Shown: piece by piece, positions 1 to 64,000 of the stretch
Numbering within the stretch: position 1 is the stretch's first letter
How the letters are laid out: every line of letters starts with the position of its first letter
Assembly: GCA_944332435.1 (NCBI GenBank)
Contig: CALVJW010000003.1
Span: forward strand, 1,022 to 65,021
Source of the DNA: an uncultured Bacilli bacterium
GTDB lineage: Bacteria; Bacillota_I; Bacilli_A; RF39; UBA660
Direction: 5' to 3'
DNA: 64,000 bases
The notes under the pieces: generated by a model
Told to the model about the DNA's origin: nothing
Seen by the model: the letters and a program-made list of their open reading frames with translations, nothing else
Databases searched by the model: none
Program-made: the position numbers and the translations under genes

Positions 1-1395
1 AGAATCTATATAACAAGCTTGATGAAATAATGGTGGAAACAAGAGACTTAAATTCAGAAAGGAGTAAATAATGAAATCAGTATTAAGTGTTGATGTAGCT
101 AAAGGAAAAAGTATGATAATGTTATCTACTGAATATGGAGAAGTATTGATTGAACCTAAAGAGATAAAACATAATTTTCGTGATTTTAATGAATTAAAAG
201 ATAAAATTGAAAGTTTTAATTTAGAAGATTTAACTATTTTCATGGAATCAACAGGAATATATCATTTGCCAGTAGAAAGATATTTTAAAGAAAATAATTT
301 TAATACATTAGTAATTAATAGTTTAACGACCAAAAATAATTATGATACATTAAGGAAAACAAAAACTGATACAAAAGATTGTATGAGATTAGCTAAATTA
401 TTTTTCGTAAATGAAGTAGAATATCATGATTTGTCTAAAAAAGATTTATATGCTAATTTGAAAGCAATGACAAGACAATATTTTTATCTAACTCAATTAA
501 ATGTGAGTTGTAAAAATAGATATAAAAGACTTATAAATATATGTTTTCCAGAATTTGAAGAAATATTTAAAGGCAGCAGAATATATGAAGAAACAGCATT
601 AAACTTTATTAAAACCTTTCCTCATGCTTATATAGTAAAAGAAAAAAGAATAGATGCATTATACAATAATTTGTATAAAACTAATTCTAGACATGATTAT
701 TATTATAAGAGGTTAGCAAACAAAATCAAAGATATAGCAGTTAATTCATATCCAGGTGTCGATAAAGATCATTCGGATGTAAAGAACTTATCTGATATGG
801 CTGCTATTTTACAAGAGAATATTAAGACAATAAATGAATTAAAAGAAAAGATGATAAAAACTGCAAAAGAGTCACCTTACTTCGATATAATTAATTCTTT
901 TTACGGGATAGGAGAAGTATTAACAACCGAATTATTAGGTGAATTAGGTGATATAACAAGATTTGATAATCATAGACAATTAATTGCTTTCTGTGGTTTA
1001 GATCCAACAATAATTCAATCTGGGAAAAGTATAAACGTGCATGGAACTATTTCTAAACGTGGAAATAAATATGCAAGATGGATATTATTTAATATTAGTC
1101 AAATAGTAGTTAAGTTAGGGCATCAATGTCCTGGACACCCCGTATATGATTATTATTTAACAAAAAAAGCAGAAGGTAAACATTATTATGAAAACCTAAC
1201 TGCTTGCTCTACAAAAATATTAAGAATGTTATATACAATGTGCAAAAATAATACAACATTCAAAATAAATTAACAAATTAATTTTAACATATATATAATT
1301 ACATTACACGAAAAAAATTAAAAAAACGCATATTTTCGTGTTTTTAGTCGTGGTATAATATTAATATAAATTTAGTGTTGACAAAACTTAGATAG
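1..1395 (+). mobile_element. IS110-family insertion sequence; left end lies off-window and the right end is approximate
   Basis: Contains the IS110-type recombinase ORF. It is followed by about 120-200 nt of non-coding tail with hairpins and an outward-facing TTGACA at 1378-1383. No terminal inverted repeats are expected for this family, so the boundaries are not determinable here. Confidence 0.5.
71..1273 (+). CDS. IS110 family transposase/recombinase
   Basis: 400 aa. The N-terminus (LSVDVAKGKS ... FMESTGIYH) fits a DEDD RuvC-like domain. The C-terminus has a helix-hairpin-helix (GIGEVLTTELLGELGDITRF) and DPTIIQSGKS...SKRGNKYAR, typical of the IS110/IS116/IS902 transposase domain. RBS aaaggag lies upstream. 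Confidence 0.9.
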   Translation: MKSVLSVDVAKGKSMIMLSTEYGEVLIEPKEIKHNFRDFNELKDKIESFNLEDLTIFMESTGIYHLPVERYFKENNFNTLVINSLTTKNNYDTLRKTKTDTKDCMRLAKLFFVNEVEYHDLSKKDLYANLKAMTRQYFYLTQLNVSCKNRYKRLINICFPEFEEIFKGSRIYEETALNFIKTFPHAYIVKEKRIDALYNNLYKTNSRHDYYYKRLANKIKDIAVNSYPGVDKDHSDVKNLSDMAAILQENIKTINELKEKMIKTAKESPYFDIINSFYGIGEVLTTELLGELGDITRFDNHRQLIAFCGLDPTIIQSGKSINVHGTISKRGNKYARWILFNISQIVVKLGHQCPGHPVYDYYLTKKAEGKHYYENLTACSTKILRMLYTMCKNNTTFKIN

Positions 1396-1484
1396 TCAAT
1401 TTATAGAGTAGATTAATGTCTACTTTTTCTTTTGATTAAAAAGTATGATATAATGAAATAGATTTGAAGTAAGGAAGTGATTCT

Positions 1485-2381
1485 ATGGCAAATGAAGAAA
1501 AGGGGTTCCAAAAAGGAAGTATTAACTGGTACCCAGGTCATATGGCTAAAGCAAAAAGACTTATGAAAGAGAAATTACCTCTTATTGATGTTGTATATGA
1601 AGTAATTGATGCACGAATGCCATATTCATCTAAAATCAAAGATTTAGATGATATTATAAAGCAGAAACCACGAATTTTAATTATGACAAAAATGGATTTA
1701 TGTGATAAGAAAGAAACAAATAAATGGATTACTCATTATGAACAAAACGGATATCATGTTGTATGTGTTGATTTAACAACGGGAAAAGGAATTAATGAAT
1801 TATTAAAAAAGACCGAAGAGATTATGACTGAAAAAAATCAACAAGCATTAGAAAAAGGAATGAAAAAAAGGAGAACAAGAATTTTAATTGTAGGAATTCC
1901 AAACGTTGGAAAAAGTACCTTAATTAATCGCTTGGTAGGAAAGAAAGCTGTTAACGTTGGAAATAAGCCAGGGGTTACAAAATCTCTTGATTGGATTCGT
2001 ATTAATGAAAATTTAGAACTTTTAGATACTCCAGGTATCTTATGGCCGAAATTAGATGAAGAAACAGTTGCTTTTAATCTTGCAAGTTTAACAGCAATCA
2101 AAGAAGAAGTATTACCAATTTATGATGTCGTTGTGTATATTATTAAAATGTTATATGAGTATTACCCAAGCAAATTAGAAGAACGTTTTAAAATCACTTC
2201 TATTGATGAAGAAGATATGGTATTAACACTTGATGAGATTGGAAAACGACGTGGATGTATGATAAAAGGTGGAGAAATTGATTACGATAGAGTAATGTCA
2301 CTTATTATGAATGATGTAAAAAATGGTATGATAAAAGAAATTACGTTTGATAGATTTGAGGAGTTAACATATGGATCATAA
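1485..2381 (+). CDS. rbgA: ribosome biogenesis GTPase A (YlqF/RbgA)
   Basis: NWYPGHMAKAKR signature, circularly permuted GTPase motifs (TKMDL ... GIPNVGKSTLINRL ... DTPGILWPK), and length about 298 aa. Confidence 0.9.
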   Translation: MANEEKGFQKGSINWYPGHMAKAKRLMKEKLPLIDVVYEVIDARMPYSSKIKDLDDIIKQKPRILIMTKMDLCDKKETNKWITHYEQNGYHVVCVDLTTGKGINELLKKTEEIMTEKNQQALEKGMKKRRTRILIVGIPNVGKSTLINRLVGKKAVNVGNKPGVTKSLDWIRINENLELLDTPGILWPKLDEETVAFNLASLTAIKEEVLPIYDVVVYIIKMLYEYYPSKLEERFKITSIDEEDMVLTLDEIGKRRGCMIKGGEIDYDRVMSLIMNDVKNGMIKEITFDRFEELTYGS

Positions 2382-2802
2382 CATGAATTCTTTAGTACTT
2401 GCTTATTTAGGTGATAGTATTTATGAAATATTAATTCGTGAATATTTAATTTATCAAAATATTTGTAAAGTAGATGAACTTCAAAAAGAGGCAGTCAAAT
2501 ATGTAAGTGCGAAAGCACAAAGTAATTTTTTAAAAGAATTAGAAGAAAATAACTTATTAACAGAAGAAGAAATAAACATTGTAAAAAGAGCACGTAATCA
2601 TAAGGGAAGTAGGCATCCAAAAAATACAGATATCGTAACTTATAAACGATCTACTGGATTAGAAGCTTTATTTGGATATCATTATTTAAATGGAAATTTT
2701 GAAAGAATCAAAGAATTAATTACAAAAATGATAGGAGAAGATTATGTATATATATGGGAAAAATGTTGCACTAGAGACAATAGAAACAAAAAAGAAAATT
2801 AA
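2371..2802 (+). CDS. mrnC: Mini-ribonuclease 3
   Basis: The N-terminal LAYLGDSIYEILIREYL motif and about 140 aa length match Mini-RNase III. It has the conserved position upstream of rlmB. The 3' end overlaps the rlmB start by 59 nt. Confidence 0.8.
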   Translation: MDHNMNSLVLAYLGDSIYEILIREYLIYQNICKVDELQKEAVKYVSAKAQSNFLKELEENNLLTEEEINIVKRARNHKGSRHPKNTDIVTYKRSTGLEALFGYHYLNGNFERIKELITKMIGEDYVYIWEKCCTRDNRNKKEN

Positions 2803-3439
2803 TCGTATTTTCTTAAGTCAAAATTTTAAAGATCAAGAAGTATTACAGGCGATTAGAAAAATACCAGTAGAAGTGAAATACTTAGATAAAAAAGGTATGG
2901 ACAGACTAGTAAAAGGAAATCATCAAGGAATCATTTTATCGGTACCAGATTTTCAGTATGATAATTTAGATGATTTATTAGTAGAGGAAAATCCATTATT
3001 AGTTATCTTAGATCACATTGAGGATCCACATAATTTAGGTGCGATTATTCGTACTTGTGAAGCAGCAGGAGTAGATGGGATTATTCTTCCAAAAGATCGA
3101 TCTGTTAGTGTGAATCCAACGGTCATTAAAGTTAGTACTGGTGCTATTGATTATATGAAGATTGCTCAAGTTACCAATTTGAATCAAACCATCCGTTATT
3201 TAAAAAAAGAAGGATTTTGGATTGTAGGAACTGATATGAATGGACAAGATTATAGTGAAATTGATTACTCAGGAAAATGTGCAATCGTAATTGGAAATGA
3301 AGGAGAAGGACTTGCACGTATGGTAAGAGAAAATTGCGATTTTATCGCAAGTATTCCTATGAAGGGGAAAACAAATAGTTTAAATGCATCAGTAGCAGCA
3401 GGAATTGTTATTTATGAAGCAATTAAACTTAGAAAGTAG
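2744..3439 (+). CDS. rlmB: 23S rRNA (guanosine-2'-O)-methyltransferase, SpoU/TrmH family (RlmB/YacO-like)
   Basis: IYGKNVALE N-terminus and SpoU methylase motifs (DHIEDPHNLGAIIRTCEAAG, VIGNEGEGL, SLNASVAAGIVIYE). Confidence 0.85.
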   Translation: MYIYGKNVALETIETKKKINRIFLSQNFKDQEVLQAIRKIPVEVKYLDKKGMDRLVKGNHQGIILSVPDFQYDNLDDLLVEENPLLVILDHIEDPHNLGAIIRTCEAAGVDGIILPKDRSVSVNPTVIKVSTGAIDYMKIAQVTNLNQTIRYLKKEGFWIVGTDMNGQDYSEIDYSGKCAIVIGNEGEGLARMVRENCDFIASIPMKGKTNSLNASVAAGIVIYEAIKLRK

Positions 3440-3444
3440 GAAAT

Positions 3445-4074
3445 ATGAACTATAAAGAATATAATGATTATGAACTAGTAAATTATGCGGTTAGTGATCA
3501 TAATGAAGATGCTATGGAATTGCTTTATCAAAAATATCAACCAATGATTATTTCTTATGCAAAAAAAATGATTCCTTTTTGTAGTCAAGGAGGAATTGAA
3601 TTAAATGATTTGATTCAAGAAGGATTAATTGGATTAAATAGTGCAATAGAGCATTTTAATGAACAAAAAGATATTACCTTTTATACTTTTGCTCGTACTT
3701 GTGTAGAACGAAGAATGATTAGTACAGTAATAAGTACAAGAAGGTTAAAACATAAGATTTTAAACGAATCTGTTCCCTTTGAAACGAAAGGGGAGAATGA
3801 TGAGCCCATCTATGCAGATTACTTATTAAAGGATGAAACATCTGATCCAGAATACGTACTATTAAATAATGAAAGAGTACAAATTTTAAAAGAATTAATT
3901 CATGATGAATTAACCGATTTTGAATTACAAGTATTTGAACTAAAAATGAATCATTTTACTTATGAAGAGATTGCCAGTATCTTAGATAAAAATATTAAAT
4001 CGGTTGATAATGCATTACAACGAATAAAGGGAAAGATAAAAAAGATTTTAGTTAATTTAGATGAAAAAGAATAG
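3445..4074 (+). CDS. sigH: RNA polymerase sigma factor, SigH-like
   Basis: Sigma-70 region 2 (DLIQEGLIGLNSAIEHF...TFYTFARTCVERRMIS) and region 4 (YEEIASILDKNIKSVDNALQRIKGKIKK) closely resemble Bacillus SigH. It follows mrnC-rlmB, as in Bacillus. Confidence 0.8.
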   Translation: MNYKEYNDYELVNYAVSDHNEDAMELLYQKYQPMIISYAKKMIPFCSQGGIELNDLIQEGLIGLNSAIEHFNEQKDITFYTFARTCVERRMISTVISTRRLKHKILNESVPFETKGENDEPIYADYLLKDETSDPEYVLLNNERVQILKELIHDELTDFELQVFELKMNHFTYEEIASILDKNIKSVDNALQRIKGKIKKILVNLDEKE

Positions 4075-4097
4075 TTGATTAGATAAATGTTATTTCA

Positions 4098-4125
4098 AAA
4101 GATACATATACATTATGTATCTTTT
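4098..4125 (+). terminator. rho-independent terminator after sigH
   Basis: Hairpin aaagatacata / tatgtatcttt followed by a T-rich tract. Confidence 0.6.
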
Positions 4126-4195
4126 GTGTTTTTATAAAACTATGATACAATGTATAAAGTGATAAATTTATAATAAAATGAATTGGAGGATTGTT

Positions 4196-7100
4196 ATGCA
4201 AAAATTAGTAATGGATGGAAATGAAGCAGTAAGTAGAATTGCTTATTTGTTTACGGAATTATCTAGTATTTATCCGATTACGCCTTCTAGTCCAATGGCT
4301 GAACATACGGAAGTTTTTGCTTCTAATCATATGAAAAACTTATGGGATGATGAAGTGCAAGTAGTAGAGATGCAAAGTGAAGCTGGAGCAGCAGGAGTTC
4401 TTCATGGGGCATTACAAGCAGGAACCCTTGCTACCACTTTTACAGCAAGTCAAGGGTTGTTATTAATGATACCCAATATGTATAAGATGGCTGGAGAAAT
4501 GTTACCATGTGTCATGCATGTTGCCGCTCGAAGCTTATCTACACATGCACTTAGTATTTTAGGAGATCACCAAGATATTTATGCAACAAGAATGACTGGA
4601 TTTAATATGCTATCATCATCCTCTGTAGAAGAAGCAGGAGATATGGCCGCAATCGCCCATTTAACAGCAATTCATACAAGTCTTCCATTTCTTCATTTTT
4701 TTGATGGATTTCGTACAAGTCATGAATTAAATACGATTTCTTTATTAGAAAAAGAAGATATTGCACCACTTGTAAATCAAGAAGCTGTTAAAAAATTTCG
4801 AACACGTTCTTTATTCAAAACACCATTTACAGTAGGCACCAATCAAAATGACGATGTTTATTTTCAAATGATGGAAACTAAAAATAAATTTTATGATCAA
4901 GTACCAGATATTGTAAATCAATATATGGAAAAAATTAATGCTATAAAGGGGACAAATTATAAACCATTTACTTACTATGGAAGCAGTGTTGCAAAACACG
5001 TTATCATTGCCATGGGCTCTGTTTGTGAAACAATAAAAGAAACAATTGATGTATTAAATAAAACTGGTTATCAAGTTGGACTTGTAACAGTTCATTTATA
5101 TCGTCCATTTAGTCCAAAATATTTAAAAGAAGTATTACCGGTTACAGTAGAAAGAGTTGCTGTATTAGATCGAACAAAAGAAAATGGAAGTATTGGAGAA
5201 CCATTATACTTAGATGTAAAAAGTATTTTAACGGATATAGAAGTGTATGGTGGAAGATATGGTCTATCTAGTAAGAATACAACACCAGCTTGTATGAAAG
5301 CTGTATATGATTTTCTAAAAGAGAAACCAGTTCATAATTTTACAGTAGGAATTCATGATGATGTAACCAATTTAAGTTTACCAATCGATGATACGTTTAA
5401 ACTAGAAAATAGTAAAGAAATTTTAATTTATGGATATGGTAGTGATGGAATGATTAGCGCTTCTAAATCATTAATTAAAATGATTGGTAACATTACAAAT
5501 CAATATGTTCAAGGATATTTTCAATATGATTCAAAAAAATCCGGAGGCGTTACGATTAGTCATTTACGAGTTTCTGATAAACAAATTCATTCAACATATT
5601 ATGTAGAAAACCCAGCTTTTGTAATAGTATCAAAAGATACTTATTTGTTAGATTTTGAATGTTTTGAACAAATCAAAGAAAATGGAATGATATTAATTAA
5701 TACATCAAAAACGGAAGAAGAATTAAACCGTTATATGACAACACATGATAAAGAAATTTTAGTGTCTAGAAAGATTCAGGTGTATACGATTGATGCTTAC
5801 AAGTTAGCAAAAGAATTGGGACTGAAAAATAAAATTAGTATGATTATGGAAAGTGCAATGATGTACTTACTGAAATTAGACTACGAACAAGCTAAAGAAC
5901 AATTAGTACAATATATTCAGAAGAAGTTTATAAAAAAGGGTGAAGAAGTAATTAGTGCTAATATTGCATCGTTAGATCAGGCGATTTCTTATTTAAAAGA
6001 AATAACAATAAGAAAAGATGATAGTGAATTATTAGAATTAAAACAAGATTCTCTTCTTTCTATGATGCATAAACGAAAAGGGGATTTGTTACCAACCAGT
6101 GCTTTCATGAAGCAACCAGATGGGCGATTTTACTATCATCAAGAACAAGTAGTAACACGAGCAATCGCAACAACTGTACCGAGATGGATTTTAGAAAACT
6201 GTATTAGTTGTAACCAATGTTCTTTCGTTTGTCCACATAGTGTGATTCGACCATTTTTACTATCAGAAGAAGAATATCAAAAAGCACCAGAATGGATCAA
6301 AAATCGTGTTAAAAAAGCAATGGGACCAGGATTAGATGGTTATTATTATACGATTGCTATGTCAATCAAAGATTGTACGGGATGTGGGCTTTGTATTAAA
6401 ATTTGTCCAAGTATGAAAAAAGCATTAGAAAATCAACCGATTGAACAAGCTACGAAAGCCAAAGAACAAGAAATTTTTGATTATTTAAATGCCAATATTA
6501 CTGAAAAAGAAGTTGGAAATAAATATACGATTAAAAATAGTCAATTTAAAAAACCAAAGTTTGAATTTTGTGGAGCTTGTGCTGGATGTGGTGAAACAGC
6601 ATATATTAAATTATTGACACAATTATTTGGTGATCAATTAGTAATAGCAAATGCTACTGGATGTTCTTCTATTTATGGAGCAAGTGTACCATCACTTCCA
6701 TACCAAGTATCATGGGCATCATCGTTATTTGAAGATAATGCAGAATTTGGTTATGGAATGGTACTAGCAAATGAATTAAGAGAGAAGAAAGTTAGAAAAA
6801 TAGTAGAAAATTATCAAGATGAAGCATTACTTGCATCTTGGTTAGAACATTCTCATGAAATAGATAAAACAAAAGAAATTTATCAAGCTTTAAAAGAAAA
6901 ATCATTACCAAAACCGTTAGAAGATGTAAAAAAAGATTTATTAGCTAAAACAATTTGGTGTATTGGTGGAGATGGATGGGCTTATGATATTGGATATGGT
7001 GGAATTGACCATGTTCTAGCAAGTAAAGATAATATTAATATTCTAGTATTAGATACAGAAGTATATTCTAATACTGGTGGTCAATCTTCTAAATCAAGTC

Positions 7101-7594
7101 CCAAAGGAACGATTGCTTCTTTTACAACAAAAGGAAAAACAAATGCGAAAAAAGATTTAGCTGCGATTGCAATGATGTATCCTCATACTTATGTAGCACA
7201 AGTATCACTGGGTGGAAATATGCAACAAGTAATTAAAGTGATGAAAGAAGCAGCTAATTATCCAGGTCCATCTATTATTATTGCTTATGCACCATGTATT
7301 TCTCACGGAATAAAAGGTGGAATGGTAAATAGTCTAGACAGCTCTAAATTAGCAGTTCAATGTGGATATTATCCAATTTTTCATCGTAATCCAGAAACAA
7401 AAGAATTTATTTTAGACTATAAAAAAGCAAATTTTGATTTATATGAAGATTATTTAAATACACAAACAAGATATCAAATGTTATCGGTTGTAAATCCAGA
7501 GAAAGCCAAAGAATTATTAGAAAGTAATAAAGAGGATGCAATACGTAGATTTAAGTATTACGAATCTTTAGAAAATAACAATAAAACAAGCTAG
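4196..7594 (+). CDS. nifJ: pyruvate:ferredoxin (flavodoxin) oxidoreductase
   Basis: About 1130 aa. Two 4Fe-4S ferredoxin motifs (CISCNQCSFVCP, CTGCGLCIKICP) and a TPP-binding GGDGWAYDIGYGG. The start was moved to the ATG at 4196, which sits behind RBS ggagga. Confidence 0.92.
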   Translation: MQKLVMDGNEAVSRIAYLFTELSSIYPITPSSPMAEHTEVFASNHMKNLWDDEVQVVEMQSEAGAAGVLHGALQAGTLATTFTASQGLLLMIPNMYKMAGEMLPCVMHVAARSLSTHALSILGDHQDIYATRMTGFNMLSSSSVEEAGDMAAIAHLTAIHTSLPFLHFFDGFRTSHELNTISLLEKEDIAPLVNQEAVKKFRTRSLFKTPFTVGTNQNDDVYFQMMETKNKFYDQVPDIVNQYMEKINAIKGTNYKPFTYYGSSVAKHVIIAMGSVCETIKETIDVLNKTGYQVGLVTVHLYRPFSPKYLKEVLPVTVERVAVLDRTKENGSIGEPLYLDVKSILTDIEVYGGRYGLSSKNTTPACMKAVYDFLKEKPVHNFTVGIHDDVTNLSLPIDDTFKLENSKEILIYGYGSDGMISASKSLIKMIGNITNQYVQGYFQYDSKKSGGVTISHLRVSDKQIHSTYYVENPAFVIVSKDTYLLDFECFEQIKENGMILINTSKTEEELNRYMTTHDKEILVSRKIQVYTIDAYKLAKELGLKNKISMIMESAMMYLLKLDYEQAKEQLVQYIQKKFIKKGEEVISANIASLDQAISYLKEITIRKDDSELLELKQDSLLSMMHKRKGDLLPTSAFMKQPDGRFYYHQEQVVTRAIATTVPRWILENCISCNQCSFVCPHSVIRPFLLSEEEYQKAPEWIKNRVKKAMGPGLDGYYYTIAMSIKDCTGCGLCIKICPSMKKALENQPIEQATKAKEQEIFDYLNANITEKEVGNKYTIKNSQFKKPKFEFCGACAGCGETAYIKLLTQLFGDQLVIANATGCSSIYGASVPSLPYQVSWASSLFEDNAEFGYGMVLANELREKKVRKIVENYQDEALLASWLEHSHEIDKTKEIYQALKEKSLPKPLEDVKKDLLAKTIWCIGGDGWAYDIGYGGIDHVLASKDNINILVLDTEVYSNTGGQSSKSSPKGTIASFTTKGKTNAKKDLAAIAMMYPHTYVAQVSLGGNMQQVIKVMKEAANYPGPSIIIAYAPCISHGIKGGMVNSLDSSKLAVQCGYYPIFHRNPETKEFILDYKKANFDLYEDYLNTQTRYQMLSVVNPEKAKELLESNKEDAIRRFKYYESLENNNKTS

Positions 7595-7606
7595 ATTGCT
7601 TGTTTT
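7583..7606. terminator. bidirectional hairpin shared by convergent nifJ and sspI
   Basis: Stem aaaacaagc / gcttgtttt flanked by A and T runs. It overlaps both stop codons. Confidence 0.55.
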
Positions 7607-7794
7607 ATTGTTTCTAAAATTTGATTTTGTAACTTTTGATTACTATGTTGCCATAATAGTTCAAAAAAGACACCAAGTCCCGGAAGCGTAATTTCCTCTT
7701 TATCCGCTAAAGAATCTTCAATTGATTGTCTCATTTCTTCAATGCTAGTATTTTTAAAATTTTGTCGAATATTGTTTCTAATATCAATCATCAT
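7591..7794 (-). CDS. sspI: small acid-soluble spore protein I
   Basis: 67 aa. The core EEITLPGLGVFFELLWQHSN matches the SspI signature (EEKMLPGLGVLFEVIWQH in Bacillus). Confidence 0.75.
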   Translation of the reverse strand: MMIDIRNNIRQNFKNTSIEEMRQSIEDSLADKEEITLPGLGVFFELLWQHSNQKLQNQILETIKQAI

Positions 7795-7903
7795 AAAATC
7801 GTCCTTTCTATTTTATTTTGATAAAAAGAATAAAATATATTCATTTTATGGTATCTTTTTAAAATAATTTATTATATAATGAAGATAGATAGGAGGATGT
7901 TTT

Positions 7904-8467
7904 ATGAATGTAGGAACAATTATTTTGATTATCGTTGTTGTTCTTGTAGTTTTATTCATTGCATGGGTAGCAGGAACATATAACAAATTAGTGGGATTAA
8001 GAAATCGTGTAAAGGATCAATGGGCACAAGTAGATGTGGTTTTAAAAAGACGTGCGGATTTAATTCCTAATTTAGTAGAAACTGTAAAAGGGTATGCAAG
8101 TCATGAAAAAGAAACATTAGATGCCGTAATTAGCGCGCGTAATAAGGCTGTTAGTGCAACCACAACACATGATGAAATCGCGGCAAATGGGGAACTAACG
8201 CAAGCATTAGGAAGATTATTTGCACTTGCAGAAAGTTATCCAGATTTAAAAGCAAATACGAATTTTATGGAATTACAAAATTCATTAAATGAAACAGAAG
8301 ATAAAATTACATTTGCTCGCCAATTTTATAATGATACGGTTATGATGTATCAAAATAAATTAGAGATGTTTCCATCTAATATTGTGGCAAATATGTTTGG
8401 ATTTAAACAAGCAGAATTCTTTGAAGCGAGTGAAGCTGACAAAGAAGTACCAAAAGTACAATTTTAG
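7904..8467 (+). CDS. lemA: LemA family protein
   Basis: N-terminal TM segment plus YNKLVGLRNRV...W.QVDV.LKRR.DLIPNLVETVKGYA..E, the classical LemA sequence. Confidence 0.9.
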   Translation: MNVGTIILIIVVVLVVLFIAWVAGTYNKLVGLRNRVKDQWAQVDVVLKRRADLIPNLVETVKGYASHEKETLDAVISARNKAVSATTTHDEIAANGELTQALGRLFALAESYPDLKANTNFMELQNSLNETEDKITFARQFYNDTVMMYQNKLEMFPSNIVANMFGFKQAEFFEASEADKEVPKVQF

Positions 8468-8509
8468 GCTTACAGATGTAAGTCTTTTCTGTTTAATAAG
8501 GAGTGAATT

Positions 8510-10399
8510 ATGAAAAAATTTGATAAAATAATATTTACTTTATGCATGTTATTAATTCCGTTTGGTAATGTTGTGTTTGCTAGTGATAGTGGAATTAATA
8601 AATATTATATGGATGCCACGATAGAAAAAGATGGTAGTGTTCATGTCAAAGAATTATTTGATTTAAATGGTTCTTATAATGGATTTGAACGAATCATTGA
8701 AACAGAAAATACTACTGCTTCTAAGTTTGATGCTAAAGCAGATATGTATGGAGGAAGTAGTCTACATAATGCAAGTGATTTAAATTTGATTGCAATAAAA
8801 GGAATTCCTAAAAAAGATTTATCATTTTCTTCTTTCAGTGAAAAAGGAATCTTATTTCATTCTAGAAAAAATGGTGGAGATACCGACCAATATTATGAAG
8901 AAATGGGAAATCATTCTTCTCAGTATCGCTATCGTATTTACAATTCTAGTAACAATCAATTGGCTTTTTATTTAGAGTATCAATTACGTAATATGGCAAT
9001 TTTACACGATGATATTGCAGAATTAGGATGGAATATTTTCAGTGATAAATTAGTAGAAGATGTAGAGGAGTTTGAATTACTTATCCATTTACCAGGAAAT
9101 AAAAAGGAACTTCGAGCCTGGGCTCATGGACCTTTGAATGGTAATATTGAAGTGGTTGATCAAGAAACGGTAAAAGTTACTATTTCTGATTTAGCCAAAC
9201 AAACACCATTTGATGTTCGACTTGCATTTGATAAAGATGTGATAGCAAATAGTACAAAAGCAACTGGTGTTGTTGCTTTGGATAAAATTTTAAAATATGA
9301 ACAAGTAAAAGCGGACGAAGCGAATGCGTTACGAAAAGAAGCACGTATCAAATATTATGGAACAGCAATCTTATGTACTTTATGGTTGATAGGTTGGATA
9401 ATATTAATTATTTATACATATTTAAAACATGATAAAGAATATCAAAGTAAAATAAAAGTTTCATATTACCGTGAACTACCGAATACTTATGGACCTGAAA
9501 TAGTTGGGTATTTAATGCATCATCAAGTAAAACCCAATGATTTATCAGCTGCTATTATGAATTTGATTTCTAAAAAAGTAATTAAAGCAGAAAAAGTAAT
9601 GACAGGAAAAAAAGAAGATTATAAGTTAGTTTATCTTCCAGAAAATGTAGCCCAAACAGAGTTATCAGTTGGTGATACAAACCTCATTTATTGGTTATTC
9701 CATGAGCGAGAATCGTTATTATTATCTACTTTGAAAAAAGAAGCAAAAACAGATTATATTGATTTTTTAAAATCTTATGAAGCTTGGAAAGGAATTACGA
9801 TAAATAGTGGAGAAGAACAAAATTTTTTCTTAGTTAATACAAAGCCTAAAGTGATTTTAATTTTTTACAGCATTTTAGGAATAGTATGTGGTGTTTTAGC
9901 ATCTAATGTAACACTTCCAATTATGATTACCGTTGGTCTAATAATCTTAGGTATTTTTGGTATCATTTATGGTTGTTGTTATCAAAAGCGTACTCAATAT
10001 GGAAATGATGAGTTTGTAAAATGGCAAGCGTTTAAGAAATTTTTATTAGATTTTGGTAATTTTAGTGAAAAAGAACTACCGGAAATCGTGTTATGGGAAA
10101 AATATTTGGTGTATGCTGTAGCACTTGACTGTGCTGATAAGGTAGCAAAACAAATGGAACTAAAAGTAAAAGAGTTATCTACTGCTGATTATCAGACGGG
10201 TTATCCAACTTTTACCGATTTTTATGTAATTACCAGTTTAAATCGTTCTATTTCAAGTGGAGTATCTAGTGCAGTCAGCCAAGCAATCTCTACTAGAGCA
10301 ATGGCTCAATCGAATAATTCATCTGGTTCAGGATTTGGTGGAGGATTTTCTAGTGGTGGAGGATCCTTTGGTGGTGGAGGTGGCGGAGGCCGCTTCTAG
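8510..10399 (+). CDS. DUF2207-type membrane protein with Gly-rich C-terminus
   Basis: Signal peptide, internal TM segments, and a C-terminal SGSGFGGGFSSGGGSFGGGGGGGRF tail. It has the usual partnership immediately downstream of lemA. Confidence 0.75.
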   Translation: MKKFDKIIFTLCMLLIPFGNVVFASDSGINKYYMDATIEKDGSVHVKELFDLNGSYNGFERIIETENTTASKFDAKADMYGGSSLHNASDLNLIAIKGIPKKDLSFSSFSEKGILFHSRKNGGDTDQYYEEMGNHSSQYRYRIYNSSNNQLAFYLEYQLRNMAILHDDIAELGWNIFSDKLVEDVEEFELLIHLPGNKKELRAWAHGPLNGNIEVVDQETVKVTISDLAKQTPFDVRLAFDKDVIANSTKATGVVALDKILKYEQVKADEANALRKEARIKYYGTAILCTLWLIGWIILIIYTYLKHDKEYQSKIKVSYYRELPNTYGPEIVGYLMHHQVKPNDLSAAIMNLISKKVIKAEKVMTGKKEDYKLVYLPENVAQTELSVGDTNLIYWLFHERESLLLSTLKKEAKTDYIDFLKSYEAWKGITINSGEEQNFFLVNTKPKVILIFYSILGIVCGVLASNVTLPIMITVGLIILGIFGIIYGCCYQKRTQYGNDEFVKWQAFKKFLLDFGNFSEKELPEIVLWEKYLVYAVALDCADKVAKQMELKVKELSTADYQTGYPTFTDFYVITSLNRSISSGVSSAVSQAISTRAMAQSNNSSGSGFGGGFSSGGGSFGGGGGGGRF

Positions 10400-10427
10400 A
10401 AAAAAAGAGTTCAACTGTGAACTCTTT

Positions 10428-10766
10428 TTACATCATATGATAATTAGAATCAGTATAAGTATTATTACCAATTGAAATTGATTTTGTATCTTGAAGCATA
10501 TTTTCTAAGCGACTAACACGACGGTCTAAATTATTTAGTTGCGCTTGCATTTGATCCCATTGCATCTTTTCTCCTGCCTCATTTCCACAATTACACGTAG
10601 CATTTGTAATTGCTGGCATAGGTTGATTCATTGGCATATTTTGATTTGGCATCATATTCATATTAGGGTATCCCCCCATTTGGTTTGGCATTGCACCAGG
10701 ATATCCTCCCATCATTGGATATGGTGCAGGCATAGGCATTGGTCCACAATTTCTATCTTTTTTCAT
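10428..10766 (-). CDS. hypothetical Met/Pro/Asn/Gln-rich low-complexity protein with a C-terminal coiled-coil segment
   Basis: 112-aa ORF with a strong RBS (aaaggagtg) 8 nt upstream on the minus strand. The opposite-strand ORF 10539..10793 has no RBS. Confidence 0.55.
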   Translation of the reverse strand: MKKDRNCGPMPMPAPYPMMGGYPGAMPNQMGGYPNMNMMPNQNMPMNQPMPAITNATCNCGNEAGEKMQWDQMQAQLNNLDRRVSRLENMLQDTKSISIGNNTYTDSNYHMM

Positions 10767-10860
10767 ATTTTTTCACTCCTTTTAATTCTCTAATTCATTA
10801 TATGCCTATCGAAATAAAAGGTGTCTATTTCAAAACAAATTTATTCATGATATAATAGTA

Positions 10861-11514
10861 ATGGTGATTGATGTGAGATTAAAAAATGTAAAAGGTGCAA
10901 AGGAAAAGATTGAAGCCTCTTCCTATATTGTACTAAATCCAAAAGAAAAGAAGGGAACTTGGAGTAGCTTATTTCCAAAGCAACAAAAAATTAAGATTGA
11001 AATTGGAATGGGAAAAGGAAATTTTATTATTGAAAATGCTCGTCGTTATCCCGATACTAATTTTATTGGTATCGAAAAATTTGATAGTGTAATTGTAAGA
11101 GCCATTGAGAAATTAGAACGAATGGAAGAAAAATTACCTAATTTAAAGTTAATCCGTATGGATGCATTAGAAATTGATGAAGTATTTGATCATGAAGTGG
11201 ATACAATTTATTTAAATTTCTCTGATCCATGGCCAAAGAAAAGACATCAAAATAGAAGACTTAGTAGCCCTATATTTTTAAAGAAGTATGACCAATTATT
11301 TGTTTCCGATAAAAAGATTATTATGAAAACGGATAATCGCCATTTATTTGAGTATTCGGTTATGAGTATTGCAAACTATGGTTATCAATTAGAAGAATTA
11401 TCATTCGATTTGTATCAAGATAATGTAAAGGACAATATTCCAACTGAATACGAAGAAAGGTTTGCAAATAAAGGGTTTAACATTTACCGACTAGTTGCGA
11501 CAAAACATGACTAG
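10861..11514 (+). CDS. trmB: tRNA (guanine46-N7)-methyltransferase
   Basis: IEIGMGKGNF, FIGIEK and NFSDPWPKKRHQNRRL motifs. Confidence 0.9.
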   Translation: MVIDVRLKNVKGAKEKIEASSYIVLNPKEKKGTWSSLFPKQQKIKIEIGMGKGNFIIENARRYPDTNFIGIEKFDSVIVRAIEKLERMEEKLPNLKLIRMDALEIDEVFDHEVDTIYLNFSDPWPKKRHQNRRLSSPIFLKKYDQLFVSDKKIIMKTDNRHLFEYSVMSIANYGYQLEELSFDLYQDNVKDNIPTEYEERFANKGFNIYRLVATKHD

Positions 11515-11593
11515 ACATTTACTATACACTGAAAAACGAAAGTTCTTTTGAACTTAGAAAATATCTGATATAATTTAGGAAGAGTGGTGATAT

Positions 11594-12241
11594 ATGAAAA
11601 AATTAATACCTGCGCTACTATGTTGTCTATTTTTTATGACTGGTTGTACAGTTGTTAGAATAGATACACAAAGTATAGACAATACTATAAACGTAGTATT
11701 ATCTAAGAATAATCAGTTATATAATCGTGTAGGAAAAGGTTATAAATATTATGTTCCTAAAGGTGTTACTTATATTGATACAAATGAATTAAATGAAAAA
11801 TTATATTCAAATGGAACCTATTATTATTTATATATTGATGCGATTAGTTATTATCACAAAGCAAAAGTAAAATATAAAGAAAATCAAAATGCTTATTATT
11901 CTAGAAAAATTAAAATGAATGATAAGTCAGGATATTTAGAAATCAATCAACAAGGAGATAAGTACTTTATTGAATTTAGTTATAATTATGCGAAGATTGA
12001 AGCACTTGTTGAGAAAGAAGAAATCAATGAAACGGTTTTAAATGCTTCATATATTTTATCCACAGTAAAATTTAATCATAACGTTATTAAATTAATGTTA
12101 AATGAAACCTACTTGACGAATAAAGAAGAAAAATATGATATTTTTGAATCAAAAGATGAGGATAGTGTTTATCTTGAGTATGATAAAAATAATGAAACTT
12201 CTGATGAGCAAGTAGAAAAAGAAAATAATGAGGTGAAATAA
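11594..12241 (+). CDS. hypothetical lipoprotein
   Basis: Lipobox LFFMTGC at residues 12-18. No recognisable catalytic motif. Confidence 0.6.
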   Translation: MKKLIPALLCCLFFMTGCTVVRIDTQSIDNTINVVLSKNNQLYNRVGKGYKYYVPKGVTYIDTNELNEKLYSNGTYYYLYIDAISYYHKAKVKYKENQNAYYSRKIKMNDKSGYLEINQQGDKYFIEFSYNYAKIEALVEKEEINETVLNASYILSTVKFNHNVIKLMLNETYLTNKEEKYDIFESKDEDSVYLEYDKNNETSDEQVEKENNEVK

Positions 12242-12242
12242 C

Positions 12243-13013
12243 ATGGGATTTATGGAAAAAATGAAAAATTTATTTACGGAAGAAGAAGAAATTGAAGAAC
12301 CAGTGAAAAAAGAAGTCATGCAAGTGGAAATTAAAGCGCCTACTGTTCAAAGAGAGAAAGTGCATGAACCAGAGGTAGAAGTAGAACCACCGGTTATGAA
12401 AGTCCAACAACCAACACCAGTGTTCTTTGATGATAAGGATTTTGCTACTTTAGAGCAACCAAAACCGAAACCAAAACCAAAGCCAGTAGAAAAGAAACCA
12501 GAAAGAACAGCTTATAATAGTGGAAGGGATAGAAAAGATAGACATTCATTTAAACCATCTCCTATTATTTCGCCAGTATATGGTATCTTGGATAAAAATT
12601 ATAAAAAAGAAGATATTGTAGACAGAGGGGAAACTGAAATTATTTCTTCTTACAATCGTGTTTCAAGAGAAATGACATTGGATGAAGTAAGACAAAAAGC
12701 CTTTGGAACATTAGAGGATGATATTGATTTGAATTTGCATGCGGAAAAGGAAGAAAAAGAAGAAGTAGTAACTCCAGTATATGATAAATCAACTCTAGAA
12801 AATGATATTTTTGAAGAGATGGAATCTGATACACCACATACTTCATTAGAAGAAACAGACGACGTTACCATTGGAAATATTTCAGAGGCACCAAGAATGG
12901 ATGTAATTAATAATGATGAAGTAGGAAATGAAGAGACGAATGATGAAACAATAGATGAAAGTGATTTATTCAATTTAATTGATTCTATGTATGAAAAGAG
13001 GGATGAAGAATAA
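12243..13013 (+). CDS. hypothetical acidic protein with a (KP)n tract
   Basis: Start is coupled to the upstream stop. It has a KPKPKPKPKP linker and an E/D-rich C-terminus. No family was recognised. Confidence 0.5.
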   Translation: MGFMEKMKNLFTEEEEIEEPVKKEVMQVEIKAPTVQREKVHEPEVEVEPPVMKVQQPTPVFFDDKDFATLEQPKPKPKPKPVEKKPERTAYNSGRDRKDRHSFKPSPIISPVYGILDKNYKKEDIVDRGETEIISSYNRVSREMTLDEVRQKAFGTLEDDIDLNLHAEKEEKEEVVTPVYDKSTLENDIFEEMESDTPHTSLEETDDVTIGNISEAPRMDVINNDEVGNEETNDETIDESDLFNLIDSMYEKRDEE

Positions 13014-13300
13014 TGAGTTGCGCAAATGAACTTTTTCCAATCATACTCTATCTATTAGGGTGCATATTATTAATTGTGTTAATCATTTTAGGAATCCGTT
13101 TAATTAAAACATTAAATCGTGTTGACGCTTTAATTGATGATGTGAACGTAAAATCATCAAAATTAAATGGAGTATTTGATATTATAGATCATACGGCAGA
13201 TGCCCTTGCTAATATTAGTGATATGGCAGTGGGATTTGTTACAAGTAGTGTTAGAAAAATGATTAATAAAAGAAAGAAGGAAGAGGAAAAACATGAGTAA
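13013..13300 (+). CDS. small membrane-anchored protein (DUF948-like)
   Basis: A single N-terminal TM segment followed by a helical region. The pairing with a YtxH-like gene is typical for DUF948. Confidence 0.5.
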   Translation: MSCANELFPIILYLLGCILLIVLIILGIRLIKTLNRVDALIDDVNVKSSKLNGVFDIIDHTADALANISDMAVGFVTSSVRKMINKRKKEEEKHE

Positions 13301-13712
13301 AAAAAGTAAGAAAAGTAGAGGGTTTGGTAAATTTTTAGCCGGAGCAGCAATTGGAGCTGGATTAGGGTTATTATTCGCACCTAAAAAAGGTAGTGAAACA
13401 AGAGCTGATGTAAAGAAAGCAATCGACGATATGATTTCAAAAATTAAAGATATTGATGTTGAAGAAGTAAAAGAAGAATTTGAAGTAAAATTATACCAAA
13501 TTAGAGAAGAATTAGAAGATTTGGATAAAGAAAAAGTATTAAAAATAGCAAAAAAGAAAGCAAAACAAATTCGTGATGCTGTAGATGAATTAGTAGAATA
13601 CACAATTGAAAAAGGTACACCTGTATTAGAAAAAACGGCACACAATATACGTGAAAAAGCAATTGCAACAACAAAAGATGTTCTAGCAAAGTTAGAAAGC
13701 GAAGAAAATTAA
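13293..13712 (+). CDS. YtxH domain-containing protein
   Basis: FLAGAAIGAGLGLLFAPKKGSETR is the YtxH signature, followed by a charged helical region. Confidence 0.75.
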   Translation: MSKKSKKSRGFGKFLAGAAIGAGLGLLFAPKKGSETRADVKKAIDDMISKIKDIDVEEVKEEFEVKLYQIREELEDLDKEKVLKIAKKKAKQIRDAVDELVEYTIEKGTPVLEKTAHNIREKAIATTKDVLAKLESEEN

Positions 13713-13764
13713 AACTTTGCTTTTTTTCATTTTTTATGTATAATAAAGTACCAGAGGTGATACT

Positions 13765-14742
13765 ATGGCAAGATATCGCTACACATTAAAAGCTTATCAT
13801 AGAGATACTGATAAGGAATATAAAATCCAATTAAAAGAGCAAGGAAAATTAAAAGAAAAAGTTTATTTGACGACGATTGATCAATTCCTTTTATCCCATA
13901 TGACAGATAAAAATGGGATAGAAAATTTTCAAAATAAGGAAGAAGTATTCATTTATTTAAACCAGCATTATGGATATCAAATACCACTTGATGCAAATCT
14001 CTATATTTCTTATCAAGCAGAAAAGAATGAAAAATTACTAGAAGTAGTTTATCCAGAAAAACAAGTATTACAATATTTTTCTCATTTATACACTTATTTA
14101 TATCAAACAAAAGATTCAGAAAAAAAAGTAAAAGAACAATTAAAATATGATTCTGTTTGGCAACATTTTTTAAAATTGTTTAAACAAAATATAAAAAATG
14201 AAACCTATTATCGCTTTATTATGAAAGAAGAGGGAATCAATTATATTAATTCTTATTTAAAAAAATGGATTCACAATTATTTAGATTTTATTCATTATGA
14301 AACTTCTGATGAACAAGAAATGTTTTTAGAAGCTAGAAACAAAATAAAAGAACAATTACAATATTATAAAGTATTACGTGGAATAGAATTAAGTTATAAA
14401 AAATATAACAAAAAGTATCATCAAAATATTGGTATTGATAAAAAGAAAATGGAATTATATTTAGAAAAACAACAATTATTAATGCCTATTACTAAGTCAA
14501 TTTATTATGCCAAAGATTCTGAGCGCCCAGTCGAAATTTATCATACTGGATATGAAGAATTAGACGACATTATTGGTGATTCTGCAACGAATATTAGTGA
14601 ATTAGCGAGCCAAGTATTTGAAGAGTTAGGTTTAACATTAGAAGACTTAGAAAATTATCCTGATTTAAAAAGAAAATTAGGTATTCCAGATACATTTTCA
14701 CAAACACAAGAAAACAATACAAAGAAAAAAACATACAATTAA
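13765..14742 (+). CDS. hypothetical protein
   Basis: 325-aa ORF with RBS agaggtg. No motif was recognised. Confidence 0.5.
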   Translation: MARYRYTLKAYHRDTDKEYKIQLKEQGKLKEKVYLTTIDQFLLSHMTDKNGIENFQNKEEVFIYLNQHYGYQIPLDANLYISYQAEKNEKLLEVVYPEKQVLQYFSHLYTYLYQTKDSEKKVKEQLKYDSVWQHFLKLFKQNIKNETYYRFIMKEEGINYINSYLKKWIHNYLDFIHYETSDEQEMFLEARNKIKEQLQYYKVLRGIELSYKKYNKKYHQNIGIDKKKMELYLEKQQLLMPITKSIYYAKDSERPVEIYHTGYEELDDIIGDSATNISELASQVFEELGLTLEDLENYPDLKRKLGIPDTFSQTQENNTKKKTYN

Positions 14743-14804
14743 AGTAGTAAAGGGAGGATTGAACTCTCTTTATTTTGTGTTACAATAAGATTGAGTGTGA
14801 TAGA

Positions 14805-15701
14805 ATGAAACAGTATATAGAATCTTTTTTAAGTTATATTGAGTTTGAAAAAAATTATTCTTTTTATACAGTGAGAAGTTATGAAGAAGATTTGGATGAA
14901 TTTTATCAATTTTTAAAATCAGAACATATTAATCGTATTAAAGAAGTAGAGTATAGTATCATTCGTATTTACTTAAAAAAACTGTATGAAAAAAATTATT
15001 CAAAAAAAACAATTGCAAGACATATTAGTACCTTACGTAGTTTTTTTAAATATTTATTAAAAGAAGAAGTAGTAGATATGAACCCTATGTTATTAATTAG
15101 TAATCCAAAACAAGATAAGAAGTTACCAAATTATTTAAATTATGAAGAAATAGAAACGATTTTAAATATTCCTAATCAAAAGACAAATCTAGGAAAGCGG
15201 GATGCCCTTATTTTAGAATTATTATATTCAAGTGGTATTCGGGTAAGTGAATTAGTTTCTATTAAATTAGATCAAATTCAATTTTCTAATCGTACCATTA
15301 AAATACTTGGAAAAGGAAATAAAGAACGGTATGTTTTATACGGGAATAAGTGTGAACAATTATTAGAACAATATCTACATACAGCAAGATTTGAACTACT
15401 TGGTAAAAAACAAAATCAATACTTATTATTAAATAAAGATGGGAATCCCCTTAGTACCGGTGGTGTTCGTTATATTATTGGAAAAATATTAAAAGAAAGT
15501 GGTTTAAAATTACATGTTTCACCCCATACATTACGTCATACTTTTGCAACGCATCTATTAAATAATGGAGCAGATTTAAAAAGTGTTCAAGAACTTTTAG
15601 GACATGAAAATCTAAGTACAACGCAAATTTATACTCATGTATCGAATGAGCGACTTCGTAATGTCTATTTACATACGCATCCACGAGCAAGAGAAAAGTG
15701 A
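14805..15701 (+). CDS. site-specific tyrosine recombinase, XerC/XerD family
   Basis: SAM-like N-domain (SFLSYIEFEKNYS..T..SYE.DL) and a catalytic domain with RDALILELLYSSGIRVSEL, HTLRHTFATHLL and LGHENLSTTQIYTHV. The start was moved to the ATG at 14805. Confidence 0.85.
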   Translation: MKQYIESFLSYIEFEKNYSFYTVRSYEEDLDEFYQFLKSEHINRIKEVEYSIIRIYLKKLYEKNYSKKTIARHISTLRSFFKYLLKEEVVDMNPMLLISNPKQDKKLPNYLNYEEIETILNIPNQKTNLGKRDALILELLYSSGIRVSELVSIKLDQIQFSNRTIKILGKGNKERYVLYGNKCEQLLEQYLHTARFELLGKKQNQYLLLNKDGNPLSTGGVRYIIGKILKESGLKLHVSPHTLRHTFATHLLNNGADLKSVQELLGHENLSTTQIYTHVSNERLRNVYLHTHPRAREK

Positions 15702-15811
15702 TAACTTTTCTTTTTTTGTTAAATTTTTGTTAAATTTTGCTACTTTTTTCGCATATAAAATAAAATAGTGTTATAATGAAATTGTACATACTAAAGGAGG
15801 CAAAAAAAGTT

Positions 15812-18439
15812 ATGACAAAATATGTATATGCATTTTCTGAAGGAAATAAGGATATGCGTGATCTACTTGGAGGAAAAGGTGCTAATTTAGCAGAAATGAC
15901 TTCTATTGGATTACCTGTTCCAAGTGGATTTACCGTTACAACAGAGGCTTGTAACAAGTACTATGATGATAATCAAGTAATTAGTGAAGAAGTAAAAGTG
16001 CAAATCTTTGAAGCGTTACAGGCATTAGAAAATCGTACTGGTAAAAAATTAGGGGATAAAGAAAATCCACTATTAGTATCAGTTCGTAGTGGTTCTCGTG
16101 CTAGTATGCCAGGAATGATGGATACAGTACTTAATCTGGGATTAAATGATGAAGTAGCTGTTGGTTTTAGTGAAAGTACAAATAATCCTAGATTTATCTA
16201 TGATTCTTATAGACGTTTTATTATGATGTTTGCAGACGTTGTAAAAGGTTATCCAAAACAATCTTTTGATCGTATTTTAGATAAAATAAAAGAAGAAAAA
16301 GGTGCAAAATACGATACGGATTTAACTGCAGAAGATATGATGGAAGTAACGAAGAAATTTAAAGAAGTTTATAAAGAATTATCTGGGGTAGATTTTCCAC
16401 AAGATCCAAAAGAACAATTAATTGAAGCAGTAACAGCTGTTTTCCGTTCTTGGAATAATGAAAGAGCCATCATTTATCGTAAAATGAACGATATTCCAAG
16501 TAGTTGGGGAACTGCAGTTAATGTTCAAGAAATGGTATATGGAAACCGTGGAGATAACTGTGGTACTGGAGTAGCATTTACTCGTAATCCAGCAACTGGA
16601 GAAAAGAAATTATTTGGTGAATATCTAATGAATGCCCAAGGAGAAGATGTAGTAGCAGGAATTCGTACTCCATCACCAATCGCAACATTAGAAACATCAA
16701 TGCCTGAAGTATATCAAGAATTTGTTCGTACAGCAAATATTTTGGAACAACATTATAAAGATATGCAAGATATGGAGTTTACAATTGAAAATGGTAAACT
16801 TTATATGCTACAAACACGTAATGGAAAAAGAACGGCTCATGCAGCTTTAAAAATTGCAGTTGATTTAGTAAATGAAGGTATGATTAGTAAAGAAGAAGCG
16901 ATTTTAAAAGTAGAACCAAAATCACTAGATCAATTATTGCATCCAATGTTTGATGGAGAAAGTTTGAAAAATGGAACCGTTATCGCAACAGGTCTTGCCG
17001 CTTCACCAGGAGCAGCAACTGGTAAAATTTATTTTACTGCTGAAGAAGCATCAAAAGCTCATGCAAATGGAATTCCATCAATTCTAGTTCGTTTAGAAAC
17101 TTCTCCTGAGGATATTCAAGGTATGAATGATGCTGAAGGAATTCTTACAATCCGTGGTGGTATGACAAGTCACGCAGCCGTAGTTGCACGTGGTATGGGT
17201 CGCTGCTGTGTTTGTGGATGTGGTGAACTAACTGTTGATGAAGAAAATAAAACTTTAACAACGAAAGATGGTCATGTATATCATGAAGGTGACGATTTAT
17301 CACTTGATGGATCAACAGGTTGTGTGTATGGGGAAGCTATTAAAACCGTTGCACCAATGATTAGTGGTGACTTTGAAACATTTATGAGTTGGGCTGATAG
17401 TATCAGAACACTTGGTGTACGTGCAAATGCTGATACTCCAAAAGATGCCGCACAAGCATTAAGTTTTGGTGCGGAAGGAATTGGGCTTGTTCGTACAGAG
17501 CACATGTTCTTTGAAACAGATCGTATTTTTGCAGTTAGACAAATGATTACTGCCGAAACAGTGGAACAAAGAGAACAAGCACTTGCTAAGATTTTACCAA
17601 TGCAACGTGATGACTTCGAAAAAATATTTGAAGCAATGAAAGGAAAACCAGTGACAGTTCGTTACTTAGATCCACCACTTCATGAATTTTTGCCTCATAC
17701 AGATGAAGAAATTAAACCACTTGCTGAAAGTCTTGGTATGACGTTTGAAACATTAAAAGCAAGAATTGATTCATTAAAAGAATTTAACCCAATGATGGGA
17801 CATCGTGGATGTCGTTTAGCAATTACTTATCCAGAAATTGCTCGTATGCAAACAAGAGCAATTATCGAAGCGGCAATCAATGTTAATAGTCGTGGTATGA
17901 ATGTTGTACCAGAAATTATGATTCCACTTGTTGGAGATGTAAATGAACTTAAATTTGTAAAACAAATTGTTGACCAAACAGCAAATGACGTAATGAAAGA
18001 AAAAGGTGTTACGTTAGATTATCATGTTGGAACAATGATTGAAATTCCAAGAGCAGCGCTTACTGCCGATAAAATTGCAGAACAAGCTGAATTCTTTAGT
18101 TTTGGTACAAACGATTTGACACAAATGACTTATGGATTTAGTCGTGATGATGCTGGTAAATTCTTAAATGATTATTATGATAAGAAAATATTTGAACAAG
18201 ATCCTTTTGCAAAACTAGATCAAACTGGTGTTGGAGCTTTAGTAGAAATGGCAGCACAAAAAGGAAGAAATACAAGACCAAATATGAAACTTGGTATTTG
18301 TGGAGAACATGGTGGAGAACCATCAAGTGTAGAGTTCTGTCATAAAGTAGGACTTACTTATGTATCATGTAGTCCATACCGTGTTCCAGTTGCTAGACTT
18401 GCAGCGGCACAAGCAGTTGTTAAGGAAGACAAAAATTAG
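15812..18439 (+). CDS. ppdK: pyruvate, phosphate dikinase
   Basis: N-terminus KYVYAFSEGNKDMRDLLGGKGANLAEM, phospho-His loop GGMTSHAAVVARGMG, and C-terminal GICGEHGGEP. RBS aaaggagg precedes the ATG at 15812. Confidence 0.93.
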   Translation: MTKYVYAFSEGNKDMRDLLGGKGANLAEMTSIGLPVPSGFTVTTEACNKYYDDNQVISEEVKVQIFEALQALENRTGKKLGDKENPLLVSVRSGSRASMPGMMDTVLNLGLNDEVAVGFSESTNNPRFIYDSYRRFIMMFADVVKGYPKQSFDRILDKIKEEKGAKYDTDLTAEDMMEVTKKFKEVYKELSGVDFPQDPKEQLIEAVTAVFRSWNNERAIIYRKMNDIPSSWGTAVNVQEMVYGNRGDNCGTGVAFTRNPATGEKKLFGEYLMNAQGEDVVAGIRTPSPIATLETSMPEVYQEFVRTANILEQHYKDMQDMEFTIENGKLYMLQTRNGKRTAHAALKIAVDLVNEGMISKEEAILKVEPKSLDQLLHPMFDGESLKNGTVIATGLAASPGAATGKIYFTAEEASKAHANGIPSILVRLETSPEDIQGMNDAEGILTIRGGMTSHAAVVARGMGRCCVCGCGELTVDEENKTLTTKDGHVYHEGDDLSLDGSTGCVYGEAIKTVAPMISGDFETFMSWADSIRTLGVRANADTPKDAAQALSFGAEGIGLVRTEHMFFETDRIFAVRQMITAETVEQREQALAKILPMQRDDFEKIFEAMKGKPVTVRYLDPPLHEFLPHTDEEIKPLAESLGMTFETLKARIDSLKEFNPMMGHRGCRLAITYPEIARMQTRAIIEAAINVNSRGMNVVPEIMIPLVGDVNELKFVKQIVDQTANDVMKEKGVTLDYHVGTMIEIPRAALTADKIAEQAEFFSFGTNDLTQMTYGFSRDDAGKFLNDYYDKKIFEQDPFAKLDQTGVGALVEMAAQKGRNTRPNMKLGICGEHGGEPSSVEFCHKVGLTYVSCSPYRVPVARLAAAQAVVKEDKN

Positions 18440-18470
18440 AACGCATAAGCGTGAAAAATATTAAGAATCA

Positions 18471-18496
18471 AAAAGAACAGAAATGTTCTTTTTTTG
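18471..18496 (+). terminator. ppdK terminator
   Basis: Hairpin gaaca-gaaa-tgttc followed by T7. Confidence 0.65.
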
Positions 18497-18660
18497 TTGG
18501 AATAAAAGGAATTAGTTAATGTTTTTTTAAATGTATTTGTTAAAAATAGTGTAATTAGTTTTATAAAAGAAAATAAAATTACGATTAGAAAATAGTCACA
18601 GTATAGTTAGGGTGACTATTTTTGGTTGGAAGAAATAAACATAAGAAAGGAGCGATTTAT

Positions 18661-19128
18661 ATGTATTATAGAAAACCAACATTAAAAAATCTTTCACAAG
18701 GAGCTCGACTTGAGTATGTTAGGAGATTAAGGCACATGAATGAAGATGATGTTGTTGAATATTTTGGATTTGGAGGAAGGTATCCTCGTAAAACATTCAG
18801 AAGCTATGAAGCTAACTATAGAGAACCAAGTAAAGAAAGACTAAAAGATATAGCAGAGTTATATGAAGTAAGTATTGATGCAATAAAAAAATATGACTTT
18901 AACGATCCGATAGATGTTATTTATTTTCATATGTGGTTGGAAGAAGAGTTTCCATATTACGAGATAAACTTCGATTGTGATAGTTATGAGAAAACAGATT
19001 ATAATGATATTGTTCAAAATGCTATTAGAGAATGGAAACAAATGAAAAAAAAAAGAGAAAATCTAGAAATATCCGATGATGAATATCTTGAATGGAAATT
19101 AAATTTTAAATTAGAAAAAGAATTTTAG
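18661..19128 (+). CDS. XRE-family helix-turn-helix regulator
   Basis: GARLEYVRRLRHMNEDDVVEYFG...FRSYEANYREPSKERLKDIAELYEVSIDAI follows the Cro/C1 HTH pattern (..yE.g.r.Ps...l..iA..l.vs.d.l). The ATG at 18661 sits behind RBS aaaggag. Confidence 0.55.
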   Translation: MYYRKPTLKNLSQGARLEYVRRLRHMNEDDVVEYFGFGGRYPRKTFRSYEANYREPSKERLKDIAELYEVSIDAIKKYDFNDPIDVIYFHMWLEEEFPYYEINFDCDSYEKTDYNDIVQNAIREWKQMKKKRENLEISDDEYLEWKLNFKLEKEF

Positions 19129-19202
19129 ATGAAGAATGAAAATATATGATATACTTAATATGAATATATATGCTTTGATTTTAAAAATATATGGAGGTAA
19201 AA

Positions 19203-20231
19203 ATGGAATATTTAATTAATAATGAAATAAATAGTGCAATATGTGATGTTGCAAGATTAATAAGTAATGATGAACAACAAATTAATCAATTGGTTGAAAT
19301 ATTGAAAAAAATGGTGACTGTTCAATTTACACAAAATGCGATTGAAGGGACATCTCATGCAGCAGGTACAGATCCTATAATTGATTTTAAGGAAGAAAAT
19401 GAAACATTTACAGTTGTATGTAATAAGATTATAGTTACTTTGCCATACTTATTAAGTGCAAATAATATCCACCATTTTAGAATTGATGCTAGACATGAAT
19501 TTTTTCATGCATTTGCTTATCTTCTAAATAATAAAATAATAAGATTAAATGTAGATAAAATGTACTTTAATTTAGGTGGAAAAATAAATGAACGAAGTAT
19601 GTATAATCCACGATGTGATAATAATGATTCATATGCTTCTATATTATTTAATGAAATCGTAACAGATCTTTCAGCTTATTGTTCATATTATCCCAAATTA
19701 AATATTAGTATGAACCAAATACTTAATGGTAATGGATTAGAAACTATAAATAATACATATGGTATGGGAAATGGATATTGTCAATTATTTCCTTTAGGAA
19801 TGTGTGTTATAAAAGCATTTTCAAATTATAATTGTGATTATGATAGGCTAGGACAAAATAAATTTGAAGCAAAGTATCAATCTGATAGTGATAAAGTTTA
19901 TTATAATGATCTATTATACGGAATCTTATACAATCCACTTAGCATTAAAGATTCATTTATAAAGTATACATCAGAAGAAGATTGGCAAACTTTAGAAAAC
20001 ATAGCAAAAAAGATTGTAACTGATTTTAAAGAAAAAGATAGAAAAGTAGATTATGATAATATTCAAGAATTTTTAACAGTTTTAGCAAAATATCTAAATA
20101 ATAAATATCAAAAGACAAATGATCTTATTCTAAAACAACAACTAACTATAATAATAGCTGAATTTAATGAATATTATAAAAAGGCATTAAATTATTATGG
20201 TAATTTAGGCTATAATAGAAATACTAGGTAA
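19203..20231 (+). CDS. hypothetical protein with an HExxH motif (putative zinc metallopeptidase in an ImmA/IrrE-like position)
   Basis: The HEFFH motif (RHEFFHAFAY) is the only recognisable feature. The placement between an XRE-HTH gene and a recombinase mirrors immR-immA-int modules. Confidence 0.4.
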   Translation: MEYLINNEINSAICDVARLISNDEQQINQLVEILKKMVTVQFTQNAIEGTSHAAGTDPIIDFKEENETFTVVCNKIIVTLPYLLSANNIHHFRIDARHEFFHAFAYLLNNKIIRLNVDKMYFNLGGKINERSMYNPRCDNNDSYASILFNEIVTDLSAYCSYYPKLNISMNQILNGNGLETINNTYGMGNGYCQLFPLGMCVIKAFSNYNCDYDRLGQNKFEAKYQSDSDKVYYNDLLYGILYNPLSIKDSFIKYTSEEDWQTLENIAKKIVTDFKEKDRKVDYDNIQEFLTVLAKYLNNKYQKTNDLILKQQLTIIIAEFNEYYKKALNYYGNLGYNRNTR

Positions 20232-20333
20232 ATATATTCTCAAAGAAGTAGGAATACTTCTTTTTCTTATGCCTAAAATCGCATCCTAATAATTATTTAT
20301 AAAAGATGATAAAGTTTTTATAGAGGTGATTTA

Positions 20334-21950
20334 ATGAAAAGAAAGGTAGCAATATATGCAAGAGTTTCAACAGAACATGAAGCTCAATTATCTGCTTTAG
20401 ATAATCAAGTCCAATATTATGATAGTATTTTGAAACAACATCCTGATTGGATTCTATATGATAGATATATCGACGAGGGTATAACTGGCACTTCTACTAA
20501 GAAGAGAAAAAATTTTATGAAAATGCTAGAAGATGCTAAAGAAGGTAAATTTGATTTAATAGTTACTCGTGAAGTATCAAGATTTGCAAGAAACACAGTT
20601 GATACTTTACAAGAAACTAGGAGGCTAAAGAAGATAGGAGTTGAAGTTTATTTTACTGAAGATAATATATGGACATTTAATGATGAAGATGGAGAGTTAA
20701 AACTTACAATAATGGCAACACTTGCTCAAAATGAAAGTAAAAAAACTTCTCAAAGAGTAAAAGCTGGCCAAATGATTTCATTTCAAAATGGAGTGTTCTA
20801 TGGAACAGGTAATATACTTGGATATGATAAAGTAGGTAAAGATTTAGTAGTTAATGAAGAACAAGCTGAAATAGTAAAATTTATTTATTCAGAGTATTTA
20901 AATGGTAAGGGAACAGTTTCTATAGCAGATGAATTAACAAGGAAAGAAGTAAAAACATCAACCGGGCTAACTAACTGGAGTCCGTCTTACATATCAAGAG
21001 TATTAAGAAACCCATTTTATTCAGGTACAATAGTTTATAGGAAATCATATATACCAGATTATCTAGAACAAAAGCCTGAAATGAATTATGGAGAAGTAGA
21101 ACAAGTAATTGTAGAAGGTAAACATGAGCCGCTTGTATCAAAAGAAGACTTTAAAAAAGTTCAAGAAATAATGGATGGTCATTCAAAACAAATTAAACTT
21201 GGTATTAGACGAGCTAAAGGAACTGCTAAAAATATTTGGAGTAAAAAGTTAATATGTGAATGTGGGTCTAATTTCAATAGAAGAGTATATCATAGGAATA
21301 AAACTAACACTACATTTTCTTACGATTGCTATAATAGAAAAATGCATCCTGATAGTAAATATAAAAATACTGATTATAAATTGTGTGAAGTAAAAGAAGT
21401 TCAAGAGTGGAAATTACAATTTATGGCTGAAGCAATTTTTACAAAGCTTACACAAGATACGGATAATAGAAAAGAATTAGTTAATAAATTAATGAATGGA
21501 GTGAAAATAGATGATCATCCAGAGAAAAAAATAAAACAAAGAATTGATAAATTAAATCAATTAATAAAAAAGGAAACAGCAAAATTAGATAAACTAATAG
21601 ATACATATTTAGATGAAACAATAAATATAACAATGTATGATATATTCCAAAAGAAGTTATCAAGTAGAATAGAAAAATATAAAATAGAAATTAGCGAATT
21701 AGAAAAAGAATATAAATCAATAGAACCATTAGAGGTAAGAATTGAAAAGGTAAAAAATAGTATTCGTAAATTATTAGATATTAGTTATAATGGTGTTGAT
21801 GAAAAAATAATAGAAGAATTTGTAGATAAAATAATAGTTCATAAAGATTATTTTGAATGGAAGTTAAATTTTATGAATGAAACAATAAAGTTAGAAATAA
21901 GTGGTAAAAGTAAATCAGATTGCTTTGTTGTGGAATATAAGGAAAAATAA
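20334..21950 (+). CDS. large serine recombinase (resolvase/invertase N-domain, recombinase domain, zinc ribbon, coiled coil)
   Basis: VAIYARVSTEHE (catalytic Ser region), DLIVTREVSRFARN, TLAQNESKKTSQRVKAG, a Cys cluster CECGS...CYNRK, and a long K/E-rich coiled-coil C-terminus. Confidence 0.9.
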   Translation: MKRKVAIYARVSTEHEAQLSALDNQVQYYDSILKQHPDWILYDRYIDEGITGTSTKKRKNFMKMLEDAKEGKFDLIVTREVSRFARNTVDTLQETRRLKKIGVEVYFTEDNIWTFNDEDGELKLTIMATLAQNESKKTSQRVKAGQMISFQNGVFYGTGNILGYDKVGKDLVVNEEQAEIVKFIYSEYLNGKGTVSIADELTRKEVKTSTGLTNWSPSYISRVLRNPFYSGTIVYRKSYIPDYLEQKPEMNYGEVEQVIVEGKHEPLVSKEDFKKVQEIMDGHSKQIKLGIRRAKGTAKNIWSKKLICECGSNFNRRVYHRNKTNTTFSYDCYNRKMHPDSKYKNTDYKLCEVKEVQEWKLQFMAEAIFTKLTQDTDNRKELVNKLMNGVKIDDHPEKKIKQRIDKLNQLIKKETAKLDKLIDTYLDETINITMYDIFQKKLSSRIEKYKIEISELEKEYKSIEPLEVRIEKVKNSIRKLLDISYNGVDEKIIEEFVDKIIVHKDYFEWKLNFMNETIKLEISGKSKSDCFVVEYKEK

Positions 21951-21985
21951 TATTCAGTGGTATAATATAAGAAGGAGATGGTCTC

Positions 21986-23410
21986 ATGGATCAAACATAT
22001 TGTGGTGATTTAATATTTAATAACATAAAATACAAATTCGATTTTAGAAACAATGTTTTAGTTATTATTCCTGATGAATTAGAAGATTATACAAAATGGC
22101 ATTTTAAAAATATAGGTAGTAAAGATAAATTTGAACGAGTAAATGTTGAAGGTACTACTAACAATGGTTTTTATATTTGTTTTATTCATGTTAAATTTTC
22201 ACATATGGGAAGGGGAATATTACAAGCGTTTGTACCTGGATATGTTATTTGCAAAGCCGTTGGAGTAAGTCCTCTTCCTAAATGTGAAGAAATTAGTAAA
22301 ATAAGATTTTTCGGTGAATGTTTAGATAGATTCTATTATCCAAAAAGAATAATTAAAACCAGTGATTTTTTTCAGTCAAATGATATAACTTTAGAGGTGA
22401 ATAAAAATAAACTTAAAACAGATAATTTTATTATTAATAAAGATGTATTTAAATTTGGAGTAGCATGGAAAATTCCTTTTAGTTCTAATATTAATGTTGT
22501 TCTTGATGTTGAATCATTTTTAGAAATTGAATTTAATACTAAACAAAACATAGATGAAATTGTTGAGTATTATTTAAAGGTAAAAAAATTCTTTTCTTTT
22601 ATAAATAATAGAAAATATATAAAATTCAATAAAGTTATAGCATATACTACTATTCCGGTAAACTACGGAATAAAACGAGATGATATTAGAAACGAAGAAT
22701 TTAAATTTGAATTCTATTTTGTAGATCCTGATGAGAAATATGATTTAGATAAAGCTAATAATTCAATTCATTTAGAAGATTTAGACAATAAATTTTCGAA
22801 AATATATAAGTTAGTTACTAATAAGGATTTTTTGACAGAATATTATCCATTAAGTATATCAGATAATAATTATGTGGATAATGATAAATATGTTAATGTT
22901 GCTAGAGCATTTGAATCTGAATTTGATAAATTGTATCCAAAATTCAAAGCAAAGACGAGTGAAGAATATAATGCTGTAAAAAAAGCGTTATTGAAATGTT
23001 TATCAAATAAGAAGAATAATGCTAATTTAGCAATAAAAAAAGAGAAAGATATAAAATATAATAAAAAGATTATAAAAGAATGTAACTATTTTAATAAAAT
23101 TATTAGCAAAATGGAAGGGAGTTTGTCAGAAAAAGTAACATACTCTTTAAGAAAATATAAAGAGATTATTTCTAATAAAAAGAAGTTAATGCTAAATAAT
23201 TATCAAATTACCAAAATAAAAGATGGAGTTTTAGCTGACAAATTTAAAGAAAGAAGAAATGCTATTTCACATGGAAGTTCTGCTAATGCTTTTACTGATA
23301 TAGAAGTAATAGCATATGAACTAGTAAGAATGTGTATATATTGTATAACATTAGAAAGATGTAAAATGTCAGAGGAAAAAATAGATAATATAGTTAGTAA
23401 AATATTTTAA
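21986..23410 (+). CDS. HEPN-motif protein, ApeA-like architecture (beta-rich N-domain plus C-terminal HEPN)
   Basis: 474 aa. The C-terminal helical region carries KERRNAISHG, which is R-N-x3-H and so fits the HEPN Rx4-6H RNase motif with the typical polar residue after Arg. Size and layout resemble single-gene ApeA defence proteins. The assignment was made without a profile search. Confidence 0.5.
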   Translation: MDQTYCGDLIFNNIKYKFDFRNNVLVIIPDELEDYTKWHFKNIGSKDKFERVNVEGTTNNGFYICFIHVKFSHMGRGILQAFVPGYVICKAVGVSPLPKCEEISKIRFFGECLDRFYYPKRIIKTSDFFQSNDITLEVNKNKLKTDNFIINKDVFKFGVAWKIPFSSNINVVLDVESFLEIEFNTKQNIDEIVEYYLKVKKFFSFINNRKYIKFNKVIAYTTIPVNYGIKRDDIRNEEFKFEFYFVDPDEKYDLDKANNSIHLEDLDNKFSKIYKLVTNKDFLTEYYPLSISDNNYVDNDKYVNVARAFESEFDKLYPKFKAKTSEEYNAVKKALLKCLSNKKNNANLAIKKEKDIKYNKKIIKECNYFNKIISKMEGSLSEKVTYSLRKYKEIISNKKKLMLNNYQITKIKDGVLADKFKERRNAISHGSSANAFTDIEVIAYELVRMCIYCITLERCKMSEEKIDNIVSKIF

Positions 23411-23557
23411 AAAAAATAAGTTATTTTAGTCAAAATAGAACGGTATATCGTTCTTTATAGTATTCCTAAGTATTTTGTGGCACAAGCTGCAGTCAAATCT
23501 GCTGGAAAAAATTAATAGAACATAAAAATACTTGCTGTTAAATTAATTCTTATAAAG

Positions 23558-23585
23558 GACGATAAAACAAAATCGTCTTTTTTTA
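23558..23585 (+). terminator. rho-independent terminator downstream of the HEPN-motif gene
   Basis: Hairpin ggacgat-aaaacaaa-atcgtc followed by T8. A weaker hairpin (agaacg/cgttct) lies at 23437-23454. Confidence 0.6.
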
Positions 23586-23589
23586 TTGA

Positions 23590-23920
23590 AGAAGACGATA
23601 ATAGATTAAATTTAGAATTAATATGTGATGAATATGATAGTCCAATATATTACTAGAGTTATTACAGAGTATGAATCAAAAAAGAAAGCAATCGTTTTGG
23701 TAAATAAGTATAAAGACTACAATTAGTGAGAAAAATTAAATTTTCAAAGTTTAGAACGAACTACGCAAGAGCAGAAAATATTCAAGAATTTTTAGAGAAT
23801 AATTTAGATTCAAAATAGTTATTATCAAAAGAAGAAATTGAGTGGGTAACAACTTATCTTTGAGAAATGAAAAAGTATTTTTACACGTTACTACATCTAT
23901 TGTAATAAATATTGGATATT
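23590..23920 (+). pseudogene. decayed gene fragment; its C-terminal part is homologous to the fragment at 27267-27366
   Basis: The reading frame is broken by several stops (..KFSKFRTNYARAENIQEFLENNLDSK*LLSKEEIEWVTTYL*EMKKYF..). It shares the 20-nt string atgaaaaagtatttttaca and an EEIEW peptide with 27267-27366. Confidence 0.35.
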
Positions 23921-24167
23921 TGCATAAAGATTCTTTTTAGAAGAAAGAACAGAGCAAGTTAGTGATAATAAAAAACAAAATGTATAAAATATAAATATAT
24001 AATAAAGACAATCTTGAGGAGTGATAGATTATCACTTTTTTATTATGATTTAGAACGATGAATAGTAAGGCATTTTTCACAAGAAGTAATGAGATGGTTA
24101 ATACGAACATTTCATTGACAATGTACCTTTTTATGTTATAATAACAAAACAAAAGGAGGAAATTTTT
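23921..24167 (+). repeat. terminator-promoter cassette, copy 1 (paralogous to 25934-26211)
   Basis: Roughly 80% similar by eye to copy 2: agattcttttt-agaaga..., aaaacaaaatgtat.aaatataaata, and hairpin gaggagtgat...atcac(t)ctttt, followed by a TTGACA-16-TATAAT promoter. Confidence 0.7.
24115..24142 (+). promoter_or_regulatory. sigma-A type promoter of repeat-protein gene 1
   Basis: TTGACA (24115-24120), 16-nt spacer with TGt extended -10, then TATAAT (24137-24142). RBS aaaggagga follows. Confidence 0.6.
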
Positions 24168-25907
24168 ATGTTCGAAGAAGACCTAGAAATACTAAAAATT
24201 TTAAACTGTAATAATGCATCGATGATTTTTAATTACGCTACAGGAAATAGAAGAATGAGTAAAGAAGTATTAGAGAAACTTGAGGATGCGATTATAGCAA
24301 CAGAATATGCAATGTACATTTGTTTTTTTGCAAAAAATATAGAAGGGGCAAATATAGCAAAGCTAGAAGACGCCATTATAGAGATTGGAGATGCCAAATA
24401 TATTTATCATTTTGCAAGGGATATAGAAGAAGCAAATATAGCAAAACTCGAAGATGCCATTATAAAAACTGGAAGTATAGACTATATTTTTGATTTTGTA
24501 AAAAATGTAACAGGAGTAAATATTGAAAAATTCGAAGATGCTATTATAAAAACTGGAAAATTAAGTACTATCAGTCGTTTTGCAACAGAGGTAGAAGGAG
24601 TAAATATTGAAAAATTAGAAAAAGCAATTATAGCAATAGGAAGAGCAGACTTTATTTTTTTGTTTGCAAAAGATGTAGACGGAGCCTATATAGCAAAACT
24701 AGAAGACGCCATTATAGTAACAGGAAATGCTGAATATATTTATAGGTTTGCACGTGAGATAAAAGGAGCAAATTTTGAAAAATTAGAAAATGCCATTATA
24801 GTAACAGGAAATGCCGAATATATTTATAAGTTTGCTAGAGATGTAAAAAGAGCAAATGTTGGAAAATTAGAAGAGACTATTATAGCAACAGGAAATGCTG
24901 AATATATTTATAAGTTTGCTAGAGATGTAAAAAGAGCAAATGTTGGAAAATTAGAAGAGACTATTATAGCAACAGGAGACGCCGAATACATTTGTGAGTT
25001 TGCAAAAAATGTAACAGGAGCAGATATGCCAAAATTAGGAGAAGCAATCATAGCAACAGGAGACGCCAAATACATTTGTGAGTTTGCAAAAAATGTAACA
25101 GGAGCAGATATGCCAAAATTAGGAGAAGCAATCATAGCAACAGGGAAAGCCGAATATATTTATAAGTTTGCAATGGAAACAAAAAGAGCAAATATAGCAA
25201 AATTAGAAGAAGCAATGATAGCGACAGGAAATGCCAAATATATTTATCTCTTTGCAAGAATCGGTGTAGTATATGAAAGTGAAATAATCAGTTTACCAAA
25301 ATTAGAAGAAGCTATTATAAATACAGGAGATGCAAAATATATTTATAAGTTTGCAAAAGAAGTAAAAGGGGCAAATATATCAAGATTAGAAGATGTAATT
25401 ATAGCAACAGGAGACGCTGAATATATTTATTGTTTTGCAAGAGACGTAGAAAGAGTAGTTATCGCAAAACTAGGATCTGTTATTATATCAATAGGGGACG
25501 CCGAATATATTTATAAGTTTGCCAAAGATGTAAAAAGAGCAAATATTGAGAAATTAGAAGAAGCTATCATGGCAACGAGAAATGTAAAATATATTTGTAG
25601 GTTTGCCAAAGATGTAAAAGGAACAAATATTGCAAAATTAGAAGATGCAATTATAGCAACAGGGAATGCCAATGATATTTATTGTTTTGCACTCGTTGTA
25701 GGAGACGCCAATATAATAAAACTAGAAGATGCAATTATAGCAACAGAGGATGCTGAATATATTAACTCTTTTGCAAGAGATGTAATCGGAGCAAATATAG
25801 AAAAATTAGAAGAAGCGATTCAAAAAGTCGAAGAAAATACAAAAATAATAAAGAAAATTCAGAGAAAATTTCAAATTTATCAGAAGAAAAAACGTGAAAA
25901 TGATTAA
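24168..25907 (+). CDS. tandem-repeat protein, about 18 copies of a 28-aa predicted helix-turn-helix-hairpin repeat (family not recognised)
   Basis: 579 aa. The consensus unit is LEDAIIATGNAEYIYKFARDVKGANIAK repeated head to tail. There is no signal peptide or TM segment. The gene has a strong RBS and promoter. Confidence 0.85.
   Translation: MFEEDLEILKILNCNNASMIFNYATGNRRMSKEVLEKLEDAIIATEYAMYICFFAKNIEGANIAKLEDAIIEIGDAKYIYHFARDIEEANIAKLEDAIIKTGSIDYIFDFVKNVTGVNIEKFEDAIIKTGKLSTISRFATEVEGVNIEKLEKAIIAIGRADFIFLFAKDVDGAYIAKLEDAIIVTGNAEYIYRFAREIKGANFEKLENAIIVTGNAEYIYKFARDVKRANVGKLEETIIATGNAEYIYKFARDVKRANVGKLEETIIATGDAEYICEFAKNVTGADMPKLGEAIIATGDAKYICEFAKNVTGADMPKLGEAIIATGKAEYIYKFAMETKRANIAKLEEAMIATGNAKYIYLFARIGVVYESEIISLPKLEEAIINTGDAKYIYKFAKEVKGANISRLEDVIIATGDAEYIYCFARDVERVVIAKLGSVIISIGDAEYIYKFAKDVKRANIEKLEEAIMATRNVKYICRFAKDVKGTNIAKLEDAIIATGNANDIYCFALVVGDANIIKLEDAIIATEDAEYINSFARDVIGANIEKLEEAIQKVEENTKIIKKIQRKFQIYQKKKREND
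24816..25145 (+). repeat. two pairs of (near-)perfect 84-bp tandem duplications inside the repeat-protein gene
   Basis: 24816-24893 equals 24900-24977 (offset 84 nt, identical). 24978-25061 versus 25062-25145 differ at one base (E->K). Confidence 0.9.
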
Positions 25908-25933
25908 ATAACTTAGTGAATTCGCATACTATT

Positions 25934-26211
25934 TACATAGAGATTCTTTTTTAGAAGAAGAATCATCTCAAGCTAGTAATGATAAAAACAAAATGTATCA
26001 AATATAAATAATATGACTATATATAGTAAAACATTGTGAGGAGTGATTGCTCATCACTCTTTTATTATGTTTTAGAACGATAGATATTTTGTAGTTGACA
26101 ACAATATTGGTAGTGAGTTTTACCAAAAGAAACAACACAATGATTGAAATTATCTTTCGTTGACAAAATAACTTTTTATGCTATAATAACATGCAAAAGG
26201 AAGGGAATTAT
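25934..26211 (+). repeat. terminator-promoter cassette, copy 2
   Basis: Paralogous to 23921-24167. It has the hairpin gagtgat-tgctc-atcactc at 26041-26059 and the promoter TTGACA (26160-26165)-16 nt-TATAAT (26182-26187). Confidence 0.7.
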
Positions 26212-27234
26212 ATGGCTAGTGAAGAAACAAGAATACAAGAAATTTTTAATTATATACGAGAAAAAAAATATAATAGTAAAGAAGAATTAAGTAAATTAGA
26301 AGATGAGATTATAATGACTGGAGATGCTCAATACATCTATGAGCTTATGAGAGATGTTATAAGATTAAACCTTGATGGAATAAATATATCAAAGTTAGAA
26401 GATGCCATTATAAAAGCTGGGGATGTAGGATATATGTACCGTTTTGCTGGCTATGCTGTTGATTCCAAATTTAAAGGGGTAAATATTTGGAAAATAGAAG
26501 ATGCCATTATAAAAACTGGAAATGTTGAATATATTTATTATTTTGCTGGTATTACAGGCGCTAATATCGCAAAACTCGAAGATGCACTTATAGAAATAGG
26601 AAATGTTGAATATATTTATTATTTTGCAAAAAGCGTAAAAGGATCAAATATTGAAAAATTAGAAAATGCCATTATAGCTACAAAAAATATAGAATATATT
26701 TGTAAGTTTGCAAGATACGTAAAAGGATCAAATATTGAAAAAATAGAAGATGGTATTATAAAAACTGAGGATGCAAGATGCATTTATGAATTCGTAATTT
26801 CTACTATAGGGCTTCATATTAAAGGAATAAATATGCTAAAGTTAGAGGACGCCATTATAGCAACAGGGAATGCTGAATATATTTATAAGTTTGCTCGTAA
26901 CATTGCTGGAGCAAATATTGCAAAATTAGAAGACACTATTATAGCAACCGGAAATGCTCAATATATTTATTATTTTTTTAGAGTTGCTGGAGCAAATATT
27001 ACAAAGCTGGAAGAAGCATTATTAAAAACTGGAAACGCAAAATATATGTATTTTTTAGTAGGATATATTGAGGATTCAAAATTTGAAGGCATAAATATTG
27101 CGAAATTAGAAGATGCCATTATAGCAACCGGAGACGCCGAATATATTTATTGGTTTGCATGTAACGTTGATGGAGCAAATATTGCAAAATTAATAAATGA
27201 CGAAAGAGATTCAAAAGTATTGAAAAAATTATGA
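26212..27234 (+). CDS. tandem-repeat protein paralog, about 10 copies of the same 27-33-aa repeat
   Basis: Same unit as the upstream gene (LEDAIIATGNAEYIYKFARNIAGANIAK). Some units carry a 5-aa insertion (..DSKFKGVNI..). The ATG at 26212 sits behind RBS aaggaaggg. Confidence 0.85.
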   Translation: MASEETRIQEIFNYIREKKYNSKEELSKLEDEIIMTGDAQYIYELMRDVIRLNLDGINISKLEDAIIKAGDVGYMYRFAGYAVDSKFKGVNIWKIEDAIIKTGNVEYIYYFAGITGANIAKLEDALIEIGNVEYIYYFAKSVKGSNIEKLENAIIATKNIEYICKFARYVKGSNIEKIEDGIIKTEDARCIYEFVISTIGLHIKGINMLKLEDAIIATGNAEYIYKFARNIAGANIAKLEDTIIATGNAQYIYYFFRVAGANITKLEEALLKTGNAKYMYFLVGYIEDSKFEGINIAKLEDAIIATGDAEYIYWFACNVDGANIAKLINDERDSKVLKKL

Positions 27235-27266
27235 TAAAAATTTAAATAAAAAAACTTATTATATTA

Positions 27267-27366
27267 AAAAGAAATCGAATGGTTAGCTAATTTGTCTTTG
27301 GCGGATGAAAAAGTATTTTTACATGCTGCTGTATCTATTGCAAAAATAAGAGAATTAAAATGATAA
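27267..27366 (+). pseudogene. orphan C-terminal gene fragment, homologous to 23828-23912
   Basis: Translates as KEIEWLANLSLADEKVFLHAAVSIAKIRELK* with no upstream ORF. It matches the decayed fragment upstream of repeat gene 1. Confidence 0.35.
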
Positions 27367-27461
27367 AGTTACTTTTAATCTTGCTAGTTTAGATGTCATC
27401 TTTATTGAAAAAATTTATCAAATATGACTGTAGTATCAACAACACCATAGTGTAAAATAAT

Positions 27462-27492
27462 AAAAAAGTAACATGAATTTGTTACTTTTTTT
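27462..27492. terminator. bidirectional terminator at the right edge of the island
   Basis: aaaaaagtaac-atgaattt-gttactttttt, with A and T runs on both sides. Confidence 0.6.
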
Positions 27493-27540
27493 CATATTGA
27501 TAATAGAAATATGTTACAATAAAGTTGGAAGGTGAAAAAA

Positions 27541-28440
27541 ATGAATATACTATGTATTGGACATGCAGCATATGATACAACAGTACCTGTATTAAATTTC
27601 CCAGAGGAAAATACCAAAAATCGAGTACCTGAAAGACTTGGTAATGGGGGAGGACCTGCTAACAATGCGGCATATTTACTTGGCAAATGGGGAATGAATA
27701 CTTATTTTGCAGGAATTGTTGGCGATGATCAGGACGGAAGAAAAATAGAGGAAGAGTTAAAACAGGTTGGAGTAAATACAAAGTATTTAGAGTTTAATAA
27801 AGAACATACGACGACTTCCAGCTTTATTATAGCAAATCAGAAAAATGGTTCTAGAACGATTATGACATATCGACCTAGTCATATGGCAATGACAGATGTT
27901 TCGGTCACGGAAGATATCGATGTAATATTAGTTGATGGACAAGAATATGAATTTTCGAAAAAGATGTTAGAGCAATATCCTAATGCAATATCAATTATTG
28001 ATGCAGGAAGACCAGTAGAAGAGGTAATTGACTTGTGCCACAAAGTAAATTATGTTGTTTGTTCTAAAGAATTTGCAGAAACAGTAGCAAATACCAAAAT
28101 AGAAATGGATCATTTTGAAACTTTGACTCAAACTTTAGAAACTTTAGAACAGTTATTTCATACAACCATTGTAATTACATTAGAGGCAAATGGTTGTTTA
28201 TATCGTGAATCTGGGGTTGTAAAAATAATGCCTTCATTGGAAGTAACACCAGTTGACTCAACCGGTGCGGGTGATATTTTTCATGGAGCATTTACATATG
28301 CGATTAGTAATCATTATTCTTTCGAAGATAGTTTGCGAATTGCTTGTATAGCTGGAGCAATATCGGTAACAAGACTTGGTAGTAGAAGATCGATGCCAGA
28401 AAAAGAAGAAATGAAGAAGTATTTTTATGAGTTTAAATAA
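27541..28440 (+). CDS. PfkB-family carbohydrate kinase (ribokinase-like)
   Basis: N-terminus ILCIGHAAYD, GGGPANNAAYLLGKWG, and C-terminal DSTGAGDIFHGAF (the PfkB signature). Confidence 0.85.
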   Translation: MNILCIGHAAYDTTVPVLNFPEENTKNRVPERLGNGGGPANNAAYLLGKWGMNTYFAGIVGDDQDGRKIEEELKQVGVNTKYLEFNKEHTTTSSFIIANQKNGSRTIMTYRPSHMAMTDVSVTEDIDVILVDGQEYEFSKKMLEQYPNAISIIDAGRPVEEVIDLCHKVNYVVCSKEFAETVANTKIEMDHFETLTQTLETLEQLFHTTIVITLEANGCLYRESGVVKIMPSLEVTPVDSTGAGDIFHGAFTYAISNHYSFEDSLRIACIAGAISVTRLGSRRSMPEKEEMKKYFYEFK

Positions 28441-28699
28441 TATAATATTTGTAGATCATTATCCCAAGTTAGACTTACATGGAGAAACGACTGAAACTGC
28501 ACGTGTATTAATTCAAGATTTTATTCGCGATAATATAAAATTAAAACAAAAGATTATCGTGATTGTTCACGGAGTTGGAAGTGGAGCAATTAGACAAGCT
28601 ACACGGGATACTTTAAGAAAGAATAAAAATGTTTTAGATTACAAGACTTTTTATTATAATAATGGGTGCACAGTAGTAGAATTGAAAATTGACTTTTAA
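28427..28699 (+). CDS. Smr domain-containing protein
   Basis: LDLHGETTETAR...IVHGVGSGAIRQATRDTLRKNKNV matches the Smr/MutS2 C-terminal domain. 90 aa. Confidence 0.8.
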   Translation: MSLNNIIFVDHYPKLDLHGETTETARVLIQDFIRDNIKLKQKIIVIVHGVGSGAIRQATRDTLRKNKNVLDYKTFYYNNGCTVVELKIDF

Positions 28700-28772
28700 G
28701 TGATTTTATGATACAATTTAATAACAACAAAGAAGTGCATAAGGTAAGGAAAATAAAGTAATTCGTTATAAT

Positions 28773-28801
28773 TTGACAAGATGTGATGTTTGTGCTAAGA
28801 T
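28773..28801 (+). promoter_or_regulatory. sigma-A type promoter of the 28835-31970 operon
   Basis: TTGACA (28773-28778), 17-nt spacer with TGc, then TAAGAT (28796-28801). Confidence 0.5.
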
Positions 28802-28834
28802 ATGCAACATCAAATTGGAAAGAGGGGGAATTTT

Positions 28835-30211
28835 ATGTATAATGAACGTAGAGAAAATTTTTCAATCAAAGATATCGTATTACAAATCTTATTTGTAATT
28901 GTGTTTATCTTTATTTTGATGTGGTTATTTCCATCAAAAAGCTTTGTAAAGGAATCATTGCAACCTTTGTATGATCGAATTTTTAACGAGAATATTCTTA
29001 TGATGAAGGATGCAGCAAAAAGTTATTATACTGATCCAAGATTACCACAAAAAGTTGGAGATAAAGTATCAATGACTTTAGGTGAAATGTTAGATAAGAA
29101 AATTATCTTACCATTTACAGATAGTAAAGGTAGAGCTTGTGATAATGTTGGTTCTTACGTAGAAATTACGAAAATGGACGAAGAGTATATCATGAAAGTT
29201 AATTTAAAATGTACAGAACAAGAAAATTACTTATTAGTATACATGGGATGCTATACTTACTGTACAACAACAATTTGTGAGAAAAATGAAAAGGATGTTG
29301 CAACTCCAACTATTTTCCCAACAAATCCAGGAAGACCAGGAAATACACCAAAACCTGATAAGACTCCAACTCCAACTTCAAAACCAACGCCAACGCCAAC
29401 ACCAACTTCAAAACCAACGCCAACACCGACTCCAACGCCACCAGGTAAAGAATATATTTGTCAATATATTAAGACAGTAGATGCTTCTTATACGCAATGG
29501 GGTAATTGGTCAAGTTGGTCAACAACAGAAAGATTTGAAAATGATTTAACACAGGTAGAATCTAAAACAGAAATTACATATACAACTGAGACAAAACAAA
29601 TTGGTGAAAGAATTAAAACGAGAACAATTACATATAAAGATAAGAATAAACCAATTTATGGATGGAAAGAAGTAAAAGTTCAAATTGGTTCTGAAAATAA
29701 AAAAGTATGTACAGCAACAACGAAAAAAGAAGTAGGAACAGGAGAATACGCTTACACAGAATGGAAAGATACTGGAGTACAAAAACAATTTACGAGTGAA
29801 CCACCAGTAAGTGCTACAGAAAGATGGTACTTTGTACGTACGATTAATCAAGATTGTAATTGTGCATTTGGAAAAGTAAGAATTTACGCACAACAAACAA
29901 GAAAAAAATATGAAATTACGAAAACACAAGAAGTTTGTACGAAATGGGAAGTAAAAAGTGTTCCAATTTATACAACTCAAAAAGTAAAAGTTATTGTAGA
30001 TTATGGAACATCACAACGTGTGGAAACATATAAAGAACCAATTTATGGTGAAGTAAAAGTTCCACATAGTACAACATATTATCGTTATCGTACACGTGAT
30101 ATTATTGACGGATATCGTGATGAAGTATGGATTGATTGTGATGACAAAGATGCAGCTAATAAATTGAAGAAAAAAGGCTATAAATTTACAGGAGTTAGAA
30201 AAGAAAAATAG
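28835..30211 (+). CDS. membrane-anchored hypothetical protein with a Pro/Thr-rich linker
   Basis: N-terminal TM segment (IVLQILFVIVFIFILMWLF), a Cys-containing globular region, the linker TPKPDKTPTPTSKPTPTPTPTSKPTPTPTPTPP, then a K/T/E-rich beta-like domain starting with WGNWSSWS. RBS agaggggg lies before the ATG at 28835. Confidence 0.6.
   Translation: MYNERRENFSIKDIVLQILFVIVFIFILMWLFPSKSFVKESLQPLYDRIFNENILMMKDAAKSYYTDPRLPQKVGDKVSMTLGEMLDKKIILPFTDSKGRACDNVGSYVEITKMDEEYIMKVNLKCTEQENYLLVYMGCYTYCTTTICEKNEKDVATPTIFPTNPGRPGNTPKPDKTPTPTSKPTPTPTPTSKPTPTPTPTPPGKEYICQYIKTVDASYTQWGNWSSWSTTERFENDLTQVESKTEITYTTETKQIGERIKTRTITYKDKNKPIYGWKEVKVQIGSENKKVCTATTKKEVGTGEYAYTEWKDTGVQKQFTSEPPVSATERWYFVRTINQDCNCAFGKVRIYAQQTRKKYEITKTQEVCTKWEVKSVPIYTTQKVKVIVDYGTSQRVETYKEPIYGEVKVPHSTTYYRYRTRDIIDGYRDEVWIDCDDKDAANKLKKKGYKFTGVRKEK
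29364..29441 (+). repeat. in-frame 30-nt tandem repeat encoding the PT linker
   Basis: ccaacttcaaaaccaacgccaac occurs at 29372 and 29402. Confidence 0.8.
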
Positions 30212-30227
30212 AAAGGAGTAATGTGGT

Positions 30228-31970
30228 ATGAAAAATTTAGATTACTATTTATCAAAAATAGATTCTTATATTGCAAAAGCTAAATCAACTGATAATTCTT
30301 CGAAAAGAGAAGCTTTGCTTCAATTTGCACAAGAATTGGTTGATAAATTAGGAGCACAAGCAACAAAAAATCAAATTTCTGAAGTAGAAAAACGTCAACA
30401 CCAATTAAATTCAATGTATAAGAAAGTGAAACGTTTTGCTAAAATTAGAAATTTAATTAAAAGAAACAAATTAGCTAGTGCTCTTGCTGGAACTATTGTA
30501 TTATCGACAATTGGTGGATGTGCGATATCTTTACAAAACAACAGCGCAGTTGTAGAAAATGTAAATGATATTGAAAAAGAAGCAGAGTATGATACAGAGC
30601 GATATAGTCGAAATCCATTGACTGGACAGTCATTAATTGCTGGTGGTACTGCTTTTGCTAAATCATTAGCAGAAAACGGAGCTTATGATAAAGAAGGATA
30701 TGGCCCTGAAGTATACGCATTACTTGCTGTATTGAATACGAATGGTTCAATGCCTGGTAAAGCTGATTTTGTTAAAAATATTGATTTACAAGATTATTTC
30801 GCTGAAAAAGGTGATTTAAACAAAGGGATTAATCAAATTGATGAATTAATTGAAAAAGTTGTTCGCGCAAGAGGAGACTTAGATTGGGAAAGTATTGTTC
30901 CTCATATAAAAAGTGCAAAAATGTTAGAAAAAGCAGAAAAACTTTATAACAATGCGGGAGCAAAACCATCTTCAAAACAAAAGGAAGAATGGAACAATTT
31001 CATCAATAATGAAGTAATTGCTGATTTAGAGCAATATAGCCCATTTACCATTATGGCTTTACAACATTATATTACAATGGCAACAGATGCCCATTTGATG
31101 ACGCCAGAACAACGTGACCTATTCTATAAAGATTTAGATGTTATGTGCAATTCAAATGGTCAAGCTTGCGGTATTCCGGATGAAAAAGCTGTAGGTGCAG
31201 AAGATACGATTTATTCATCTTCAAAACAAATTGCAGTTAGTTATTTAGAGTCATTATTAAGCGATGAAAAAGCACATGAACATGCAGAAGGAGAAATTTA
31301 TTATACTTTTGATGAAGTAACAAAAGGTGTAAAAGAAAATATCAAAAATTTAAAAAATGCTGATATTGATATCGAAGAAAAAGGTAAAGAAGAAGCAATC
31401 AAAAATATTGATGCTGTTACACGTGCAAAATATCCTGGTATTACAATAGATGAAAATGATCCAAAAATTAATCATAATAATGGAACATATCAAAGTGGAG
31501 AATCATTACCAGCTGGAAATCATGTTGGTGATACTGTGAATTTACCAAATACTGATGCGAATGGAAATGAAACAGATCAATCAAAAGATGATATGATTGA
31601 TTACTCAAATCAAGCAGCAGCAGACTTTAATAATGGACAATATAAAAATGAATACTTATACAATACTCAACCATCTTATAAAGCAACATGGGATGCTATG
31701 AAAAAAGCATATGATGAGTATAGTAAACCTGCTCCAGGTGATGATAATATTGTTGATGTTGAAGAGGATGAAGATGAAATTTATTATCCAGAAAAATCGA
31801 ATGTACCTGAAGTAAAACTTACTCCAGAAAATACTGTAGTTAGTGATGACATAACATCAGAAGAAGTCCTATACGATGATTGGGTATTAGGTGCTGATGG
31901 ATATTACTACCCAAGAGGACAATTTAATTCAGCATCACTAGATGAAAATACAAATTCTAAAATACGATAA
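30228..31970 (+). CDS. hypothetical bitopic membrane protein
   Basis: 580 aa with one TM segment around residues 83-103 (LASALAGTIVLSTIGGCAI). The start lies 16 nt after the upstream stop and has an RBS. No family was recognised. Confidence 0.6.
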   Translation: MKNLDYYLSKIDSYIAKAKSTDNSSKREALLQFAQELVDKLGAQATKNQISEVEKRQHQLNSMYKKVKRFAKIRNLIKRNKLASALAGTIVLSTIGGCAISLQNNSAVVENVNDIEKEAEYDTERYSRNPLTGQSLIAGGTAFAKSLAENGAYDKEGYGPEVYALLAVLNTNGSMPGKADFVKNIDLQDYFAEKGDLNKGINQIDELIEKVVRARGDLDWESIVPHIKSAKMLEKAEKLYNNAGAKPSSKQKEEWNNFINNEVIADLEQYSPFTIMALQHYITMATDAHLMTPEQRDLFYKDLDVMCNSNGQACGIPDEKAVGAEDTIYSSSKQIAVSYLESLLSDEKAHEHAEGEIYYTFDEVTKGVKENIKNLKNADIDIEEKGKEEAIKNIDAVTRAKYPGITIDENDPKINHNNGTYQSGESLPAGNHVGDTVNLPNTDANGNETDQSKDDMIDYSNQAAADFNNGQYKNEYLYNTQPSYKATWDAMKKAYDEYSKPAPGDDNIVDVEEDEDEIYYPEKSNVPEVKLTPENTVVSDDITSEEVLYDDWVLGADGYYYPRGQFNSASLDENTNSKIR

Positions 31971-31973
31971 ATG

Positions 31974-31997
31974 AAAAAGGCGAAATGCCTTTTTTTG
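31974..31997 (+). terminator. operon terminator
   Basis: aaggc-gaaat-gcctt followed by T7. Confidence 0.65.
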
Positions 31998-32071
31998 TTT
32001 GACAAAAAGGATGATAAATGATATGATTTAAGTACAATAGATGATAGCGGAATAGATAGAAGGTGAATATA

Positions 32072-32491
32072 GTGAAGGGTGCTTACGTATTTGATTATAT
32101 TAATGAAAACGAGTTTAGAAAACTAGAGCGTTCTTTAAAAAAATATAATATGTTGGCATATAAAAAATTATATTTTGAATTCTATCCTAAATTAAAAACA
32201 GGTGAATTTCTAGGAGAATTAGTATCTACAAATCAAGATACGAAAGCAATAAGTTATGAACTAAAATTACCAACTGACTCAATGTTTTCTAAAGTTCATG
32301 GAGATATTAAATTACACTATCATGTTTATGAGGAAAACAAGATTATTATGTTGGATACTATTTCACCAGAAGATATTTTAAGTGAAGGGCATCAATCAGA
32401 GCTAGTTACTTATAAAGGGGTTATGGTTTCTAAAGAGCATTCAGAAAAAGATATTTTTAAAATTAATTTATTAAATATGATTGAAAAATAA
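32072..32491 (+). CDS. hypothetical protein
   Basis: ORF with a probable GTG start behind RBS gaaggtg. No motif was recognised with confidence. Confidence 0.4.
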   Translation: MKGAYVFDYINENEFRKLERSLKKYNMLAYKKLYFEFYPKLKTGEFLGELVSTNQDTKAISYELKLPTDSMFSKVHGDIKLHYHVYEENKIIMLDTISPEDILSEGHQSELVTYKGVMVSKEHSEKDIFKINLLNMIEK

Positions 32492-32571
32492 AGAGAAATC
32501 TTTATTTTTTTAGTTTGAAATAATAGCAGAACAATTTTATTTTCCGTATATTATAATAAAGGAGGGATAAA

Positions 32572-33546
32572 GTGGAAAAAAAAGGAATTGATGTATCAGT
32601 TCATCAAGGGGATATTGATTGGAATGTTGTAAAAGATAATATTGATTTTGCTATTATTCGATGTGGATATGGGATTGATAAAGTAGACCAGGATGATAAA
32701 AAGTACTATGTAAATGCTAAACAGTGTACAAAATTAAAAATTCCGTTTGGTGTTTATTTATATAGCTATGCAAGAAGTAAAGAGGAGGCAAGGAGTGAAG
32801 CAAAGCATGTACTTCGATTGGTAAAGGAATTCAAATTAGAGTATCCGATTTATTATGATGTGGAATCTAATTTATATATTGATCAAAATAGTATGGAGAC
32901 ATTAACTAGTATGTGTGAAACGTTTTGTAATACGATAGAAGAAGCAGGATATTATGTTGGAATTTACTCCAATTTAGCCATGTTTCAAACCAAACTAAGT
33001 TCTCCAAGATTAGATAAATATGACAAATGGGTTGCTCAATGGGGACAAAATATTACTTATCAAAAGCCCTTTGGTATGTGGCAATATACGAGTGATGGTA
33101 AGATAAATGGTATTAAAGGTAGAGTAGATTTAAATATTGCTTATTATGATTATCCTAAATTAATTAGAGAAAATAAATTAAATCATTTAGACTCAAACGT
33201 AGAAATACCAATTATACCAGAAAAACCAAAATATCCGACTTATACTGTAAAAGCAGGAGATAATTTAACAAAAATAGCAAAAACTTATGGTACAACAGTA
33301 AATGTTTTAGTACAACTAAATCAAATTAAAAATCCTAATTTAATTTATCCAGGGCAAGTATTGAAGTTGCCTACGAATTCGAGTCAGGGAAATCAGCCGA
33401 CGATTTATATAGTAAAAAGTGGAGATAACTTATCAAAAATAGCAAATCAATTTAATACAACTTGGCAAGCAATTTATATAAAAAATAAATCTTTAATTGG
33501 AAGTAATCCTAATAAAATATATCCTGGAATGAAATTAGTGATTTAA
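32572..33546 (+). CDS. GH25 muramidase (lysozyme) with two C-terminal LysM domains
   Basis: [30 protein letters not shown] (GH25 N-terminus) plus two LysM repeats ([20 protein letters not shown]...[10 protein letters not shown] and [20 protein letters not shown]...IYPGMKLVI). Confidence 0.9.
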
Positions 33547-33590
33547 AACCATTTGCATAACACGAAAATAGTGTTATAATATACTTGTAT

Positions 33591-33666
33591 TGCCCCATAG
33601 CCAAGCGGTAAGGCATCGGACTCTGACTCCGACATTTCGTTAGTTCGAATCTAACTGGGGCAGCCA
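33591..33666 (+). tRNA. tRNA-Gln (anticodon CTG)
   Basis: Cloverleaf by hand: acceptor tgcccca/tggggca, anticodon stem tcgga/tccga with loop ctCTGac, T-arm gttcgaatc, 3' CCA encoded. Extended -10 gtgtTATAAT at 33571-33580. Confidence 0.85.
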
Positions 33667-33716
33667 AGTAGAGCATAAAGCAACAAGGGTTGCTTTTTTA
33701 TATAGGAGTTGAGAAT

Positions 33717-35339
33717 ATGAACAATGAAAAATTGGCTGCATTATTATTTCCTAACTTATCTATCACTAGAACAGAAATTGAAGCACGATATCCGAAAAGA
33801 AAAGAAGGAATTGTTGTGACGAGATTTGCTCCAAGTCCTACAGGATTTCTTCATATGGGAAGTTTATATGCTAGTTTTATATCTTCCATTTTTGCTCATC
33901 AAACAAATGGTATTTTTTATATTAGAATTGAAGATACAGATCAAAAAAGAAAAGTAGAAAAGGGAATTGAAAAGATCTTAGCAGATTTAAAGAAGGAAGA
34001 GATTACTATTGAAGAAGGGCCTATGATTGGTGGAAAATATGGTCCTTATATTCAGTCAGAAAGAAAAGAAATCTATCAAGCTTTTGTTTATGATTTAGTA
34101 AGAAAAGGATATGCTTATCCTAGTTTTGAAACAGAGCAAGAATTAGAACAAATTCGTATGATTCAAAAAGAAAAGAAAGAAAGAATTGGTTACTATGGAA
34201 ACTATGCTAAAGGAAGAAGTCTTTCTTTCCAAGAAATAAAAACGTTTATCAAAGAAGGTAAACCATACGTTATTCGTTTAAAGGCAATTGGAGACTTTAC
34301 GAAAAAATTTGAATTTAAGGACTGTGTCAAAGGGAAAATCATGTTACCATCAAATGATATGGATATTGTATTATTAAAGCAGGATGGGCTTCCTACATAT
34401 CATTTTGCCCATGTAGTAGATGACTATTTAATGGGAACAACCCATGTTATTCGTGGTGATGAATGGTTATCTAGTATCCCAGTACATTTACAATTATTTC
34501 GTATTTTAGAAGTAAAAGCACCCAAGTATGCTCATATATCACCACTTACGAAAAAAGATGGAGAGAGTGTTCGTAAACTATCAAAACGCTATGATAAAGA
34601 ATGTTCAATGGAATATTATCAAAAATTAGGAATTCCTCCACAAGCAATTCAATTATACCTAGCAACATTAATTAATCCTAACTTTGAAGATTATTATTTG
34701 AGTAATAAAGATGCTAGTATTTCTAACTTTCAATTTGAATATCGAAAAATGAGTACTGGTGGTACATTATTTGATTTAACAAAGTTAAATTTTATTTCTA
34801 AATTATATTTTAGTAGACTAACTGCAACAGAGTTATATCAAATGATATTACCTTATTATAAAGAATATGATCCTTCTTTTTATCAACTACTTATTCAATA
34901 TCCGAAAGAAAGTATTGCTATATTAAATGTAGAGCGAGAAATAAAAAAACCGAGAAAAGATTTCGCATCATTTTCTGATGTAAAAAAAGAAACTTGGTAT
35001 TTATATGATGAACTATATTTTAGTCTAGAATATCAGAAAGAACCAATTAAAGATACTTATGATTTAGTGCTAGTAAAACAATATTTTAGAGATGTATTTA
35101 AGGAAAACGATGATAAAGAGACATGGTATGCAACTCTAAAGGATTTTATTTATCAACATGGCTATGCGAAAACAGTAAAAGAATATATGCAAAATCCAGC
35201 ATATTATGTAGGGCATGTAGGAGATTTCTGTGAAATGATTCGTGTTGCACTATTTGGAAGATTAGAAACACCAGATATTTATGAATTATTAAAAATATTA
35301 AAAAAGGAACGTATTCAAAAACGGTTAAAACAATATTAA
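33717..35339 (+). CDS. gltX: glutamate--tRNA ligase (long form)
   Basis: Class I signature RFAPSPTGFLHMGS, RIEDTDQKR, and KLSKR (KMSKS-like). About 540 aa. Confidence 0.85.
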   Translation: MNNEKLAALLFPNLSITRTEIEARYPKRKEGIVVTRFAPSPTGFLHMGSLYASFISSIFAHQTNGIFYIRIEDTDQKRKVEKGIEKILADLKKEEITIEEGPMIGGKYGPYIQSERKEIYQAFVYDLVRKGYAYPSFETEQELEQIRMIQKEKKERIGYYGNYAKGRSLSFQEIKTFIKEGKPYVIRLKAIGDFTKKFEFKDCVKGKIMLPSNDMDIVLLKQDGLPTYHFAHVVDDYLMGTTHVIRGDEWLSSIPVHLQLFRILEVKAPKYAHISPLTKKDGESVRKLSKRYDKECSMEYYQKLGIPPQAIQLYLATLINPNFEDYYLSNKDASISNFQFEYRKMSTGGTLFDLTKLNFISKLYFSRLTATELYQMILPYYKEYDPSFYQLLIQYPKESIAILNVEREIKKPRKDFASFSDVKKETWYLYDELYFSLEYQKEPIKDTYDLVLVKQYFRDVFKENDDKETWYATLKDFIYQHGYAKTVKEYMQNPAYYVGHVGDFCEMIRVALFGRLETPDIYELLKILKKERIQKRLKQY

Positions 35340-35420
35340 CTTGTTATTAAATGAACAAGTTTTTTTTTAATGCTTGATTTCCTATGAAATATGTGGTATT
35401 CTGATAAAGGATTTAGAAAT

Positions 35421-35497
35421 GGCCCGTTGGTGAAGTGGTTTAACACGTCGCCCTCTCAAGGCGATATTCATGGGTTCGAACCCCATACGGGCTACCA
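35421..35497 (+). tRNA. tRNA-Glu (anticodon CTC)
   Basis: Acceptor ggcccgt/acgggct, anticodon stem tcgcc/ggcga with loop ctCTCaa, T-arm ggttcgaacc, CCA encoded. Confidence 0.85.
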
Positions 35498-35506
35498 TTA
35501 GAAATA

Positions 35507-35532
35507 GAAGATGAGTTCACTCATCTTTTTTT
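35507..35532 (+). terminator. terminator after tRNA-Glu
   Basis: agatgag-ttca-ctcatct followed by T7. Confidence 0.6.
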
Positions 35533-35581
35533 ACTTTTATTTGTTTTTATGATATGATATAAAAAATAGGAGGAGTAAAAA

Positions 35582-36085
35582 ATGGAACGAATTGAAATTG
35601 TTGAACATAATACACTTTTATCTAATGAGAAAGAAAATTTTAATTGTCCACATAAAGAAATAGGCGTATTTATACTGAATGACAGAAAGCAAATATTGCT
35701 TCAGAAAAGAAGTTCAAAAAAGAAAGCTTATCCTAATACATGGACAATATTAACTGGTCATGTGGAAGAAAATGAAAGTTTTCAAGAAGCAGCACAAAGA
35801 GAGGTAAGAGAAGAAGTTGGATTAATAACTCCATTAACTGATTTTCAATATTTCGCTAATAGAAAATTAATTATGAATCAAGAAAACAGTGAAGTAACAA
35901 GTTTCTTTTATATAAAATGTAATTTACCGGAAGAAAATTTCATTATTCAAAAAGAGGAATTATCTTCTGTAAAGTGGTATGATATCGATGATGTAGTAAA
36001 TATGGTAAAAGAACATGATGAAAAGTTACTTTATAAAGAAAATAAAATTCCATTATTAGAATATTTAAAAAATATAGGTAATTGA
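35582..36085 (+). CDS. NUDIX hydrolase
   Basis: Nudix box GHVEENESFQEAAQREVREEVGL (GX5EX7REUXEEXGU). Confidence 0.85.
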   Translation: MERIEIVEHNTLLSNEKENFNCPHKEIGVFILNDRKQILLQKRSSKKKAYPNTWTILTGHVEENESFQEAAQREVREEVGLITPLTDFQYFANRKLIMNQENSEVTSFFYIKCNLPEENFIIQKEELSSVKWYDIDDVVNMVKEHDEKLLYKENKIPLLEYLKNIGN

Positions 36086-36088
36086 TAT

Positions 36089-36895
36089 ATGAATTTTGAA
36101 AAAACTTATGATGCATTGAAAAAAATAGAATTACAAATAGATAATAATAATGTAAAAATACAGGATGGTATGTTTAAACAAAATGATTTAGTGCTTATTT
36201 CACATCTTCTTCCGGCATTATATTTCCGTATCGATAAAGAAGGATTATTTGAATTAATGAATCAAATCTTAATGAAACAAGGTACTCTTTCAAAAGAGAA
36301 TGATTATAATTATATGATCGAGTTATTTTATTTACTTCAAGATGAAATTAATCATTATTATGGACAAAATTCGGTTGATTCAAGAGATAGATTTTATATG
36401 TTAAATGGTGATGATTATTATTTTTTAAATGGGAAAAAGATAGAGGATGATGATATACGAGTTTGTACGCTATCACAACTAAAAGGTAAGGGAATTGCAA
36501 AATGCGCAGAAAAGGCTGCGGTAGCAAATAATGTGTTGCTATTTTTAAATCAATTGGGTTTATTCGATTATAAAGTCAATTACTTAAATTCTTTGCTTAC
36601 GTTGGAAGATGGAAGAACAGAAGGTCATGCTTTTTTAGAATTTTCAAGAAAAAATAGTCAAGGAAAAGTACATCATTTAATTTATGATGTTACAAATCCT
36701 GAAACCATTTCTTTAAGTGGTCAATTATATTCTTATCCAGCAGTTTATTCTTTAACAGATGAAGAATATATGGATTTTGTTACGAACGGAACATCGTTTG
36801 ATAATTCTAAATTTATAGCAAGACAGTTTTATGAAGTAGTAAAGAAACGAGAGTATAGGGGATTTATAAATGAACAAAGAAAAAATGTAAAATAA
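36089..36895 (+). CDS. hypothetical protein, possibly a transglutaminase-like Cys-His-Asp fold
   Basis: The spacing GIAKCAEKAAVANNVL ... TEGHAFLEF ... LIYDVTNP resembles the transglutaminase-core triad. This is a weak, motif-only call. Confidence 0.4.
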   Translation: MNFEKTYDALKKIELQIDNNNVKIQDGMFKQNDLVLISHLLPALYFRIDKEGLFELMNQILMKQGTLSKENDYNYMIELFYLLQDEINHYYGQNSVDSRDRFYMLNGDDYYFLNGKKIEDDDIRVCTLSQLKGKGIAKCAEKAAVANNVLLFLNQLGLFDYKVNYLNSLLTLEDGRTEGHAFLEFSRKNSQGKVHHLIYDVTNPETISLSGQLYSYPAVYSLTDEEYMDFVTNGTSFDNSKFIARQFYEVVKKREYRGFINEQRKNVK

Positions 36896-37153
36896 TTTTT
36901 TAAACGTGAAATAGAAAAGAAAACACACTTTTATTCATAATTGATTTTGTGATAAATATTCTTTTTATCATGTCTTTTGTATTTAGGTAATAATATTAAT
37001 TTTTCTGTCAATGTTTTTAAGGCAATTGCACTGTATTAAACTTATTTTTTTATTAAATAAAAATAGTATTGATAAAATATCTCACCAAAAATATGAGTTT
37101 TACTTTTTTTCTTTTTTATGATATAAGGAGATTATAGGATAGGAGGATAGGGT

Positions 37154-39736
37154 ATGATAGAGTTAAAACATGTAAGTAAAACTTACAAATCTAAAAAAGG
37201 AACGAATACCAAAGCAATTGATGATGTTACTCTAACACTGGATCATAAAGGAATGACTTTTATATTAGGTAAAAGTGGGAGTGGGAAGTCAACTTTATTA
37301 AATGTTTTAGGTGGATTAGATAAGTATGACAGTGGAGATATTACTATCTTAGGAAAAAGTACAAAAAAATTTAAGAAAAAAGATTATGATTCTTACCGTA
37401 ATACTTATATTGGATTTGTATTTCAAGAATTCAATATTTTAGAAGATTATAATGTATATGACAATATTATCTTAGCTTTAGAATTACAACAGAAGAAAGT
37501 AGAGCAAGAAAGAGTAGAGGAGTTACTCAAAAAATTAGAATTAAATGATTTACGTACTCGTAAAGTAAATGAATTATCAGGGGGGCAAAAACAAAGAGTC
37601 GCAATCGCAAGGGCACTTGTAAAAGATCCAAAAATTATCTTAGCGGATGAACCAACGGGAAATTTAGATAGTACAACTAGTAGACAAGTGATGGATTTAT
37701 TAAAAGAAATTAGTAAAGAAAAATTAGTAGCAGTTGTATCTCATGATGTAGAGAGTGCTAATACGTATGCAGATCGTATTATTGAAATATCTGATGGTAA
37801 GATTGTAAGAGATGAAAAACGAATAGAAGAAGTAGAGCATGAAAAAAATAATGATCAATATCAACTAATTAAATCTAAATTACCATGGAAAAAAAGTTTT
37901 AAACTTGGAATTGGTAGTTTAAGACATAAAAAAATTAAATTATTTTTTACCATTTTACTTACAGTCTTTGCTTTATTATTTTTAAGTATTTCTGATACTT
38001 TATCAAGTTATGATGTAGAAAAAGCACACTCGAAATTATTAAAAGAAGAAAATATAAAGTATGTCGAAATACAAAAATATCAAATTTATAAAGAAGAGTG
38101 GATAGGAAGAGACCAACTTATATTAAGTGAAGATGATGAAAATAAAATAAGAAAAGAAGTAAATGAAGTGATTCCTGTTTATTATGTTAATAAAGATTAT
38201 AGTCCTTATGGATTAACGGATTTATTGCAAATATCAGAAGTGGATAACTATGATTTTCCTTATTATAGTGCGATAACAACAGCCCAAGCTGAAGTTGTTG
38301 AATTTGAAAATATTAAAGATATTTTAGATGAAACGATTATTGGAAAAGAACCATCTAATTATAATGAAATTATGATTTCTAATTACGTAGCAGATATCAT
38401 GATGGAAAATGGAATTCAAATCTATGATAATAGTGATAAAATTTTAGCTAGTAAAACATATTTTCCAAAAAGCTATGAAGAGATAGTAAATTCTAATCAT
38501 GAATTTTATTTCGGAACAAAACAAAGAGTAAAAATTGTTGGAATTATTAATTACAATTTAAAACCATACAAAGACCTTAGAGATAAGAAAAAAATAAGTG
38601 CGAGAAAGATGAATATCTTATCTTCTGAAATTAGTCGTAATGTTCGATATGTTTATAATAAAATTTATGTGAAAAAAGGATTTATCAAGCATTTACAAAC
38701 TGAAGATATTAGCTTATTGAATCAAAATAATAATTATTTTTTAGAATCAAAAGAAATATTATTGCAAAAAGATGGATATTATATTTTACCAAATATACTA
38801 AACAAAGAAGTAGAATATTATGATGGAAAACAGTGGAAGAAAGTAAGTCATTTAAATAAGAATGAAATGTTATTAAATGTAACACAATTAAAGAATTTCC
38901 AAATAGAAAATTATCAAAAACAATTAGATGAATATTTAAAACAATACCCAGAAGAAGATGACGAAAATTTAAAAAAGGAATTTTTTGAACATTACTTTAA
39001 TGGAACAGATATTATTGGAAAATTAGTTAATTTGAATGTTTATGAAGGAAGAAGTTATGATCCTGATAGTAAACCAAATACATCTTATCAAAATATTAAA
39101 GTAATTGGAGTTATACCATATGAAGAAGCAAAATCTCCAGATAATTATTTTTCTAATGAATTAGTAGATAAATATAGGGTGAATCCAACAGAGTTAAAAG
39201 GATTATTAGTAAAAGATAAAAATCATGATGGATTTAAAGAGTTATTAAATAAATTCCCACATGATAATATGATAACTGCTGTAAGTCCATTTACCGATAA
39301 TCTCTTAGCTTTAGTATCTACAATTGGGGTATTTAAAAAAATTGCTTTCTATACTAGTTTAGTGTTCTTTATTTTTGCTATTTTCTTAATTAGTAATTTT
39401 ATTTTTACTAGTATTCATTATCGTAAGAAAGAAATTGGTATTTTAAGAGCACTAGGAGCTAAAACATTTGATGTTATTAAAATTTTCTTATGGGAAGGTT
39501 TTGTTCTATCTATTTTATCAGGAACGATTGCCTCTATTTTATTAGTAGTGATTACCAATACATTAAATGATTTTATTATTTCTCGTACAGGTATTATCCT
39601 AACACCATTTATTATTGGCATCAGACAATTTATATTAATTTATTTTGTAGTATTGATTGTAGTACTTATTTCTAGTATTTTACCAATTAGAAAAACATCA
39701 AAAATGAAACCAATTGATGCGATATTAAATAAATAA
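37154..39736 (+). CDS. fused ABC transporter ATP-binding protein / FtsX-family permease (MacB-like)
   Basis: Walker A GKSGSGKST, signature LSGGQKQR, Walker B ILADEPT. The C-terminal FtsX-type 4-TM domain has the KEIGILRALGA motif. Confidence 0.85.
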   Translation: MIELKHVSKTYKSKKGTNTKAIDDVTLTLDHKGMTFILGKSGSGKSTLLNVLGGLDKYDSGDITILGKSTKKFKKKDYDSYRNTYIGFVFQEFNILEDYNVYDNIILALELQQKKVEQERVEELLKKLELNDLRTRKVNELSGGQKQRVAIARALVKDPKIILADEPTGNLDSTTSRQVMDLLKEISKEKLVAVVSHDVESANTYADRIIEISDGKIVRDEKRIEEVEHEKNNDQYQLIKSKLPWKKSFKLGIGSLRHKKIKLFFTILLTVFALLFLSISDTLSSYDVEKAHSKLLKEENIKYVEIQKYQIYKEEWIGRDQLILSEDDENKIRKEVNEVIPVYYVNKDYSPYGLTDLLQISEVDNYDFPYYSAITTAQAEVVEFENIKDILDETIIGKEPSNYNEIMISNYVADIMMENGIQIYDNSDKILASKTYFPKSYEEIVNSNHEFYFGTKQRVKIVGIINYNLKPYKDLRDKKKISARKMNILSSEISRNVRYVYNKIYVKKGFIKHLQTEDISLLNQNNNYFLESKEILLQKDGYYILPNILNKEVEYYDGKQWKKVSHLNKNEMLLNVTQLKNFQIENYQKQLDEYLKQYPEEDDENLKKEFFEHYFNGTDIIGKLVNLNVYEGRSYDPDSKPNTSYQNIKVIGVIPYEEAKSPDNYFSNELVDKYRVNPTELKGLLVKDKNHDGFKELLNKFPHDNMITAVSPFTDNLLALVSTIGVFKKIAFYTSLVFFIFAIFLISNFIFTSIHYRKKEIGILRALGAKTFDVIKIFLWEGFVLSILSGTIASILLVVITNTLNDFIISRTGIILTPFIIGIRQFILIYFVVLIVVLISSILPIRKTSKMKPIDAILNK

Positions 39737-40013
39737 TTAAAAAGTGACTTGTAGTCACTTTCAGACTGTTGGCAACCCTCCTTGTTTGAAAAAATCTAAA
39801 AGTTGGATTTCCAAAAGTGGGAGAAGAATATTAAAACTTGAATGATTTTAGACTATAATTCCTAAAATTGTTCTTTTTTTATGTTAAAGTGGAAAATATA
39901 AAAGGCCGTTGACAAATCCGATTTGAAAATCGACTTTGTCAGCGACCTGAAATTAACATTTCTGTTAGTTTTTTTCTATTAGAAATGTTCTAATGAAAGA
40001 AGTAAAAAAATTT

Positions 40014-40847
40014 TTAATTTCTAAATAATACTAAAGTTTTTTCTTTCCCATATTTTTCATAATCTAGGTTAGATTTAGTTTCAATATATTTTTCAAATTC
40101 GACTTTTTCAAAATGAAGTATTTGGGATATAAATTGTTTATCATGTAAGAATTTTGTAAAACCATCGCTATATACTACTATTATATCACCGTCCGATAAT
40201 TCAAATTGTCCAGTTCTTATAAATTCTATAGCTGCTTCTTCTCCTGTAATAGCCCCATAAGATACACATTTATCATCTTTGATATTACTTAAATTGTTTC
40301 TGTAATCTCTTCTAACTATTACTCGAGCTTCTGGTAAGTTCCAAGCAATACCAATTTTATTAATATATGGATCACTGTATAATTTTTTATCATCTTCTGT
40401 TTGAAATTTAATATTTCCTAAATTATCATATACAATTATCCCACAATCACAAATATAAGCATAATTTAAAATATTATTTTTAATACTAACACACGAAGCA
40501 ACAGCACCATAATAATCATTTTCCAGATAATCACATTTTACAATATACTTATTATTTAATTCTTTAACATTTTCATTGCATTTAATCAATTTATCCATTA
40601 GTGAGCCATCAGTTTTGGAAAAAGTATCACATATCACTTTTGCTGCTAATTCAGCACCACTAGGTCTTGGATATTTTTTTAAAAATTCTTGGACAGAACA
40701 AGTTGATAAGTCACTAATTCCAATAGGATCTCTAGTTATTCCATCAGCAACAATTGCTTCATTTTCAGAAGCATAGAATTGATCTTCGATAGGGAAATTA
40801 CAATTAAGTGTTTTGGTATTATCGAACGTATTCTTATATACTAACAT
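40014..40847 (-). CDS. hypothetical protein, PP2C-like (PPM-type phosphatase fold) candidate
   Basis: Acidic metal-site-like motifs in PP2C order: AIVADGITRD near the N-terminus, GAVASCVSI, CDCGIIVYD, and VVYSDGFTKFL near the C-terminus. Motif-level call only. Confidence 0.4.
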   Translation of the reverse strand: MLVYKNTFDNTKTLNCNFPIEDQFYASENEAIVADGITRDPIGISDLSTCSVQEFLKKYPRPSGAELAAKVICDTFSKTDGSLMDKLIKCNENVKELNNKYIVKCDYLENDYYGAVASCVSIKNNILNYAYICDCGIIVYDNLGNIKFQTEDDKKLYSDPYINKIGIAWNLPEARVIVRRDYRNNLSNIKDDKCVSYGAITGEEAAIEFIRTGQFELSDGDIIVVYSDGFTKFLHDKQFISQILHFEKVEFEKYIETKSNLDYEKYGKEKTLVLFRN

Positions 40848-40979
40848 ATTTATTTCTCCTTTTTGAATAAATCATACAATTTTGTTTTTTAATGTTATAA
40901 CAATTTAATTGATATAATATTACTATAATTTTTTATATTTTAAAACTCGAAATATAAAATTTCGAGTTTTTCATCAATT

Positions 40980-40995
40980 TGGTGCGAGTGAAGGG
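40980..40995. repeat. distal att-type direct repeat (copy of the tRNA-Leu 3' end)
   Basis: tggtgcgagtgaaggg is identical to 43351-43366. Both copies are preceded by tcatcaa a few nt upstream. Confidence 0.75.
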
Positions 40996-41062
40996 TAATA
41001 TACCATTTTTTTACTTTTTTTGATTATTGGCTTTAAAAAGCTAAAATAGAAAGGATTGATTT

Positions 41063-41368
41063 ATGGCGGTAATAAGAGTTATAAAAAATGATAATTATTC
41101 AGTTATTAGTAATTATCATTTACAAGATAAAAATTTATCATACAAGGCAAAGGGCTTACTTAGTTATATGCTTAGTTTACCAGATAGTTGGAATTATAGT
41201 ATTAAAGGATTATCAGTACAATCTAAAGAAAGTGAAAAAACAATTAGAACAATTTTAAAAGAGTTAGAATTAAATGAATATTTAGTAATTGAAAAAAAAC
41301 AAAATGCTCAGGGTAGATTTATTTACGAGTATTTTGTATATGAAAAACCAGGTACCCAAAAACCATAG
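41063..41368 (+). CDS. helix-turn-helix protein, N-terminal part of a replication-initiator/DnaD-like element protein (probably truncated)
   Basis: MAVIRVIKNDNYSVISNYHLQDKNLSYKAKGLLSYMLSLPDSWNYSIKGL is the conserved N-terminus of Firmicute mobile-element HTH proteins. The ORF stops right after YEKPGTQKP, where full-length homologs continue. Confidence 0.6.
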   Translation: MAVIRVIKNDNYSVISNYHLQDKNLSYKAKGLLSYMLSLPDSWNYSIKGLSVQSKESEKTIRTILKELELNEYLVIEKKQNAQGRFIYEYFVYEKPGTQKP

Positions 41369-41458
41369 GTGGTTTTCTACCTATAATAAAATACTAATAT
41401 AACAAAATACTAATGTTATTTTATCATTTTATCGTTATATCAGTATTTAATTTATAAT

Positions 41459-41806
41459 ATGAGTCCTAAGGAAATTATAGATAGAAAAACTTTTATTAAG
41501 TATATCAATTTAATTGACTCTGAAAATATTAACAAATATTTATGTTGTATTGATTATTATACTAGCAATACTAGACATGATATTTATAAAATTAGTTCTT
41601 ATATTTTTTCTCATATGAAATTGAAAAAAATAACAAATATTTATAATTATTTTAATGTTTCAATGAAACAAAATATCGAAAAATTAGATTGTTATTCTAA
41701 TTGTAGAATAAATAAATTACCAACTTGGTATAATCAAGAAATAGAACAAGATTTAGCTAGTAAAGAAGAACAAGAAGAAATGGAGAAATTATTAAAAAAT
41801 GAGTAA
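41459..41806 (+). CDS. hypothetical protein (element-borne)
   Basis: 115-aa ORF with no recognised motif. It may be the decayed remainder of the upstream gene. Confidence 0.35.
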   Translation: MSPKEIIDRKTFIKYINLIDSENINKYLCCIDYYTSNTRHDIYKISSYIFSHMKLKKITNIYNYFNVSMKQNIEKLDCYSNCRINKLPTWYNQEIEQDLASKEEQEEMEKLLKNE

Positions 41807-42014
41807 TGAAGAATTAATTAAAATTAATAAAAAATTAATAAAAGAAAATACTAGATTAAAAAATAAAAATTGTCTTTATAGAGAAATAATTTTAAAGGCG
41901 AAAAATTATATTTATTTTCATTCTGAGCATATTATGGAACATTCATGGAAATTCACTGGCAACATTTATATTTTACATGATATATTAACGGAAATTAATG
42001 TCAAAAGAAAATAA
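41799..42014 (+). CDS. hypothetical small protein (element-borne)
   Basis: 71-aa ORF that overlaps the upstream stop by 8 nt. Confidence 0.3.
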   Translation: MSNEELIKINKKLIKENTRLKNKNCLYREIILKAKNYIYFHSEHIMEHSWKFTGNIYILHDILTEINVKRK

Positions 42015-42108
42015 GGAATTGGAATAACGGAGCAAATATCATTTATGATCATTTGCGAGTATATGCCGAGAAAATTATTTTCTTAAATAAACTTTATAAT
42101 TGTTTTTC

Positions 42109-42138
42109 AAAAAAGGCACTTTGAATTGTGCCTTTTTT
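42109..42138 (+). terminator. rho-independent terminator inside the element
   Basis: aaaaaaggcac-tttgaatt-gtgcctttttt. Confidence 0.65.
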
Positions 42139-42229
42139 GTTATTTTTGATAAAAAGATAAAATGATTTAATGATAGAATATTTTTTTTGATTACTTTTTT
42201 TGCAAAAAAGTTTTTTAAATCATATTTTT

Positions 42230-42269
42230 TTGCAAAAATATATATATACTCGTATATATATTTTTGCAA
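42230..42269. promoter_or_regulatory. long A+T inverted repeat overlapping the integrase promoter
   Basis: ttgcaaaaatatatatatac / gtatatatatttttgcaa, arms of 18-20 nt with one TA bulge. The right arm supplies a TTGCAA -35-like hexamer upstream of TATAAT at 42285-42290. Confidence 0.45.
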
Positions 42270-42343
42270 TATGATTTAAGAAGATATAATGTATTGTCAA
42301 AATGGTAAAAAAGTTGTATTTTATTCTCGGAAAGGAGGTTAGT

Positions 42344-43294
42344 ATGAATATAACAAATGCTATTTATGAATATCTTAATTATTTAAGTCTTAAATTAAAA
42401 AATAGTACTTATGACATTAATTCTAGAAAAATAAAAAAATATATATTACCTTATTTTAAAAATAAAAATATATATGATTTATCAACCAAAGATTATTTAG
42501 AATGGCAAATGTATATTAATGGCTTTGGATTTAGTTATAATTATAAAAGTTCTTTACATTATTGTTTTAGTGATTTTTTAAACTATTGTATGACATTTTA
42601 TGATTTACCAAATAATGTTGCGAAAAAAGTAGGTAATTTTAGAAATGATGACTTACAAACCACTGGAAATATTTGGACTTTAGAAGAATTTAATCGTTTC
42701 ATAGAAGTTGTAGATAATCCTATTTATCATGCTTTATTTAATTTTTTATTTTTTACAGGTGTGCGAAAAGGAGAAGCACTTGCTTTAACATTTAATGATA
42801 TTGATTTTGATAATCAAACTGTTAAAATTTATAAAACAATAACAAGATATTATAAAAATGGTAAAAAAATAATTACGTCGCCAAAAACTAAATCTTCTAA
42901 TAGAATTATTTGTATAGATAGTTCTTTATTAACAGAATTGAAATACTTAAAAATGTATTATGATTCTTTGTTTGAAGATTTTGATAATGATTTTTATGTG
43001 TTTGGTGGAACTGATTCTATTCCTTGGACTACTTTAAAGCGTGAAAAAGATTTTTATTGTTCTTTATCTGGAGTAAAACAAATAAAAATACATGAGTTTA
43101 GACATTCTCATGCATGTTTATTGTTTCAAAATAATATACCGATTGAAGATGTCAGTAGAAGATTAGGGCATTCGTCTTTATCTATGACAATGGATACATA
43201 CTTAAAATATTTGCCAGGTAATGAAAAAAGAGTTGTAGCAACTCTTAATGATTTAAGACTAATTAACAATCACCAAAAAAATAGTCTTAAATAA
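42344..43294 (+). CDS. tyrosine-type site-specific integrase
   Basis: SAM-like N-domain, ALFNFLFFTGVRKGEALAL, HEFRHSHACLL and LGHSSLSMTMDTYLKY (R-H-R-Y catalytic set). RBS ggaaaggagg precedes the ATG at 42344. Confidence 0.9.
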   Translation: MNITNAIYEYLNYLSLKLKNSTYDINSRKIKKYILPYFKNKNIYDLSTKDYLEWQMYINGFGFSYNYKSSLHYCFSDFLNYCMTFYDLPNNVAKKVGNFRNDDLQTTGNIWTLEEFNRFIEVVDNPIYHALFNFLFFTGVRKGEALALTFNDIDFDNQTVKIYKTITRYYKNGKKIITSPKTKSSNRIICIDSSLLTELKYLKMYYDSLFEDFDNDFYVFGGTDSIPWTTLKREKDFYCSLSGVKQIKIHEFRHSHACLLFQNNIPIEDVSRRLGHSSLSMTMDTYLKYLPGNEKRVVATLNDLRLINNHQKNSLK

Positions 43295-43350
43295 ATTTAT
43301 AATGATAAATACCTTTATTTTTCATTTTTACAGGTATCTCATCAACGAAA

Positions 43351-43436
43351 TGGTGCGAGTGAAGGGACTTGAACCCCCATGCCATAAGGCGCTAGATCCT
43401 AAGTCTAGTGCGTCTGCCAATTTCGCCACACTCGCA
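43351..43436 (-). tRNA. tRNA-Leu (anticodon TAG)
   Basis: The reverse complement folds with acceptor tgcgagt/actcgca, anticodon stem ctaga/tctag with loop ctTAGga, a long variable arm and CCA. Confidence 0.85.
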
Positions 43437-43441
43437 AGTAA

Positions 43442-43518
43442 TGGTGGACCTTGATGGACTCGAACCATCGACCGTCCGGTTATGAGCCGGATGCTCTAAC
43501 CAACTGAGCTAAAGGTCC
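43442..43518 (-). tRNA. tRNA with anticodon CAT (elongator Met, or Ile2 if lysidine-modified)
   Basis: The reverse complement ggacctttagctcagttggttagagca... has anticodon stem tccgg/ccgga with loop ctCATaa and CCA. The body resembles Firmicute tRNA-Ile(CAU), but identity cannot be fixed from sequence alone. Confidence 0.8.
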
Positions 43519-43637
43519 AATTTACATCTGCTCCTATATAATATCATATTACTTTAGGGAATGCAATATTAAAATAAATTTTTTTGTTCCAGAAACAGAT
43601 TTTTTTTAAATACATTATATATAATAGGGGTGATAGG

Positions 43638-44594
43638 ATGAATTTAATTGGAAATACACCGATGATTAAAATTATATATTTTGATCAAGGAGTGAAAAAA
43701 CATATTTATACGAAATTGGAATACTATAATATAACAGGAAGTATTAAAGATCGGATGGTAGAATATGTTCTACGAGAAGCAAAAAGAAAGGGTGAACTAA
43801 AAGAGCATATGCCAATTATTGAGGCAACGAGTGGCAATACGGGGATATCTTTGGCGGCACTAGGGTCTTATTATAAGCATCCAGTAATTATTTTTATGCC
43901 AGATTGGTGTAGTAAGGAACGGGTAGAGTTGATGAAAAGTTTTGGAGCCGAAGTTCATCTGATTTCGAAAGAAGAAGGTGGATTTAAAAGATGTATTAAG
44001 GAAGCAGATAAATTAGCACTTACACTTCATGGTTATCGAATGAATCAATTTTCTAATAACGATAATAAGATGGCCCATTATCAAAGCACAGCGTTAGAAA
44101 TTATTCAAAGTGTACCAGAGGTTTCTAGTTTTACATCAGGAATTGGAACTGGTGGGACACTAATGGGAATTGGAATGAAGTTAAAAGAATATAATCATAA
44201 TATTAAAGTAATCGCATTAGAACCTAGTAAAATGGCATTATTAAGTGGTAGTAAAACGTTAGAGCAACATAAAATTGAAGGGATTGGCGATGATTTTATT
44301 CCAGACTTAGTAGAAAAAGAAATCATTGATGATGTTTATCAAATAGATGATGAAGACGCAATTAATATGTCCCGTTTACTGGCTAGAAAATTAGGCCTTG
44401 GTGTTGGAATATCAAGTGGTGCCAACTTTTTATCAGCAATTTTAGCTAACCGTAATTATGATGGTGCTTGTGTAACTGTGTTTCCTGATGATAATAAAAA
44501 ATATTTATCAACTGAGTTAGTAGATGATGTTTGCAATAATCAAGCGTTTCTTTCTAATCGAATAGAATTATTAGATTATGAGATATTATTATAA
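43638..44594 (+). CDS. cysK: cysteine synthase A (O-acetylserine sulfhydrylase)
   Basis: IGNTPMIKI, PLP-lysine motif TGSIKDR, SGNTGISLA and GIGTGGTLMG. Confidence 0.9.
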   Translation: MNLIGNTPMIKIIYFDQGVKKHIYTKLEYYNITGSIKDRMVEYVLREAKRKGELKEHMPIIEATSGNTGISLAALGSYYKHPVIIFMPDWCSKERVELMKSFGAEVHLISKEEGGFKRCIKEADKLALTLHGYRMNQFSNNDNKMAHYQSTALEIIQSVPEVSSFTSGIGTGGTLMGIGMKLKEYNHNIKVIALEPSKMALLSGSKTLEQHKIEGIGDDFIPDLVEKEIIDDVYQIDDEDAINMSRLLARKLGLGVGISSGANFLSAILANRNYDGACVTVFPDDNKKYLSTELVDDVCNNQAFLSNRIELLDYEILL

Positions 44595-44668
44595 ATTATG
44601 GAGAATTATGGTAATACTTTAAAAAAGAAGACTAGATATGGTATAATAAGGAAGAAGTGAGGGATACT

Positions 44669-46060
44669 ATGAAAATATATAATACATTAACTAGAAGTGT
44701 GGAAGAATTTGTTCCGCATGAAGATGGTATTGTAAAAATGTATACATGTGGTCCAACTGTGTATAATTACGCACATATTGGGAATTTAAGAACTTATATT
44801 TCTGAAGATATTCTAGAAAAATCACTTGTATTATTAGGATATCAAGTCGATCGTGCGATGAATATTACCGATGTTGGTCATTTGGTAAGTGATGCGGATA
44901 GTGGAGACGATAAAATGGCTGTTGCAGCAGCACGTGAAAATAAATCTGTTTTAGAGATTGCTCGTTTTTATACGGATGCTTTTTTCCATGATTTAGAAAG
45001 ATTACAGATTAAAAAGCCAGATTATATTGAAAAAGCTACGGATCATATTCAAGATTACATTCAGATGATTGAAAAATTATTAGAAGATGGTTATGCGTAT
45101 ATTGCCAATGGCAATGTTTATTTTGATACCGAAAAATATGATCAATATTATGCATTATCTGGAAGAAATAAAGAAGAATTACTAGTAGGTGCTAGAGAAG
45201 ATGTAGAAGAAGATATTCATAAGCGAAATCAAGCTGATTTTGGATTATGGTTTACCAATTCTAAATTTATGAATCAAGAACTAAAATGGGATAGTCCTTG
45301 GGGAGTAGGTTATCCAGGATGGCATATTGAATGTTCTTGTATCTCAATGGCAACATTAGGAGAATACTTAGATATTCACTGTGGAGCGATTGATGCAATT
45401 TTTCCGCATCATACGAATGAAATTGCCCAATCAGAATGCTATTTAGGTCATAAATGGTGTAATTATTGGGTACATATGGAATTTTTGAATGATGCAACAG
45501 GAAAAATGAGTAAATCGAAAGGAGAATTTTTAACATTACAACGATTAATTGATAAAGGGTATGATCCTTTAGCATATCGTTTTATGTGCTTACAATCACA
45601 TTATCGTAAACAATTAACTTTTACATTTGATAGTTTAGATAATGCAAGTATTGCATATAAAAAATTAAAAGGGAAAACATTATCACTGGTAGATGATGGT
45701 AAAATAGAAGATGATTATGTTGTCTTATACTTAGATAAGTTTAAAGAAGCACTTGCTGATGATTTAAATACTTCACAAGCAATGACAATTTTATATGATG
45801 TATTAAAAGCAAATATCAGTGATAGCACTAAAAAATTATTGGTAAAAGAATTTGATATGGTACTTGGATTAAAGTTATTAGAAGATATTGAAATTAGTGA
45901 TGAACAGAAAAAAATGATTGAAGAAAAAATTGCAGAACGTAATCTTGCAAAACAGGCTAAAGATTATGCGAAAGCTGATCAAATTCGCGAAGAATTAAAA
46001 GAGCAAGGTATTTTAATTAAAGATACAAGAGAAGGAACAATTTTTGAGATAGTGAGGTAA
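44669..46060 (+). CDS. cysS: cysteine--tRNA ligase
   Basis: MKIYNTLTR, YTCGPTVYNYAHIGNLRTY (HIGH), GWHIECS, and GKMSKSKG (KMSKS). Confidence 0.93.
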   Translation: MKIYNTLTRSVEEFVPHEDGIVKMYTCGPTVYNYAHIGNLRTYISEDILEKSLVLLGYQVDRAMNITDVGHLVSDADSGDDKMAVAAARENKSVLEIARFYTDAFFHDLERLQIKKPDYIEKATDHIQDYIQMIEKLLEDGYAYIANGNVYFDTEKYDQYYALSGRNKEELLVGAREDVEEDIHKRNQADFGLWFTNSKFMNQELKWDSPWGVGYPGWHIECSCISMATLGEYLDIHCGAIDAIFPHHTNEIAQSECYLGHKWCNYWVHMEFLNDATGKMSKSKGEFLTLQRLIDKGYDPLAYRFMCLQSHYRKQLTFTFDSLDNASIAYKKLKGKTLSLVDDGKIEDDYVVLYLDKFKEALADDLNTSQAMTILYDVLKANISDSTKKLLVKEFDMVLGLKLLEDIEISDEQKKMIEEKIAERNLAKQAKDYAKADQIREELKEQGILIKDTREGTIFEIVR

Positions 46061-46063
46061 TCT

Positions 46064-46762
46064 ATGAATTTTATGACATGGTTTTATGAAACACCATTTA
46101 CGATTTTGTTAGCATTTATTGCGCTGATAATTGTATTAGCAGCACAAGCTAAAATTAATAAAGCATATCGTAAATATCAATTAGTTGAAAATAAAAAGAA
46201 ACTAAGTGGAGTAGAAGCTGCTAAAATGATATTAGAAGCGAATGGACTAGGTGATATATATGTGGTAGAGACAAGAGGAGAATTAACTGACCACTATGAT
46301 CCGACTAGAAAAGTGATTCGTCTTTCTAGAAAAATTTTTCATGGAACTTCCATTGCAGCAGTTTCGGTTGCTGCCCATGAAGTAGGACATGCGATTCAAG
46401 ATAAAGAAGGATACCTTTTTATGCGTATTCGTCATGCATTAATTCCTTTTGTGAACTTGATATCTTATTTAGGTTATTTTTCGTTAATTGTTTCCGTGTT
46501 TGCAGGAATTACTGGTTATATTTGGTTGAGTATTTTAATATTATGTGCAACATTAGTATTTCAACTTGTTACTTTACCAGTTGAATTTGATGCATCGAAA
46601 AGAGCATGTAATCAATTAGAAAAATTAAATATTGTTGATGAAACTGAACTTTCAAAATCAAAAGATATGTTAAAAGCAGCGGCACTCACTTATGTAGCAT
46701 CTTTAGCATCAACTATCATTAATATTTTAAGACTTTTAATAATGGCACGAGATAATGATTAA
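46064..46762 (+). CDS. zinc metallopeptidase, YugP-like (membrane)
   Basis: N-terminal TM segment, AAHEVGHAIQD (HExxH), and C-terminal TM segments. The layout fits the Zn-peptidase PF04298-type family. Confidence 0.8.
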   Translation: MNFMTWFYETPFTILLAFIALIIVLAAQAKINKAYRKYQLVENKKKLSGVEAAKMILEANGLGDIYVVETRGELTDHYDPTRKVIRLSRKIFHGTSIAAVSVAAHEVGHAIQDKEGYLFMRIRHALIPFVNLISYLGYFSLIVSVFAGITGYIWLSILILCATLVFQLVTLPVEFDASKRACNQLEKLNIVDETELSKSKDMLKAAALTYVASLASTIINILRLLIMARDND

Positions 46763-46810
46763 TCTTGTGTCTTTTTTCTTTTTTATCATAAAATATGGTA
46801 AGGAAGTGAA

Positions 46811-46909
46811 ATGATGGAAAAAGTACTTGCAATTTTAATTACTTTTTTGATGGGAGTATTCGCTTTTATTACCTTTTTTTTAGCCAATTACGTGAAAGAA
46901 AAAAAATAG
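46811..46909 (+). CDS. possible 32-aa hydrophobic micro-protein
   Basis: MMEKVLAILITFLMGVFAFITFFLANYVKEKK behind RBS aaggaagtg. It is not in the ORF track because it is under 60 aa. Confidence 0.25.
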   Translation: MMEKVLAILITFLMGVFAFITFFLANYVKEKK

Positions 46910-46959
46910 TTTCAATTTTAGCATTATATGATATAATGTTAATATAGAGGAGTGGTAAG

Positions 46960-47412
46960 ATGAAAAAAATATTATTAGCTGTAGGATTGGGAATATCGGT
47001 AATCTTAGTATCAGGTTGTTTTTTCAATGAAAAGATTGTTACTTGTACAAAAGAAGGTAATGATAGTGGAATGATGACATCAGAAAAAATAGTAGCTAAA
47101 ATAAAAGATGAAAAATTAAAAACATTGGATATGGAATTAAGTATGGATATGTCAGGGGAAGAACAAGCTTCTATTGATGTTACTTATAATTTGGTAAAAC
47201 CATTATATGAGGGATTTAAGGCGGAAGGAATTGAGCCAGTTGTATCAAAAAGTGATTCAGCGATTAATGTAGCAATTAGTTTTGACTTTGCTAAAGCAAG
47301 TGAAGAAAGTTTATCAAAAATGGATTCTAACTTTGCTGATATGAAGACAGAAAAGGTTGATGTAGAAGAATATAAGAAAAATATGGAAGCAGACGGATAT
47401 ACTTGTAAGTAA
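46960..47412 (+). CDS. hypothetical lipoprotein
   Basis: Lipobox ILVSGC, 150 aa. Confidence 0.6.
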   Translation: MKKILLAVGLGISVILVSGCFFNEKIVTCTKEGNDSGMMTSEKIVAKIKDEKLKTLDMELSMDMSGEEQASIDVTYNLVKPLYEGFKAEGIEPVVSKSDSAINVAISFDFAKASEESLSKMDSNFADMKTEKVDVEEYKKNMEADGYTCK

Positions 47413-47493
47413 AAAATGATAGGGGACTATCATTTTTTTGATACTTGTAATTTTTCGTTAATTTCTTTATACTAATATCAGTAGGTGAGATGT

Positions 47494-48360
47494 ATGGATG
47501 GAATCATCATTGTTGATAAAGAAAAAGATTATACAAGTAGAGACGTAGTAAATATTGCATCGAAAGTGTTACATACGAAAAAAATTGGACATACTGGGAC
47601 ATTAGATCCTATTGCAACAGGGGTACTTATTTTGGTGATAGGAAAAGCAACAAAGCTTGTAGAATATTTAACGGCAAAGGAAAAAGAATATATTGCTAAA
47701 ATTTGTCTTGGAGTTGAAACAGACACACTTGATGCAACAGGGACAATATTAAAAAAAGAGGTTGTATCATTAACTAAAGAAAAAATTGATAAGGTATTAG
47801 CAACTATGATTGGTAGTTACGAACAAGAGGTACCGAAATATGCTGCAGTAAAAGTGAATGGAAAAAAATTATATGAATATGCTAGAAATAACGAAGAAGT
47901 TGTACTGCCAAAAAGAATGGTAACGATTTCTTCATTGGAACGAATCAGTGATGTAGAAGTAATTGATGGAAATATTTATTTTGAAATTAAAACTACTGTT
48001 AGTAAAGGAACTTATATTCGTAGTCTTATTAGAGATATTGCAAATAAATTGGATACAGTAGGAATGATGTGTGAATTACAAAGAACGAAACAGGGAAATT
48101 TTTCACTTGCTCAATCAATTAGTATGGAACAGTTGAAAGAACACCATTTTACAATCATTCCAATCAAAGAAGTATTAAAAGATATGGACACTGTAATTAT
48201 AGAAGAGACGTTAGAACAAAAAATAAAAAATGGTAGTTTATTACCAGATTTATATCATAAACCAAAAATTTTATTTTTATCAAAGGAAGGAACTCCCTTA
48301 GCTATTTATAAGCCATATGATAAAAATAAAACACTGATAAAGCCAGATATTATGTTTTAA
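47494..48360 (+). CDS. truB: tRNA pseudouridine(55) synthase
   Basis: DGIIIVDKEKDYTSRDVV, catalytic GHTGTLDPIATGVL, and YSALKVNGKKLYEYAR-type motif (YAAVKVNGKKLYEYAR). Confidence 0.9.
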   Translation: MDGIIIVDKEKDYTSRDVVNIASKVLHTKKIGHTGTLDPIATGVLILVIGKATKLVEYLTAKEKEYIAKICLGVETDTLDATGTILKKEVVSLTKEKIDKVLATMIGSYEQEVPKYAAVKVNGKKLYEYARNNEEVVLPKRMVTISSLERISDVEVIDGNIYFEIKTTVSKGTYIRSLIRDIANKLDTVGMMCELQRTKQGNFSLAQSISMEQLKEHHFTIIPIKEVLKDMDTVIIEETLEQKIKNGSLLPDLYHKPKILFLSKEGTPLAIYKPYDKNKTLIKPDIMF

Positions 48361-48387
48361 AAAATAAGAAGAGTTTTTAGGCTCTTC

Positions 48388-49371
48388 TTATTTAATATTA
48401 CTAATAACATCTTCATATGATTTATTTAAACTACTATCTTCGATTTTTAATTTATATTTTTCTTTACGAATTCTATCCCAAGTTTTATCAAATAAATTGG
48501 TATCATTAGAAAGTTTATTAGAAACTAGTGTATCTTTAATTTCTGTTTCGCTATCTTTTAAGGATGGCTTTTCTTTTTGACTAATTTTTAAGATTACATG
48601 ATATCCATAATCACTTTTTACAGGTTCTTTTGAAAATTCTCCATCTTTTAATTTATAACTAGCATCCCAGAAGTCTGATACAACTTCTTCTTTTTTGAAA
48701 TCACTGAATAGTCCGCCATTACTAGCAGTTGCTGTGTCATCAGATTTTTCTTTCGCTAATTCTTTAAATGTTTTTTCAACATCATCACTTTTTTCTAATT
48801 CCTTAATAATATCTTCTGCTTCTTTTTTTGCTTTTTCTTCTGCTTTCTTTTTATCATCATCACTAGCATCATCGCTAACATCTGGTGTGATTAAAATGTG
48901 TCTTACAGTAGCAGCACCAAAAATTTCTTCATCATAATATTCTTGGATTTCTTTCTCTGTTAATTCATCTTTTAAGAAATTTTTTGCTACTTGTTCTTTT
49001 TTATAATCTAGCATTAAAACTTCTTTAAAATCATTTTCACTTTCATATCCAGCATTTTTTAAAATCGCAGCAAAATCTTGTCCTGATTGCTCATATTGTG
49101 CTTTAATTTGCTCCAATTGAGATGCAGCATATTCTTTTACTGTGTCATCTGTTTTAATTTCTTTATCGGCAATATAAGCATCAACTTGATTAATTAAAAC
49201 ACTAGTTCCTCCTTGTTTTTTTAGTTCATTGTATAAATCTTCAGCTGTTATCTTTTTTCCTTCTACACTAGCAACAACTTCTTGTCCATTTTTTAGTTTT
49301 GCCCCTTTCCCACATCCAGTAGATAATAGTACTAGTGAACATAAACTAAGAATTGCAATTTTTTTCTTCAT
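48388..49371 (-). CDS. prsA: peptidylprolyl isomerase / foldase lipoprotein (PrsA-like)
   Basis: Lipobox LLSTGC, a SurA-N-like region, and a parvulin core (VRHILI...GYHVIL). Confidence 0.75.
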   Translation of the reverse strand: MKKKIAILSLCSLVLLSTGCGKGAKLKNGQEVVASVEGKKITAEDLYNELKKQGGTSVLINQVDAYIADKEIKTDDTVKEYAASQLEQIKAQYEQSGQDFAAILKNAGYESENDFKEVLMLDYKKEQVAKNFLKDELTEKEIQEYYDEEIFGAATVRHILITPDVSDDASDDDKKKAEEKAKKEAEDIIKELEKSDDVEKTFKELAKEKSDDTATASNGGLFSDFKKEEVVSDFWDASYKLKDGEFSKEPVKSDYGYHVILKISQKEKPSLKDSETEIKDTLVSNKLSNDTNLFDKTWDRIRKEKYKLKIEDSSLNKSYEDVISNIK

Positions 49372-49452
49372 TTCGATGTTCTCCTTTCAATTCTACAACC
49401 ATTATATTATCAAAAAAGTAGGAAAATTTCAATAAATTCCACAGAAGTAATC

Positions 49453-49479
49453 ACAAAATACTATGATTACCATAGAATA
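49453..49479 (+). promoter_or_regulatory. possible sigma-K-type sporulation promoter for the YjcZ-like peptides
   Basis: AC (49453-49454), 16 nt, then CATAgaaTA (49471-49479) fits the Bacillus sigma-K consensus AC-N16/17-CATA---TA. The match is to a short consensus only. Confidence 0.25.
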
Positions 49480-49513
49480 CTCTTGAAAAGAAAAAAAAGG
49501 AGGAATGATTTTT

Positions 49514-49597
49514 ATGTGTAACACAGGAGTATCAGGCGCTGCTATTGTTTTAGTATTATTTATTCTTTTAATTATTATACTTGGAGCATATATTTAG
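49514..49597 (+). CDS. YjcZ-family sporulation peptide
   Basis: 27 aa, MCNTGVSGAAIVLVLFILLIIILGAYI, with the characteristic (F/A)ALIVVLFILLIIVG core. RBS aaaggagg. Confidence 0.55.
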   Translation: MCNTGVSGAAIVLVLFILLIIILGAYI

Positions 49598-49611
49598 TAG
49601 GAGGTGATATT

Positions 49612-49755
49612 ATGGCATGCACAAATTCATGCAATCGTCCAGAAGTAAATTCTGTGAATTGTTGCGAATGTAATACAAATGGCGGACAAAATTTTGTTTG
49701 CATCATTGTATTATATATCTTACTAGCAATTATCCTAGGATCTTGTTTCTTTTAA
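49612..49755 (+). CDS. Cys-rich YjcZ-like peptide
   Basis: 47 aa: N-terminal CTNSCNRPEVNSVNCCECN followed by the hydrophobic tail FVCIIVLYILLAIILGSCFF. RBS aggaggtg. Confidence 0.45.
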   Translation: MACTNSCNRPEVNSVNCCECNTNGGQNFVCIIVLYILLAIILGSCFF

Positions 49756-49764
49756 TAAGGAAAG

Positions 49765-49792
49765 CACGTTACATGTTTGTAGCGTGTTTTTG
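49765..49792 (+). terminator. terminator after the peptide pair
   Basis: cacgttaca-tgtt-tgtagcgtg followed by T5. Confidence 0.55.
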
Positions 49793-49856
49793 TTTGACAA
49801 TATTTTACAATAAAGAGTGCTAAAATTTATTTGTTAATAAGAAGTTGGAAAATCCC

Positions 49857-49885
49857 TTTACAAAATAGTTGAAAAAAGGTAAAAT
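49857..49885 (+). promoter_or_regulatory. dcw-cluster (mraZ) promoter
   Basis: TTTACA (49857-49862), 17 nt, then TAAAAT (49880-49885). Confidence 0.45.
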
Positions 49886-49886
49886 G

Positions 49887-49920
49887 GTGGTAGTAAGTGG
49901 AATAAAGTGGAGCAAAGTGG
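49887..49920 (+). promoter_or_regulatory. MraZ operator: four GTGG boxes at 10-bp phasing
   Basis: GTGG at 49887, 49897, 49907 and 49917 (gtggtagtaaGTGGaataaaGTGGagcaaaGTGG). The boxes lie between the -10 and the mraZ start. Confidence 0.65.
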
Positions 49921-49928
49921 GTGATTTT

Positions 49929-50357
49929 ATGTTGATGGGGGAATATCATCACACAATTGATGACAAAGGTAGACTTACCATTCCGTCTAAAGTTCGTTAT
50001 GATTTAGGAGAAAATTTTATTGTAACGAGAGGACTTGATAACTGCTTATTTGTTTATCCTGTTGATGAATGGAATGAAATTATCAGTAAATATAAAGAAT
50101 TACCAAACACGAAAGATGCTCGAAATTTTATGCGATTTTTTTTATCAGGTGCAACTACTTGTGAATTTGATAAACAAGGACGTATTAAAATTTCATTACC
50201 ACTCATGAAATATGCTGAACTTACAAAAGATTGCGTCATTATTGGAGTAAATGATCACTTGGAAATATGGAGTAAAGAACGCTGGCAAACATTTATGGAT
50301 GAAAATGAAAGCAATTTAAGTGAAATAGCCGATAATTTATTTTCAAATGGTTTTTAG
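49929..50357 (+). CDS. mraZ: division/cell wall cluster transcriptional regulator MraZ
   Basis: MLMGEYHHTIDDKGRLTIPSKVR and a second DKQGRIKISLP repeat (two SpoVT/AbrB-like halves). The start was moved to 49929. Confidence 0.9.
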   Translation: MLMGEYHHTIDDKGRLTIPSKVRYDLGENFIVTRGLDNCLFVYPVDEWNEIISKYKELPNTKDARNFMRFFLSGATTCEFDKQGRIKISLPLMKYAELTKDCVIIGVNDHLEIWSKERWQTFMDENESNLSEIADNLFSNGF

Positions 50358-50372
50358 TTTAGGGGGCTAAGA

Positions 50373-51290
50373 ATGCATAAAAGTGTACTATTAGAAGAAT
50401 GTATTGAAAATTTAAATTTGCAAGATACCAGTGTCATAGTAGATGCGACTCTTGGTTATGGTGGCCATAGCAGTGAAATATTAAAACGAGTTGAAAATGG
50501 ATTTTTATATGCATTTGATCAAGATCAAGATGCAATTGACGCTAGTGATAAAAGGTTAGGAAAAATTGCTAACAATTATGAAATTATTAAAAGTAATTTT
50601 TCTTATATGACGAAGGAACTGGCTGCAAGAAATATTCACGAAGTAGATGGAATCTTATTTGATTTAGGTGTTTCTAGTCCGCAGTTAGATGAAAAAGACC
50701 GAGGTTTTAGCTTTCATCAAGATGCACCACTCGATATGCGTATGGATCAGAGTCAAACATTTAGCGCTAAAGACGTCGTAAATACTTACTCTTATCAAGA
50801 TTTAGTAAGAATCATGAAAGAATATGGGGAAGAAAAGTTTGCTTCTTCGATTGCCAAGGGAATCATTTCTTATCGTCAAGAAAAAACGATTGAAACGACA
50901 TTAGAATTAGTTGAGATTATAAAAAATCACGTACCAGAAAAATATCGACGGGAAAAGCATCCAGCTCGAAAAGTATTCCAAGCAATTCGTATTGAAGTAA
51001 ATCATGAATTAGAAGTATGTGATGATGCGGTAAGACAAGCATTAAAATTAATTAAAGTTGGAGGAAGAGTATGTGTGATTACCTTCCATTCCTTAGAAGA
51101 TAGATTAGTGAAAACAATCTTTCGTGAAGTAAGTGAAGTAGATAAGAATTTACGAGGATTACCAATTATTCCAAAAGAATATTTACCAAGTTATAAAGTA
51201 ATCGCAAATATAGAACCAAGTAAAGAAGAATTAGAGGAAAACAACCGAGCACGTAGTGCACGACTAAGAGTGATTGAAAGAATAAAATAA
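50373..51290 (+). CDS. rsmH: 16S rRNA (cytosine1402-N4)-methyltransferase
   Basis: HKSVLLEE, DATLGYGGHS, FDLGVSSPQLD and ITFHSLEDR. Confidence 0.93.
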   Translation: MHKSVLLEECIENLNLQDTSVIVDATLGYGGHSSEILKRVENGFLYAFDQDQDAIDASDKRLGKIANNYEIIKSNFSYMTKELAARNIHEVDGILFDLGVSSPQLDEKDRGFSFHQDAPLDMRMDQSQTFSAKDVVNTYSYQDLVRIMKEYGEEKFASSIAKGIISYRQEKTIETTLELVEIIKNHVPEKYRREKHPARKVFQAIRIEVNHELEVCDDAVRQALKLIKVGGRVCVITFHSLEDRLVKTIFREVSEVDKNLRGLPIIPKEYLPSYKVIANIEPSKEELEENNRARSARLRVIERIK

Positions 51291-51316
51291 AAGAATAGAA
51301 AAAAGGGAGACTGGCT

Positions 51317-51613
51317 ATGAGACGAAAAAAGGTTAGAAAATTGAAAATAACACGTGGAGAGAAAATGTTATATTTAGGAGCTATCTTTTGTGCGATTTTT
51401 TCTTTCACGTCTTCTATTTTTTGTGGAGCCAATATTGGTAATTTGAAGATGAATGTTGAAAAATTGAAATACGATATTACCGAACAAGAAAAGAAAAATG
51501 AAAGCTTAACAATGAAAGTGAATGAACTAACCTCTTTTGATAAAGTAAAGGATATTGCAAAGGAAATGGGTTTAGAGTATAATAATGATAATATCGTAAT
51601 CATTAATAAATAA
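51317..51613 (+). CDS. ftsL: cell division protein FtsL
   Basis: 98 aa, a single TM segment followed by a coiled coil, in the conserved position between rsmH and pbpB. Confidence 0.7.
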   Translation: MRRKKVRKLKITRGEKMLYLGAIFCAIFSFTSSIFCGANIGNLKMNVEKLKYDITEQEKKNESLTMKVNELTSFDKVKDIAKEMGLEYNNDNIVIINK

Positions 51614-51626
51614 TAGAGGTGAACCT

Positions 51627-53837
51627 ATGAAAAAAAGAAAGACAAAATTAAAATATTGGAAGTTTCCCAACCGTATTTTAAAGTGTTTCTTTTTTTGTAT
51701 GGTTATTTTATATCTTCAACTCTGTTATTTAGCATTATCACCAAATATTTATGGTATTAACATGGATGAATTTGCCAAAGCTCGTAATACAGTATCGAAA
51801 ACATTGTATGCGAAAAGAGGAAATATTTATGATAAAGATGGTAATACATTAGCACTTAACGTATATTCTTATACAGTTGTCGCTTATTTGAGTGATACTC
51901 TTACAACAGATATGAAAAATCCCAGACATGTTGTTGATAAGGAAAAAACAGCAAAAGCGCTTGCTCCAGTTTTAAATATGACAGAAGAGTATCTGTTAAG
52001 ACTTTTAAATACGGATGCTTATCAAGTGGAATTAGGTCCTGGAGGAAGAGGAATTACAGAGTTAAAAAAAGAAGAAATTGAAGCTTTAGAATTGCCAGGA
52101 ATTGGATTTATAGAAAATACGAAACGTTATTATCCAAATGGGAACTTTGCTTCCTATGTTCTTGGATATGCTAAACAATATGATAAAGTAGTAGAAGAAA
52201 ATGGAACGAAAAAAATTGAAAATGAAATTGTAGGGGAACTAGGAATCGAAGCGAAATATGATGAATTGCTTCGTGGAGTAAATGGTAGTTTAAAACAACA
52301 ACAAGATCGTTATGGATATCAAATACCAGATACGAAAGAATATCGAACACCAGCGATTGATGGCTCTAATATTTATTTAACACTCGATTCTAATATTCAA
52401 CGCTTTGTGGAAAGTGCGGTAAAAGAAAACGCTGAAATTTATGAACCAGAATGGCTTATTTTAACAGCAATGGATGCGAAAACAGGAAAAATTCTAGGAA
52501 CTGCTTCTTCACCTTCTTTTGACCCTAATATTAGAGATATTACGAATTATGAAAATCCTCTTGTAACATATGTTTATGAACCGGGTTCTACAATGAAAAC
52601 GTATACTTATATGTGTGCGATGGAAAAAGGAACTTATAAAGGGGATGAAACGTTTAAATCAGGACATATTGATATTGGAGAATATACGGTTAACGACTGG
52701 AATCGTAAAGGTTGGGGAGATATTACCTATGATAAAGGATATGAATATTCTTCTAACGTTGGAGTTGTTAATATTTTACAAAAATTTATAACCAAAGATG
52801 ATTTAAAAAAATGTTTACAAAAATTTGGATTTGGGAGTAAAACTGGAATTGAACTTCCAAGAGAACAATCTGGTAGTATTCGTTTCCAATACGATATCGA
52901 AGTAGCTACGGCTGGATTTGGACAAGGAATTACGACAACTCAAATTCAAAATTTACAAGCACTTACGATTATTTCTAATAATGGAAAAATGCTAAAACCA
53001 CATATTATTGATAAAATTGTTGACCCAAATACAGGAAAGACAACTTATAAAGCAAAAAAAGAAGAGTCAAAACAATTAGTAAAACAATCAACGGTTGATA
53101 AAATGAAAGAACTGATGTATAACACAATTTATGGGGATGACCCTGGAACAACTGGATATGCTTATGATATTGATGGTTTTGATATTATTGGAAAAACTGG
53201 TACTGCCCAAATATTTGATAATGAAACCGGAAATTATTTGAGTGGTAAGAATGATTATATTTTCTCTTTTGCTGGTATGTATCCAAAAGATGATCCAGAG
53301 ATTATTATTTATGGAGCAATGCGTAGACCAAAATGGGGAGAAAGTAAAGGATTATCAAATGCTGTAAATAGTGTTATGGAAAGTATTGCAAAATATAAAA
53401 ATATGTTTAAAGAAAAATATGATCAAAATACGATTGTAACATATCAATTAAAATCTTATTATAATAAAAAGAAAGACAATGTTGTAAAAGAATTAAATAC
53501 GCAAAATATCCAGCCAATTGTGATTGGAAATGGTACAAAGATTGTTAGTCAATATCCAAATCGAGGAACCAATGTTATGTCTGGTGATAAAGTGATATTA
53601 GTGACAAATGACGAGAATAGAACATTACCTGATTTAACTGGATGGTCAAGTGGAGATGTCGTTCATCTATTTGATTTGTTAGGACTTGACTATGAATTAG
53701 AAGGTCATGGATATGTAACGAACCAAAGTGTGAAAGCAGGAACGAAAATTACTGGTGAAGAGAAAATAAAAATTACACTGAAAGATAAATTTGATATTGA
53801 CCAAACAACCTCCAAGGATAAAAAAGAAACATCTTAA
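51627..53837 (+). CDS. pbpB: penicillin-binding protein 2B (class B transpeptidase, FtsI-like) with C-terminal PASTA domains
   Basis: N-terminal TM segment, dimerisation domain, GSTMKTY (SxxK), YSSNVG (SxN), GKTGTAQ (KTG), and two about 60-aa PASTA-like repeats at the end. Confidence 0.88.
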   Translation: MKKRKTKLKYWKFPNRILKCFFFCMVILYLQLCYLALSPNIYGINMDEFAKARNTVSKTLYAKRGNIYDKDGNTLALNVYSYTVVAYLSDTLTTDMKNPRHVVDKEKTAKALAPVLNMTEEYLLRLLNTDAYQVELGPGGRGITELKKEEIEALELPGIGFIENTKRYYPNGNFASYVLGYAKQYDKVVEENGTKKIENEIVGELGIEAKYDELLRGVNGSLKQQQDRYGYQIPDTKEYRTPAIDGSNIYLTLDSNIQRFVESAVKENAEIYEPEWLILTAMDAKTGKILGTASSPSFDPNIRDITNYENPLVTYVYEPGSTMKTYTYMCAMEKGTYKGDETFKSGHIDIGEYTVNDWNRKGWGDITYDKGYEYSSNVGVVNILQKFITKDDLKKCLQKFGFGSKTGIELPREQSGSIRFQYDIEVATAGFGQGITTTQIQNLQALTIISNNGKMLKPHIIDKIVDPNTGKTTYKAKKEESKQLVKQSTVDKMKELMYNTIYGDDPGTTGYAYDIDGFDIIGKTGTAQIFDNETGNYLSGKNDYIFSFAGMYPKDDPEIIIYGAMRRPKWGESKGLSNAVNSVMESIAKYKNMFKEKYDQNTIVTYQLKSYYNKKKDNVVKELNTQNIQPIVIGNGTKIVSQYPNRGTNVMSGDKVILVTNDENRTLPDLTGWSSGDVVHLFDLLGLDYELEGHGYVTNQSVKAGTKITGEEKIKITLKDKFDIDQTTSKDKKETS

Positions 53838-53866
53838 AAAATACAACTTTCTAGTTGTATTTTTTT
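53836..53866 (+). terminator. terminator after pbpB
   Basis: atacaact-ttct-agttgtat followed by T6. Confidence 0.6.
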
Positions 53867-53912
53867 CGTTTAGAAGAGAAAGAATATGATATACTAGTAA
53901 TAGGTGAGATGT

Positions 53913-55136
53913 ATGATGGAAGAATATAAAAGAAAACAAATACACCAGATAATAACAAAACAAAAACGAGCAATTTATGGTGCTCTTATATTATTTATGA
54001 TTATTTTTCTCTTACTAGTATCATTAATTTTAAATAAACCATTTATTAAATTAAATGGAGCAAAAACATTAGAATTAAAAATCGGAGAAAAGTATCAAGA
54101 ACCAGGAGTAAAGGTAACCACATTATTAGGAAATTCTAATAAAAAAGTATCCATTACTGGTAATGTAGATACATTGAAAGCAGGAACCTATCAAATTCAT
54201 TACCAAGTACAGTATATGAATGCAACCATATCAAAATATCGAACTGTAAAAGTAAATGATACCATTGCCCCAACACTAGAATTAAATGGTGATGAAGTGG
54301 TATATGTTGTAGAAAATACAAACTATGAAGAACCTGGGTATCAAGCAATCGATAATAATGATGGTAATATTACAAAAAAAGTAAAAGTAACAAATAACGT
54401 TGATACGAAAAAAATAGGTACTTACCATATAACGTATCAAGTAAAAGATCAAGCAAATAATAAAGTAGAGAAGAAAAGAACTGTTATAGTAGTAAAAAAG
54501 CAAGATCCTAATATTAAAACCATTTATTTGACATTTGATGATGGTCCAAGTAGTGTTACTCCTAAAATATTAGATGTTTTAAAAAAAGAAAATGTAAAAG
54601 CAACCTTTTTTATGATTGGTAAAGATGATTCTTATAACGATATTATTAAGCGTGTAAAAAAGGAAGGGCATACTGTTGCGATTCATTCTAATACACATGA
54701 TTATGAACAAATTTATACTTCAGTAGATAACTATTTCAATGACTTATATGCTTTACGTGATAAGCTAAAGAAAATAACAAGCGAAGAAGCAACGATTATT
54801 CGTTTTCCAGGTGGGAGTAGTAATACTGTAAGTCGTTTTAATTCTGGCATTATGACAACGATTACAAAAGAAGTAACACGACGTGGTTTTCGCTACTTTG
54901 ATTGGAATATTGATTCAGGAGATACTGGGAGAATCGGTAGTGATGCAATTGTAGAAAATGTTACTAGCCAACTTGGTTCTTATCATACGTATGTAGTATT
55001 AATGCATGATTATTGGCAAAATCAACAAACTGCTGATGCACTAGAACGTATCATTCATTATGGAAAAGAACATGGTTATCATTTTGATCGTATTACAAAT
55101 AGTACACCACTTGTTCAACATAGTGTGAATAATTAG
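53913..55136 (+). CDS. membrane-anchored polysaccharide deacetylase (NodB domain) with two Ig-like (DUF5011-type) repeats
   Basis: TM anchor and two repeats with the G(T)YxIxYxV pattern. The NodB motifs are YLTFDDGPS and AIHSNTHDY. Confidence 0.85.
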   Translation: MMEEYKRKQIHQIITKQKRAIYGALILFMIIFLLLVSLILNKPFIKLNGAKTLELKIGEKYQEPGVKVTTLLGNSNKKVSITGNVDTLKAGTYQIHYQVQYMNATISKYRTVKVNDTIAPTLELNGDEVVYVVENTNYEEPGYQAIDNNDGNITKKVKVTNNVDTKKIGTYHITYQVKDQANNKVEKKRTVIVVKKQDPNIKTIYLTFDDGPSSVTPKILDVLKKENVKATFFMIGKDDSYNDIIKRVKKEGHTVAIHSNTHDYEQIYTSVDNYFNDLYALRDKLKKITSEEATIIRFPGGSSNTVSRFNSGIMTTITKEVTRRGFRYFDWNIDSGDTGRIGSDAIVENVTSQLGSYHTYVVLMHDYWQNQQTADALERIIHYGKEHGYHFDRITNSTPLVQHSVNN

Positions 55137-55223
55137 AAACTACAGTTGTAGTTTCTTTTTTTATGATAGAAAATAGATATTCAACCAGGTAAAAGTTTGA
55201 TATAATGAATTTAAGGTGATAGT

Positions 55224-56018
55224 ATGAAAAAAAGAGTAAAAGAATTATTGGCTGATGCTGATAAAAAGACATTAACTGTATATTTTATCTTGCGCTTTTT
55301 AGTGCTAATTACACTGATTATTCAAGTAATTCATCAAAATTGGCAAGATGTATTCCTATGTTTCTTAACATTAATTTTATTTTTTATTCCCTTTATTATT
55401 GATAAAAGATTTAAGATTGACTTACCAACTCCGTTAGAAATCATTATATTATTATTTATCTTTTCAGCGGAAATCTTAGGAGAAATACAAAATTTTTATG
55501 GACTATTTCATTATTGGGATACCATTTTACATACCCTTAATGGATTCTTATGTGCAGCAATTGGATTTTCATTAATTGATATTTTAAATCGCTCGGATAA
55601 GTTACATATTCGTTTGAGTCCTATTTATGTAGCACTTGTAGCATTTTGTTTTTCTATGACAATCGGAGTATTATGGGAATTTTTTGAATTTGGTGCTGAT
55701 CAATTATTTAATTTAGATATGCAAAAAGATCGGATTGTAACACAAATTTCTAGTGTCACGTTACATCCAGAACATAAAAATATTCCGATTATCATTGATA
55801 ATATAGAATCTACTACGATTACTTATTTAGATGGAAATGAAGTAAAACAACAAATAATTAGTGGAGGATACTTAGATATTGGCATTTTAGATACCATGAA
55901 GGATTTAATTGTTAATTTTATTGGTGCAGTTGTATTTTCCTATTTAGGATACTTATACATTCGAAATCGTGATAAATATAAATTAGCAGAAAATTTTATT
56001 CCGGTTGTGAAAAAATAA
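55224..56018 (+). CDS. multi-pass membrane protein, unknown function
   Basis: About 6 predicted hydrophobic helices. No motif was recognised. Confidence 0.5.
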   Translation: MKKRVKELLADADKKTLTVYFILRFLVLITLIIQVIHQNWQDVFLCFLTLILFFIPFIIDKRFKIDLPTPLEIIILLFIFSAEILGEIQNFYGLFHYWDTILHTLNGFLCAAIGFSLIDILNRSDKLHIRLSPIYVALVAFCFSMTIGVLWEFFEFGADQLFNLDMQKDRIVTQISSVTLHPEHKNIPIIIDNIESTTITYLDGNEVKQQIISGGYLDIGILDTMKDLIVNFIGAVVFSYLGYLYIRNRDKYKLAENFIPVVKK

Positions 56019-56053
56019 ATTGATAAAAGATATTCGCTTGTCTAATATCTTTT

Positions 56054-56926
56054 TTATTTATGAAATTCTTTGAACGAAGTAAATAAAAGTAAAATACAAT
56101 TGAGTAATATAATGATAATTATCATCATCCATAATTGTTGTTGTATGGATATAACATGATTTCCAACTGTCAAATGAATTCCAAACGTCTCATATAAAAT
56201 AGAATGTATTTTTTTTGGATAACTTTCTAAAATATGCGTTGTAATGGGATTTGTTTGAATGTTTCTAAGAATACTTGTTGTTTGACAAAGAGGAAAGTAA
56301 AAGAAGATATTTCTAATGATATTTGGATAGTATCCAATTGGTATATAAACACCAGTAAAAAATCCAATTACGACTCCATATAATGTCTGAAAAGTAGAAA
56401 AAGAAGTAAATTGATTAATTCCTAGAGCAACTAGTAATAAAAGCATACTAGCAATGACATTAGATAGAAATAAAATGAAAATAGATTGTATTATAATGGT
56501 GATTGAATCTCTATCGTGATAATGAAGTAAAAAAAATAACTCTATTCCAAAATACACAAGAAAAGTAATGACGGCAGATACTATAAGAGCAGCAAAAAAA
56601 TAAGAAAATAATATTTTATGATATGAAATAGGTGTTACAATAAAATCTTTAATAATTCCGGTATAACAGTCTTTTACAAAGATAAAAATAATGGGTAAGA
56701 TACTAGTTGCACCAATTACAATGAGTAATCCAGCAGTCATTAGTTTATCGACAAATAAGTCATTATAATTACTAATAAAGCCATAATCACGAACTGCTTT
56801 AATTGTAAAATCACGAATAAATAAAAAATATAGGGATAAAATTACCCCGGATGATAAGAAACTAAGAATTATATTTGTTGGACTTTTCATGAATAGTTTT
56901 AGATGTCTATAAATGAGCGTTTTCAT
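56054..56926 (-). CDS. ABC-2 type transporter permease
   Basis: Six hydrophobic segments. It is translationally coupled (20-nt overlap) to the upstream ATPase gene. Confidence 0.7.
   Translation of the reverse strand: MKTLIYRHLKLFMKSPTNIILSFLSSGVILSLYFLFIRDFTIKAVRDYGFISNYNDLFVDKLMTAGLLIVIGATSILPIIFIFVKDCYTGIIKDFIVTPISYHKILFSYFFAALIVSAVITFLVYFGIELFFLLHYHDRDSITIIIQSIFILFLSNVIASMLLLLVALGINQFTSFSTFQTLYGVVIGFFTGVYIPIGYYPNIIRNIFFYFPLCQTTSILRNIQTNPITTHILESYPKKIHSILYETFGIHLTVGNHVISIQQQLWMMIIIIILLNCILLLFTSFKEFHK

Positions 56927-64000: not shown

What the first reader, a model, noticed from the sequence alone, without database searches (positions are those of the whole stretch)
18497..27492. About 9-kb A+T-rich accessory island between ppdK and a sugar kinase: recombinase, regulator pair, HEPN protein and duplicated repeat proteins
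Core genes with clean terminators (ppdK at 18471-18496 and a bidirectional hairpin at 27462-27492) bracket a block of six intact genes and several decayed fragments, all on one strand. None of them is housekeeping. The block combines a mobile-element backbone (XRE-HTH, HExxH protein, large serine recombinase) with cargo typical of conflict islands. The cargo is a HEPN-motif protein and two fast-evolving repeat proteins, each behind its own strong promoter. Because the cargo could not be placed in a named multi-gene system, this is the best candidate in the window for an undescribed system.
Basis: partly seen in the sequence, partly recalled or inferred. Interest (0 to 1): 0.7.

Follow-up and report, generated by a model that had tools for sequence, protein, structure and literature searches.

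The report
Recombinase defence cassette beside repeat genes
The 9-kb block is two unrelated things side by side: a 5.1-kb mobile cassette, moved by a serine recombinase and inserted into the end of the ppdK gene, that carries a probable anti-phage RNase, and a duplicated pair of repeat-protein genes of unknown function.

Summary
The block is real and accessory: relatives have ppdK followed closely by the pfkB kinase. It is not one island or one system.

Part 1 (18415-23487, 5,073 bp) is a large-serine-recombinase cassette inserted into the last codons of ppdK. The 9-mer GGCACAAGC occurs only twice in the window, at 18406 and 23479. The cassette supplies a new ppdK tail and terminator. The displaced native tail and terminator lie at 23488-23581. 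Sibling cassettes sit at the same site in hosts whose ppdK is only 62-78% identical. One copy is 98.9% identical up to the right core and 81% just beyond it.

The backbone is XRE plus recombinase, with two cargo slots. Slot 1 holds the HExxH protein here, a type IIG R-M or PDC-M49 in siblings. Slot 2 holds a 474-aa HEPN protein that is a divergent ApeA-like protein, with an invariant RRNxxxHG motif. PADLOC does not detect it.

Part 2 (23591-27492) holds two paralogous genes built from 28-residue repeats, each behind a perfect consensus promoter. They lie outside the cassette and do not co-occur with the HEPN gene elsewhere.

Verdict: a new member of a known kind (an SCC-like defence-carrying cassette). 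Interest is moderate to low.

The parts
18406..18414 (+). attL core GGCACAAGC, inside the last codons of ppdK (G|GCA|CAA|GC)
   Evidence: One of only two occurrences in 64 kb. It aligns with the duplicated ppdK tail after the HEPN gene and with the equivalent sites in L084 and L011.
18415..18496 (+). Cassette-supplied replacement ppdK 3' end (..AVVKEDKN*, stop at 18437-18439) and replacement terminator hairpin 18471-18496
   Evidence: The tail and hairpin are conserved with the sibling cassettes L084 and L011 but not with the empty-site relative L004.
18661..19128 (+). XRE-type HTH protein, 155 aa from the ATG at 18661 (the ORF opens at TTG 18622); left-end backbone gene of the cassette
   Evidence: HTH_3 22 bits, cutoff 23; phrog_8 transcriptional regulator, E 1.2e-6. 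Homologues (38-80% identity) lie directly after ppdK in L005, L009, L011, L029, L084, L104 and L115.
19203..20231 (+). HExxH protein (342 aa), cargo in slot 1; zincin-like motif H102ExxH106 with invariant E155
   Evidence: No hit in Pfam, NCBIfam or PADLOC. Only 9 homologue clusters, all at least 64% identical. Motif residues are invariant. The AlphaFold model is poor, pLDDT 55. Sibling cassettes hold defence systems in the same slot.
20334..21950 (+). Large serine recombinase (538 aa)
   Evidence: Resolvase and Recombinase domains; phrog_95 integrase, E 1.2e-122; best NCBIfam model CcrB, 141 bits, far below its cutoff of 900. Homologues are 66-98% identical in sibling cassettes.
21986..23410 (+). 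ApeA-like HEPN protein (474 aa), cargo in slot 2; beta-rich N-terminal domain 1-245, helical HEPN domain 263-474, motif R423-R424-N425-x3-H429-G430
   Evidence: ApeA_NTD1 24.8 bits, cutoff 25.5. Family members hit HEPN_Apea and ApeA_NTD1. Invariant residues. AlphaFold model pLDDT 85.5.
23418..23431 (+). Conserved right-arm motif AAGTTATTTTAGTC, about 50 nt before the attR core
   Evidence: Present as AAGTCATTTTAGTC at the same relative position in L084 and L011, although the preceding gene differs in L011.
23479..23487 (+). attR core GGCACAAGC
   Evidence: Second and last occurrence in the window. Identity to L105 is 98.9% to the left and 81% to the right of it.
23488..23590 (+). Displaced native ppdK tail (..AAVKSAGKN*, stop at 23513-23515) and native terminator (stem 23554-23581)
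   Evidence: The in-frame ppdK-like tail appears in alignment A3.
23591..24167 (+). Non-coding or decayed stretch: repeat X1 (23851-23908), a copy of the rep1-rep2 intergenic terminator and promoter region (23917-24164), and the rep1 promoter at 24115-24142
   Evidence: Stops in all three forward frames. Direct repeats D4-D6, D8 and D13-D14. Alignment A6. Promoter scores 12/12.
24168..25907 (+). rep1: 579-aa protein of 18-19 tandem 28-residue repeats
   Evidence: 84-nt period, 71-79% matches; repeat dissection.
26038..26187 (+). rep1 terminator (26038-26062) and rep2 promoter (26160-26187)
26191..27234 (+). rep2: 347-aa ORF of 10 repeats of 27-33 residues. The true start is probably the ATG at 26212, because 26191 lies 3 nt after the -10 box.
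   Evidence: The start position is inferred by comparison with the rep1 leader (D6).
27289..27346 (+). Repeat X2, 78% identical to X1; together they bracket the rep1-rep2 pair
   Evidence: D5; alignment A2.
27463..27492 (.).
   Evidence: Read directly from the sequence. Not scored by the scanner, which needs 3 G-C pairs.

Best explanation
The region holds two independent accessory units. Unit 1 (18415-23487, 5,073 bp) is a small integrative cassette moved by its own large serine recombinase. It recombines with a site in the last codons of ppdK, around CACAAGC. It keeps ppdK intact by bringing a substitute tail and terminator, and pushes the native tail and terminator to its right end. This is the same logic as SCC cassettes at the 3' end of rlmH. 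Its backbone is an XRE-type regulator at the left end plus the recombinase. It has two cargo slots: XRE-to-recombinase and recombinase-to-attR. In this copy slot 1 holds an orphan HExxH (zincin-like) protein. Slot 2 holds a 474-aa ApeA-like HEPN protein, 36 nt after the recombinase gene and probably co-transcribed with it. By inference from characterised ApeA proteins, the HEPN protein is a latent RNase. Its N-terminal domain would sense an infection cue and its dimeric Rx4H site would then cut tRNA or other RNA, aborting phage growth; this benefits both host and cassette. Unit 2 (about 23591-27492) lies in the native, strain-variable ppdK-pfkB spacer. It is a tandem duplication (promoter, gene and terminator) of a gene encoding 28-residue repeats. 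These are probably cytoplasmic helical-hairpin solenoids, strongly expressed and prone to changes in repeat number. Their function is unknown and they are not linked to Unit 1. Shown: the boundaries, the mobility across hosts, the modular cargo, the family assignments and the lack of co-occurrence. Inferred: RNase activity, the defence role, co-transcription and the solenoid fold.
For: Empty site and hotspot. Synteny xerC-ppdK-pfkB-Smr is conserved, with ppdK followed by pfkB within 26-540 bp in five relatives and other inserts in further relatives. Attachment sites. GGCACAAGC occurs only at 18406 and 23479. A second in-frame ppdK tail and a terminator follow the right copy. The same duplicated tail follows the last cassette gene in L084 (CACAAGCTGCTAT) and L011 (ACAAGCTGCAAT, then QAAIKSGANK* and a hairpin), with a shared right-arm motif. 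Boundary and transfer. L105 is 98.9% identical over 1,672 nt up to the core, 81% in the next 77 nt, and unrelated after that. L115 has the recombinase and HEPN genes at 97% nucleotide identity next to a ppdK only 66% identical in protein, with a different slot-1 gene. L084, L104 and L106 show further variants. Cargo. Slot 1 in L084 holds MTase_II plus REase_MTase_IIG (1297 bits). Slot 1 in L011 holds PDC-M49A (625 bits) plus PDC-M49B. Slot 2 in L011 holds a 226-aa membrane protein. HEPN protein. R424, N425, H429 and E310 are conserved across a superfamily of 662 representatives. HEPN_Apea matches 8 of 42 members and ApeA_NTD1 5 of 42, and P0200 passes the HEPN_Apea cutoff (32.7 bits against 24.4). 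More distant homologues sit in other mobile contexts with Mob_Pre, IS110 or another recombinase. Characterised ApeA is a single-protein HEPN anticodon nuclease. Repeat genes. They have perfect promoters and a duplicated intergenic region. Homologues form a tandem pair between thioredoxin and whiA in another genome, and strains there differ by exactly 56 aa, or two repeats. There is no co-occurrence with HEPN.
Against: No circular junction or empty attB from the same species was found; the one exact-pattern scan found nothing. Excision is therefore not shown. L104 and L106 carry damaged recombinase genes, so some copies are decaying. The window's own HEPN protein falls 0.7 bits short of the ApeA_NTD1 cutoff and has no HEPN_Apea hit of its own. 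PADLOC finds nothing. Foldseek finds no structural neighbour in PDB or BFVD. Characterised ApeA proteins have a mainly helical N-terminal region, whereas this one is beta-rich. The trigger and even the target could therefore differ. No activity was tested. The repeat proteins have no assigned fold or function. Repeats X1 and X2 flanking them could mean that they too arrived as a unit.
Confidence: 0.75

Rival explanations
1. The whole 9-kb block is a single island, and the HEPN protein works together with the two repeat proteins as a multi-gene conflict system.
For: The genes are adjacent and on the same strand in this strain and in contigs L001 and L002 from other samples.
Against: The attR core, the native ppdK tail and a terminator separate them. 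Sibling cassettes end right after the HEPN gene and are followed by unrelated DNA. HEPN and repeat genes co-occur only in the same strain: 2 of 26 HEPN loci, and 6 of 8 repeat loci lack HEPN. Each repeat gene has its own promoter and terminator.
Confidence: 0.04
2. The ApeA-like HEPN protein is a selfish stabilisation (addiction) toxin that keeps the cassette in the chromosome, not an anti-phage defence.
For: It is tightly linked to the recombinase, with a 36-nt gap, in the window, L084, L105 and L115. It is retained in L106 even where the recombinase is truncated. HEPN toxins are common in toxin-antitoxin modules.
Against: No antitoxin-sized ORF lies next to it. Homologues at 48-57% identity stand without an adjacent recombinase. 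The nearest described families are single-protein defence RNases. Sibling cassettes carry classical defence cargo.
Confidence: 0.12
3. XRE and the HExxH protein form an ImmR/ImmA-type repressor and anti-repressor protease pair that controls cassette excision; HExxH is backbone, not cargo.
For: An HTH gene is followed directly by a gene with an invariant HExxH motif, upstream of the recombinase. This order recalls immR-immA-int modules (established knowledge of ICEBs1). The same pair occurs in L104.
Against: The HExxH protein has no Peptidase_M78 or other hit, even at E 0.1. The gene after XRE is unrelated in L084 (methyltransferase), L011 and L115 (Zn-finger protein), while XRE stays conserved. 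The HExxH family is tiny, with 9 clusters.
Confidence: 0.15
4. The repeat-gene block is the remnant of a second cassette inserted in tandem at the same hotspot, as in composite SCC islands.
For: Direct repeats X1 and X2 (78% identical over 58 nt, extending to about 130 nt) bracket rep1-rep2. Decayed sequence precedes rep1. L105 has a second recombinase/Mob element downstream of the same cassette. The spacer is variable in relatives.
Against: The block contains no recombinase, no XRE remnant and no third ppdK tail or GGCACAAGC core. Its GC equals the genome mean. X1 and X2 are explained equally well by the tandem duplication that also copied the promoter region. Homologous repeat-gene pairs sit among core genes elsewhere.
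Confidence: 0.15
5. The block is a decayed prophage or phage satellite.
For: The recombinase's best PHROG is a phage integrase family, and the XRE protein weakly resembles phage repressors.
Against: There are no structural, packaging, replication or lysis genes. There is no match to 50,697 phage records or to IMG/VR contigs. The complete unit between the att cores is only 5.1 kb.
Confidence: 0.03

Closest known systems
SCC and SCC-like cassettes of staphylococci (Ccr large serine recombinases; defence cargo, PMC11470126)
   Same: A small non-conjugative cassette moved by a large serine recombinase. It inserts in the 3' end of a conserved housekeeping gene without inactivating it, has short direct-repeat cores at both ends, carries exchangeable defence cargo, and shares the site with tandem neighbours. 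The best NCBIfam model for the recombinase is CcrB.
   Different: The target is ppdK, not rlmH. There is one recombinase gene, not ccrAB. The score is far below the Ccr cutoffs (141 bits against 900). The hosts are uncultured gut Bacilli or 'Tenericutes' MAGs. An XRE gene is part of the backbone. Excision was not shown.
ApeA, the single-protein HEPN anti-phage system (Gao et al. 2020; bioRxiv 10.64898/2026.01.26.701840)
   Same: [quoted passage not shown] It has weak but repeated profile similarity to HEPN_Apea. It has no partner gene and is carried on mobile DNA.
   Different: Characterised ApeA proteins are mainly helical, with N-terminal and Mid domains. This protein has a beta-rich N-terminal domain. 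PADLOC's models do not detect it, and it has no structural neighbour in PDB. Trigger, oligomeric state and RNA target are unknown.
ApeA-NTD1 plus HEPN(ApeA) architecture of Anantharaman et al. 2013 (PMC3710099; Pfam PF18862 and PF18739)
   Same: A mostly beta N-terminal domain of about 300 aa with conserved aromatic residues, fused to an ApeA-type HEPN domain. That description fits the model and alignment here.
   Different: The window protein scores just under the NTD1 cutoff. Only a minority of its superfamily is recognised by either Pfam model, so it is a divergent, largely unannotated branch.
ImmR/ImmA (ICEBs1) and phage CI-type repressor/metalloprotease modules
   Same: An HTH gene followed by an HExxH gene, next to an integrase-type gene.
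   Different: There is no Peptidase_M78 similarity, and the pair is not conserved among sibling cassettes.
Alpha-solenoid repeat proteins (HEAT, PBS-lyase or TPR-like)
   Same: Tandem 28-residue units with two amphipathic stretches separated by Gly/Asn turns. The repeat number is variable and the repeats are fused to other domains in homologues (PcfJ-like in P0100).
   Different: No Pfam repeat family matches at the level of single repeats. There is no PDB relative by sequence. The fold was not predicted here.

Membership tests
Large serine recombinase (integrase type) | N-terminal resolvase catalytic domain followed by the Recombinase domain, in a protein of about 450-700 aa | tested here: met
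   PF00239 98.6 bits (residues 5-148) and PF07508 87.6 bits (175-281) in a 538-aa protein; phrog_95, E 1.2e-122. The YARVS motif near residue 12 is read from the sequence.
Large serine recombinase (integrase type) | Element bounded by att sites that share only a short core, with the recombinase gene inside the element | tested here: met
   The 9-nt core occurs only at 18406 and 23479. A step in identity occurs at the right core. Equivalent cores are found in L084 and L011.
Large serine recombinase (integrase type) | Excision or integration activity | not testable with these tools
   No circular junction or same-species empty site was retrieved.
SCC Ccr recombinases (CcrA/B/C) | Score above the NCBIfam equivalog cutoff | tested here: not met
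   CcrB 141.1 bits against a cutoff of 900; CcrC 112.6 against 900.
SCC Ccr recombinases (CcrA/B/C) | Insertion at the 3' end of rlmH (orfX) | tested here: not met
   The target is the 3' end of ppdK.
HEPN superfamily | Rx4-6H motif on a helix of an all-helical domain, plus a conserved acidic residue in the first helix | tested here: met
   R424-N425-x3-H429 and E310 are invariant across 42 sequences down to 19% identity. Residues 263-474 are helical in the model.
ApeA-like (Pfam ApeA_NTD1 + HEPN_Apea) | Hits to PF18862 and PF18739 above the gathering score | tested here: inconclusive
   Window protein: PF18862 24.8 bits against 25.5, and no PF18739 hit. Full-length homologues: PF18739 in 8 of 42 and PF18862 in 5 of 42. 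P0200 scores 32.7 against 24.4. Precomputed PF18862 hits exist on 5 of 41 close homologues.
ApeA defence system (as in PADLOC and the characterised E. coli proteins) | Detection by the defence-system profile | tested here: not met
   No PADLOC hit for the protein or for 25 close homologues. One weak hit (Cas13-ApeA, E 0.0018) among 42 distant ones.
ApeA defence system (as in PADLOC and the characterised E. coli proteins) | Helical N-terminal and Mid domains forming a ligand pocket with HEPN; doughnut-shaped oligomers | tested here: not met
   The model has a beta-rich domain at residues 1-245, against the helical description. Foldseek against PDB (entries to April 2026) gave no hit with E below 0.001. 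The oligomeric state is not testable here.
ApeA defence system (as in PADLOC and the characterised E. coli proteins) | Anti-phage protection through tRNA anticodon cleavage | not testable with these tools
   This needs experiments.
ImmR/ImmA-type regulatory pair | Peptidase_M78 (COG2856) metalloprotease domain next to its cognate HTH repressor, with the pair conserved together | tested here: not met
   No M78 hit at E up to 0.1. The gene after XRE differs in L084, L011 and L115.
Prophage or phage satellite | Structural, packaging or replication genes, or similarity to known phage genomes | tested here: not met
   PHROGs gives only integrase and regulator hits. There are no hits in INPHARED or IMG/VR.

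The most novel reading that the evidence does not exclude
The orphan HExxH protein (19203-20231) occupies the same cargo slot that holds a type IIG R-M system and the PDC-M49 candidate system in sibling cassettes. It could therefore be a new single-gene, zincin-type anti-phage defence. In parallel, the ApeA-like protein with a beta-rich N-terminal domain may stand for a large, unannotated defence clade (662 representative clusters). Current defence finders miss this clade, and it may sense a different trigger from the deoxydinucleotides that activate characterised ApeA.
Probability: 0.25. Interest if true: 0.6.

Novelty: new member of a known kind. Interest (0 to 1): 0.35.

Why it matters
The result gives base-pair boundaries, the target site and sibling copies for a previously undescribed family of small serine-recombinase cassettes. 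These cassettes shuttle defence genes between uncultured gut Bacilli by inserting into the 3' end of ppdK. That makes them a natural 'defence slot' for finding new immunity genes by position; here the candidates are the HExxH protein and a DUF4379 zinc-finger protein. It also flags a sizeable ApeA-like HEPN clade that PADLOC does not recognise. Finally, it removes a false lead: the repeat proteins are not part of any system with the HEPN gene.

Tried and rejected
- Exact-protein look-ups of ppdK and pfkB, each with two alternative starts, found nothing. No same-species empty site was obtained that way.
- An exact 24-nt attR/attB pattern found no match in JGI metagenomes.
- The ApeA-like profile found no relative in IMG/VR.
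- tblastn of the HEPN and rep2 proteins against the phage and plasmid collections found no match.
- PDB sequence searches with the A1 and A4 profiles and with rep2 gave only chance-level coiled-coil hits or nothing.
- Foldseek of the good HEPN model against PDB and BFVD found nothing below E 0.001.
- The AlphaFold model of the HExxH protein, built from a shallow 9-sequence alignment, reached only pLDDT 55. I did not use it for a fold search.
- I considered that 23600-23830 is a decayed second XRE/HExxH copy, because of short repeats D11 and D19. I rejected this: tblastn gives only 7-12-residue matches with E above 1.
- I considered that repeats X1 and X2 are duplicated pfkB 3' ends. The similarity is limited to an 18-mer with two mismatches, so it stays unexplained and is probably chance.
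- The DUF1184, OHA and SH3_6 hits to the repeat proteins are summed weak matches with no single significant stretch. I disregarded them.
- Cluster look-ups returned no informative names.

Full report
**Observation**

The window is low-GC (28.3%) DNA. The nearest ppdK in the reference genome set is 83% identical in protein and comes from uncultured gut 'Mycoplasmatota/Bacilli' MAGs.

The recombinase is a clear large serine recombinase: Resolvase 98.6 bits, Recombinase 87.6 bits, and phrog_95 at E 1.2e-122. The XRE call is weak but consistent: HTH_3 22 bits, phrog_8 at E 1.2e-6. The HExxH protein matches no family in four libraries. Both repeat genes sit behind perfect TTGACA-16-TGnTATAAT promoters. 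'A+T-rich' is only mildly true: the left 5 kb is 25.1% GC and the right 4 kb is 28.0%, against a window mean of 28.3%.

**The block is accessory**

I fetched 80 ppdK loci from one-genome-per-species references and mapped the window's proteins onto them. The order xerC-ppdK-pfkB-Smr-(469-aa protein) is conserved. In L004, L017, L025, L036 and L046, ppdK is followed by pfkB within 26-540 bp. Other relatives carry 1-4.5 kb of unrelated genes in that spacer, including HD-domain, YitT-like, pilin-like and zinc-ribbon proteins. The refuting scenario of conserved core synteny for the block therefore does not hold.

**The block is composite**

A homologue of the XRE gene lies directly after ppdK in several relatives. 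In L011 a 66%-identical recombinase follows 7 kb later.

Looking up the HEPN protein's homologues gave L084: ppdK, XRE, a methyltransferase, a 1350-aa type IIG enzyme, the recombinase, the HEPN gene, then unrelated genes. Its DNA similarity to the window stops about 30 nt after the HEPN stop codon.

Reading the sequence just beyond that point showed a second ppdK 3' end. Positions 23479-23515 read GGCACAAGC TGCAGTCAAATCTGCTGGAAAAAATTAA (..AQAAVKSAGKN*), followed by a terminator at 23554-23581. The functional ppdK reads GGCACAAGC AGTTGTTAAGGAAGACAAAAATTAG at 18406-18439.

GGCACAAGC occurs nowhere else in the 64 kb. L084 and L011 show the same arrangement. A duplicated ppdK tail beginning (C)ACAAGC lies 70-80 nt after the last cassette gene, preceded by a shared motif AAGTYATTTTAGTC. 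This holds even though in L011 the last gene is a 226-aa membrane protein rather than a HEPN gene.

It is therefore cassette DNA.

**Independent confirmation of the right boundary, and of mobility**

Metagenome contig L105 carries the recombinase end and the HEPN gene. It is 98.9% identical to the window over 1,672 nt up to the core. Identity then drops to 81% in the next 77 nt, a related but different ppdK tail (..AQAAIKSGGKN*). After that the DNA is unrelated: tRNA-Met and tRNA-Leu, a second 638-aa recombinase, and a Mob-like relaxase.

L115 has the recombinase and HEPN genes at 97% nucleotide identity. They sit beside a ppdK only 66% identical in protein and a 74%-identical XRE, and slot 1 holds a 748-aa DUF4379 zinc-finger protein. 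High identity begins just upstream of the recombinase gene.

L104 has XRE plus HExxH (90%) with a broken recombinase. L106 keeps only a recombinase stub plus the HEPN gene.

Together these show a family of cassettes specific for the ppdK 3' end. They have moved recently between hosts and exchange cargo in two slots. PADLOC identifies the sibling slot-1 cargo as MTase_II plus REase_MTase_IIG (1297 bits) in L084, and PDC-M49A/B (625 and 63 bits) in L011.

**The HEPN protein**

Forty-one close clusters (44-99% identity) and a superfamily of 662 representatives, mostly 440-490 aa and matched over nearly their full length, were found. R424, H429 and E310 are invariant, and N425 and F309 nearly so, down to 19% identity. 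This fits the HEPN Rx4H signature.

The window protein scores 24.8 bits on ApeA_NTD1 (cutoff 25.5). Among its relatives, HEPN_Apea is hit by 5 of 25 and 8 of 42, and ApeA_NTD1 by 3 of 25 and 5 of 42. One relative (P0200) passes the HEPN_Apea cutoff.

The AlphaFold model is confident (pLDDT 85.5, pTM 0.80). It shows a beta-rich domain (1-245) and a helical domain (263-474). [quoted passage not shown]

The experimentally characterised ApeA proteins are described differently: mainly helical, forming doughnut-shaped oligomers, cleaving tRNA anticodon loops, and activated by deoxydinucleotides. PADLOC does not detect the window protein or its close relatives. Foldseek finds no neighbour in PDB or BFVD.

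I therefore file it as a divergent ApeA-like HEPN protein. It probably works like ApeA, as a latent RNase triggered by infection, but its membership of the characterised ApeA system is not established. More distant homologues lie next to Mob_Pre relaxases, IS110, or another recombinase on the opposite strand, without repeat proteins. This pattern is typical of stand-alone mobile cargo.

**The HExxH protein**

Only nine clusters exist, all at least 64% identical. H102-E103-x-x-H106 and E155 are invariant, a gluzincin-like spacing. The structure prediction failed at pLDDT 55. The protein is not conserved with XRE across cassettes, so an ImmR/ImmA-type pair is unlikely. Its position in a slot that elsewhere holds defence systems makes it a candidate defence gene by position only.

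**The repeat genes**

rep1 has 18-19 units and rep2 has 10 units of a 28-residue repeat (some 27 or 33). The consensus is KLEDAIIATGNAEYIYKFARDVKGANIA, encoded by an 84-nt period. The upstream 230 nt, with terminator and promoter, are duplicated as well. A 58-130-nt repeat (X1/X2) brackets the pair. rep2 probably starts at 26212.

At least 338 homologue clusters exist and none is named. Some are fused to a PcfJ-like domain or to other N- or C-terminal domains.

In another gut genome a tandem pair of such genes lies among core genes, between a thioredoxin gene and whiA. Strains there differ by exactly two repeats. No locus other than this strain's combines them with an ApeA-like gene.

The block lies beyond attR and has genome-average GC. 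I read it as a lineage-specific, tandemly duplicated pair of probable solenoid proteins, with function unknown. A decayed second cassette cannot be excluded.

**Comparison and verdict**

The closest known analogue is the SCC or SCC-like cassette. It has a serine recombinase, inserts in the 3' end of a housekeeping gene with a short direct-repeat core, carries no transfer genes, and carries defence cargo that can sit in tandem arrays. It is not a Ccr/SCC member: the scores are far below cutoff and the target differs.

The finding is a real and now well-delimited mobile defence cassette, plus an unrelated neighbour. It is not an undescribed multi-gene system. Novelty is a new member of a known kind. 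Two loose ends could hold something new: the HExxH cargo, and the beta-domain ApeA-like clade.

Noticed in passing
window 40000-43520: A tyrosine integrase gene (42302-43294, Phage_integrase 64.9 bits) lies directly next to tRNA-Leu(tag) 43351-43435 and tRNA-Met 43442-43518. It sits at the edge of the lowest-GC stretch of the window (20.7% at 41-43 kb), which also shows a local strand switch. This is probably a second integrated element.
   Followed up: partly
L105:2927-7162: Downstream of a near-identical copy of the cassette, a related host has tRNA-Met/tRNA-Leu followed by a different 638-aa serine recombinase and a 460-aa Mob_Pre-like relaxase. This is a second mobile element at the same neighbourhood.
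   Followed up: partly
L115:2020-4266: Slot 1 of a sibling cassette holds a 748-aa protein with eight DUF4379 treble-clef zinc-finger repeats (486 bits) around a central domain. It has no PADLOC hit and is another candidate defence gene by position.
   Followed up: partly
L011:17291-19616: A sibling cassette carries the PADLOC candidate system PDC-M49: A at 625 bits (677 aa, ABC-ATPase-like) and B at 63 bits (113 aa), immediately upstream of the recombinase.
   Followed up: yes
window 23867-23884, 27305-27322, 28411-28428: The 18-mer ATGAAAAAGTATTTTTAC occurs in both X repeats, and with two mismatches at the 3' end of pfkB (EMKKYFY). Three matches were found against 0.07 expected. Its meaning is unknown and it may be chance.
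   Followed up: partly
L015:5032-5514 and L020:5751-6302: In two relatives the ppdK-pfkB spacer holds a roughly 160-aa ORF (MKIKTGYLYHIKDEYFDVVND...) that looks by eye like a ToxN/AbiQ-type toxin. It was not tested against any profile.
   Followed up: no
L098:6332-9314 vs L101:3288-4613: In another gut genome, the first gene of a tandem pair of repeat-protein genes is 497 aa in some samples and 441 aa in others, a difference of exactly two 28-residue repeats. This is repeat-number polymorphism.
   Followed up: partly
window 28802-31970 and 13765-14742: Three conserved neighbours have no Pfam family. One is a 469-aa protein with a Pro/Thr-rich linker that is syntenic after Smr in relatives. The others are a 580-aa protein and a 325-aa protein upstream of xerC.
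   Followed up: no
L009:19860-22608: In one relative with an XRE homologue after ppdK, no serine recombinase lies within 10 kb. Instead there are three consecutive tyrosine-recombinase genes on the opposite strand.
   Followed up: no

What the first reader, a model, noticed from the sequence alone, without database searches (positions are those of the whole stretch)
21986..23410. 474-aa protein with a C-terminal RNxxxH HEPN motif (ApeA-like single-gene defence candidate)
About 55 residues from the C-terminus, the sequence DKFKERRNAISHGSSANAFTDIEVIAYELVRMCIYCITLE contains R-N-A-I-S-H inside predicted helices. This fits the HEPN Rx4-6H ribonuclease motif, with the usual Asn after Arg. The preceding 400 residues look beta-rich and unrelated. 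HEPN at the C-terminus of a protein of about 470 aa, next to a recombinase, is the architecture described for ApeA. I could not confirm the N-domain family by eye, so it may be a new N-terminal sensor fused to HEPN.
Basis: partly seen in the sequence, partly recalled or inferred. Interest (0 to 1): 0.6.

Follow-up and report, generated by a model that had tools for sequence, protein, structure and literature searches.

The report
HEPN RNase on a small mobile island
This gene encodes a predicted RNA-cutting (HEPN) protein with a beta-rich front domain, carried as the fixed last gene of a 5-kb mobile element whose relatives carry restriction enzymes, so it is probably an untested single-gene phage defence; it is not a detectable relative of the well-studied E. 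coli ApeA.

Summary
The ORF (21986-23410, +, 474 aa) and its RNAISH motif are real. A bare Rx4-6H turns up in 38% of shuffles of this protein. What matters is that R424 and H429 are the only invariant Arg and His across 50 homologues down to 21% identity, with N425 at 98%.

The protein belongs to the computationally defined "ApeA-NTD1 + Apea-HEPN" architecture (Anantharaman 2013; Pfam PF18862 and PF18739). Its own ApeA_NTD1 score is 24.8 bits against a cutoff of 25.5. HEPN_Apea does not hit it directly, but full-length homologues pass both cutoffs.

It is not detectably related to the validated ApeA defence protein. Ec1ApeA (601 aa, helical N-domain) matches PADLOC's ApeA model and no Pfam Apea model. 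This protein shows the reverse pattern, and profile comparison aligns only the motif.

Foldseek gave no significant PDB match for the whole protein or the C-terminal domain. The HEPN fold therefore rests on profiles and motif placement.

The gene is the last and best-conserved gene (dN/dS about 0.1) of a 5.07-kb serine-recombinase element inserted in the 3' end of the pyruvate phosphate dikinase gene. Sister elements carry Type IIG restriction-modification systems in a swappable slot.

Most likely it is a stand-alone, infection-activated RNase. This is a new member of a known but functionally untested kind.

The parts
21986..23410 (+). ApeA-NTD1 + Apea-HEPN protein gene, 474 aa (P0001)
   Evidence: ORF. 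41 homologue clusters at 44-99% identity. 183 representatives at E<=1e-3 among 1.84 billion. dN/dS 0.09-0.13 against sister elements.
21986..22735 (+). N-terminal beta-rich domain (residues 1-250), ApeA_NTD1; presumed sensor or regulatory domain
   Evidence: Pfam ApeA_NTD1 24.8 bits (cutoff 25.5) over residues 56-206. Only hit in the genome, E 2.5e-5. Relatives pass the cutoff: P0077 27.7 and P0088 25.8 bits. AF2 secondary structure is mostly strands. No significant PDB or BFVD fold match.
22772..23407 (+). C-terminal all-helical region (residues 263-474) containing the Apea-clade HEPN domain
   Evidence: Domain-only AF2 model pLDDT 95.4. HEPN_Apea passes the cutoff in full-length homologues P0073 (32.7), P0061 (26.0), P0048 (25.4) and the G047 protein (37.8). 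No direct Pfam hit on this protein. Foldseek found no significant match.
23255..23272 (+). Predicted catalytic motif R424-N-A-I-S-H429 (Rx4H)
   Evidence: R424 and H429 invariant and N425 98% conserved in 50 sequences. The motif lies at the end of helix 413-428 and the start of the following loop, the position described for HEPN helix 3 in PMC3710099.
22910..22921 (+). Conserved F309-E310-S-E312 block in the first long helix of the C-terminal region; candidate second acidic active-site residue
   Evidence: F309 invariant and E310 96% conserved. HEPN families often have a conserved upstream acidic residue (PMC3710099). The assignment is an inference.
21958..21977 (+). Own expression signals: extended -10-like TGGTATAAT (21958-21966) and RBS AAGGAG (21972-21977), in the 35-nt spacer after the recombinase stop
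   Evidence: Read directly from the sequence. Consensus matches only; not shown to function.
18406..18414 (+). attL core GGCACAAGC, inside the last codons of the pyruvate phosphate dikinase (PPDK) gene
   Evidence: Direct repeat D14. Homology with the island-free relative G004 ends at 18415. The same arrangement is present in three sister elements.
23479..23487 (+). attR core GGCACAAGC, 69 nt after the HEPN gene stop
   Evidence: A sister-element contig in run X25 diverges at 23490.
23480..23515 (+). Relic of the original PPDK C-terminus (AQAAVKSAGKN*), displaced by the insertion
   Evidence: The present PPDK tail is AQAVVKEDKN*. Analogous in-frame relics follow attR in L027, L030 and L031.
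18622..19128 (+). Element backbone: XRE-type HTH regulator (168 aa)
   Evidence: HTH_3, phrog_8 and a weak RstR-like hit. Present in all sister elements at 45-76% identity.
19191..20231 (+). Variable cargo slot: 346-aa orphan protein
   Evidence: No family hit. Unrelated to the cargo of sister elements. Slot borders at about 19107 and 20301.
20334..21950 (+). Element backbone: large serine recombinase (538 aa)
   Evidence: Resolvase + Recombinase, phrog_95 integrase E 1e-122, CcrB/CcrC/XisF-like below cutoffs.

Best explanation
**What it is.** The gene encodes a two-domain protein. Residues 1-250 form a beta-rich ApeA_NTD1 domain. Residues about 290-474 form an Apea-clade HEPN ribonuclease domain with catalytic residues R424, N425 and H429.

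**Proposed mechanism (inferred by analogy with other HEPN enzymes; none of it is shown here).**
- Two copies pair through their HEPN domains to form a composite, metal-independent RNase site.
- The N-domain keeps the site off until it senses a cue of phage infection.
- The enzyme then cuts cellular or phage RNA (tRNA, mRNA or rRNA) and blocks phage multiplication, possibly at the cost of the cell.

**What is shown.**
- The gene needs no partner gene.
- It is the fixed terminal gene of a 5.07-kb serine-recombinase integrative element (18406-23487) that inserts in the 3' end of the pyruvate phosphate dikinase (PPDK) gene.
- That element carries a swappable defence-cargo slot.
For: **Domain identity.**
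- ApeA_NTD1 scores 24.8 bits on the protein itself and is the only hit in the genome.
- Among 33 close homologues, 6 hit HEPN_Apea, 8 hit HEPN_MAE_28990 and 4 hit ApeA_NTD1.
- Distant full-length homologues pass the curated cutoffs.
- An independent 460-aa protein from G047 scores 37.8 bits on HEPN_Apea. It also matches this family's profile end to end (E 1.4e-39) and its C-terminal profile (E 6.7e-21).

**Active site.**
- R424 and H429 are the only invariant Arg and His; N425 is 98% conserved.
- The motif sits at a helix end and the start of the following loop in confident models, as PMC3710099 describes for HEPN.

**Selection.** dN/dS is 0.09-0.13, and it is the most conserved backbone gene.

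**Defence context.**
- The island is absent in same-genus G004, where PPDK abuts pfkB.
- att repeats and relic PPDK tails are present in all four elements.
- Sister elements carry Type IIG RM systems (1297, 1183 and 587 bits), a Type II MTase and a NERD protein in the slot.
- Distribution is patchy: 2 of 40 relatives.
- No partner gene is conserved.

**Analogy.** HEPN RNases with N-terminal sensor domains, such as Ec ApeA, defend by tRNA or phage-RNA cleavage (bioRxiv 10.64898/2026.01.26.701840 and 10.64898/2026.03.20.713152).
Against: - No HEPN profile hits this protein directly, even at E<=10 in a one-genome search.
- Foldseek found no significant PDB match and no HEPN chain in the top 50, for the full-length model or the C-terminal domain.
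- Profile searches of PDB sequences found no HEPN protein.
- PADLOC has no model that recognises it.
- No member of this NTD1-type architecture has a published functional test in the searchable literature.
- Because the gene is a constant backbone gene rather than swappable cargo, it could serve the element rather than the host.
- No expression evidence could be drawn. Run X25 is labelled RNA, but DNA may be in it.
Confidence: 0.6

Rival explanations
1. Element-serving toxin. The HEPN RNase is a backbone gene that benefits the integrative element itself rather than acting mainly against phages. It could work through post-segregational killing or addiction that penalises loss of the element, or by excluding competing mobile elements at the same PPDK attachment site.
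For: It is constant in every sister element, together with the HTH and recombinase genes, while the middle slot varies. It lies directly next to attR. It is the most conserved backbone gene. HEPN domains are common toxins of toxin-antitoxin systems (PMC3710099).
Against: No antitoxin-like (MNT or other) gene is adjacent. More distant homologues (P0012, P0019) sit outside this element and in some loci are not adjacent to any recombinase, so the protein works independently of this backbone. The co-carried cargo consists of anti-phage RM systems.
Confidence: 0.2
2. Genuine ApeA. The protein is a divergent orthologue of the validated ApeA defence protein and works the same way: a doughnut-shaped oligomer, a ligand pocket between the N and HEPN domains that binds deoxydinucleotides or phage RNA, and cleavage of tRNA anticodon loops.
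For: It shares a HEPN RNxIxH motif (RNAISH here, RNKITH in Ec1ApeA). Both are single-gene systems with an N-terminal non-catalytic region. Both are named after the same Apea HEPN clade (bioRxiv 10.64898/2026.03.20.713152).
Against: The PADLOC ApeA model scores Ec1ApeA at 1389 bits but does not hit this protein or 10 of its relatives. Ec1ApeA has no Pfam HEPN_Apea or ApeA_NTD1 hit at E<=0.1. hhalign of the family profile against Ec1ApeA aligns 33 columns around the motif at probability 0.3%. The protein is 474 aa against 601 aa. Its N-domain is beta-rich, whereas Ec ApeA is 'predominantly alpha-helical', with a catenin-like N-domain and a PafA-like Mid domain (bioRxiv 10.64898/2026.01.26.701840).
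Confidence: 0.08
3. Not an active nuclease or not conflict-related. It could be a housekeeping RNA-processing or RNA-binding protein, or a decaying passenger gene.
For: There is no direct HEPN profile hit and no structural match. The Rx4-6H motif is frequent by chance.
Against: The catalytic R, N and H are invariant over deep divergence. Purifying selection is strong. The gene is found in only 2 of 40 relatives and 5 of 401 genomes of the class carry a HEPN_Apea hit, which does not fit housekeeping. It sits on a mobile element with RM cargo.
Confidence: 0.05

Closest known systems
ApeA-NTD1 + HEPN(Apea) proteins (the 'ApeA/BMEI1217' family of Anantharaman et al. 2013, PMC3710099; Pfam PF18862 + PF18739)
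   Same: Same two-domain layout: about 300 aa of mostly beta strands with conserved aromatic residues, then an Apea-clade HEPN domain with Rx4H and a polar residue after the Arg. Same size class (about 450-480 aa). Full-length homologues pass both Pfam cutoffs.
   Different: This is a divergent clade from AT-rich gut Bacilli. This protein itself falls 0.7 bits short of the NTD1 cutoff and is missed by the HEPN_Apea model. The family as a whole has only a computational prediction behind it, and no functional test was found.
ApeA anti-phage defence protein (Gao et al. 2020; Ec1-Ec4 ApeA, bioRxiv 10.64898/2026.01.26.701840 and 10.64898/2026.03.20.713152)
   Same: Single-gene system. C-terminal HEPN domain with an RNxIxH motif. 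N-terminal non-catalytic region presumed to sense infection. Found on mobile DNA: the E. coli copy lies next to a MobQ relaxase gene.
   Different: No detectable homology outside the motif. It is 474 aa against about 600 aa. The N-domain is beta-rich, not a helical N-domain plus Mid domain. It is not recognised by PADLOC's ApeA model. Oligomeric state, ligand and RNA target are unknown here.
Other sensor-fused or stand-alone HEPN abortive-infection RNases (RloC/PrrC, AbiF/AbiD-type Abi proteins, HepT toxins)
   Same: An Rx4-6H metal-independent RNase is predicted, with activation expected on infection or stress.
   Different: There is no ABC-ATPase domain (PrrC/RloC), no MNT antitoxin neighbour (HepT), and no profile match to those families.
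Small integrative islands with large serine recombinases and swappable defence cargo (SCC/Ccr-type cassettes; defence hotspots of phage satellites)
   Same: A large serine recombinase (best NCBIfam similarity to CcrB/CcrC/XisF, below cutoffs). Site-specific insertion in the 3' end of a conserved gene, with replacement of the gene's tail. A constant backbone plus a variable defence slot.
   Different: The target site is the PPDK 3' end. The element is only 5-10 kb, with a single recombinase and an HTH regulator. A HEPN gene is a fixed backbone member. The hosts are small-genome, uncultured gut Bacilli.

Membership tests
Pfam/Anantharaman ApeA-NTD1 + HEPN(Apea) architecture | N-terminal domain of about 300 aa, mostly beta strands | tested here: met
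   AF2 model (pLDDT 86): residues 1-250 are mostly strands. This matches the description in PMC3710099.
Pfam/Anantharaman ApeA-NTD1 + HEPN(Apea) architecture | Match to Pfam ApeA_NTD1 (PF18862) at or above the gathering score of 25.5 bits | tested here: inconclusive
   24.8 bits, E 1.8e-5 on the protein. 22.5 bits, E 2.5e-5 and the only hit in the genome. Homologues pass: P0077 27.7 and P0088 25.8 bits, best E 6.1e-8 among close homologues.
Pfam/Anantharaman ApeA-NTD1 + HEPN(Apea) architecture | Direct match of this protein to Pfam HEPN_Apea (PF18739) | tested here: not met
   No hit at E<=10 by hmmscan or in the one-genome search.
Pfam/Anantharaman ApeA-NTD1 + HEPN(Apea) architecture | C-terminal domain homologous to proteins that pass the HEPN_Apea cutoff (transitive homology) | tested here: met
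   Full-length homologues P0073 (32.7), P0061 (26.0) and P0048 (25.4) exceed 24.4 bits. An independent G047 protein scores 37.8 bits and matches family profile A2 at E 1.4e-39 and C-terminal profile A3 at E 6.7e-21.
HEPN superfamily RNase | Conserved Rx4-6H with a polar residue (N/D/H) after the Arg | tested here: met
   R424 and H429 are invariant and N425 is 98% conserved over 50 sequences.
HEPN superfamily RNase | [quoted passage not shown] | tested here: met
   Helix 413-428, then loop 429-437, then helix 438-458 in two AF2 models. Criterion taken from PMC3710099.
HEPN superfamily RNase | Four-helix HEPN core recognisable by structure comparison | tested here: inconclusive
   Foldseek against the PDB gave a best E of 0.065 (full length) and 1.3 (C-terminal domain), with no HEPN chain in the top 50. 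No coordinates were available for manual superposition.
HEPN superfamily RNase | RNase activity dependent on the R and H residues; dimeric composite site | not testable with these tools
   Needs biochemistry or multimer modelling.
ApeA anti-phage defence system (Gao 2020; PADLOC ApeA) | Match to the ApeA defence-system HMM | tested here: not met
   PADLOC gave no hit for P0001 at E<=10, nor an ApeA hit for 10 relatives. The control Ec1ApeA scores 1389 bits on PDLC02157.
ApeA anti-phage defence system (Gao 2020; PADLOC ApeA) | Protein of about 600 aa with a helical N-terminal domain, a Mid domain and a split HEPN domain | tested here: not met
   474 aa with a beta-rich N-domain, against the description in bioRxiv 10.64898/2026.01.26.701840.
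ApeA anti-phage defence system (Gao 2020; PADLOC ApeA) | Sequence or profile homology to Ec1ApeA beyond the catalytic motif | tested here: not met
   hhalign of A2 against Ec1ApeA: 33 columns, probability 0.33%, E 0.18.
ApeA anti-phage defence system (Gao 2020; PADLOC ApeA) | Single-gene system without a conserved partner | tested here: met
   Neighbours differ between contexts and the flanking unknown proteins are unrelated.
ApeA anti-phage defence system (Gao 2020; PADLOC ApeA) | Phage protection, tRNA anticodon-loop or phage-RNA cleavage, ligand-binding pocket, decameric ring | not testable with these tools
   All are experimental properties.
HEPN-MNT (HepT/MntA) toxin-antitoxin | Adjacent minimal nucleotidyltransferase antitoxin gene | tested here: not met
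   The neighbours are a serine recombinase upstream and non-coding DNA downstream. No neighbour has an NTase domain.

The most novel reading that the evidence does not exclude
The NTD1-HEPN proteins are a distinct, experimentally untouched family of single-gene immune RNases. Their beta-rich sensor domain has no counterpart among solved structures. In this lineage the gene is the fixed 'anchor' immunity gene of a family of PPDK-targeting serine-recombinase mini-islands, which shuffle restriction-modification cargo through a sharply bounded slot. The 346-aa orphan protein in this window's slot would then be a further unknown defence gene.
Probability: 0.4. Interest if true: 0.6.

Novelty: new member of a known kind. 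Interest (0 to 1): 0.42.

Why it matters
- **An annotation trap.** The Pfam 'Apea' domain names and the defence system called 'ApeA' are not the same sequence family. A hit to ApeA_NTD1 or HEPN_Apea therefore cannot borrow the mechanism now being worked out for E. coli ApeA (tRNA anticodon cleavage, dinucleotide sensing).
- **An untested family.** The NTD1-type proteins are widespread but rare: 183 representatives among 1.84 billion proteins. No functional test was found, and their N-domain has no structural match, so they are an open target for defence research.
- **A natural experiment.** The element offers a compact backbone with a swappable slot that holds Type IIG RM systems in relatives and an orphan gene here. 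That could be mined for new defence genes in uncultured gut Bacilli.

Tried and rejected
**Searches that found nothing useful**
- Direct Pfam, NCBIfam and PADLOC scans of the protein gave only a sub-threshold ApeA_NTD1 hit.
- phmmer and profile searches of PDB sequences returned only spurious hits: FtsH, saposin and designed helical repeats.
- Foldseek found nothing significant for the full-length model against the PDB or BFVD, or for the C-terminal domain against the PDB. Recurrent sliding-clamp and GFP hits for the N-domain have probability <=0.1 and TM about 0.1, so I discarded them.
- tblastn against sequenced phages and plasmids found no match.
- Rfam found no RNA family in 18-28 kb.
- Model coordinates are not exposed, so I could not check the geometry of the conserved residues.

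**Ideas tested and rejected**
- A conserved partner gene. The unknown proteins of about 340 aa flanking homologue P0019 are unrelated to the window's unknown ORFs.
- The 346-aa cargo protein being shared with sister elements. It is unrelated to their cargo.
- The 'minimal 467-aa ApeA' tested by Drobysheva et al. being an NTD1-type protein. The text and a figure legend of the preprint disagree on whether it is Bm1ApeA or Bp1ApeA. Bm1ApeA's N-terminus looks helical and unlike this protein. This remains unresolved.

**Expression.** The only 'RNA' run is labelled METAGENOMIC RNA-Seq, holds a sister element rather than this one, and may contain DNA. No conclusion was drawn.
Full report
**1. The observation.** ORF 21986-23410 (+) encodes 474 aa, and the reverse strand is closed. 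The quoted peptide is present, with R424-N-A-I-S-H429 lying 50 residues from the C-terminus. The motif alone is weak evidence. An Rx4-6H occurs in 38% of shuffles of this protein, and the version with N/D/H after the Arg in 7.7%. Conservation gives it weight. There are 41 homologue clusters at 44-99% identity and 183 representatives at E<=1e-3 among 1.84 billion proteins, most of them 450-470 aa and aligned end to end. In a 50-sequence alignment reaching 21% identity, the invariant residues other than the initiator Met are G7, F309, R424 and H429. N425 (98%), E310 (96%) and E382 (90%) are nearly invariant. None of the other 13 Arg or 4 His residues exceeds 78%.

**2. Domain identity.**
- Pfam gives one relevant hit on the protein itself: ApeA_NTD1 at 24.8 bits against a cutoff of 25.5, over residues 56-206.
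- Run against the whole source genome, that model hits only this gene (E 2.5e-5).
- No HEPN model hits the protein directly, even at E<=10.
- Among 33 close homologues, 6 hit HEPN_Apea (best E 5.7e-5), 8 hit HEPN_MAE_28990, 2 hit HEPN_RiboL-PSP and 4 hit ApeA_NTD1 (best E 6.1e-8).
- More distant full-length homologues pass the curated cutoffs. For HEPN_Apea these are P0073 (32.7), P0061 (26.0) and P0048 (25.4 bits). For ApeA_NTD1 they are P0077 (27.7) and P0088 (25.8).
- As an independent bridge, I scanned 401 genomes of the same class with HEPN_Apea. A 460-aa protein in G047, not used in my alignments, scores 37.8 bits. It also matches my full-length family HMM end to end (E 1.4e-39) and my C-terminal HMM (E 6.7e-21).

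The protein therefore belongs, by transitive homology, to the architecture that Anantharaman et al. [quoted passage not shown]

**3. Structure.** AlphaFold2 with the family alignment gives pLDDT 86 and pTM 0.81, with residues 1-250 beta-rich and 263-474 helical. The C-terminal 183 residues alone give pLDDT 95.4. R424...H429 lies at the end of helix 413-428 and the start of the loop to helix 438-458. [quoted passage not shown]

Foldseek, however, finds no significant match for either model in the PDB or for the full-length model in BFVD, and no HEPN chain appears in the top 50. Profile searches of PDB sequences are likewise empty. The N-domain has no recognisable structural relative in these libraries.

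**4. Is it 'ApeA'?** I recovered the validated Gao-2020 protein, Ec1ApeA, from an E. coli genome where NCBI annotates it as 'HEPN family anti-phage protein ApeA' (601 aa). I then used it as a control.
- Ec1ApeA scores 1389 bits on PADLOC's ApeA model.
- Ec1ApeA has no Pfam HEPN_Apea or ApeA_NTD1 hit at E<=0.1.
- The window protein and ten of its relatives have no PADLOC ApeA hit.
- hhalign of my family profile against Ec1ApeA aligns only 33 columns around RNxIxH, at probability 0.3%.
- The cryo-EM study describes Ec ApeA monomers as 'predominantly alpha-helical', with a catenin-like N-domain, a PafA-like Mid domain and a split HEPN domain. They form decameric rings that cleave tRNA anticodon loops when a pocket binds deoxydinucleotides (bioRxiv 10.64898/2026.01.26.701840).
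- A second study shows cleavage of RNA-phage genomes (bioRxiv 10.64898/2026.03.20.713152).

None of these architectural features is found here. The protein may work like ApeA, as a sensor-gated HEPN RNase, but it is not a demonstrable member of that family. The shared name reflects nomenclature and not detectable homology.

**5. Genomic context.** GC falls to 23-25% over about 18.5-24 kb, against about 30% on either side. In same-genus genome G004 (PPDK 95% identical), homology stops at window position 18415 and PPDK is followed after about 85 bp by the pfkB kinase gene. In my window that gene lies at 27532.

Within the inserted DNA, a 9-bp direct repeat GGCACAAGC occurs in the last PPDK codons (18406-18414) and again 69 nt after the HEPN stop (23479-23487). 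The second copy is followed in frame by a relic PPDK tail, AQAAVKSAGKN*. This delimits a 5.07-kb element with four genes:
- an HTH regulator (18622-19128);
- a 346-aa orphan protein (19191-20231);
- a large serine recombinase (20334-21950);
- the HEPN gene.

The three closest homologues (77-84% identity) lie in the same scaffold after PPDK, with the same kind of repeat and relic tail. Their middle slot carries other genes:
- a Type IIG RM enzyme (1297 bits) plus a Type II methyltransferase;
- a NERD/HRDC protein plus an MmeI-type IIG enzyme (1183 bits);
- another IIG enzyme (587 bits).

A contig from a chicken-gut run shows a fifth version, with 2366 unrelated bases between sharp borders at about 19107 and 20301. 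The HEPN gene is thus a fixed backbone gene next to attR. It has its own RBS and an extended -10-like element.

It is the best-conserved backbone gene, at 77-87% aa identity against 65-80% for the recombinase and 45-76% for the HTH, with dN/dS of 0.09-0.13. More distant homologues (57-65% identity) sit in other variable regions, often near serine recombinases, Mob_Pre relaxases or IS elements, and have no conserved partner. Only 2 of 40 relatives carry a homologue, and none occurs on sequenced phages or plasmids. Near-identical DNA recurs in chicken-gut metagenomes from several studies. One homologue comes from Candidatus Onthousia, an uncultured Bacilli genus.

**6. Interpretation.** The best reading (confidence about 0.6) is a stand-alone, sensor-gated HEPN RNase acting in phage defence or abortive infection.
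- Shown here: domain family, invariant catalytic residues, purifying selection, mobile-element carriage, defence-gene company and absence of a partner gene.
- Inferred only: dimerisation, gating by the N-domain, the trigger and the RNA target.

The main rival (about 0.2) is that the gene serves the element, through addiction or competition between elements, because it is part of the backbone rather than cargo. Being a genuine ApeA orthologue (about 0.08) or a non-nuclease or housekeeping protein (about 0.05) is unlikely.

**7. Verdict.** This is a new, divergent member of a known but functionally untested protein architecture, in an informative mobile-element setting. Interest is moderate.

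Noticed in passing
window 19191-20231 (slot borders about 19107 and 20301): A 346-aa orphan protein with an HEFFH motif occupies the element's variable slot, where sister elements carry Type IIG RM systems. It has only 9 homologue clusters (64-100% identity) and no Pfam, NCBIfam, PADLOC or PHROG family.
   Followed up: partly
window 18406-18414 and 23479-23515; L027, L030, L031: The 3' end of the PPDK gene (A-Q-A-A codons) is a recurrent attachment site for a family of 5-10 kb serine-recombinase elements. Each element supplies a replacement PPDK tail and terminator and leaves the original tail as an in-frame relic after attR.
   Followed up: yes
window 23516-27500: Compared with same-genus genome G004, a further 4 kb beyond attR is also extra. 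It holds two 28-aa-repeat proteins (24168-25907 and 26191-27234), and similar DNA occurs on contig C11 of the same genome.
   Followed up: no
window 18407-18414 (run X1): In the best DNA-holding run, contigs break exactly at the attL core. Depth is about 25 on the PPDK side and about 40 on the element side. This hints at population heterogeneity or extra copies of the element.
   Followed up: no
L034 (E. coli NZ_CP042899.1, 1197261-1199066): The validated E. coli ApeA has no Pfam HEPN_Apea or ApeA_NTD1 match at E<=0.1 and no NCBIfam HMM hit, although NCBI names it ApeA. It lies next to a MobQ relaxase gene.
   Followed up: yes
bioRxiv 10.64898/2026.03.20.713152, text versus legend of Figure S1: The preprint's text and figure legend disagree on which tested homologue (Bm1ApeA or Bp1ApeA) is the 467-aa 'minimal' protein with no BLAST similarity to Ec1ApeA. 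One of them protected against DNA phages and the other could not be transformed.
   Followed up: partly

Follow-up and report, generated by a model that had tools for sequence, protein, structure and literature searches.

The 64-kb window, meaning the whole stretch of DNA that was analysed, carries two neighbouring genes, g1 and g2, which encode paralogous proteins built almost entirely from a 28-residue tandem repeat. Their positions are:

24168-25907, forward strand: g1, 579 residues, defined by its open reading frame, an 84-nt period, the unit HMM and an AlphaFold model
26212-27234, forward strand: g2, a 340-residue paralogue of g1 with 10-11 units, defined by its open reading frame, ribosome-binding site and promoter geometry, the unit HMM and an AlphaFold model

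The g1 protein opens with a 37-residue N-terminal cap, continues through 18 canonical units and one degenerate unit, the 19th, and ends in a long helix (residues 544-578). One unit of g1, at residues ~346-378, carries a 5-residue insertion, and the unit spacings in g2 are 27, 28 and 33 residues. The unit HMM detects 18-19 units in g1 (E = 7e-222) and 10-11 in g2 (E = 6e-102), in agreement with the approximately 18 and 10 counted in the preliminary description of this DNA, and matches nothing else in the 64 kb. At the DNA level, Tandem Repeats Finder reports a period of 84 nt at 24327-25247 (11 copies, 79% match, score 769) and a 168-nt row over 24285-25820 (score 1141), while units 6/7 and 8/9 of g1 share 92% DNA identity. 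The longest open reading frame of g2 spans 26191-27234 and would encode 347 residues. The true start is probably the ATG at 26212 (340 residues, MASEET...), because the first ATG follows the end of the -10 box (26187) by only 4 nt, and because a AAAGGAAGGG ribosome-binding site precedes 26212; the 341 residues reported earlier fit this shorter form. An exact-protein look-up using either start found no identical protein on record for g2, and the same was true of PfkB. Maximal 19-residue Kyte-Doolittle hydropathy is low (1.47 in g1, 1.12 in g2) and both N-termini are acidic, so that by these simple criteria neither protein has a signal peptide or membrane segment, consistent with the cytoplasmic location first proposed. 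The two proteins have a pI of 5.14 and 5.05, with D+E exceeding K+R.

Each gene is preceded by a perfect consensus promoter of its own, as had been noted from the sequence, and by a hairpin:

24016-24041, forward strand: hairpin upstream of g1, homologous to the hairpin 3' of g1
24115-24142, forward strand: g1 promoter, TTGACA-16-TATAAT with TG extension, 12/12
26038-26062, forward strand: terminator-like hairpin 3' of g1, GAGGAGTGAT..ATCACTC, then a T run
26160-26187, forward strand: g2 promoter, TTGACA-16-TATAAT with TG extension, 12/12

Downstream of these promoters lie the ribosome-binding sites, AAAGGAGG for g1 and AAAGGAAGGG for g2. Such consensus promoters would predict high expression. 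The ~250 nt upstream of g1 are homologous to the ~250 nt upstream of g2, forming a module of 3' flank, hairpin (26038-26062 in the g2 copy), promoter and ribosome-binding site. The g1 and g2 genes are tandem whole-gene duplicates. Over 45 nt the hairpin upstream of g1 shares 89% identity with 26037-26081, and it resembles the remaining 3' flank of a further gene copy that once lay upstream. Rfam had no match in the non-coding parts of the cassette, and the upstream module is not conserved outside the species of the window. Across the family, the private promoters of member genes are better than those of their neighbours (p = 2e-5).

An accessory cassette beside a mobile module

The g1-g2 pair forms an accessory cassette of 3.4 kb with direct repeats of ~105 nt at its ends and lies within a larger inserted segment, the landmarks of which are:

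23800-23910, forward strand: left direct repeat of the cassette, imperfect over ~105 nt; its perfect 19-nt core, ATGAAAAAGTATTTTTACA, lies at 23867-23885
27238-27350, forward strand: right direct repeat of the cassette; its 19-nt core, likewise perfect, lies at 27305-27323
27463-27492, forward strand: intrinsic-terminator hairpin, AAAAAGTAACA..TGTTACTTTTT

In a contig of the same species (L036), the flank at 23455-23885 is retained and the left and right repeats are joined exactly at the 19-nt core, with g1 and g2 missing. There is a residual chance that this join is a chimera of a short metagenome contig, although assemblers usually work with k-mers longer than the 19-nt repeat. The cassette polymorphism shows that repeat genes of this kind are gained and lost between strains, and recombination at the 19-nt core may be the mechanism. 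In a sister species the 27463-27492 hairpin comes directly after PPDK, which places the right edge of a ~9-kb inserted segment at this hairpin; the whole ~9-kb segment is absent from that species. The earlier description of the region as a mobile island is supported in that the region is an insertion relative to the sister species.

Upstream of the cassette, and outside the feature itself, lies a mobile module:

20261-23564, forward strand: mobile module, which occurs elsewhere without repeat genes
20334-21950, forward strand: large serine recombinase, part of the module
21986-23410, forward strand: ApeA-like HEPN protein, 474 residues, part of the module

The identification of the latter as a HEPN protein is plausible and the protein may be ApeA-like, as it matches ApeA_NTD1 at E = 1.8e-5 with 24.8 bits, below the cut-off of 25.5, and contains an RRNAISH (Rx4H) motif near its C-terminus; it has no PADLOC match and no PDB sequence match. 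The module was found in four other loci (L044-L047), all of them without a repeat gene. One of these, L044, shares 98% identity with the window across 21808-23564 and departs from it past ~23564, while the best unit-HMM E-value in the remaining three (L045-L047) is 0.085. The repeat genes adjoin the recombinase/ApeA-like module and are not its cargo, because these four loci carry the module alone and L036 retains the flank without the cassette. No functional tie between cassette and module emerged. The link between the repeat genes and HEPN, recombinase or defence functions drawn in the preliminary description does not hold up here, and correcting this tempting call by guilt-by-association matters, since adjacency to such a module does not make g1 and g2 a defence component.

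Repeat unit and predicted fold

The family-wide consensus, derived from 565 units, is LEDAIIATG(N/D)AEYIYxFA(R/K)(D/N)(V/I)KGANIEK and agrees with the one read from the two genes initially. The least conserved positions are 16, 27, 19, 20 and 12, followed by 25, 22, 23, 11, 7 and 9. Against this ranking the variable positions proposed earlier were partly right. Two acidic residues at the surface, E2 and D3, are conserved. Comparison between units gives a dN/dS of 0.55 over all positions and of 0.29 at those of the scaffold; the value of 1.35 at the 'variable' positions is partly circular, as these positions were picked for variability.

AlphaFold models of g1 (pLDDT 90.9, 19 helix pairs) and g2 (pLDDT 91.9, pTM 0.83) predict both proteins to be continuous alpha-solenoids with two helices per unit, which bears out the alpha-hairpin solenoid first suspected from the sequence. 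By DSSP the models are all-alpha, with pairs of helices of 10-11 residues at a 28-residue period throughout, parted by TG(D/N) and KGAN turns. Each modelled unit is a helix-turn-helix in which helix 1 (I-x-K-L-E-D-A-I-I-x-T) leads through a G-(N/D) turn into helix 2 (A-E-Y-I-Y-x-F-A-R-D), followed by a V-K-G-A-N loop. The invariant residues L/I/I/Y/I/F/A are predicted to form the core through which units pack, giving an unbroken rod or superhelix, with exposed positions of helix 2 and the loop (12, 16, 19, 20, 22-23, 25 and 27) left to vary between units.

The preliminary description had been unable to place the repeat among TPR, ANK, HEAT, Sel1, PPR or LRR families, and no curated family was found to fit. 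Scans of g1 and g2 against Pfam, NCBIfam, PADLOC and PHROGs gave nothing robust, PDB sequences gave zero matches at E <= 10 for either a single protein or a 3-unit profile, and literature searches on DUF1184, OHA, PcfJ and RF39 repeat proteins turned up nothing on the repeat. Foldseek searches of the PDB with both models returned generic solenoids alone, with TM of 0.3 or less. HEAT-like and PBS-lyase HEAT-like repeats share the helix-turn-helix-loop solenoid, units of ~27-31 residues (28 here) and a small polar or glycine turn. Despite this compatible architecture, HEAT membership was rejected: the signature here is Y-I-Y-x-F-A...K-G-A-N-I-x-K-L-E-D-A-I-I rather than V-R-x-x-A-A-x-A-L-G, none of 102 members matches Pfam HEAT at E <= 0.01, and the hhalign probability for a hand-written alphaRep consensus is 0.13%. 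Sel1 and TPR proteins supply the best Foldseek matches (6ok3, an Oxalobacter Sel1 protein; CTPR; Ctr9) and likewise form superhelices of antiparallel helix pairs, but their periods are 34-44 residues, the matches have TM of 0.1-0.3 and RMSD of 15-30 Å, and the same 102 members have no TPR or Sel1 match in Pfam at E <= 0.01; hhalign against a hand-written CTPR3 consensus gives 0.07%. Ankyrin repeats also place a G-A-(D/N) motif after a helix pair and have undergone paralogue expansions in host-associated microbes and viruses. However, the ankyrin unit has 33 residues, a beta-hairpin finger and a TPLH motif, whereas the 28-residue unit is without beta structure by DSSP; no Pfam Ank match was found among the 102 members, and hhalign against a hand-written DARPin consensus again gives 0.07%. 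Designed helical repeats (DHRs and toroids) and designed armadillo proteins, with near-identical short helical units, are also among the top Foldseek matches, but these are artificial, superpose poorly overall (TM at most 0.15) and, in the armadillo case, have units of three helices. The repeat described here is a natural 28-residue solenoid as idealised as such designed proteins.

Three Pfam families gave matches that were set aside as probable artefacts. The g1 protein scores 29.6 bits against DUF1184 (PF06683; cut-off 25), covering profile positions 148-199 of 203, while g2 scores 14.7 bits, below the cut-off. Another partial match in the set of DUF1184, OHA (PF14418) and SH3_6 (PF12913) covers profile positions 13-31 of 77, and 11 of the 102 scanned members have a match to DUF1184 or OHA at E <= 0.01. 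Such matches are short and partial, lie within the repeats, usually contain no single significant stretch and are absent in g2 and in ~90% of members. They are read as a periodic artefact in which weak periodic similarity is summed.

Family size and genomic context

A single-sequence search recovered 338 relatives, and a profile search recovered 1,776 cluster representatives (50% identity) at E <= 1e-3, with 1,064 at E <= 1e-10. The repeat defines a large sequence family without a name in any database; the architecture is known and the sequence family is new. Although it comprises at least 1,776 clusters and has a very confident, regular fold, the family lacks a counterpart in Pfam, NCBIfam, PHROG or the PDB. 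This clear annotation gap falls on uncultured gut Bacilli, lineages with almost unknown biology, and both family curation and structural studies could take up the repeat directly. Members come chiefly from metagenome-assembled genomes (MAGs) of uncultured low-GC gut Bacilli, which their sources label Tenericutes or Mollicutes, and often occur there as tandem paralogues, several per genome; tandem arrays of 2-4 paralogues occur at 6 of 28 loci. No relative of g1 or g2 above 55% identity was found among 5.8 billion clusters, and the history of these two genes themselves is therefore untraceable. Much of what seemed to be additional domains in relatives proved to consist of degenerate 28-residue units, and the one DNA-pattern match to AEYIYKFA was false.

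The closest and the most abundant relatives occupy fixed core positions, either at thioredoxin-WhiA or after rpsL-rpsG-fusA-tuf. Homologs are thus found largely in core, non-mobile settings, contrary to the mobile context expected from the first look at the locus. Among 89 neighbours at the 28 loci, no family recurs in more than 3 and the commonest are housekeeping. A check for repeat-number polymorphism among strains had also been proposed; the sampled orthologue clusters showed none, being of constant length with few and evenly spread substitutions. Diverged branches include one genuine phage contig, other viral contigs and one plasmid, on which the member adjoins an LPD23 polyvalent protein. 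The INPHARED phage genomes held no relative, a single-sequence scan of viral contigs returned none, and a BFVD structure search gave one specific match, an uncharacterised phage protein. In some members the repeat array is joined to another domain. It lies N-terminal to AAA_5 ATPases (P0225, P0165), and it is fused to PcfJ (P0059, P0155) and, on a phage contig, to DUF7666; the AAA_5 and PcfJ fusion genes lie on contigs too short for informative context.

Possible functions

It is somewhat probable that g1 and g2 are stand-alone protein-binding scaffolds in a family that expands by unit and gene duplication, 'protein-binding scaffold' being the default for alpha-solenoids, from which both role and ligand type are drawn. 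The proteins would act as ligand-binding scaffolds or adaptors, the ligand probably being a protein or peptide, and the family may grow by duplication of units within genes as well as of whole genes with their private promoters. The use of the repeat array as a recognition module in other proteins (AAA_5, PcfJ, DUF7666) was counted for this reading; no conserved neighbour in the 28 loci points to a pathway. Alternatively, the pair may take part in conflict between phages or mobile elements and their host, either partnering the adjacent ApeA-like effector as a sensor, a decoy, an immunity protein or an antitoxin, or binding phage proteins on their own. The genes lie on the same strand directly after the ApeA-like HEPN gene, inside a 9-kb insertion that varies between strains and species, and the cassette itself is present or absent among strains; diverged members on phage, viral and plasmid contigs, the last beside LPD23, and the fusions to AAA_5/McrB-like ATPases, PcfJ and DUF7666 point the same way. 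This role is nonetheless doubtful. There is no PADLOC match at E <= 0.1 for g1, g2 or the two upstream open reading frames, no defence theme among the mostly housekeeping neighbours and no relative in INPHARED, while the core positions of the closest relatives, the four modules without a repeat gene and the orthologues of constant length and few substitutions all argue against it. A defence reading of g1 and g2 is not supported. In a broader and unlikely version, the repeat would be an evolvable recognition module on both sides of phage/plasmid-host conflict: copies on phages and plasmids, among them fusions to DUF7666 or PcfJ, might bind host factors, chromosomal copies in gut Bacilli might be stand-alone sensors or decoys, and the strain-variable g1-g2 pair beside the ApeA-like effector might be an accessory immune specificity element.

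The presence of several paralogues per genome in gut-associated Bacilli, and of Sel1 proteins of a gut bacterium among the best Foldseek matches, could also suggest host-interaction or secreted effectors, like the ankyrin, Sel1 and TPR proteins that have multiplied in host-associated bacteria. We consider this quite unlikely, as g1 and g2 have neither signal peptide nor membrane segment and no secretion-system genes recur among the 89 neighbours; these Bacilli inhabit the gut lumen, and no intracellular life is known for them. The units are very regular and numerous (18) and vary at few exposed positions, which would suit modular nucleic-acid binders akin to TALE, PPR or PUF proteins, where base reading falls to a few variable residues of each unit. 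Such a role, one of those floated originally, is disfavoured by the acidity of both proteins (pI ~5.1, D+E above K+R) and by conserved E2 and D3; Foldseek matches are protein-binding solenoids, no likeness to nucleic-acid-binding repeats was seen in Pfam or PDB, and base reading is accordingly very improbable. Finally, the lack of any relative above 55% identity in very large databases and the recent duplications of units 6/7 and 8/9 would suit selfishly expanding repeat ORFs without function, or an assembly artefact. This is extremely unlikely given that both reading frames run unbroken, for 1.7 and 1.0 kb, behind perfect promoters and ribosome-binding sites, and given constraint at scaffold positions (dN/dS 0.29), high-confidence AlphaFold models, and at least 1,776 family clusters with orthologues conserved in core positions.

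Two repeat genes and their products

The neighbouring paralogues g1 and g2 encode what are, on well-supported grounds, real, constrained cytoplasmic alpha-solenoids. Both open reading frames (ORFs) are present in the sequence as the preliminary description had them:

24168-25907, + strand: g1, ORF of 579 aa
26191-27234, + strand: g2, longest ORF

The -10 hexamer of the g2 promoter ends at 26187, and the longest ORF opens only 4 nt later. A ribosome-binding site, AAAGGAAGGG, lies just 5' of ATG 26212, and from these two signals the true start is almost certainly that ATG, giving a 340-aa product that begins MASEET. A wrong call of this start by automatic annotation is easily possible. A perfect extended TTGACA-16-TATAAT promoter stands ahead of each gene, as had been claimed, and judging by these elements both are probably expressed at a good level. 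Neither protein contains a hydrophobic segment resembling a signal peptide or a membrane helix, in line with the proposed absence of signal peptides.

The units are directly visible when the proteins are written in 28-residue rows. Tandem Repeats Finder detects an 84-nt period at 24327-25247 (11 copies, 79% match) and a 168-nt period row over 24285-25820 with a score of 1141. A profile of the single unit (unit HMM) assigns 18-19 units to g1 (E = 7e-222) and 10-11 to g2 (E = 6e-102), bearing out the tandem repeat described for the two genes, and has no further match in the window. Across 565 units of the wider family the consensus is LEDAIIATG(N/D)AEYIYxFA(R/K)(D/N)(V/I)KGANIEK, in which L1, I5, I6, Y13, I14, Y15, F17, and A18 are conserved and positions 16, 27, 19, 20, and 12 vary most. 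Comparison of the g1 units with one another gives a dN/dS of 0.55 across all positions, falling to 0.29 for the scaffold and rising to 1.35 for the variable class; since these classes were picked post hoc, the constraint on the scaffold is the one value that can be cited safely.

Placement and predicted fold

The g1/g2 repeat is a new sequence family with a familiar architecture. As first proposed, it falls outside known families: scans of g1 and g2 against Pfam, NCBIfam, PADLOC, and PHROGs gave no robust match, and a gap-free three-unit profile had none among PDB sequences even at E <= 10. This profile also showed no similarity in hhalign to HEAT-like, TPR, and ankyrin design consensuses, a comparison that counts as a lead only. 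The g1 protein does score 29.6 bits against DUF1184 (threshold 25), over one 53-residue stretch at profile positions 148-199 of 203, and g2 falls below that threshold. In a set of 102 members, DUF1184 or OHA is touched by 11 and SH3_6 by 4, always inside the repeats and mostly without a single significant stretch. We read these scores as artefacts of adding up weak periodic matches. The family merits curation and structure determination; it overturns no expectation and opens no long-standing question.

AlphaFold2 models run with family alignments are all-helical for both g2 (pLDDT 91.9, pTM 0.83) and g1 (pLDDT 90.9, pTM 0.73). Each unit is made up of two helices of 10-11 residues throughout, as the earlier guess of an alpha-hairpin solenoid anticipated, and g1 has 19 successive helix pairs followed by a long C-terminal helix. 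Foldseek matches of both models in the PDB are generic solenoids only (TM 0.1-0.3, RMSD 15-30 A), among them Sel1, TPR (Ctr9, CTPR), armadillo, and importins, together with designed helical repeats and toroids. No solved structure in that search has the same overall geometry; the local hairpin is thus familiar and the overall geometry unmatched. Among viral structures one match alone is specific, to a protein without characterisation from an uncultured Caudovirales phage (26% identity, E = 4.5e-8).

Relatives, their genomic setting and probable role

That g1 and g2 belong to a large unnamed family is well supported. A single-sequence search found 338 unnamed proteins, and a profile search of 1.84 billion representatives returned 1,776 at E <= 1e-3 and 1,064 at E <= 1e-10. 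A one-genome-per-species scan gave 28 loci from uncultured gut Bacilli (records Tenericutes, Mycoplasma sp. CAG:776, and Ca. Pelethosoma) and some Clostridia, with two contigs from one Muribaculaceae-labelled MAG. In several of the genomes there are two loci or more, and 6 of the 28 loci carry tandem arrays of 2-4 paralogues each. Among 257 members retrieved, about 6 recognisable units are typical and 13 the maximum; g1, with 18, lies at the extreme. Many seeming extra domains prove to be degenerate repeat copies; 69 members share a helical C-terminal domain, which g1 and g2 lack. Genuine fusions are rare, comprising PcfJ-like proteins (P0059, P0155), a fusion to DUF7666 on a viral contig, and AAA_5/McrB-MoxR-like ATPases with N-terminal repeats (P0225, P0165), one of which has its ATPase module duplicated. 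Within the giant or multidomain group (P0154, 1,676 aa; P0155, 1,115 aa; P0225; P0165), dozens of units occur in one protein, and one combines a PcfJ-like domain with arrays of the repeat placed mid-protein and C-terminally.

Diverged branches keep an FA..VKGA(D/N)I..L...VI core and occur in three settings: a plasmid, IMG/VR viral contigs, and a phage contig. The plasmid relative, from Stutzerimonas frequens (NZ_CP142123, 68099-69043), is a distant proteobacterial protein of 33% identity annotated as hypothetical; around it lie toprim, thermonuclease, and integrase genes as well as a very large gene with an LPD23 domain. The phage contig is genuine, carrying terminase, portal, head protease, methyltransferase, and exonuclease genes. 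Three paralogous viral-contig proteins from L050 and L054 (IMGVR_UViG_3300026488_000030) have an N-terminal DUF7666 (E = 1.3e-20) and 5-8 units of a Cys/Trp-rich variant. INPHARED phage genomes contain no relatives.

In most species the repeat genes are stable chromosomal genes. No Pfam family recurs more than three times among the 89 immediate neighbours at the 28 loci, and the commonest are housekeeping genes (PheRS alpha/beta, oligopeptidase F, DnaJ, PFL, acetate kinase, and pyruvate kinase). P0001, the relative nearest to g2, sits between thioredoxin and WhiA genes in three independent samples, and P0084, the most abundant relative with 340 member sequences, comes after rpsL-rpsG-fusA-tuf, likewise in three. 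The private promoters of family genes tend to be better than those of their neighbours (p = 2e-5). Repeat-number polymorphism, raised earlier as a check, is not seen within the sampled 90%-identity clusters, where almost every member read is of one length, bar a few short fragments; substitutions are few (29/819 in-repeat residues vs 45/887 outside) and not concentrated at particular unit positions.

We infer that g1 and g2 are ligand-binding scaffolds, most probably for proteins, because a fixed core is combined with variable exposed positions and a stand-alone architecture, and because the array occasionally serves as an N-terminal module in ATPases and in proteins of mobile elements. Nucleic-acid binding, another early suggestion, is argued against by the acidic pI of both proteins (5.14 for g1 and 5.05 for g2). 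A conflict-related role, as sensor, decoy, or immunity protein, would accord with the phage and plasmid branches and with the variable local context of g1-g2, but co-occurrence among the relatives' loci lends it no support, and in most species the genes have stable chromosomal settings, the outcome that the preliminary description had itself named as refuting the mobile or defence role it envisaged.

The insertion and the g1-g2 cassette

In a sister species (L037, PfkB 84% identical), PPDK is followed by about 100 nt and then PfkB. This contig aligns to window positions 10689-18415 and 27451-31790, and the stretch between is therefore an insertion, which is composite:

18416-27450: ~9-kb insertion with HTH gene, 346-aa ORF, large serine recombinase, ApeA-like protein, g1, and g2

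One contig (L044) is 98% identical to 21808-23564 and then continues into tRNA-Met/tRNA-Leu and unrelated genes; another (L047) is 97% identical across the recombinase/ApeA part, with a PPDK/HTH backbone of only 72%; in a third (L045) an ApeA-like gene adjoins PPDK. Repeat genes are missing from all four loci found via the ApeA-like protein. The recombinase/ApeA-like module (~20261-23564) is therefore, with good support, horizontally mobile independently of the g1-g2 cassette that adjoins it. The supposed mobile island beside a HEPN gene holds as an insertion with a variable cassette, and the link of the repeat genes to the module is not supported (0/4 loci). The recombinase and ApeA-like HEPN gene form a compact between-species mobile module (20261-23564; L044, L045, L047), and in at least three genomes the site 3' of PPDK has been used. 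No Pfam, PADLOC, or PHROG entry matches the 346-aa ORF (19191-20231), whose place in L047 is taken by a 751-aa ORF, making that slot a variable cargo position.

A contig of the same species (L036), 99.1% identical over 27214-33310, aligns to 23455-23911, resumes at 27305, and lacks the cassette. Its join coincides exactly with a perfect core of 19 nt, ATGAAAAAGTATTTTTACA (23867-23885 and 27305-27323), inside ~105-nt imperfect direct repeats of which L036 is a left-arm/right-arm hybrid. One strain thus has the cassette (~23886-27304) and another lacks it. There is a slight chance that the L036 junction is a chimeric metagenome join; that g1-g2 is a strain-variable duplicated cassette is nevertheless well supported, and the pattern fits loss or gain by recombination between the flanking repeats. 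The ~250 nt 5' of g1 are homologous to those 5' of g2 and include a 3' flank, a hairpin, a promoter, and a ribosome-binding site, and g1 units 6/7 and 8/9 share 92% DNA identity, so whole-gene and unit duplication have both been active. The non-coding parts of the cassette match no known RNA families.

Segments 5' of g1 (24016-24041 and 23917-24059) share homology with the hairpin and 3' flank found after g1; the arrangement suggests the former presence, and later deletion, of another family gene upstream. Within the 757-nt gap before g1, 23774-23794 matches 20055-20075, in the ...NIQEFL... region of the 346-aa ORF, over 21 nt at 95% identity, and may be the remnant of a degraded gene copy. 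Downstream, two large ORFs without a Pfam match (28802-30211 and 30228-31970), one with a Pro/Thr-rich linker (TPKPDKTPTPTSKPTPTPTP...), may encode envelope or surface proteins; L036 and L037 have like-sized ORFs, likewise without a Pfam match, at the same position.
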